Shown one piece after another: positions 1 through 24,452 of a stretch of 24,452 bases of DNA. Within the stretch, counting starts at the first letter, position 1. Every line of letters starts with the position of its first letter. The position numbers and the translations under genes are program-made. The notes beneath the pieces were generated by a model, which made no database searches, was not told the origin of the DNA, and saw nothing but the letters and a program-made list of their open reading frames with translations. Origin of the DNA: Methanobacterium sp. (GTDB lineage Archaea > Methanobacteriota > Methanobacteria > Methanobacteriales > Methanobacteriaceae); the NCBI GenBank assembly GCA_003166335.1, contig PMWA01000106.1:8219-32670 (forward strand), given 5' to 3'.

Positions 1-2
1 TC

Positions 3-455
3 ACTGAAATAGCAAAGAATGAAATCTCAAATACAGCTAAAATGCTAAGAGAACAAGTTATGGAAAGAACCAGAAAATATGTCCATTTAATTTTACCAAA
101 AATAACTAACCATAAATACCAGGACGTTAAAATCACTGAAGACTTTAAAATTAAAGTATACTCACCAGAAAAAAATGATTTCGAATCCATCACCGCATTA
201 AGCGGCGGAGCAAGAGACCAAGTATTATTCTCACTCAGACTAGCATTCACAAACGCTATATTAGGTGGAAGATCCAGAAGTAAAGGATTCTCCCTATTCT
301 TAGATGAATTCCTAGGAAGCTTCGATCAAAACCGCAGAGATGAAACATTAAAAATGCTCAAAGAACTCAAAGAAGATTTCAGACAAATATTCCTCATCAG
401 CCATATCGAAGGAATGGAAGGAAACGTTGATCAAATCATAAGAACACCAGAATAA
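3..455 (+). CDS. C-terminal part of an SMC/Rad50/SbcC-family ABC ATPase (5' end outside the window)
   Basis: Frame is open from position 3 (TEIAKNEISNTAKM...). ABC signature LSGG, Walker B/D-loop LFLDEFLGSFD and H-loop IFLISH, with the protein ending shortly after the H-loop as in Rad50/SbcC. Confidence 0.9.
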   Translation, partial: TEIAKNEISNTAKMLREQVMERTRKYVHLILPKITNHKYQDVKITEDFKIKVYSPEKNDFESITALSGGARDQVLFSLRLAFTNAILGGRSRSKGFSLFLDEFLGSFDQNRRDETLKMLKELKEDFRQIFLISHIEGMEGNVDQIIRTPE

Positions 456-529
456 AATAAAATTTATGGTAATATTTATTTTTAGAGGATCAAAATAACA
501 AAACTTTGCAGTATTTTTCATTTGAAATA

Positions 530-538
530 TTTTTTTTT
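530..538 (+). terminator. Putative oligo-T terminator of the Rad50/SbcC-like gene
   Basis: T9 run about 75 nt after the stop codon; archaeal-type terminator by inference. Confidence 0.35.
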
Positions 539-583
539 ATTATTCTTAGATAAGTACCTATAGCCTCAGCTAAAATATACCCA

Positions 584-611
584 ATAGTTGCAAACTGTTC
601 TATAACGAAGT
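584..611. other. Putative 11-6-11 recombinase-type (dif-like) site, left boundary of the island
   Basis: ATAGTTGCAAA-CTGTTC-TATAACGAAGT. TCTATAACGAAG (599-610) recurs exactly at 22257-22268. The left arm is not symmetric with the right arm. Confidence 0.3.
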
Positions 612-788
612 TGAAAAACATATCGAATAAAACTTGTGATTATTGAATTATTTAATTTATGAAAAAAAGCAACATTAAATCAAATTTCGATAAAATATTT
701 GTTTTAAATTTCTTATGAGTAAACATTTGCTTAAGTTAATTGCCATGATATTTACTGTTTGTTGTTTCCGTATTTACTTAATAAATTA

Positions 789-1634
789 TAGTTAAATACT
801 AAACTTTTTATACTTAGTTGTTAATATTTATTATTATGGCTAGGTGGGATAGAATTGGTATTAAACATCAAATGTCGGTTGAAGAACTTGATAAACGGAT
901 TAAATGTTTGGAAAAAGATGTTAAAGTTTTAAATCGGCTACATTTCATAAGAAATAGGTATCTTGGTGATTCAGTTGAATTAGCAGCATCTAAATCCGGC
1001 GTGACTAAACGAGTTGGGTATATTTGGCAAGAAAGATGGAATGAAGAAGGTTATGAGGGATTAATGCCAAAGTACGGCGGCGGGAGACCCGCAAAACTCA
1101 CTGAAAAAGAAAAAATCAATTTAAAAGAATTATTAAGCAAAAAAGACGATTGGACCACCAAAAAAATTAAAAAACTCATAAAAGACAAATTTGGTCCAGA
1201 TTTCTCCGAAAAACATGTTAGAACCATATTAAGAAATCTAGGACTAAAATTCGGCAAACCTTATCCCAAAGACTACAGAAGACCCTTTAATGCAGAAAAC
1301 AGTTAAAAAAACATAAATGCTATCATTAACAAAAATCCAGATGTCATAGGGTTTTTTGATGAATTTTCACCACAAAACACGGCCAACACCCAAAGATTGT
1401 GGTCAACGACCAAACCTGTTATAAGCAAAAACATTACACGTCTACGCGCCAACACCTTCGGATTTTATGCCGTTAAAAGGTCATAGCACAATTAATTTCA
1501 AAGAAAACTCACAAAACGCAAATATGTGATGAAATAGAAAAACACTTCAAAAAATTCTCACAATCAAAAACATATGCCAAAAAATGGATAAAAAAATTCC
1601 TATAAAAAAGTATAAAAAAATAAGTTTTTAACTA
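789..1634 (+). mobile_element. IS630-family insertion sequence, internally deleted and non-autonomous
   Basis: Imperfect terminal inverted repeats 787-815 and 1608-1636 (25/29 identical including the flanking TA). TA duplication at 787-788 and 1635-1636; reconstructed empty site AATTAATT. Encloses transposase fragments. Confidence 0.9.
836..1605 (+). pseudogene. IS630 transposase pseudogene
   Basis: 836-1306 encodes the HTH part (WQERWNEEGYEGLMPKYGGGRPAKL; winged-HTH HVRTILRNLGLKFGKPYPKDYRRP). After TAA the same frame continues 1307-1486 with the first catalytic motif IGFFDEFSPQNTANTQRLWS...RANTFGFYA. A frameshift near 1478 gives GHSTINFKENS, then the terminal peptide EKHFKKFSQSKTYAKKWIKKFL* (1525-1605). 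The second D (LDN) and YSPxLNPIE motifs are absent. Confidence 0.88.
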
Positions 1635-1637
1635 TAA

Positions 1638-4628
1638 TTAATAATATTCCTGAAAATTTTGTAAGATCCTGAATGGATATACCTCTTTATTTAGTTTAAC
1701 AGTAGTTGCAGATTCAACTTTAAATTTAGCCGAATTTCTAACAATTATTTTAATTTCTTCATGTAATTTATCATAGAGATATCTGTATTCTGGAGGTATA
1801 TTTCTCCCTCTAAAGAAATTCATCCTTATATTCTGTAGAGTTATTGCTGCAGTATAGGACCTTCTGGCGTTGCTAGTTTCCAAATCAATTTCAGGAAGAA
1901 GTTCATCTACTTTTTCATAGATCTCAATTAAGTCTTTAAATCCTCGAGGGTGTTCAATTTCATAAATTTGCACCTTACCACAAGAAGTATCTAATATACT
2001 TGGTTCAGCAAACCAGAAGTTTTTAACATAACTTTGATGACTGGCATGGATATCCAAATCTACCAGAATACTGGCTAATTCATCTTTTGCTTCATTTTCT
2101 GATATTTTCTTATCTTCCTGAATTCTATTCAATGATTTTCTAAGTAAACGCATCCATTCAGATGCAGAGTAAATTAAATCTTTAAAACCTTTCCAAGTAT
2201 AAAGAGGAGTTTTAATCAATGTATTTTCGCCCATTTCAACTACAAATTTAGTAAAGATAAGTTTATATGACGCATAAAAACCATGTTCATCTATAATAAT
2301 TTCTTTACCTTTTAAATCATCTATACTTGATTTTAACACTTTTATATCTTCAATAGAATCATAATATTCACTTTTAAATGAAATAATCCTGTCTAAGGGT
2401 AAGAATAGACCATTTCCATCTTCATCAACAACTATAATGACTTCTTCACCAGCATCTATTTTCATCTGATGGGTTTTAAGTCCTTCAAGGGATTTTATCA
2501 GCTTTTTTTCTCCAGTTGGTTTTACATTTTCTTCAAATGTAAGCTCTGATACCATATTATTAATTTTTTCCATATTTTGCAATTCATTTAATGTACATTT
2601 TAATAGTTTAGGTAAAGATTCTTCGGGTGAAGGTATATAAAGAGGTCTTTTATTTTTTTCATTTAATCGGTTTTCTAAAATTGTTTTTAAATCTTCAATA
2701 TTTTGACTGCTACCAATGAAAATAAAGTTTTTAATATCACTTTCTTCAAATTCATATGTAATGTAGGGATTGATGGCCGAAATCACGTAAAATTCAGCTT
2801 CTGGCTCTAATTCTATTTCGAAATCAGACAATTCATTCCAAGTACTTATTCTCACTTTTTCTGGAATATAATCTTCAAAACCATTTTCTATAAGTATTTG
2901 TTCGGTCCCTTTTTTATCAGAATTAGGCACAGAAATAAAAACTACATTATTATCTCTTTGGATAAAATCAGTTAATAATTCAATTATTTTATTCATTATA
3001 GGATTAGAGGGCTCATCATCTACTAAATAATAATCGTTAAATGGTTTAATTATCTCTTGAAAAGCATCATAATTATTTTCTAAAATATAACCCATTATAT
3101 TATCAAAAATCCAGTTACCTCTCCTGAAATTGGTATAAATATTAGTTTCATTTATATATAATGGAGTCTTTATCAATTCATAAAAAAATTTTTTAATATG
3201 ATAATTATCCATTATTTGAATTATTTGAGATATAACTTCTTCAACACTATCTAAACATTTTAAAAGTATATATTCGGCTGATATTTTACTCCCTAATTTA
3301 AATTCATTAAAGCATGAAGAAGTTGCAGATATCCAAGTTGAACTGTTATTATTGTTGATAATTTTTTCCATTAAAGATCCTGAATCCCAAGTATGCACCG
3401 TAATATCATATTTATCTGTAAATCCATCATTGAGTCCTATTTTATAGAGATGTCTTGAATCAGGTTTGACTGAGAACATTAAAACTGTCTTATTTGTAGT
3501 ATCTAAAAATTTAATAAATGCTCTCCCCTTTTGACCATTAAATATGGACTTATCCTCTATAAAGGTGTCAGATTTAGTAAAAATTACTATTTCTGGATTT
3601 ATTTTTTTAACAGCGTTAAAAATTTGATCTGCATTTAAATAATCCGGAATAAAAAAAATCCGATTATTTTCTATATTCATATCACTTAAATTATCATCAA
3701 GAATTTTAATTGAAGATATTTTCTTGTTAACTCTGATCAGTTCATTGATATTCGAGAGCGCTTTCCAGTAACTGATTTTATCAAATTTAAGTTTCCCTCC
3801 CCATCTTGGTTGTTCCTCCAAGGAAATTTCAAAATAACCATCAGGATTTATTTTATCGGGCGGTGTTCTTTTCCATATTTCCCTATCTTTCCATTTAAAC
3901 AATTTAATAGAATTTTCTCCATAAGCATTATCTAATTTATTTTTTAATTTAGTCTTACATCTCCTATAAGAACAATTTTCTGCATCGACAGAATTATCTA
4001 CTTCAAAATCCTGTTCAGCATAATTTAAAGGCTTAACAATTTTAATATGATAAGAAATTTTGTTTCTTTTTTCAAGCACATTTTTTCTATCAAATTTTCT
4101 AGCATCATCAACTATATCCTCATCTATTTCCATTTCAGTTAAATCATTAGAATAGAACAAATTATCAATTATTAAGTCAAATTCTGGTTTAGGAAATTCA
4201 TCATTATCTGTAGAATTAATATTCTTAAAATTAGAAATTACTACAATCTTATTTACGGGATTTTCAAGTGCTAAGTTTGTAATCAGTAAAGGGATAAATT
4301 TAACTTCCTTCCAAGGCCATGTAATGAGATATTTTCCTGATGTATCTACACTTAACCAGTCTAAATATGCTTCTTCAATAACATTTGGATGAATAATCCA
4401 TAAAAGAGGCACTTTCTTTATAAATGCATTATATTCATAACTTCCCCCTTTAATGGTCCTCCAAGTTTTCTTAAATTGAGTAAAATCTATATTTTCATAA
4501 AAATAAGCTTTACATGATGAACATTTTAATAAACCCATCCTATAATCTATTATTTTAATTATGGAACCGCTTGAATGAGGTTCATGGCAACAAGGACATG
4601 TGGGATATTTATGAAAATAGTTTATCAT
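1638..4628 (-). CDS. 996-aa protein, probable DISARM class II DrmE-like component, with N-terminal Zn ribbon
   Basis: ATGA overlap with drmC and last gene of the drmA-B-C operon. N-terminal CPCC...CSSC. No intact NTPase or nuclease motifs. The DrmE call rests on position, size and the linked C5-MTase. Confidence 0.6.
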   Translation of the reverse strand: MINYFHKYPTCPCCHEPHSSGSIIKIIDYRMGLLKCSSCKAYFYENIDFTQFKKTWRTIKGGSYEYNAFIKKVPLLWIIHPNVIEEAYLDWLSVDTSGKYLITWPWKEVKFIPLLITNLALENPVNKIVVISNFKNINSTDNDEFPKPEFDLIIDNLFYSNDLTEMEIDEDIVDDARKFDRKNVLEKRNKISYHIKIVKPLNYAEQDFEVDNSVDAENCSYRRCKTKLKNKLDNAYGENSIKLFKWKDREIWKRTPPDKINPDGYFEISLEEQPRWGGKLKFDKISYWKALSNINELIRVNKKISSIKILDDNLSDMNIENNRIFFIPDYLNADQIFNAVKKINPEIVIFTKSDTFIEDKSIFNGQKGRAFIKFLDTTNKTVLMFSVKPDSRHLYKIGLNDGFTDKYDITVHTWDSGSLMEKIINNNNSSTWISATSSCFNEFKLGSKISAEYILLKCLDSVEEVISQIIQIMDNYHIKKFFYELIKTPLYINETNIYTNFRRGNWIFDNIMGYILENNYDAFQEIIKPFNDYYLVDDEPSNPIMNKIIELLTDFIQRDNNVVFISVPNSDKKGTEQILIENGFEDYIPEKVRISTWNELSDFEIELEPEAEFYVISAINPYITYEFEESDIKNFIFIGSSQNIEDLKTILENRLNEKNKRPLYIPSPEESLPKLLKCTLNELQNMEKINNMVSELTFEENVKPTGEKKLIKSLEGLKTHQMKIDAGEEVIIVVDEDGNGLFLPLDRIISFKSEYYDSIEDIKVLKSSIDDLKGKEIIIDEHGFYASYKLIFTKFVVEMGENTLIKTPLYTWKGFKDLIYSASEWMRLLRKSLNRIQEDKKISENEAKDELASILVDLDIHASHQSYVKNFWFAEPSILDTSCGKVQIYEIEHPRGFKDLIEIYEKVDELLPEIDLETSNARRSYTAAITLQNIRMNFFRGRNIPPEYRYLYDKLHEEIKIIVRNSAKFKVESATTVKLNKEVYPFRILQNFQEYY

Positions 4629-5086
4629 TGAATTAACCTTTTTATTATACTTTCCAGTTTATATGCAATATTAGAATCGTCTAATAAGATACCTAATTCA
4701 TAATTTTTTGAAAGTCCGGCTTTAGTTAAATTTGCAGAACCAATTAGGACTTTTTTCTTATCTGAAATTAGAACTTTGGCGTGCAAAAACTCGTTTGGAG
4801 CTATAAAAACTTTAATATGTGGATATTTTTCTTGAAGTTCAATTAGATCTAGCTGAATACTTTTGAAAAATTCCTTATCATTGTGAATAAATATTTCTAC
4901 ATTCACACCTCGCTGTAGAGCTTTTTCAATGTTTTCTAAAACCAGACTTTCAGTAATTATGAAAACTGTGAGAAGTAAGAATTTGTTTGATCTGTCTATC
5001 AATTCTTTAATTACATCTTCTGTTGGTGTAATTCCGTATCCAATCCATTTATCGCCAGTTGCAACGATTTCAGCATTTGAACTCAT
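4625..5086 (-). CDS. drmC: Phospholipase D-family nuclease, DISARM DrmC-like
   Basis: Single HKD motif HAKVLISD followed by GSANLT and NYELG. ATG directly abuts the drmB stop codon. Confidence 0.85.
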   Translation of the reverse strand: MSSNAEIVATGDKWIGYGITPTEDVIKELIDRSNKFLLLTVFIITESLVLENIEKALQRGVNVEIFIHNDKEFFKSIQLDLIELQEKYPHIKVFIAPNEFLHAKVLISDKKKVLIGSANLTKAGLSKNYELGILLDDSNIAYKLESIIKRLIQ

Positions 5087-6895
5087 TTAATCACCATTTA
5101 GCATGTGTCTATCTAACCACATGTTACCATGTTCACATGATGTTTCAGGAACTAAGAGACAATATATACAGGCTGATCCATTAACTCTATTTGAAGATAT
5201 CCTTATTTTAGAGCATAATGGATCATGAGAACATAATGAAACTAATTTTAAGGCTTCATCCATAATTAATTCGAATTTTTCTGAAGATTCAACCAAACCA
5301 CCCATTCCACAGTCTTCTCCTGCTGAAGTAGTGTATAAAAAAACACCGCCGTTACCATTTGGATCTAAATACACTCTTTCTCGAATAGATGCTGATGAAT
5401 AGCCAGAAAAGAACGAAAGAGCCATAATCAAAGCATGGGAAAGCGAATGCCACCAAACAAATACGGGATTTTTAACCTCATCTTCTCTCCATCTATCCTT
5501 ATATACAGGCATTTTTTCAATCCATTCATCTGAATTATGATTCAAATTTAAATATTCAATGGGATTTTCATCAGATGTTATAAAAATCCCTTCTCCAATA
5601 CCTTCATATACTGGATACCAGTAAGTTCCATCAGGACGAGTAGCTCCGATAGATACGGTTTCAGATTCTATAATATTACCAGTGCCCTTATCCTTCTTTA
5701 AATAAGGCTTTCTCTGATATCCCATCTGAGCAGTTACCGTTTTTATTTTATCAACAGGATAAACTTTAAAAGGAAATTCATTTTCTTCTTTTCTAATTTT
5801 AATATTATATGCATATGGTGGGCCTTTACAAAAATTATCAGAACAGGCCTCCTCACCTTTTAATGTTTCAAACTCCTCAAGTAATATATTATCTACTTGT
5901 ATATCTTCATTATATAAATCACTAGCTAGTTTAATAAGCTCTTCATAGCTATTTTCGTCAATATAATGTTTAATTACTTCTTTACTTTCATTAGCAATCC
6001 TATGATTTCCATCAAGAGCTATTAAAAAACCAGCTTCATCCACATCAATAGCCATCAATCCACTTAATAAGGAAGTTACATCTCCTATCTGTAAAATGTT
6101 AGAAATTGGCTTATCATATTTTGGTATCTTTAGTAATGTAAGCGTATTTGTGATTCTAAGGGATGTAGATTGTCTTTGAACTACTCTCATTCTTTGACCG
6201 CAACTTTTTCTATCAGGTTTGGTTATACCCACTAAATGTTCGCTGGGAATTTCTTTTTCAGGCAATCTACCTGTACATTGGAAATATTTCTGATAAACGT
6301 CTCCCATATTAGTTTCTAAACCACATTCAGGACATGTTATATTTATAGTTGAAAGGGAACTACCTCCTGCATCCCAGTAGAAATAATCTACATTACACGG
6401 AGTTTCATCTCCATGAACTGCTTCTTTCCATCTTAATTCATCTAAATGACCATCAGGACATGCGCACACAAATCTTACATTAGTCTTTGTATTTTTATGA
6501 CAAATAGGACAATTATCATGCTTTGAAGAGTCAAAAAGGACTGGAAGATCAGGATTATGTTTTTCTTCTTTTCCATAACATATTTTCCATACTGGAAAGA
6601 CATAAGTTCTATAAAGACCTTGAGTGTCCTTTTTTCGTTCAGATGAATTTGAAGGAAGCAAAAAGAATCTTATTTCATAATCTTTATATCTAGTCATTAT
6701 TTTCTTTAAAACATGGCTCATACGTAAGTCATGGACCTGATATTTTGTTAATATCCTTGCAAAATTACCTCCTAAACCCCATCCTAAGGCTGGTATAATT
6801 CTAGGGCCATCTCTACCTTCAAGAATAGATCCCGGACCGTATGTTAGTATAAATTGTGATCTTCTTAAATTTTGAACCTTAATCTTTTCAGTCAT
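5087..6895 (-). CDS. drmB: DISARM DrmB (DUF1998 domain protein), 602 aa
   Basis: N-terminal LRRSQFILTYGPGS, RFVCACPDGHLDE, HSLSHALI, and C-terminal Cys cluster CSHDPLC...ACIYCLLVPETSCEHGN.LDR. Start moved to the ATG at 6895, 2 nt after the drmA stop. Confidence 0.93.
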   Translation of the reverse strand: MTEKIKVQNLRRSQFILTYGPGSILEGRDGPRIIPALGWGLGGNFARILTKYQVHDLRMSHVLKKIMTRYKDYEIRFFLLPSNSSERKKDTQGLYRTYVFPVWKICYGKEEKHNPDLPVLFDSSKHDNCPICHKNTKTNVRFVCACPDGHLDELRWKEAVHGDETPCNVDYFYWDAGGSSLSTINITCPECGLETNMGDVYQKYFQCTGRLPEKEIPSEHLVGITKPDRKSCGQRMRVVQRQSTSLRITNTLTLLKIPKYDKPISNILQIGDVTSLLSGLMAIDVDEAGFLIALDGNHRIANESKEVIKHYIDENSYEELIKLASDLYNEDIQVDNILLEEFETLKGEEACSDNFCKGPPYAYNIKIRKEENEFPFKVYPVDKIKTVTAQMGYQRKPYLKKDKGTGNIIESETVSIGATRPDGTYWYPVYEGIGEGIFITSDENPIEYLNLNHNSDEWIEKMPVYKDRWREDEVKNPVFVWWHSLSHALIMALSFFSGYSSASIRERVYLDPNGNGGVFLYTTSAGEDCGMGGLVESSEKFELIMDEALKLVSLCSHDPLCSKIRISSNRVNGSACIYCLLVPETSCEHGNMWLDRHMLNGD

Positions 6896-6897
6896 AT

Positions 6898-9800
6898 TTA
6901 CACCCAAAACCCGGTTGTTTCTTCAATTTCTCTTAGTGATTGAGGAACGTTTTTAAATACAGTTTCAATATCATCTATATGTTCATGTTGAGGATCGCCT
7001 AGAATTACATTATATATAGGCTCATGCCACATACTGTATTCATTAAACTTAAGTTCATCGACATTATTTGCAATCTTTTTCCATCTTCTAATCTGTGTTT
7101 TAAGATATTTTAAAGCAAAGTCCACTGGTGCCGTATCTTCCTTATATATATAGTTTAATCGCGATTTCATATGATTATATAGAAATTCAATATCATCATC
7201 AGCATTATCTTCAGTAATGATAGTACCATCCTTATCATACCATTTTAACTGCATGTTATAAGCATTTCTTAAAAAAGCAACTGCTGAAGACCCCATAGCT
7301 TTCCAAAGAGCACCTTTAGAAAACGGTGATACGGAAACAGGTTCTATTCCCATATGAATTCTATAATGATAAGAAGGGAACGTTTCATAATGACTCAAGT
7401 CTCTGGGTCTTCCAGCTTTTAAAAACGTTACAACCAGTCCGCCATGTGATCTACCTATTCTACCAGTTGCTTGAATATAAGATCCAGTTGTTTTAGGTTG
7501 ACCATTAACAACCATCATTGAAAGATGAGAAATATCAACACCAGTGCCAAACATTGAAGTGGTGAAAATAGCATCATAATTAGGACTTTCTTCTTTATCT
7601 CTCTTTCCATCTCTCTCAATCTCACTAAGAATTAAAGGAATAGTGGTAGATGGCATCCTACTAGAAAGTTCAACAGTTAAATCATGATTAAGTATTCTAG
7701 GAGAACCTCCCGAGATTGCTTTTAATCTTTCTTCTATGTCCTCCCTATAAAGAGCTCCTCCTCCTCCTAATTCCCTAATTGCATTATAATATCCAACTAT
7801 TGTCCAGTAATACAGAATATTTTCCTCATTTCGATGTTCATTAGAAGATTTTAGGATTCTTGACCATAGCCTAACCTGAGGGGTCATAGGTCCTCTTCCA
7901 GGGGCATAAATACCCATATATATACGTCCACGTTTTCCCTCATCCCATGCAGATTCTGGAGCTTCCTCTTTTACGAAAAAACTATCATCTATATCTAATC
8001 CATATGGTGGAAATTGAAAGAGATCTTTTGAAAATAAGAAATTAACCTGTTCCTCTGCATTCTTGATTGTTGCTGTAGATGCTATATATTTAGGATTACC
8101 TCCTATTTTCTTAATTATGCCTTCAACAACTGCTTCATACAATCCAAAAAGGCTGCCTAATGGTCCATCAATTAAATGTAATTCATCCTGAATAATTAAA
8201 TCAGGAGCTTTAAATGGATCAACAGATATGTCATGTTCTTTACTGGATTCTGTTGCTTTATCAGGGAATAGTGTATCACGATGATATCCATAGAACTTAT
8301 TATATTTATTTATATTTCCAAACATTGATGCTGCTCTAGGTTCAAAAGCTAAACGTGCTATTTTATCTGCTGTACTAATTATTACGGTAGGGCATCTAGA
8401 GTATATTTGTTCATCGACAGTATAAGCTGGAATAGGAATTCTCGTACCTAATTTAAATGGACTTTCAATTATTCTTTCGAAATTACCATCTGGTAACTTA
8501 AATCTACTTTCTTCATGCTCCAATGGAACTCCTTCTCTCCAAAAAACATTATTAAGGTTACATTCAGGATTTGGGCACCAAATTTCAAAATCACTATATT
8601 CGTCTCTTTCTCGATGTCTTGCAAGATCTTTTATACTTCCAAAATATCCTTGCCTGTATAGATTTAATGATGCAATTTCAAATGTATCTTTTAACTCATC
8701 CCAAAGCTCGTCAATTTCTTTCTTTTCAATATTCTGATCCGTAAAAATAAATGAAAGAGTATAATAACCCTCTTCATGATTTTTATTTGATAAAGTAGCT
8801 TCTCCTATAAAATCTGTAGTTTCTTTTAAATTTTTGAGTTTTTTTGACACTTCAAGGTGCGATTCTGGCGATTTTACAACAAAATGTAGTTTATTATCTT
8901 CTTTAGGTAATCCTGTTTTAGGAATTGTAAGCCAAGAATCACATACTGGACATTTAATAACTTGGGCTGGTTCGCTAGAACTATTATCCCATTCATCTTC
9001 CCCATTTCCATCTCTAAGTAAAGAAATAGCTTGATTATCTCCTATCAGATGAAGTGGAGATACGGCACTACCTACCCACATGCCAGTTGAAAATCTAACT
9101 GATCCATAAATCCAGTCTCCATCGATATCACAAGAATTTGGCCTCCAACCGATGTATCTTTCTGAACTATGAGATACTCTGAGATACTCGGCAGCGGTAA
9201 TTAGCTTAATTGTTCTTCTGAACTGTTGAACTGTCAACAGCCTAAGAGTATATCTTGAGATTATAGAAGTACCAGCACCAGTTTCTATATGAGGATTATT
9301 AAAAGCAATAATTCTCCTTAAAGCCATTGTAAAAGCCATAATGGCAAGATATGATTCTGTTTTTCCTCCACCTGTAGATATCCATAATAAATCAAGTGTA
9401 TTTCTATCTTCTGAATCTTTATTGATTATTGATTCAATAGTCATAAGAAAAAAAGCAAGTTGAAATGGTCTCCATATGAATTCACCGTTTATTGTAGACC
9501 ATTCATGTTGTTGAGATATACATTTATTAGCAAAACAAAATGCAAGTTTTGCAATAGAGCTAGATTTGAGGGTATGCAAACCAAGTTTAATCCGTTCAAG
9601 TGCTTTAAGCTGCTTATTGATTAGATTATTTGCAATTTTTTTATATTTCTCAGGTAGTTCATCTTTCTCTTTAACGTTACTATTAATCCAATTTTCATAT
9701 TTTTCTAGAACAGGAACTAAAAGTTTATCAAAATCTTCATTAAACCATATTTCTGACAATTTCTTAGCGGATAAACTAGGAGATTTCTCATCCTCAGGTA

Positions 9801-10710
9801 ATTTAAAAGATGATAATGGCATTGGATATAAAGGAACAAATTCGCTCCTTAAATGTGGCTGAATAAACTCTTTTAACTCTTTTTTTTCCTCAAAATAAAA
9901 AGAGCCATCAGGCCATAAGAAATCAACATCAAACTTATCCATATAGTCTATATCGTGCCATAAAGCAGAACACATGTGTCCCAAGGCTTTAAAAGGGCGA
10001 TTTCTGTAAATAAAGTCTAATTCATTTTCTTCTTCATTAATTTGATCTAAATTAGGTAATTGTTGCTCATCAGAAAGGTTAATTCTAATAGATGGTTGAA
10101 AAATACAAGAGGATATATTTGGCTTAAATTTTTTTTCATCCAAATTTAATTCCAAATCATTAACAATATTCACTGTAATATGATATTTATCTCCTTCTAA
10201 AAGCGTTTTTTTAATATAAAGAAGGATTTCACCATCATTATCTATATTATCAAGGTTAAGGGTTTTTAATTCACTTTCACTACTATCAAGAGATATTTTT
10301 TTAATATCACAGTATGATCTTCTCTTCCATAAATTTTTCCCATCTTCTTGTTTTTCTTTGATCTTAAAATAACGTCCCCAAGTAATGCAAATTTTGAAAA
10401 CAGGCTTACTAGCTTTAATAATAAAAGAAATTCCGAATGATTTTGTTCTCATTCTTGGATCAATTTCTGAGGGAATTGTAGCGTCTATTTCCTCATTTGT
10501 CGAGTTATCATCTGGATTCAGATCTCCACCTTCTCTTGTAGATTCACTATCTGGATCTATAGCACCTTTATCATCTTTTAACTCATATTTTTGAGTTATC
10601 AAAACACCAGTTAAATATTCATCCCAAGGATCTTGGTCAATTTCCTCTTCAACACCATACCTTGGGCCGTAAACTTCTTTAATTAGTTCTTCAATGAATT
10701 CTTTTCTCAT
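6898..10710 (-). CDS. drmA: DISARM DrmA SF2 helicase, 1270 aa
   Basis: WRPFQLAF, Walker A TGGGKTESY, RYTLRLLTVQQF, DELHLI, ASTAT, TSMFGTGVD, YIQATGRIGR, RPRDLSHYE. Lies upstream of the DUF1998 and PLD genes. Start moved to ATG 10710, which has GGGGGGA at 10727-10721. Confidence 0.95.
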   Translation of the reverse strand: MRKEFIEELIKEVYGPRYGVEEEIDQDPWDEYLTGVLITQKYELKDDKGAIDPDSESTREGGDLNPDDNSTNEEIDATIPSEIDPRMRTKSFGISFIIKASKPVFKICITWGRYFKIKEKQEDGKNLWKRRSYCDIKKISLDSSESELKTLNLDNIDNDGEILLYIKKTLLEGDKYHITVNIVNDLELNLDEKKFKPNISSCIFQPSIRINLSDEQQLPNLDQINEEENELDFIYRNRPFKALGHMCSALWHDIDYMDKFDVDFLWPDGSFYFEEKKELKEFIQPHLRSEFVPLYPMPLSSFKLPEDEKSPSLSAKKLSEIWFNEDFDKLLVPVLEKYENWINSNVKEKDELPEKYKKIANNLINKQLKALERIKLGLHTLKSSSIAKLAFCFANKCISQQHEWSTINGEFIWRPFQLAFFLMTIESIINKDSEDRNTLDLLWISTGGGKTESYLAIMAFTMALRRIIAFNNPHIETGAGTSIISRYTLRLLTVQQFRRTIKLITAAEYLRVSHSSERYIGWRPNSCDIDGDWIYGSVRFSTGMWVGSAVSPLHLIGDNQAISLLRDGNGEDEWDNSSSEPAQVIKCPVCDSWLTIPKTGLPKEDNKLHFVVKSPESHLEVSKKLKNLKETTDFIGEATLSNKNHEEGYYTLSFIFTDQNIEKKEIDELWDELKDTFEIASLNLYRQGYFGSIKDLARHRERDEYSDFEIWCPNPECNLNNVFWREGVPLEHEESRFKLPDGNFERIIESPFKLGTRIPIPAYTVDEQIYSRCPTVIISTADKIARLAFEPRAASMFGNINKYNKFYGYHRDTLFPDKATESSKEHDISVDPFKAPDLIIQDELHLIDGPLGSLFGLYEAVVEGIIKKIGGNPKYIASTATIKNAEEQVNFLFSKDLFQFPPYGLDIDDSFFVKEEAPESAWDEGKRGRIYMGIYAPGRGPMTPQVRLWSRILKSSNEHRNEENILYYWTIVGYYNAIRELGGGGALYREDIEERLKAISGGSPRILNHDLTVELSSRMPSTTIPLILSEIERDGKRDKEESPNYDAIFTTSMFGTGVDISHLSMMVVNGQPKTTGSYIQATGRIGRSHGGLVVTFLKAGRPRDLSHYETFPSYHYRIHMGIEPVSVSPFSKGALWKAMGSSAVAFLRNAYNMQLKWYDKDGTIITEDNADDDIEFLYNHMKSRLNYIYKEDTAPVDFALKYLKTQIRRWKKIANNVDELKFNEYSMWHEPIYNVILGDPQHEHIDDIETVFKNVPQSLREIEETTGFWV

Positions 10711-10890
10711 TTTAAGTAATTCCCCCCAATTAGATAAAATTTTATAAGTTCGTTTAACTATAATAATATCAATATTAATCAATTTAATATGATTTACTAT
10801 TAAAAAGAAATAGAAACAGTTAACTGCAAATTAATTATATAAATTAGAAATAATTACATTAAATAACAAATAGGGGTAAGTTGATGCTAA
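10711..10890. promoter_or_regulatory. Divergent promoter region between drmA and the methyltransferase
   Basis: 180-nt AT-rich gap between head-to-head genes. Palindromic TATA-like TTATATAA at 10835-10842; purine-rich RBS-like motifs before both starts. Individual boxes are uncertain in AT-rich DNA. Confidence 0.5.
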
Positions 10891-12129
10891 ATGATAATCA
10901 TTGATATGTTTTCTGGTGGAGGAGGATTATCAGAAGGTTTTTTTAGATCTGGATACGAATTTGTTTCACATATTGAGATGAATCGTTATGCATCAATGAC
11001 TCTTGAAACACGTGCATTATATCATCATTTAGATAATAAAAATGATTACTATGCATATTTAAAAAGTGAAATTAATAGGGATCATTTTTTAGGTGAAAAT
11101 GAAGATTTATCAAAACAAGTCCGGGAATCTGTAATAAATGAAGAGATATCAAGTGAAACTAAAACTCCAATCATTAAGAAAGTTAAAAATAAGATGAATG
11201 ATATGGACATCGATAAAATAGACGGAATCATTGGTGGACCACCTTGTCAAGCTTATTCAGTTATAGGTAGAAGTAGATCTCCGGATTGTATGAAAAATGA
11301 TCCTCGTAATTATCTTTATGAATATTATGTTGAATTCTTGAAGGAATTTAATCCAGATTTTTTCATCTTTGAAAATGTTCCCGGAATGCGTTCAGCAAAA
11401 AAAGGATATATTTTAAAAGATTTTAAGAATAAAGTTAATAAACTTGGGTATAATACTGAAGCAAAGATCTTAGACGCAGGAAACTTCAATGTTCTCCAAT
11501 CCCGAAAACGTTTGATAATAATTGGCCATAAAACTGATAATAGCTTTTTCGAAACCATCGGCACATCAAAAAAGAAAAAATATAATGTTTCATCTATTTT
11601 AAATGATCTACCTATCCTTAATCCTGGTCAAGGAACAGATTCTCAACAACAATACAGAAAAGAGAAAATATCTGGATATTTAAATAATTTTAATATAAGA
11701 ACCAAAAAAGATGTTTTAATACATCATCAAGCTAGAAAACATAATGAAAGGGACAGAAAAATTTATAGACTCGCCATTAACACGTGGAATAAAGAGAAAA
11801 GGCGAATAAAATACAAAGAACTACCAGAAGACCTAAAAACCCACAAAAACAGGAAATCATTTGAAGATAGGTTTAAAGTTATAGCTGCTAATTCCAAATC
11901 TCATACCATAGTTGCACATATCTCTAAGGATGGGCATTATTATATTCATCCAGACATCAAACAAGCAAGATCGATTACTGTAAGAGAAGCTGCCAGAATC
12001 CAATCTTTTCCAGATAACTACAAATTTGAAGGACCCAGAACTTCACAGTACGTACAAGTAGGGAATGCAGTTCCTCCATTAATGGCAGAAAACTTGGCTC
12101 AGAAAACTAAGGAATTCATTGATAGTTAA
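10891..12129 (+). CDS. dcm: DNA (cytosine-5)-methyltransferase, probable DrmMII
   Basis: Motifs I (DMFSGGGG), IV (GGPPCQ), VI (ENV), VIII (QSRKR), IX (RSITVREAARIQSFPD) and X (QVGNAVPP). Adjacent to drmABC. Target site cannot be read from the sequence. Confidence 0.95.
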   Translation: MIIIDMFSGGGGLSEGFFRSGYEFVSHIEMNRYASMTLETRALYHHLDNKNDYYAYLKSEINRDHFLGENEDLSKQVRESVINEEISSETKTPIIKKVKNKMNDMDIDKIDGIIGGPPCQAYSVIGRSRSPDCMKNDPRNYLYEYYVEFLKEFNPDFFIFENVPGMRSAKKGYILKDFKNKVNKLGYNTEAKILDAGNFNVLQSRKRLIIIGHKTDNSFFETIGTSKKKKYNVSSILNDLPILNPGQGTDSQQQYRKEKISGYLNNFNIRTKKDVLIHHQARKHNERDRKIYRLAINTWNKEKRRIKYKELPEDLKTHKNRKSFEDRFKVIAANSKSHTIVAHISKDGHYYIHPDIKQARSITVREAARIQSFPDNYKFEGPRTSQYVQVGNAVPPLMAENLAQKTKEFIDS

Positions 12130-12130
12130 T

Positions 12131-12778
12131 ATGGGAAAAAGTGAAATTATACACGAAAGAATATTAAAATGGAGTAAAAGTAACTTAAGAGTTTTTCCAT
12201 GGAGAATAACATCAGATCCCTATAAAATTTTAATAGCAGAGATCATGCTGCACAGAACCCAAGCATCTCAAGTTGAAGAAGTCTATAAAACGTTTGTAGA
12301 GAAATACCCTGACTTTAAATCTATATGTAAAACAGGAAAACTAAAAATTTTAAGTGAGCTATCAAGATTAGGGTTAAAATGGAGGGCAAAATTTCTTTAT
12401 CAGCTTTCATGCACTTTATCTCAAGATTATAATGGAATAATTCCATTTGATAAAGGTAAACTTTTAGCACTTTCAGGGGTGGGTCCATACATATCTTCAG
12501 CATTTCTATGTTTTGCATACGATTCACCGGAACCAATACTTGATACAAACACGGTCAGGGTAATCGGACGCTTATTCGGACTGAAAATAACAGATTCATC
12601 AAGAAGAAGTAAAAAATTTGAAGATCTGATGAAAGAACTTGTTAATCTCGGAAACTGCAGATTATTTTCTCTTACTTTAATTGATTTTGCAGATGCTATA
12701 TGTAAATCAAAAAATCCATTGTGTAATAAATGTATGCTAAATACCATTTGTGATTATTATTCAGATATTATAGAATAA
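12131..12778 (+). CDS. mig: HhH-GPD [4Fe-4S] DNA glycosylase, Mig-type T:G/U:G mismatch glycosylase, 215 aa
   Basis: FPWR..DPYKILIAEIMLHRT, HhH LSGVGPY, catalytic LDTN and Fe-S loop C-x6-C-x2-C-x5-C at the C-terminus. No MutY C-terminal domain. ATG lies 1 nt after the MTase stop. Confidence 0.8.
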   Translation: MGKSEIIHERILKWSKSNLRVFPWRITSDPYKILIAEIMLHRTQASQVEEVYKTFVEKYPDFKSICKTGKLKILSELSRLGLKWRAKFLYQLSCTLSQDYNGIIPFDKGKLLALSGVGPYISSAFLCFAYDSPEPILDTNTVRVIGRLFGLKITDSSRRSKKFEDLMKELVNLGNCRLFSLTLIDFADAICKSKNPLCNKCMLNTICDYYSDIIE

Positions 12779-12896
12779 CCCATTTAACCTTCTAATTGTA
12801 AAAAATTCATTAGAATAAATTCTGCAAAATAAACCAAAAAGTTATTAATTGACGATAAACTTATTAATTTTTTACTATTTAGTTTTTTAATTAAAT

Positions 12897-14654
12897 CTAA
12901 TTTTTTTCTTCTGATATTTGTTTTATTACGTTTTCAATGAATTTGCCCAGTCTTTCTTCATCATTTACAGATTTTCCTGGTGTAAGGGGAAATGCTCCAA
13001 CTGATGGAATAATTTTATTTGTATATTCCTGATAGATTTTCGGAATTCTTCCAGGATATAGAACATATGCTCCTAAAGTATTTGCTATAGCATCTTTATA
13101 CGTGTGCATTTTATAAATATCATCATTTATAAAGCTGGTTTTAATGTCACATTTATATTTAGCATCAAAATGCAGTAAGTATTGTTTACTATTGTTTGTA
13201 ATAGTTAATGAGTAATCTGGTACCATTTTCAGAGAATAAGAGTGATTTTCAGGGTCTTTAGATGTGAATGTATTATTGTAGGCTAATTCCAGCTCTAAAT
13301 CAGTGTTATCAATAATAAACTTCTGTGATGATTCTTTACTTCTTTTAATTTGAATGGACCATTCTTTTCTATTGAAGTTAAATATTGATTCATAATTTGT
13401 TTTAGTATTTTGGAGTTTATTTAAGATTTTTATTAGTTTAAGATAGCACCAGTATTCGTATAGTTGGCTTAGTTTTTGTTGGAATCCTTTTATATCTTCT
13501 TTAATTTCTTCACATTGGAAATTGAATGCAAATTCAAAAATTAGGAAATAATCGAGAATATCTCGGTATCCTTCTTTTTTTTGGAGTACCTGTGAATTAG
13601 AGGGCAAATTATAGAGTACTCCAACTTCATTAAGCCACCCATCAAAAATGTACTCCTGGATAATTTCAGCATATTCTCTAGTTTTTTCGGCAGGATATCC
13701 TTCTATTCTTTCAAAATCTATGTAAATAATCATTTCAATTAAGAGTTCATTCAAAAGTTCTAAAAAATATTTGACGAATCTATTCTCAGGAGTATCTAAT
13801 GTGTCTTCATAATTTTTTTGGCTAATCCTTTTGGGAACATAATTCTCCATTTCCAGTGGCCATTTAGGAGGTGTTACATCTGTTTTTGAAAGATTTCCTG
13901 GATTTGATATTAAATTTATTAAATCTGTTGGTCCGATAGATGAGGCAAATGCTGTGGGCACTGTTTCAAAATATTGTTCGAGTATTTTATGGGGATCTCT
14001 CCTGATGTATCCATAAGAGCTTAAAAGATTTTCCGGACGGAATATATACTCCAAAAACATGAAATCTTCATAAAAACTCTTTTTTACTCTTTGTTGAAAA
14101 TTTATATATTTAAAAGTGGGAGATTTTTCATAAAAAATCAGACCTGATGCTGCTTTAGCCAGGTCAGCAATCATAGATGGATAATGGTTTTCGTAGTTCA
14201 TTTTTTTGGAACGTACCTCAAAAGGAATTTTGACAGATTTCAAACCATCAACTTCCACATCGAAGAAAGACTGACCTACATAGCTTTTAAAATTAAGAAT
14301 TCCACCATAGATATTCATATCAAACATTAAAGGTTTTAAAACAGGATCATTACCAACATTTTCCAGTGTAGGAAATCTTACAGTATTGGAGTTGGATTTT
14401 TCAGGAGTGAATATTAATTGATACTCGGTTTCTTCCAATAAAAAAATATTTTTCGAATCTAGAAATAATAATGGTGTATGATTGTCGAGTTTAGGAACAT
14501 CTGGAACGTTTTTAAAGCAAATTTTAGAATTGTTCATGTATACTGAGAAATCTGTACTCTTATGTTCATGCTCATGAAGTTCGTTTAATTTAATAACCCC
14601 TATAGGGTTACCTTCACTGTCAGGGAGTTTTATAATGATTTCCTGTGCTGACAT
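12897..14654 (-). CDS. mcrC: McrC-like nuclease (DUF2357 plus PD-(D/E)XK)
   Basis: DTPENRFVKY, GYRDIL, LYEYWCY, PDYSL...FDAKYK, DIYKMHTYKDAI, AYVLYPG. Starts 11 nt downstream of the McrB-type GTPase gene. Confidence 0.9.
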   Translation of the reverse strand: MSAQEIIIKLPDSEGNPIGVIKLNELHEHEHKSTDFSVYMNNSKICFKNVPDVPKLDNHTPLLFLDSKNIFLLEETEYQLIFTPEKSNSNTVRFPTLENVGNDPVLKPLMFDMNIYGGILNFKSYVGQSFFDVEVDGLKSVKIPFEVRSKKMNYENHYPSMIADLAKAASGLIFYEKSPTFKYINFQQRVKKSFYEDFMFLEYIFRPENLLSSYGYIRRDPHKILEQYFETVPTAFASSIGPTDLINLISNPGNLSKTDVTPPKWPLEMENYVPKRISQKNYEDTLDTPENRFVKYFLELLNELLIEMIIYIDFERIEGYPAEKTREYAEIIQEYIFDGWLNEVGVLYNLPSNSQVLQKKEGYRDILDYFLIFEFAFNFQCEEIKEDIKGFQQKLSQLYEYWCYLKLIKILNKLQNTKTNYESIFNFNRKEWSIQIKRSKESSQKFIIDNTDLELELAYNNTFTSKDPENHSYSLKMVPDYSLTITNNSKQYLLHFDAKYKCDIKTSFINDDIYKMHTYKDAIANTLGAYVLYPGRIPKIYQEYTNKIIPSVGAFPLTPGKSVNDEERLGKFIENVIKQISEEKN

Positions 14655-14665
14655 TATTTTTAGAC

Positions 14666-17600
14666 CTAATTGGTAAATGAAACAAAACGTTTTTCTTGAA
14701 GAGTTTTACCCATCCATTGTAACTTTTTAGCGCTACTGGGATATAATAAAAATTCTTCATTCAATTCTTGTAAATACCATATAGAGTTTTCTAATTCATC
14801 TGTATAACATAATTTGAACAGTTTTTCAAGGGTAATATCCAACTCTCGTTGCGATCCATGTATTTTGGGGAGCATTTTTTGCATAATCTGTGCATCGAAG
14901 TACCGCCTCCAGTTAATCCAATCATTAGGAGATTTTTCATATAGCCATGCTACATACATGAATCTTAATATCTCATCTATTACTCGGAAACCAAAATCAA
15001 AACCAGCTTTACCTAAAGTACTCTGGAAATTATTAATCTCATCAGCTAAAAAGCTCCATAAATCACTATTTTCCGGAATATGAACATTTTTTAAAAGATC
15101 TTCTAACTCTTTAACTTTTGTTTCCCTAATATTTAGATCAGAAAGAGGATCTTCTAGATATTTAATATCACCATTAAAATTGTTACTTTCAAATTCTCCT
15201 AATATATAGTTTTTAGCTGGGTAAGTGGCAAATTCTATGGTGTTAGCTCTATCTAAAACTTTAGGACTGAACATGTAGGTTGTCTCATCTACGTTGACCG
15301 TTCCAACTACTAAAATATTGTTTGGTATTTCCAATTCTTTAGGTATATTTAATGGGTTTTCAGGATTATTGTTAGAATGTAGAGGTATTGTTTTACCACT
15401 TTCCATTGCCGATAAAAAGTCAGCAAAATACCGTTCGACATGTGAGAGGTTCATTTCATCTAAAATAAGTATATAAGGATTATTACAGTCATTTAAGCAT
15501 TCTAATAACAGTTCTAAGGATCTTGTGTTTTGATATTCTTGTGTAATGACATTATAAAATCCGAGTAAATGTCGATTTTCTGTCCAATTAGCCCCAACAG
15601 GAATTATTTGATAACTGCCTTTATTTTTTGTCTGTAAAAATTCTGCATATAACTGGGCGATTTTAGTCTTGCCCGTGCCAGAATTACCGGTTAATATAAC
15701 AAAAGGTTTGACTTTGAGGGATAATAAGAAATTTTCAATGGTTTCAGAAGTGAATAAATAGTTTTTTTCTCTTAAGTATTCATTAAATGATTTATTTATT
15801 ATAATTTCAGTGAGGGAATTGTAAAGTTCTAACATTTTATTTAGATCAGATTCTAACTCTTCTTCATTGGGTAAGTTATCTGATGGATAAAATTTAGAAT
15901 AAATATTGGCCACTTCATAAAATGGGATATAACTCCCCTTTTTTCCCTTCAAATCAATTTCATTATTAAAATCAACTGTATCCAATTCGTTAAGCAATTG
16001 ACGGTATTCATCTGATTTTGTTTTTAAATCTTTTTTGTAGTTTTCATCTCGGTAAATTTCCCCAACACCCTGTCGCAGTGAAAGATATAATCCACTCATA
16101 TCTTCTCGTAAAATATAGTTAACAAAAATACCTTGATTAGGCGAATTTGTTATTTCTCGGTGCATTAAGGCTACATAAGGAGAATAATGCCATTTATCCC
16201 ATCCACTGGAGTAAATCTGATAATCTTCTCCAGTTTTTCTCGTTAACAAATTTGGTAATTGAGTTGCTAGGATATCCTTTACTCTTTGCTGTTTTATAGA
16301 AAATAATATACCTTCTTTAGCTGGTTTGTATTTATTTAAGAGGTCTTCTAATAAGTTTCTAATGTTTATGGGTTGAGTTTGAGAGGTTTTTACTTTAAGC
16401 CATTCTTCGAATTTTTGCCTATTACAAGAGTAATTACCTAAACTATCCTCACACATCCAGTGACAGAATGCATCAAAAGTTTCAAAATCTAATTCTGGGA
16501 TGAAATTTGAAAGTTTTTGAACCATTTTATGCAATTTTTCATTATTATCAATATATTCCTCTAATGTACCGGAAATTTTGTCATTATCGCCTAAAATTTC
16601 TGATATTAAATTATGAGTTGATACAGTTTTCCTGTTAATAAACCAGAATTCCGGTTTTAAATAATATAATGTAGGTGTAAGCATTGCCGTCTGAAAACCT
16701 TTCTTATAATCCCCTTTTTTGAAATTACTGATTAAACTTTTTTGGACTTCTTTATCATCAGTTTCCATCAATTTATTAATTAAATCACTAATAGCAATTG
16801 TTAAATTAGGTAAATCTTCATCTTTATATCCATATGCTTTAATATCACCTACTGCGACTGGAGCAATAGCAGGCTGTTTAATGGGCAATAAATGGTTTAT
16901 CGGAGGATCAATTATTTGACTTATTGCTTGTTCATCATTTTGAATAATATCGAAATACTTTAGAACTTTTTGACGTTCCAAATCATATTTATTAATATGC
17001 AAACTTCCTTCTTCGGATTCTAAAAAGGTAGTTTTAAATTCTTGGAATAATTCATTTATACAATTAAATGATTCAGTAATTGGGGTGTTGCTATTTTCCT
17101 CAATTTCATCAAATATCTCTTTAAAATTTGAGGATTTTTTTATATAAGTATTCTTTATTGCATTCCATTTTTTTGGTGTTATAGAGGTTATTGTTTGCTG
17201 AGCAAAGAAATAATCATCATCCATTTTTATAGGATCAGTTATTAACCATTCGACTTCTCTATAGTGGAAGTATTCTTTATCAGGATCTAAATTTAATTTA
17301 AATGATTCATTAGGACTAATATAATCGCTCCTAATCACTCCAATGCCTAAAATTCTTTTATAACCATCATTAGCAACAACTAGATCTCCTATTTGCATCA
17401 CATTTCCAAAGTTCCAGATCATACTAGTGTTGGCTCCAACCGTATCCTTTTTACTACATTTTTTTAATGCATCATGCAGAGCATCATATGTTTTATAACT
17501 CGTAAAACTTCGTCTTTCAAATTCTTTACATCCAAACCAACCAACTCCAATATAACCCTTTTCCTTAAAAATTGGCCACATTACTTGTCTTTTTTGGTAA

Positions 17601-19192
17601 TCTCCGGGGGCTATTTTCCAAATATTGGGATTATTAATATGTTTATCTAAATCAACATCTTTATCTTTGACTCTAGACTCCAAGTCTATTAATTGATTAT
17701 AAATGTTTAGGATATCTTTAAAGTCAGTTTCAAGATTTTGTTCTGATGGTATTAATTCAGAATTATAAGATTTCCCATATATTGATGTTTCTATCCAGGG
17801 GGAATCATTTAAGTTAGTTTTAAATTTATTGGGCACTTCATATGAACTCTCTATTATTTTCTTTATTTCTGCTTTTCGGATGTCAAAATAATTTTTTCTG
17901 TCGGACTCGGTCCAATTTGGTTTTTTTTCATCCATTACTTTTGCTGCGTGACTCCAACTTAAACTAATTGATAAAAAGACTTTTTTCATATCTTCTTTGA
18001 AAATGTAATGAATATAATAAGGATATTGTTCGTATTTGTCAATTTCTTCTATTTTTTTATCGTAAATGATTGTCCATGGATTTTTGAACCAGCTGCCCGC
18101 TCCTTGAAAGTGGCTATAAGCATGATAATTATGATTATTAGATATTAATGGGTCATTAGCTACTTTTTCTAGATGTTTTGGGAATTTTCTGCTAAAAAAA
18201 ATTGATAGTTCGTGTTCTTTAACTTTTTCTTTGTTATTGAAGGCTTTGGGATATTTTTCAAAAACAGTTTCCAAAAATTTCCGTATATTGAAGTAATTTT
18301 TATGGTTTTCTAAATCATGGAATTCTGTTTCTAACTTGGGATTTTTCTCTAATATCAGTTTTTTAAGCTCATTATATTCTTCATCAGACATTTTAAAGTG
18401 AGATCCTTGGAATTTAAAATGTGTCTTTTTAACAGGTGCCCATTGACTCAAAATAGGATTTTCTATTAATTCTTGTAAGGTTATAGGTTCAGGAATCTCG
18501 ACAATTTTTTGCACGTTCACTGCTAGTCTATTCCATTTTTTTCTTATTCCGGGATCTTCAAATGGGTCTGTTATTGCCTTTAAAATGAATCCAATGCTAC
18601 TATAAGGCGATCCAGTGTAAATAAATATTGTATCATCTTTTTTAACTTCTTTAGCACTGTTCCAAATAATTTCGTCTGAATTTTTAAGTTCATAATAAAA
18701 ATCTTTATTAATTGCAAAAGTCCATTTTTTATTCTCTTTTGAACTTTCTATATTTTTAATAATCTGGTTGTTTGGAATTATGTTATTTATTTCACTTTCT
18801 AACTCAGGATTTTTATCTAAAATAAGCTGTTTAATTTCTTCCCATTCTTTATTAGGTACTTCAAAAAATGAGCCCATAAAATTCTTTCTAACTATATTCC
18901 AATTGGCTAAAATAGGATTATTTTTTATATCCTTTATTTTTAGAGGATTTTTTAGATTGATCTTATGATTAAGATCGATGCATATGTCCCAATTATCACG
19001 ATATCCTTTATCTTCGTATGGATCGGTTTTTGCTGTGAAAATATACGCTATATCGCTATATGGACTCCCCCTATAAATGAGTACGATATCGCATTTTTTT
19101 GCCTTATCTGTACTAGCTCTTTTAAGCTCGTCATCTTCATCAAGTTTAAGATATTCAAGAACTTCTTTCGTAGTATATATCCATATTTTCAC
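14666..19192 (-). CDS. mcrB: McrB-family AAA+ GTPase with a ~1130-aa multi-domain N-terminus
   Basis: Walker A GNSGTGKT, Walker B LILDEMNL, McrB signature GTVNVDETT (NxD type), SPKVLDRAN, FGFRV, QKMLPKIHG. GTG start with GGAGGG RBS at 19204-19199. Confidence 0.93.
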   Translation of the reverse strand: MKIWIYTTKEVLEYLKLDEDDELKRASTDKAKKCDIVLIYRGSPYSDIAYIFTAKTDPYEDKGYRDNWDICIDLNHKINLKNPLKIKDIKNNPILANWNIVRKNFMGSFFEVPNKEWEEIKQLILDKNPELESEINNIIPNNQIIKNIESSKENKKWTFAINKDFYYELKNSDEIIWNSAKEVKKDDTIFIYTGSPYSSIGFILKAITDPFEDPGIRKKWNRLAVNVQKIVEIPEPITLQELIENPILSQWAPVKKTHFKFQGSHFKMSDEEYNELKKLILEKNPKLETEFHDLENHKNYFNIRKFLETVFEKYPKAFNNKEKVKEHELSIFFSRKFPKHLEKVANDPLISNNHNYHAYSHFQGAGSWFKNPWTIIYDKKIEEIDKYEQYPYYIHYIFKEDMKKVFLSISLSWSHAAKVMDEKKPNWTESDRKNYFDIRKAEIKKIIESSYEVPNKFKTNLNDSPWIETSIYGKSYNSELIPSEQNLETDFKDILNIYNQLIDLESRVKDKDVDLDKHINNPNIWKIAPGDYQKRQVMWPIFKEKGYIGVGWFGCKEFERRSFTSYKTYDALHDALKKCSKKDTVGANTSMIWNFGNVMQIGDLVVANDGYKRILGIGVIRSDYISPNESFKLNLDPDKEYFHYREVEWLITDPIKMDDDYFFAQQTITSITPKKWNAIKNTYIKKSSNFKEIFDEIEENSNTPITESFNCINELFQEFKTTFLESEEGSLHINKYDLERQKVLKYFDIIQNDEQAISQIIDPPINHLLPIKQPAIAPVAVGDIKAYGYKDEDLPNLTIAISDLINKLMETDDKEVQKSLISNFKKGDYKKGFQTAMLTPTLYYLKPEFWFINRKTVSTHNLISEILGDNDKISGTLEEYIDNNEKLHKMVQKLSNFIPELDFETFDAFCHWMCEDSLGNYSCNRQKFEEWLKVKTSQTQPINIRNLLEDLLNKYKPAKEGILFSIKQQRVKDILATQLPNLLTRKTGEDYQIYSSGWDKWHYSPYVALMHREITNSPNQGIFVNYILREDMSGLYLSLRQGVGEIYRDENYKKDLKTKSDEYRQLLNELDTVDFNNEIDLKGKKGSYIPFYEVANIYSKFYPSDNLPNEEELESDLNKMLELYNSLTEIIINKSFNEYLREKNYLFTSETIENFLLSLKVKPFVILTGNSGTGKTKIAQLYAEFLQTKNKGSYQIIPVGANWTENRHLLGFYNVITQEYQNTRSLELLLECLNDCNNPYILILDEMNLSHVERYFADFLSAMESGKTIPLHSNNNPENPLNIPKELEIPNNILVVGTVNVDETTYMFSPKVLDRANTIEFATYPAKNYILGEFESNNFNGDIKYLEDPLSDLNIRETKVKELEDLLKNVHIPENSDLWSFLADEINNFQSTLGKAGFDFGFRVIDEILRFMYVAWLYEKSPNDWINWRRYFDAQIMQKMLPKIHGSQRELDITLEKLFKLCYTDELENSIWYLQELNEEFLLYPSSAKKLQWMGKTLQEKRFVSFTN

Positions 19193-19232
19193 TATAATCC
19201 CTCCAAAATCATTTTTAAATAATGAATTTGAA

Positions 19233-21602
19233 TTAATTTGCTTTTATTTCTAAAGGGTTACTGCACTTTTTATTCTTGCATCTTAAAATCTTCAAATCCC
19301 TAAAGTAACCTAAAGGAGCCCGACATGTGGGACACATAAGTGATTCGTCGATTTCATGAATTGAACTACAAAAACGTTTTACTTCATCTATCGAAACGTT
19401 TCCAGTCATTAAATTATCATGTGATAGGAGGTTTCCCATCATTATTGTCTTATTTAACTTATCAAAGGAATTTTTAATATTTTCTTTAAATTTTTCATCT
19501 TTGATAAGTTTTATTAATCTATATTTAGCAGGCTCGAGTAGATCGCTTACCTCGTAATTTTCTGAATATTTTGCAGGTATTTTTGCCATAGTTCTGTTGC
19601 AGATATCCTTTAATAACCATTCTAAATAACGACGTCCTTCATTTCCTGCACAGTGTTTATCCCCTTTGTCGATATTATCCATTATTTTTTCCCATCTAAC
19701 TTTATATGGTTGAATATCTGGACCATTATCTTCATCCCATTTAACAATTGTATAGTTTTTAAATTGGTTGCTTATATTATGGATGCGTTGAGCTGCTCTC
19801 AGTTGTTCAAACCAAATCCCATCGTGTGTAGTTATAATAAATTGTTTATCATCGAATTCTTCAAATAAAAGTTGACAAACGTTTTCACGGTGTCTAGAAT
19901 CCATTGTTGAGACTACATCATCTAAAACTAGTAATGGGAAGTCTTCATAGACTTTTTTATATAAAGCTAGGAAAATGCATAAACCCAAAGAATCAAGATG
20001 GCCTTCACTACTAAGTGCCCTTGGATCTTCATCTTCTTTTCCAAAAATTGTCATTCTTAAATTGGTACTGCCTTTCTTATTAAGATCAATCCCTAGTTTA
20101 ATATCCTCATAGGATTCTTGAGGATGTAATATATCATAATAATGTTCCACATTCTCTTTGATTGTGTCATAAACTTCCTGAATTTTTCTTTTTTTAATGG
20201 CAGAGAATTCTGTATAAATTGTTTTAGAGATTAACAAGCGATTTTCTGCAATCTTAAGTTTTTGTCGATCTTCATCTTGATTTTTAATCTTTTCATCAAG
20301 ATCAGATAAAAGATTATAAAGTGCTCTAAGCCGTTCATCCTTTTCTGAAGGCTTAATAGACCTTGTTAATTTTTCAGACACTACTTTTATATTTTCAAAA
20401 AGTTTTCTTAATTCCTTATTAAATAGATTAAATTCATCTCTTGAAAATTCAGCTTGGAGGAATGAATTGATTGTAATGAGCTGAAAATTATTTAAAGCTT
20501 CAATTTTGAAATCAATTTCATCCTTAAATTCCCTTAATTCTTTAAAATAATCCACATTTGCTGATAAATCAACTAAATATTTATGGAGCGATCGAAGTTT
20601 GTCTTTAACCTGATCGAGTGAGAGATTCAATTTATCTTCGCTTTCTTTAAGAGATTCAAGACGTTTTAAACGTTCATTAATCTTTTCTAGAAGTTTATCA
20701 CCGTTAACTTTATTTTCACATAAAGGGCAGTTAACAGTATCTTTTTCAATGATTTCTAAGGAATTTTTGAGTATTTTCATCAGAGATAATTCAGATTGAT
20801 CATGACTTTTAATCAGTTTTTTATAATCATCTGAATCATAAAGTTCTTGATTTATTTCACCTAAAACTAATGGTGCTTCTTTAATTATCCTAAAAATATT
20901 ATTTAAAGCACCAATTAACACATTATCTGATGATTTGGTCATTTCATTGATTTCATTCATACGGTCTTCCAGTTCTTTAACCGAGATAACTTCTAAGCCT
21001 TCTTTTTCAAGAAATTCATTTAAAGACCGTATAATATTCTTAGAATCTTGAATTTTAAGTAGTTCATTTACTTCTTCGCCTAATCTTTCAATATTATCCT
21101 CTATTTTTTCAACGTCCTCTGTCAGATACTTTTCTGCCTGAAACATTGCAGTGTCAATTTTTCCTAATTCATCAGCACCTATTATATAACTAATAAATTT
21201 ATAACGTTCAGCCGGAGTGGTGTTAATCAAATTTAGAATTTGAGATCTCCTTAAAATAAACTGTCCAATTTTTGCAAGGTTAACATTATCCTGAAGACTT
21301 TCAGGGAAAGAAGGAGCTGAATTAAACGTCCTAGTGATATTATGGCTTCCGGGGTTGATTTTTAAAGTTACACTAGACTCATCAGGATTTCTAGCATTAG
21401 GGCCATGTTCTTTAAGTGCAAGCGGCCCCTTAGACGTTAAATGAGAAATCTTACCTGTAAAAAAGAATTCAATTGCATCAATAACGGAACTTTTGCCCGT
21501 TCCATTCTCCCCTAACAACAATAAACTTTTTCCTTGAAGATCGAGATCTAATATATCTGGAATTCCTCTAAAAGCAGTAATTTTAATACTTTTGATCTTC
21601 AT
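19233..21602 (-). CDS. Rad50/SbcC-like ABC ATPase with zinc hook, C-terminal HEPN-like domain and Zn ribbon (RloC-like architecture)
   Basis: FRG, Walker A GENGTGKS, coiled coil with central CPLC (aa ~292), signature variant LSSEGH, LDDVVSTMD, ITTHD. C-terminal RRYLE...NLLSH, then CPTC...CKNKKC. The ATPase call is secure; the HEPN call is by motif. Confidence 0.8.
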   Translation of the reverse strand: MKIKSIKITAFRGIPDILDLDLQGKSLLLLGENGTGKSSVIDAIEFFFTGKISHLTSKGPLALKEHGPNARNPDESSVTLKINPGSHNITRTFNSAPSFPESLQDNVNLAKIGQFILRRSQILNLINTTPAERYKFISYIIGADELGKIDTAMFQAEKYLTEDVEKIEDNIERLGEEVNELLKIQDSKNIIRSLNEFLEKEGLEVISVKELEDRMNEINEMTKSSDNVLIGALNNIFRIIKEAPLVLGEINQELYDSDDYKKLIKSHDQSELSLMKILKNSLEIIEKDTVNCPLCENKVNGDKLLEKINERLKRLESLKESEDKLNLSLDQVKDKLRSLHKYLVDLSANVDYFKELREFKDEIDFKIEALNNFQLITINSFLQAEFSRDEFNLFNKELRKLFENIKVVSEKLTRSIKPSEKDERLRALYNLLSDLDEKIKNQDEDRQKLKIAENRLLISKTIYTEFSAIKKRKIQEVYDTIKENVEHYYDILHPQESYEDIKLGIDLNKKGSTNLRMTIFGKEDEDPRALSSEGHLDSLGLCIFLALYKKVYEDFPLLVLDDVVSTMDSRHRENVCQLLFEEFDDKQFIITTHDGIWFEQLRAAQRIHNISNQFKNYTIVKWDEDNGPDIQPYKVRWEKIMDNIDKGDKHCAGNEGRRYLEWLLKDICNRTMAKIPAKYSENYEVSDLLEPAKYRLIKLIKDEKFKENIKNSFDKLNKTIMMGNLLSHDNLMTGNVSIDEVKRFCSSIHEIDESLMCPTCRAPLGYFRDLKILRCKNKKCSNPLEIKAN

Positions 21603-21762
21603 CAGAATCTACCAACATTATTGCTTTAAGAATTTTAGCTTTAGAATCAAGATTACCATTATTAAATCTAATTTTAAGGTCATCTAAAACAGCAATGGGA
21701 AATTCTTCATTCTTTTCCAATTTCTGAAAAAATTCTTCAAAAATTTCTTCTACTACCCCCAT
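21583..21762 (-). CDS. Small helical hypothetical protein, 59 aa
   Basis: ATG at 21762 preceded by AGGGTGG RBS (21774-21768). Overlaps the ATPase start by 20 nt. Amphipathic helical pattern (EEIFEEFFQKLE). Confidence 0.7.
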   Translation of the reverse strand: MGVVEEIFEEFFQKLEKNEEFPIAVLDDLKIRFNNGNLDSKAKILKAIMLVDSDEDQKY

Positions 21763-22039
21763 ATGAACCACCCTATACACAAAATCAATTTATTCCACTC
21801 TACTCTTTTCTTCCAGTTTCCAGAACATTTCCTCCTTAACTGTTCCAGAACTGATGGAGGAACTTTGGCATCCAATGAAATTTTTTAACCCCCTCTCTTA
21901 TGAATAAGTGCTTTTCTTCTATTATTCATACTTTGTGTTTTAAATTTTTGAATAACTTTAATTATATTACTTATAACTGTTATTAGCAATCAAAATTCAT
22001 GTAAAATAATAGTTTAATATATCAAAAGGAGGTGATGAT

Positions 22040-22201
22040 ATGGTAGATTTTGTAAAAAGAGAAGTTCGTATTGTGAAATATAAAACTGGAGAATATGATC
22101 TTACTAATGATTTCAGTTTTAAAGAGTTAATAGAAGAAATGGTTATGGAATTAGCTCCAAAACATGAACAATTGATAGAAATAAAAATTACAAAAAAATA
22201 A
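22040..22201 (+). CDS. Small hypothetical protein, 53 aa (not in the ORF track)
   Basis: AGGAGGTGAT RBS at 22027-22036, then MVDFVKREVRIVKYKTGEYDLTNDFSFKELIEEMVMELAPKHEQLIEIKITKK*. Confidence 0.7.
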   Translation: MVDFVKREVRIVKYKTGEYDLTNDFSFKELIEEMVMELAPKHEQLIEIKITKK

Positions 22202-22241
22202 TATTATGATCGACGTTCTCTGAAATTTATTTATATTTTTG

Positions 22242-22269
22242 ACTTCGTTATTCACATCTATAACGAAGG
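22242..22269. repeat. Palindromic 11-6-11 site (dif-like recombinase site, operator or hairpin), right boundary of the island
   Basis: ACTTCGTTATT-CACATC-TATAACGAAGG, with perfect 9-bp inverted arms CTTCGTTAT (22243-22251) and ATAACGAAG (22260-22268). Confidence 0.55.
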
Positions 22270-22524
22270 GAAATATAACATAATTTTTTTTGGATATTAA
22301 ATCATTAAAAATAATGCACTAAAATTGAGAACTAACTATTTTTTGAATACATTGGGCTATATGTAATGATAAATTTACAATATTTCCAATTTTCGTTTAT
22401 AAAATAACTGAAAACCTTATAAAAAATTAAAAAGTTAAATATATTATTATTCGAATCTAAATTAGAATACAGTTGATAATTTCAAGCTATATGAAATCGT
22501 ATAAACAGGGGAGTGTTCTAAGAA

Positions 22525-22923
22525 ATGATTGAAAAACTTTTATTTATCCCTTTAATAGTAAAAGATTTAGATGAAGCTTTAGAATTCTATACTGAAAAAT
22601 TAGGCTTTGAGAAAGTGACAGATGTAAAGGGTCCAATGCATTTTCTGACAGTTGCTCCTAAGCTGGTAAAGGAACCTGAAATTTTACTACAAGTTCCTGA
22701 CCCTGAGATGGTTGGAGAGGAAAAAGCTGCGGAGTTAATGAATCAAATTGGCAAGAGTCCCATGTGGATATTTAAAGTGGATGATTGTAGAAAAACAGTC
22801 GAAGAATTGCGGGAGAAAGGCGTGAAAATATTGAATGAACCTAGTGATAATCCATTTGCTATCAATGCTATTATCGCGGATTTGTATGGAAACGCCTTCT
22901 TACTTCAGGAACCAGTCAAATAA
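22525..22923 (+). CDS. VOC (glyoxalase/bleomycin resistance) family protein
   Basis: VKDLDEALEFYTEKLGFE, FKVDDC...L.EKGV, DLYGN.FLL.E. RBS GGGGAG at 22508-22513. Confidence 0.92.
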   Translation: MIEKLLFIPLIVKDLDEALEFYTEKLGFEKVTDVKGPMHFLTVAPKLVKEPEILLQVPDPEMVGEEKAAELMNQIGKSPMWIFKVDDCRKTVEELREKGVKILNEPSDNPFAINAIIADLYGNAFLLQEPVK

Positions 22924-22969
22924 ATTCACAAATATTTAATAGATGTAAATACTTAACGTATCATCCAAT

Positions 22970-23012
22970 TTTTTTTACGAAAATAATTTTTTTTTTTAGG
23001 TAGAAAGAAAAA
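22970..23012. terminator. Putative bidirectional oligo-T terminator region between the convergent VOC and CPBP genes
   Basis: T7 (22970-22976) and T11 (22987-22997) on the plus strand; A-rich tract 23002-23012 reads T-rich on the minus strand. Confidence 0.45.
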
Positions 23013-23054
23013 GTGTATTTTTGGGTTTTAAATTTCTCTTTTTTTTATATTGGT

Positions 23055-24053
23055 TTAGCTTTTTACGGGGGTTTCTGTTTCTTTATATGTTGCCTCTGAG
23101 TTTTCGGGTAGTTTAAGCCACATTTTATCTTTTAATATTATTGCAACGGCTATTATACTGAAAATTACACCATTGGTCACGTCAAAGATTATCAATCCAT
23201 TGAATGAGGTTAAAGTTGGTGAAAGTACTAAACCGACTGAGAAATTACCTACTGCGTGGAGTAGAATGACTAATAGGAGACTACCTCGGGTGTTATTGTA
23301 AACCCATGTATAAATGAAAGTTATTGGGATAATTAATATAAATTTTGCCAGACAAATTAGGATGAATATGATGACACCATCAGAAAATAATTGAGGTAGG
23401 TAATTGGGAAAATGCCAAATAGTCCATATTACACCTAATATTAATGAAGCAATTAGTGGTGAGTAACGATTCTGTAAACGGGGTAAAGCAAATCCCCTCC
23501 AACCAATTTCTTCTTCAAAACTGTTAAGTATTAAAGTGAATATGAAGAATGGAATAAGTCCATAACTTGTGTATTGAAATTGTATTGGTTGACCACTTAA
23601 TAGATCTGTTATAATAGAAATTAAAAAATAGATTATGGGCACTATTATTATGACAAAAATGTACCATTTTACATTTACTTTCCAAATATATTGTTTACTG
23701 AGTAATTCTCTAACACCTTTAATATTAGATAAGCCTCCGCTTATAATATACGCCACTATTAATGAGCTGATGATTATATCGATTAATGGTAGTGAATATA
23801 GGGGTGAAATAGTGTATAATGCGATTAGAGTAATTATGAACGTTATTAGGAATGCAAGCCATTTTTTAAGTGTCTGTTTTCCGATTATTTGGGGTTTGAC
23901 GATAGCAGCGATGATTATCGCAGCTAGAGCAACACCAAAAAGTGATATTGAACTGAATTCTGGAATTAAATATACAAGCCAGCTGAGTAAGAATGCTAAT
24001 ATAAAAAAGAATATTAATTGATTATTTCTAATTGAATTTGCAATACTATTCAC
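23055..24053 (-). CDS. CPBP-family (CAAX/Abi) intramembrane glutamic endopeptidase, ~332 aa
   Basis: Multiple TM helices; EEEIGWRG, WTIWH and LLHAVGN motifs. Start moved to GTG 24053, which has GGAG at 24065-24062. Confidence 0.9.
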   Translation of the reverse strand: MNSIANSIRNNQLIFFFILAFLLSWLVYLIPEFSSISLFGVALAAIIIAAIVKPQIIGKQTLKKWLAFLITFIITLIALYTISPLYSLPLIDIIISSLIVAYIISGGLSNIKGVRELLSKQYIWKVNVKWYIFVIIIVPIIYFLISIITDLLSGQPIQFQYTSYGLIPFFIFTLILNSFEEEIGWRGFALPRLQNRYSPLIASLILGVIWTIWHFPNYLPQLFSDGVIIFILICLAKFILIIPITFIYTWVYNNTRGSLLLVILLHAVGNFSVGLVLSPTLTSFNGLIIFDVTNGVIFSIIAVAIILKDKMWLKLPENSEATYKETETPVKS

Positions 24054-24397
24054 AATTATTACTCCGGTATGATTGTGTGAATAATTTGTATTTAATATTT
24101 TAAGCTTACTTTTCAAGCTAAATCTAAACTTACTTTAGTTATCTAATATAACTTACAAATGACATTTTTTTAAATTTAAGGATTTTGTCCTGAAATTGTT
24201 ATGTATTAGTAGTGAATGGGAAGTAAGAGTGTGTTTTTTTTGGATCTATTTTAAATTTTTATTTATTTTTATGGTGATAGAATTTAAAATGAAAAAATTT
24301 ATTTATTTGTTCTAAATTTATTTTATTTAGTTTTTCACTTAAATAATTCTATGATTTATGGAAATCTTTTAATATTTATTACTATAATTTAATATTC

Positions 24398-24452
24398 ATG
24401 AGTAGTGTAAATCTGGTTTTGGATAAGATTAAAGATTTGCAATTGGAGTTTC
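24398..24452 (+). CDS. Possible start of a downstream gene (truncated by the window end)
   Basis: ATG 24398 opens MSSVNLVLDKIKDLQLEF to the window edge after a long AT-rich gap. Too short to verify. Confidence 0.3.
   Translation, partial: MSSVNLVLDKIKDLQLEF

Follow-up and report, generated by a model that had tools for sequence, protein, structure and literature searches.

The locus described here probably comprises two units, the first a module of a small acidic protein and a zinc-hook ATPase, predicted to represent an RloC-like, DNA-triggered RNase that acts in abortive infection or dormancy, and the second a separate, self-sufficient McrBC system of the NxD type to which this module is often, though not always, joined as a companion. 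Both lie in a window of 24,452 nucleotides from Methanobacterium sp., the whole stretch of DNA that was analysed.

Organisation and transcription of the locus

The ORF list of the window agrees with the four co-oriented genes, the 20-nt overlap and the gaps of 40 and 11 nt described in an earlier note on this DNA, all four genes lying on the minus strand at the positions given there. The features are as follows.

21583..21762, minus strand: gene of the small acidic partner; 59 aa when read from the ATG at 21762; assigned to no family in Pfam, NCBIfam or PADLOC
19233..21602, minus strand: Rad50/SbcC-like zinc-hook ABC ATPase with a predicted C-terminal HEPN-fold domain and a zinc ribbon; 789 aa; from Pfam, PADLOC, structural model and hhalign
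20718..20729, minus strand: CPLC zinc-hook motif (ATPase residues 292-295) in the apical loop joining the coiled-coil arms; from alignment and model
19341..19697, minus strand: predicted HEPN-fold helical domain (ATPase residues 636-754); from model and fold search
19236..19334, minus strand: C-terminal four-Cys zinc ribbon of the ATPase (C757, C760, C775, C780); from sequence, alignment and model
19193..19232, minus strand: 40-nt spacer separating the stop codon of the ATPase gene from the GTG of McrB, with a GGAGGG ribosome-binding site
14666..19192, minus strand: McrB-type GTPase; 1508 aa, GTG start; from Pfam and PADLOC
12897..14654, minus strand: McrC; 585 aa; DUF2357 and PD-(D/E)xK nuclease

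The small ORF, which in its longest form (21583-21780) has a GTG start and encodes 65 aa, shares positions 21583-21602 with the start of the ATPase gene, while 14655-14665 separate McrB from McrC. The earlier note read the four genes as one integrated, co-transcribed system in which the ATPase-HEPN protein and its small partner guard McrBC and respond either to DNA ends that McrBC makes or to a viral block of McrBC, a reading we regard as rather unlikely. The common strand speaks for it, as do the short ATPase-McrB spacer, which carries a ribosome-binding site and has at most four Ts in a row, and a single RNA-library contig (X15, 17384-20082) that bridges this spacer, although a contig across two genes is not equivalent to a single transcript. 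Two RNA contigs from other studies end at 19241 and 19247, just upstream of McrB, and give a weak hint of a separate McrB transcript start.

The zinc-hook ATPase and its small acidic partner

The description of the ATPase in the earlier note as an RloC-like zinc-hook ATPase-HEPN protein was borne out by the hook, the ABC head and the HEPN-type domain seen in sequence and models, and by an end-to-end hhalign alignment with the RloC family (probability 96.7%, E 3.9e-10, 669 columns). The protein matches Pfam SMC_N (E 3.6e-15), and its full-length model (pLDDT 84.5) folds residues 1-140 and 499-607 into the head and residues 144-285 and 301-492 into the coiled coil. The CPLC motif is found unchanged in all 29 aligned homologues, and in a wider alignment of 64 family members every sequence has Walker A GK and 62 have CxxC, the remaining two being gapped at the hook columns. 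The first Cys pair of the zinc ribbon is likewise widely kept, while the second aligns in only 25-31 of the 64. Full-length homologues (about 797 aa) come from archaea and bacteria, and most members of the family belong to archaea or to diverse uncultured bacteria. As Pfam AAA_13 was not matched at E<=0.01, we place the ATPase in a family of its own, as yet uncharacterised, which at 50% identity comprises about 1,500 clusters (1,542 cluster representatives at E<=1e-10); among the best 150 of these, 100 are at least 700 aa long with the domain C-terminal, and 98 and 95 of the latter have CxxC and Walker A, respectively.

The C-terminal domain is predicted to adopt the HEPN fold on the basis of its model (pLDDT 89.2), a fold search and conserved residues. 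In VIA-align the best match was the HEPN structure 2hsb (Z 10.1, rmsd 2.5 over 113 residues), although helical bundles can reach a Z of about 10 through their common arrangement; 4nqf (8.9), 2jpu (8.8) and 1ufb (8.5) followed, then sacsin, AbiA, Csm6, HEPN toxins and AbiV, so that HEPN domains make up most of the top rows. A Foldseek search returned nothing at E<=0.001, and neither Pfam nor PADLOC supports the assignment. The domain carries R657-x3-E661 and N724-x3-H728 with S727 directly before the His, and R657, E661, N724 and H728 are invariant in the smaller of the two alignments. Across the 64 members R657 is present in 60 and E661 in 63; of the 57 members that can be aligned at H728, 51 have this residue and five lack the His. 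All four members with G657 have R723, which gives back the classical R-N-x3-H HEPN motif, and this swap argues for the Arg as a predicted catalytic residue.

The ATPase gene is accessory in character, with a patchy, defence-island distribution (found in 5 of 41 relatives and, across the phylum, in 59 of 301 genomes). This distribution, neighbours that are typical defence-island genes, the fused HEPN-fold domain with its conserved catalytic-type residues and the absence of a nuclease partner of the Mre11/SbcD kind beside the ATPase make it highly improbable that the protein is a housekeeping SMC-like protein (RecF/RecN/Rad50-like) of DNA repair or chromosome maintenance unrelated to defence, as its source names ('recombinational DNA repair ATPase RecF' and 'SbcCD ATPase subunit') and weak NCBIfam matches, far under the cut-offs, to an archaea-specific SMC-related protein and to RecF would have it.

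The strongest PADLOC matches of the ATPase are to two LmuB models (E 4.4e-32 and 1.7e-27), its head scoring nearer to LmuB than to the PDC-S06 models (E 1.7e-10) that the RloC-family protein P0123 matches; no PrrC model appears among the 25 of 29 PADLOC families listed for it. These matches would suit a compact, fused type of Lamassu, in which an LmuB-like SMC protein with a C-terminal HEPN effector senses DNA ends and the small ORF is a miniature LmuC, and so would the small gene immediately preceding the SMC-like one, an order also seen for LmuC and LmuB and for the SbcD C-terminal piece and SbcC (PMC12663957). The LmuB homologue search in the same study, as far as its text was available, also recovers RloC, so that the LmuB and RloC families would form one continuum. 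However, P0123 likewise matches LmuB models (E 2.7e-14), and such matches are thus generic for zinc-hook SMC-like heads; in addition, both a separate LmuA and the LmuA C-terminal domain are absent, no PADLOC family is detectably similar to the small protein, and a fused HEPN domain with R-x3-E...S-H is the hallmark of RloC and PrrC (PMC2610378). Taken with this evidence, we consider a fused Lamassu quite improbable and retain the RloC-like module.

The small protein (pI 4.4, net charge about -6.5) is, by comparative sequence analysis, the product of a real gene, as its homologues hold the same position in other genomes; the homologue search of genome contigs found them abutting the ATPase start in 14 loci, an HMM detected the small ORF in 25 of 53 Methanobacteriota ATPase loci, and sequence homology extends across phyla. 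In 71 of 77 loci the start of the ATPase gene is adjoined by a same-strand ORF of 35-120 aa, nearly always acidic, in agreement with the earlier suggestion that this protein goes with the ATPase, and the conserved unit is therefore one of two genes and not four. In the bacterial loci L016, L019 and L022 the gene preceding the small ORF gives weak, below-cut-off matches to GIY_YIG_2 (E 0.003-0.014); no GIY-YIG gene was found in the clade of the window, where only non-coding DNA and an unrelated 53-aa ORF lie upstream of the small ORF.

Linkage to McrBC and a proposed role for the module

The prediction of a multi-reader McrB and an NxD-type McrBC was upheld. Pfam assigns two EVE domains, two MrcB_N domains and an AAA_5 GTPase to McrB, its middle regions having no assigned domain; Walker A reads GNSGTGKT, the GTPase signature is N-V-D followed by Glu, and the PADLOC match is PDC-M26A (E 1.2e-48). 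McrC combines the McrB-activating DUF2357 (E 5.3e-48) with PDDEXK_7 (E 4.4e-32). As judged from their domains, McrB and McrC are predicted to form a complete, self-sufficient type IV restriction system of the NxD type.

The pairing of the ATPase with McrBC recurs in related archaea and is not obligatory. Of 53 Methanobacteriota ATPase loci, 15 have a McrB-type gene within 8.5 kb; in six it follows the ATPase directly on the same strand, and the order and tight spacing recur with divergent partners in L179 (about 47 nt) and L163 (about 92 nt), and at less than 1 kb in L169, L176 and L168. At genome level the two co-occur with an odds ratio of 1.94 (p 0.03), relatedness being ignored. As 15 of 53 is far above random placement, some functional tie to McrBC may exist, and the integrated system proposed earlier also has a precedent in PrrC, a HEPN ATPase held by its R-M enzyme (PMC3710099). 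The linkage is recurrent in these 15 loci; in the other 38 no McrB-type gene lies within 8.5 kb, and just two of the ten closest ATPase relatives have one nearby. McrC homologues occur in 96 of the 301 genomes; 70 of these 96 have no ATPase match, including the one whose McrC is nearest to that of the window (83% identity), while 33 of the 59 ATPase-bearing genomes have no McrC of this type. Orientation also varies, being divergent in L153, L155 and L193 and with McrBC upstream in L160 and L161, and the ATPase and McrC identities of linked pairs are uncorrelated (Spearman 0.15, p 0.50). A conserved four-gene system is not supported, given the 38 loci with no McrB-type gene nearby, the 70 McrC genomes without ATPase, the incongruent similarities and the two in ten close relatives. 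The fallback of the earlier note, that the genes are independent neighbours in a defence island, lies nearer to the evidence, but a looser coupling would still fit the recurrent co-directional placement before several types of restriction operon. Members of the ATPase family elsewhere neighbour hsdM, an Eco57I-like methyltransferase with a PLD-helicase, type III-like genes, SNF2 with a methyltransferase and PLD, or type I genes, and loci from other phyla adjoin R-M systems of type I, IIG or III, or else housekeeping genes. Functional coupling of the ATPase module to restriction is a plausible hypothesis.

The preferred reading is that the module is likely an abortive-infection back-up. The mechanism proposed, on the model of RloC and Lamassu, is a pair of ATPase chains joined via the zinc hook, whose heads and coiled coils would act as a sensor of DNA ends or of aberrant DNA of other kinds; an ATP-driven rearrangement may then free or pair the HEPN domains, allowing them to cut tRNA or other RNA and thereby stop translation. 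The small acidic protein would bind the ATPase, as gene order and conservation suggest, and would hold it off or tune it, being either a brake of the antitoxin kind or the remnant of an adaptor resembling LmuC or the SbcD C-terminal piece encoded just before an SMC-like gene. The module would be independent of McrBC; where it is placed before restriction operons, as before McrBC here, restriction-made ends or restriction failure could feed its sensor.

Comparison with known systems

The McrBC of the window resembles the NxD branch described by Bell et al. (2024, PMC11090510) in its McrB signature of NxD followed by Glu and in its McrC of DUF2357 and PD-(D/E)xK, and has a DNA methyltransferase in its vicinity, a feature also given for the non-CoCoNuT NxD group. 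It lacks the coiled-coil fusions of CoCoNuT and so is not a CoCoNuT, and its reader array, with two EVE and two MrcB_N domains, is unusually long. The available text of that study makes no mention of RloC, an ABC ATPase or a zinc hook.

Lamassu (LmuA-LmuB-LmuC; DdmABC) shares with the window an SbcC/Rad50-derived zinc-hook-type SMC-like ATPase and a small gene directly before it, and DNA-end sensing is its established trigger according to the available part of PMC12663957. Its effector is the separate LmuA, whereas in the window a HEPN-type domain is fused to the ATPase, and LmuC has no detectable similarity to the small partner of about 60 aa.

RloC has the same layout in a single chain of similar length (about 750-800 aa in both), with a coiled-coil-split ABC head, an apical CxxC and a C-terminal HEPN-type RNase domain, and both families are occasionally linked to R-M loci. 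The triad given for RloC and PrrC, Arg-X3-Glu-X36-52-His, often with Ser before the His (Davidov and Kaufmann 2008, PMC2610378), parallels R657-x3-E661...S727-H728, although the Glu-to-His spacing is 66 in the window ATPase and the visible part of the full-length hhalign pairs the helices otherwise than the motif reading does, so that the equivalence of the triad at residue level is tentative. The HEPN domain alone gave no profile similarity to that of RloC in hhalign (probability 5.5%). P0123, which has CQFC, 'RRFLE' and 'YSHE' and whose relatives carry the JGI name 'wobble nucleotide-excising tRNase', shows the AAA_13 match of RloC (E 3.4e-135) that the window ATPase lacks. The latter differs further in its additional zinc ribbon, its mainly archaeal and uncultured-bacterial distribution and its near-obligate small acidic upstream partner, none being mentioned for RloC in the available text of PMC2610378; RloC is an anticodon nuclease, whereas tRNA cleavage by the window ATPase is putative.

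PrrC is a parallel for the neighbourhood, as an ABC ATPase-HEPN RNase that adjoins the EcoprrI type I R-M system and is proposed to be a second line of defence (PMC3710099, in the part available). It has neither the coiled coil nor the zinc hook of the window ATPase, and it is described, in the accessible text of PMC3458546, as invariably part of a type I R-M locus, which silences it, whereas the linkage of the window ATPase is facultative and extends to several kinds of restriction system.

The gene pair and the McrBC operon beside it

The conserved unit in this stretch is the pair formed by a small ORF and the gene for the zinc-hook ATPase. An earlier note had proposed that this pair and the two genes after it constitute a single system, and the overlap of 20 nt and the gaps of 40 nt and 11 nt that it gave for the four genes match the ORF coordinates.

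The four genes (window coordinates)
21583-21780, reverse strand: small ORF, 65 aa from a GTG; the 59-aa form starts from the ATG at 21762
19233-21602, reverse strand: ATPase gene, 789 aa
14666-19192, reverse strand: McrB gene, 1508 aa, GTG start
12897-14654, reverse strand: McrC gene, 585 aa

The G+C content of the window is approximately 30% and the nearest protein matches are from Methanobacterium, so that a methanogenic archaeon is the host. Pfam analysis assigned two EVE domains, two MrcB_N domains and an AAA_5 GTPase domain to McrB, the latter with the Walker A motif GNSGTGKT, the Walker B motif LILDEMN and the signature N-V-D-E, which places the protein in the NxD branch as defined in the accessible text of Bell et al. 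(PMC11090510). McrC matches DUF2357 (E 5.3e-48) and PDDEXK_7 (E 4.4e-32), and as both a McrB GTPase with readers and a McrC nuclease are present the type IV system is complete, in line with the multi-reader, NxD-type McrBC described earlier. In PADLOC the two proteins match the candidate-system models PDC-M26A and PDC-M26B.

The small protein has a pI of 4.4 and was without a family in Pfam, NCBIfam and PADLOC, while the ESM Atlas returned unnamed clusters only, at scores of 0.84 or less, which is the chance level. A phmmer search located a homologue immediately ahead of the ATPase in 6 loci of genome_contigs, and a profile HMM located homologues in 14, all abutting the ATPase start; the resulting alignment of 15 sequences displays a shared pattern, and 25 of 53 Methanobacteriota loci contain an HMM match. 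When judged by position (35-120 aa, same strand, end within -60 to +120 nt of the ATPase start) a small ORF is present at the ATPase start in 71 of 77 loci (76 distinct places, L001 and L194 being identical), with a pI of 4.1-5.4 in almost all cases. The small ORF is accordingly retained as the partner of the ATPase, its function as a regulator being a proposal. In a bacterial sister clade an extra small gene with weak GIY-YIG matches lies ahead of the pair. Metagenome and metatranscriptome contigs at 80% likeness provided no usable variants of the cassette.

The ATPase family and its C-terminal domain

Pfam analysis of the ATPase established an SMC_N match over residues 3-611, and its sequence matches in the PDB are the heads of SMC and Rad50 proteins. 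Full-length relatives retrieved from a large-database search are approximately 797 aa in length, share 38-85% identity and are found in methanogens, Methanoperedens, Asgard archaea, Bathyarchaeota, Nitrospirae and Petrotoga, where the source annotations are only 'AAA family ATPase', 'RecF' or 'SbcCD ATPase subunit'. The ABC motifs GENGTGKS (Walker A), SSEG (signature), VLDDV (Walker B/D-loop) and TTHD (switch histidine) are invariant in all 29 homologues of the alignment, as judged by the Walker A lysine, SEG, the Walker B DD and the switch histidine, and GK, DD and H are kept in 64 of 64 family members. The zinc hook CPLC (residues 292-295) lies in a loop between two long helices; C292-P-x-C295 is invariant in the 29-member alignment and CxxC is present in 62 of the 64 members, the remaining 2 being gapped at those columns. 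Towards the C-terminus the same 29 members share R657, Y659, L660, E661, G723, N724, H728 and N730, followed by four invariant cysteines at positions 757, 760, 775 and 780. The full-length model (pLDDT 84.5) is divided as follows.

Predicted architecture of the ATPase (residues)
1-140 and 499-607: head lobes
144-285 and 301-492: two long helical arms
614-632: beta hairpin
636-754: helical bundle
C-terminal end, after the bundle: small beta zinc ribbon

The ABC motifs together with the apical CPLC between coiled-coil arms thus confirm the zinc-hook ATPase postulated for this gene.

Searching 1.84 billion representatives with a profile built on the C-terminal domain retrieved 2,103 clusters (at 50% identity) at E<=0.001; the number falls to 1,542 at E<=1e-10 and to 165 at E<=1e-30. 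Among the best 150 clusters, 100 are at least 700 aa in length with the domain at the very end, and these possess CxxC in residues 231-360 in 98 cases and Walker A within the first 80 residues in 95; a further 14 are of 500-699 aa, and 36 are under 500 aa, many of which are probably fragments. The distribution is that of an accessory gene, the ATPase being found in 5 of 41 relatives and in 59 of the 301 genomes of the phylum. By tblastn with the C-terminal domain no match at E<=1e-5 was obtained in PLSDB plasmids or INPHARED phages, a single-sequence query of this kind being weak on absence.

The isolated C-terminal domain had no match in Pfam, NCBIfam or PADLOC, and Foldseek returned nothing against the PDB at E<=0.001, its highest-probability rows, none of which reach that threshold, being the HEPN proteins 2hsb (0.84), 1o3u (0.82) and 2q00 (0.72). 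The domain folded alone from a 23-sequence alignment (pLDDT 89.2) gave 2hsb as the best VIA-align match, with a Z score of 10.1 and an rmsd of 2.5 over 113 residues, a Z of about 10 being modest and not decisive for a helical bundle. The next matches were 4nqf (8.9), 2jpu (8.8) and 1ufb (8.5), so that HEPN proteins occupy ranks 1-4 and most of the top 20, and further rows include Roquin, the sacsin HEPN domain, AbiA, Csm6, AbiV and the HEPN toxins 5yep, 7ae2 and 8xdj. With one fold enriched in this way and with the polar residues conserved, HEPN is the preferred interpretation of the modelled domain, in agreement with the HEPN assignment of the earlier note.

Relative to the HEPN motif Rx4-6H the ATPase reads G723-N724-x3-H728, in which the canonical arginine is absent. 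R657 is present in 60 of 64 family members, E661 in 63 of 64, N724 in 54 of 56 aligned members and H728 in 51 of 57. The 4 members that carry glycine at position 657 (L011, L026, L031 and L035) are exactly the 4 that carry arginine at position 723, giving R-N-x3-H, and R723 is absent from all 60 members in which R657 is present; in the window the two positions correspond to 19632-19634 and 19434-19436, respectively. This exchange suggests that R657 stands in for the canonical HEPN arginine, and an arginine that can be supplied at either site speaks for a role in catalysis; the catalytic-type arginine seems to have changed place between two HEPN helices. Separately, the HEPN histidine is replaced by R, K or E in 5 of the 57 aligned members (L158, L160, L170, L184 and L188), and these copies, in which the hook and ATPase motifs are kept, may be inactivated or repurposed.

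Association with McrBC and the surrounding island

The contribution of McrBC to the neighbourhood of the ATPase was determined from both sides. A phmmer search of 75 genome_contigs loci with the McrB of the window found L002 and L012 only, and the same search with McrC found none. Pfam analysis of 96 neighbour proteins from 17 loci gave a varied picture.

Neighbours of the ATPase assigned by Pfam
L020: McrBC pair upstream of the ATPase
L016: type I genes
L001, L036: Eco57I-like methylases
L013: type III-like pair
L009: SNF2, methylase and PLD
L019: RloC
L005, L007, L010: ordinary genes

In the Methanobacteriota loci described below, the direct neighbours further include hsdM (L144), BrxD with a DEAD helicase (L143, L147 and L166), UvrD-PD-(D/E)xK proteins and TPR-NucS-type nucleases. 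In three Methanobacteriota loci the module is adjoined by large TPR proteins that end in a NucS_C/YhcG-type PD-(D/E)xK domain (L143:10897-12996, L161:6514-8283 and L166:12387-14519). As candidates for McrB, proteins of L143, L161 (589 aa), L166 and L153 (777 aa) were rejected, since Pfam identified them as TPR proteins.

The window and 52 stretches fetched from the 59 ATPase-carrying genomes of the phylum (up to 8.5 kb per side, some contigs being short) make up 53 loci. A McrB of the window's GTPase type was found in 9 of these (the window, L146, L168, L176, L179, L185, L159, L160, where it is broken, and L161; in L159 it is partial, at the edge of the fetched stretch), with McrC adjacent in 8, and other proteins combining MrcB_N/EVE with AAA_5 are present in 6 more (L153, L155, L156, L163, L169 and L193). 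The recurrent linkage that had been expected from neighbourhood analysis was therefore upheld in part, as a McrB-type gene occurs in 15 of the 53 loci and is absent within 8.5 kb in the other 38. In six loci it follows the ATPase gene at no more than 1 kb, in the same orientation.

Gap between the ATPase gene and a downstream McrB-type gene
Window: 40 nt
L179: about 47 nt
L163: about 92 nt
L169: about 505 nt
L176: about 629 nt
L168: about 803 nt

In three loci the McrB-type gene is divergent at about 290 nt, and of the ten closest relatives of the ATPase only two have a McrB-type neighbour, L146 across a 2-kb gap and L002 in divergent orientation. The accessible text of the McrBC census paper (PMC11090510), the supplements of which may list such neighbourhoods, makes no mention of 'RloC', 'ABC ATPase' or 'zinc hook'.

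Across the phylum, McrC of the window's type was found in 96 of 301 genomes.

Co-occurrence of ATPase and McrC in genomes of the phylum
ATPase found: McrC found in 26, not found in 33
ATPase not found: McrC found in 70, not found in 172

The corresponding odds ratio is 1.94 (Fisher p 0.03), a value that is uncorrected for kinship and therefore overstated. The genome with the closest McrC (G016, 83% identity, 96% complete) was one in which the ATPase was not found, and for the next-closest McrC proteins (73% and 70%) the ATPase is separated from them by 95 kb or 22 kb or is found on a different contig. In the seven linked loci the identities of ATPase and McrC gave a Spearman coefficient of 0.15 (p 0.50; 21 non-independent pairs). 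L179 contains the linked McrC and McrB nearest to those of the window (53% and 64%), yet its ATPase is only 26% identical to that of the window, and between L146 and L168 the McrC proteins share 63% identity and the ATPases 25%. As the two sets of identities do not track each other, the module and McrBC have been joined several times independently, and this repeated joining is consistent with a shared island or with selection in favour of proximity. A co-inherited four-gene system does not fit such incongruent identities, and in view of the loci devoid of a McrB-type gene and of the 33 of 59 ATPase genomes in which McrC was not found, the proposal of a single system is considered improbable.

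Metatranscriptome assemblies of three studies contain the stretch, and one of them (X15) covers all 30 bins. Contigs of X15 bridge the ATPase-McrB junction (17384-20082) and the McrB-McrC junction (13971-15620), and the small ORF-ATPase junction is bridged by contigs of X15 and X16; such contigs are silent on strand, level and single transcript, and DNA is possible in libraries of this kind. Contigs from different studies end at 19247 (X16) and 19241 (X17), within the last ATPase codons and upstream of the McrB start, and a AATAAAAA stretch lies about 25 nt upstream of these ends on the coding strand (window 19241-19278). Together these are a weak hint that McrB may have a separate start at an internal archaeal promoter. 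A further contig of the X15 RNA library, with a depth of 16, connects position 21728 with 13502 through 13 additional letters, and could stem either from a chimeric assembly or from a variant in which the four genes are mostly missing. Ahead of the small ORF, a 46-nt stretch (21896-21941) reappears inside metagenome contigs that are otherwise unrelated, one of them a 6.5-kb contig of X3, and several contigs diverge at 21896, 21941-21949 and 22038; the stretch may be repetitive DNA or may mark a recombination border of the island.

The surroundings of the four genes are a defence island.

Other features of the window
3-455, forward strand: C-terminal end of another SbcC/Rad50-like ATPase (SbcC_Walker_B, SMC_N), at the left window edge
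818-1306, forward strand: HTH_32/HTH_23 transposase-like protein, following the SbcC/Rad50-like end
1638-4628, reverse strand: 996-aa protein without a match in Pfam, NCBIfam and PADLOC, overlapping DrmC by 4 nt
4625-5086, reverse strand: DrmC
5087-6907, reverse strand: DrmB
6898-10782, reverse strand: DrmA
10891-12129, forward strand: DrmMII C5 methylase
12119-12778, forward strand: HhH-GPD protein, PADLOC 'type II nicking endonuclease' (E 2.7e-45)

DrmA, DrmB, DrmC and the DrmMII methylase all have very strong PADLOC scores for DISARM, and the 996-aa protein may be the missing fifth component of this DISARM-type set. The HhH-GPD gene shares 11 nt with the 3' part of the C5 methylase gene, is convergent with McrC and probably specifies a mismatch-repair companion of the cytosine methylase.

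Relation to RloC, Lamassu and PrrC

A biochemical property of RloC is cleavage of the anticodon loop with excision of the wobble nucleotide. The catalytic triad of RloC and PrrC is given as Arg-X3-Glu-X36-52-His, with serine often preceding the histidine, in the available text of Davidov and Kaufmann (PMC2610378). The ATPase possesses a conserved R657-x3-E661 and S727-H728, but with a spacing of 66 between glutamate and histidine as compared to 36-52 in RloC. Pfam AAA_13 (PF13166) did not match the ATPase at E<=0.01, and a precomputed PF13166 match was present in only 9 of 120 ATPase homologues among the matches listed. PADLOC PDC-S06, the model type matched by the RloC-family comparison protein P0123 (itself an AAA_13 match), produced one model at E 1.7e-10, over coil and head only. 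When the family alignment was compared by hhalign with an alignment of 25 RloC sequences, a probability of 96.7% was obtained (E 3.9e-10, 669 columns, hook on hook), and remote homology between the families is thus visible at the level of profile-profile comparison. The visible part pairs the C-terminal helices otherwise than the R-x3-E...S-H reading would; the C-terminal alignment alone gave a probability of 5.5% against the RloC alignment, and comparison of the family or of the C-terminal domain with a single RloC-type sequence gave the Walker B region only, or nothing. The lack of an AAA_13 match and the unalignable C-terminal domain, yet an end-to-end alignment with RloC, point to a separate family with RloC architecture. 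The RloC-like character claimed in the earlier note therefore holds for the design of the protein, whereas by the profile of the RloC family itself the ATPase falls outside it.

For comparison, P0123, the RloC-family protein of L019, matches AAA_13 at E 3.4e-135 and shows CQFC, 'RRFLE' and 'YSHE', and its relatives are named 'wobble nucleotide-excising tRNase' by JGI. In that locus (L019:693-6433) the RloC-family gene lies about 400 nt before a GIY-YIG-like gene, a small ORF and a member of the ATPase family, and two distinct zinc-hook HEPN ATPases are thus located within one short island.

PADLOC models of LmuB also match the ATPase (PDLC03859, E 4.4e-32; PDLC03865, E 1.7e-27), and as LmuB models match an RloC-family protein too, this feature is unspecific. 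Lamassu comprises a separate LmuA with an LmuB-binding C-terminal domain, whereas none is found in the operon of the window, where the ATPase itself carries the effector-type domain as a fusion. The small gene, which is without a PADLOC or Pfam match, occupies the position of LmuC; in the accessible text of PMC12663957 the slot directly before an SMC-like gene is taken by LmuC or by the C-terminal piece of SbcD.

By analogy with RloC and Lamassu, as described in the available portions of PMC2610378, PMC3458546, PMC3874168 and PMC12663957, the ATPase chains would dimerise via the zinc hook, the heads would sense DNA ends, and the HEPN domains, released or paired in a step that depends on ATP, would cleave RNA and thereby stop translation. 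The small acidic protein would most simply act as a putative bound brake or adaptor of the ATPase. It is possible, if rather doubtful, that this ATPase-HEPN family, each member with an obligate tiny acidic partner, represents a DNA-end-triggered suicide or dormancy switch that has repeatedly been placed before restriction operons (McrBC, type I, IIG and III), the alarm being ends made by restriction or exposed by a virus upon failure of restriction, and that in the window McrBC cutting of modified viral DNA leads to translational shut-down. The repeated co-directional placement before restriction operons makes a sequence of restriction followed by RNA-level suicide testable.

RloC was for a long time the sole studied Rad50-like protein known to be wired to an RNase, and its trigger in the cell is still debated; few abortive-infection systems are known to have been tested in archaea. 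The present family combines RloC-type wiring with a near-universal small partner and a zinc ribbon in some 1,500 clusters, and if the small protein were a brake and DNA ends the trigger, it would bridge the mechanisms of RloC and Lamassu and provide archaea with a tractable example of abortive infection. For annotation, the small ORF and the ATPase are to be called a two-gene module, the ATPase is not to be taken for LmuB or RecF, and adjacency to McrBC is not to be taken for a four-gene system.

Fusions of ABC ATPases with HEPN domains tied to R-M systems were described in 2013 (PMC3710099, accessible text), and RloC in 2008 (PMC2610378, accessible text). PrrC is obligately linked to one restriction system, whereas the ATPase family is without such linkage, 38 of 53 loci lacking a McrB-type gene within 8.5 kb. 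New as compared to these systems are a large family distinct from AAA_13, together with its small partner, zinc ribbon and arginine swap, and the frequency with which the module is found beside McrB-type genes in methanogens.
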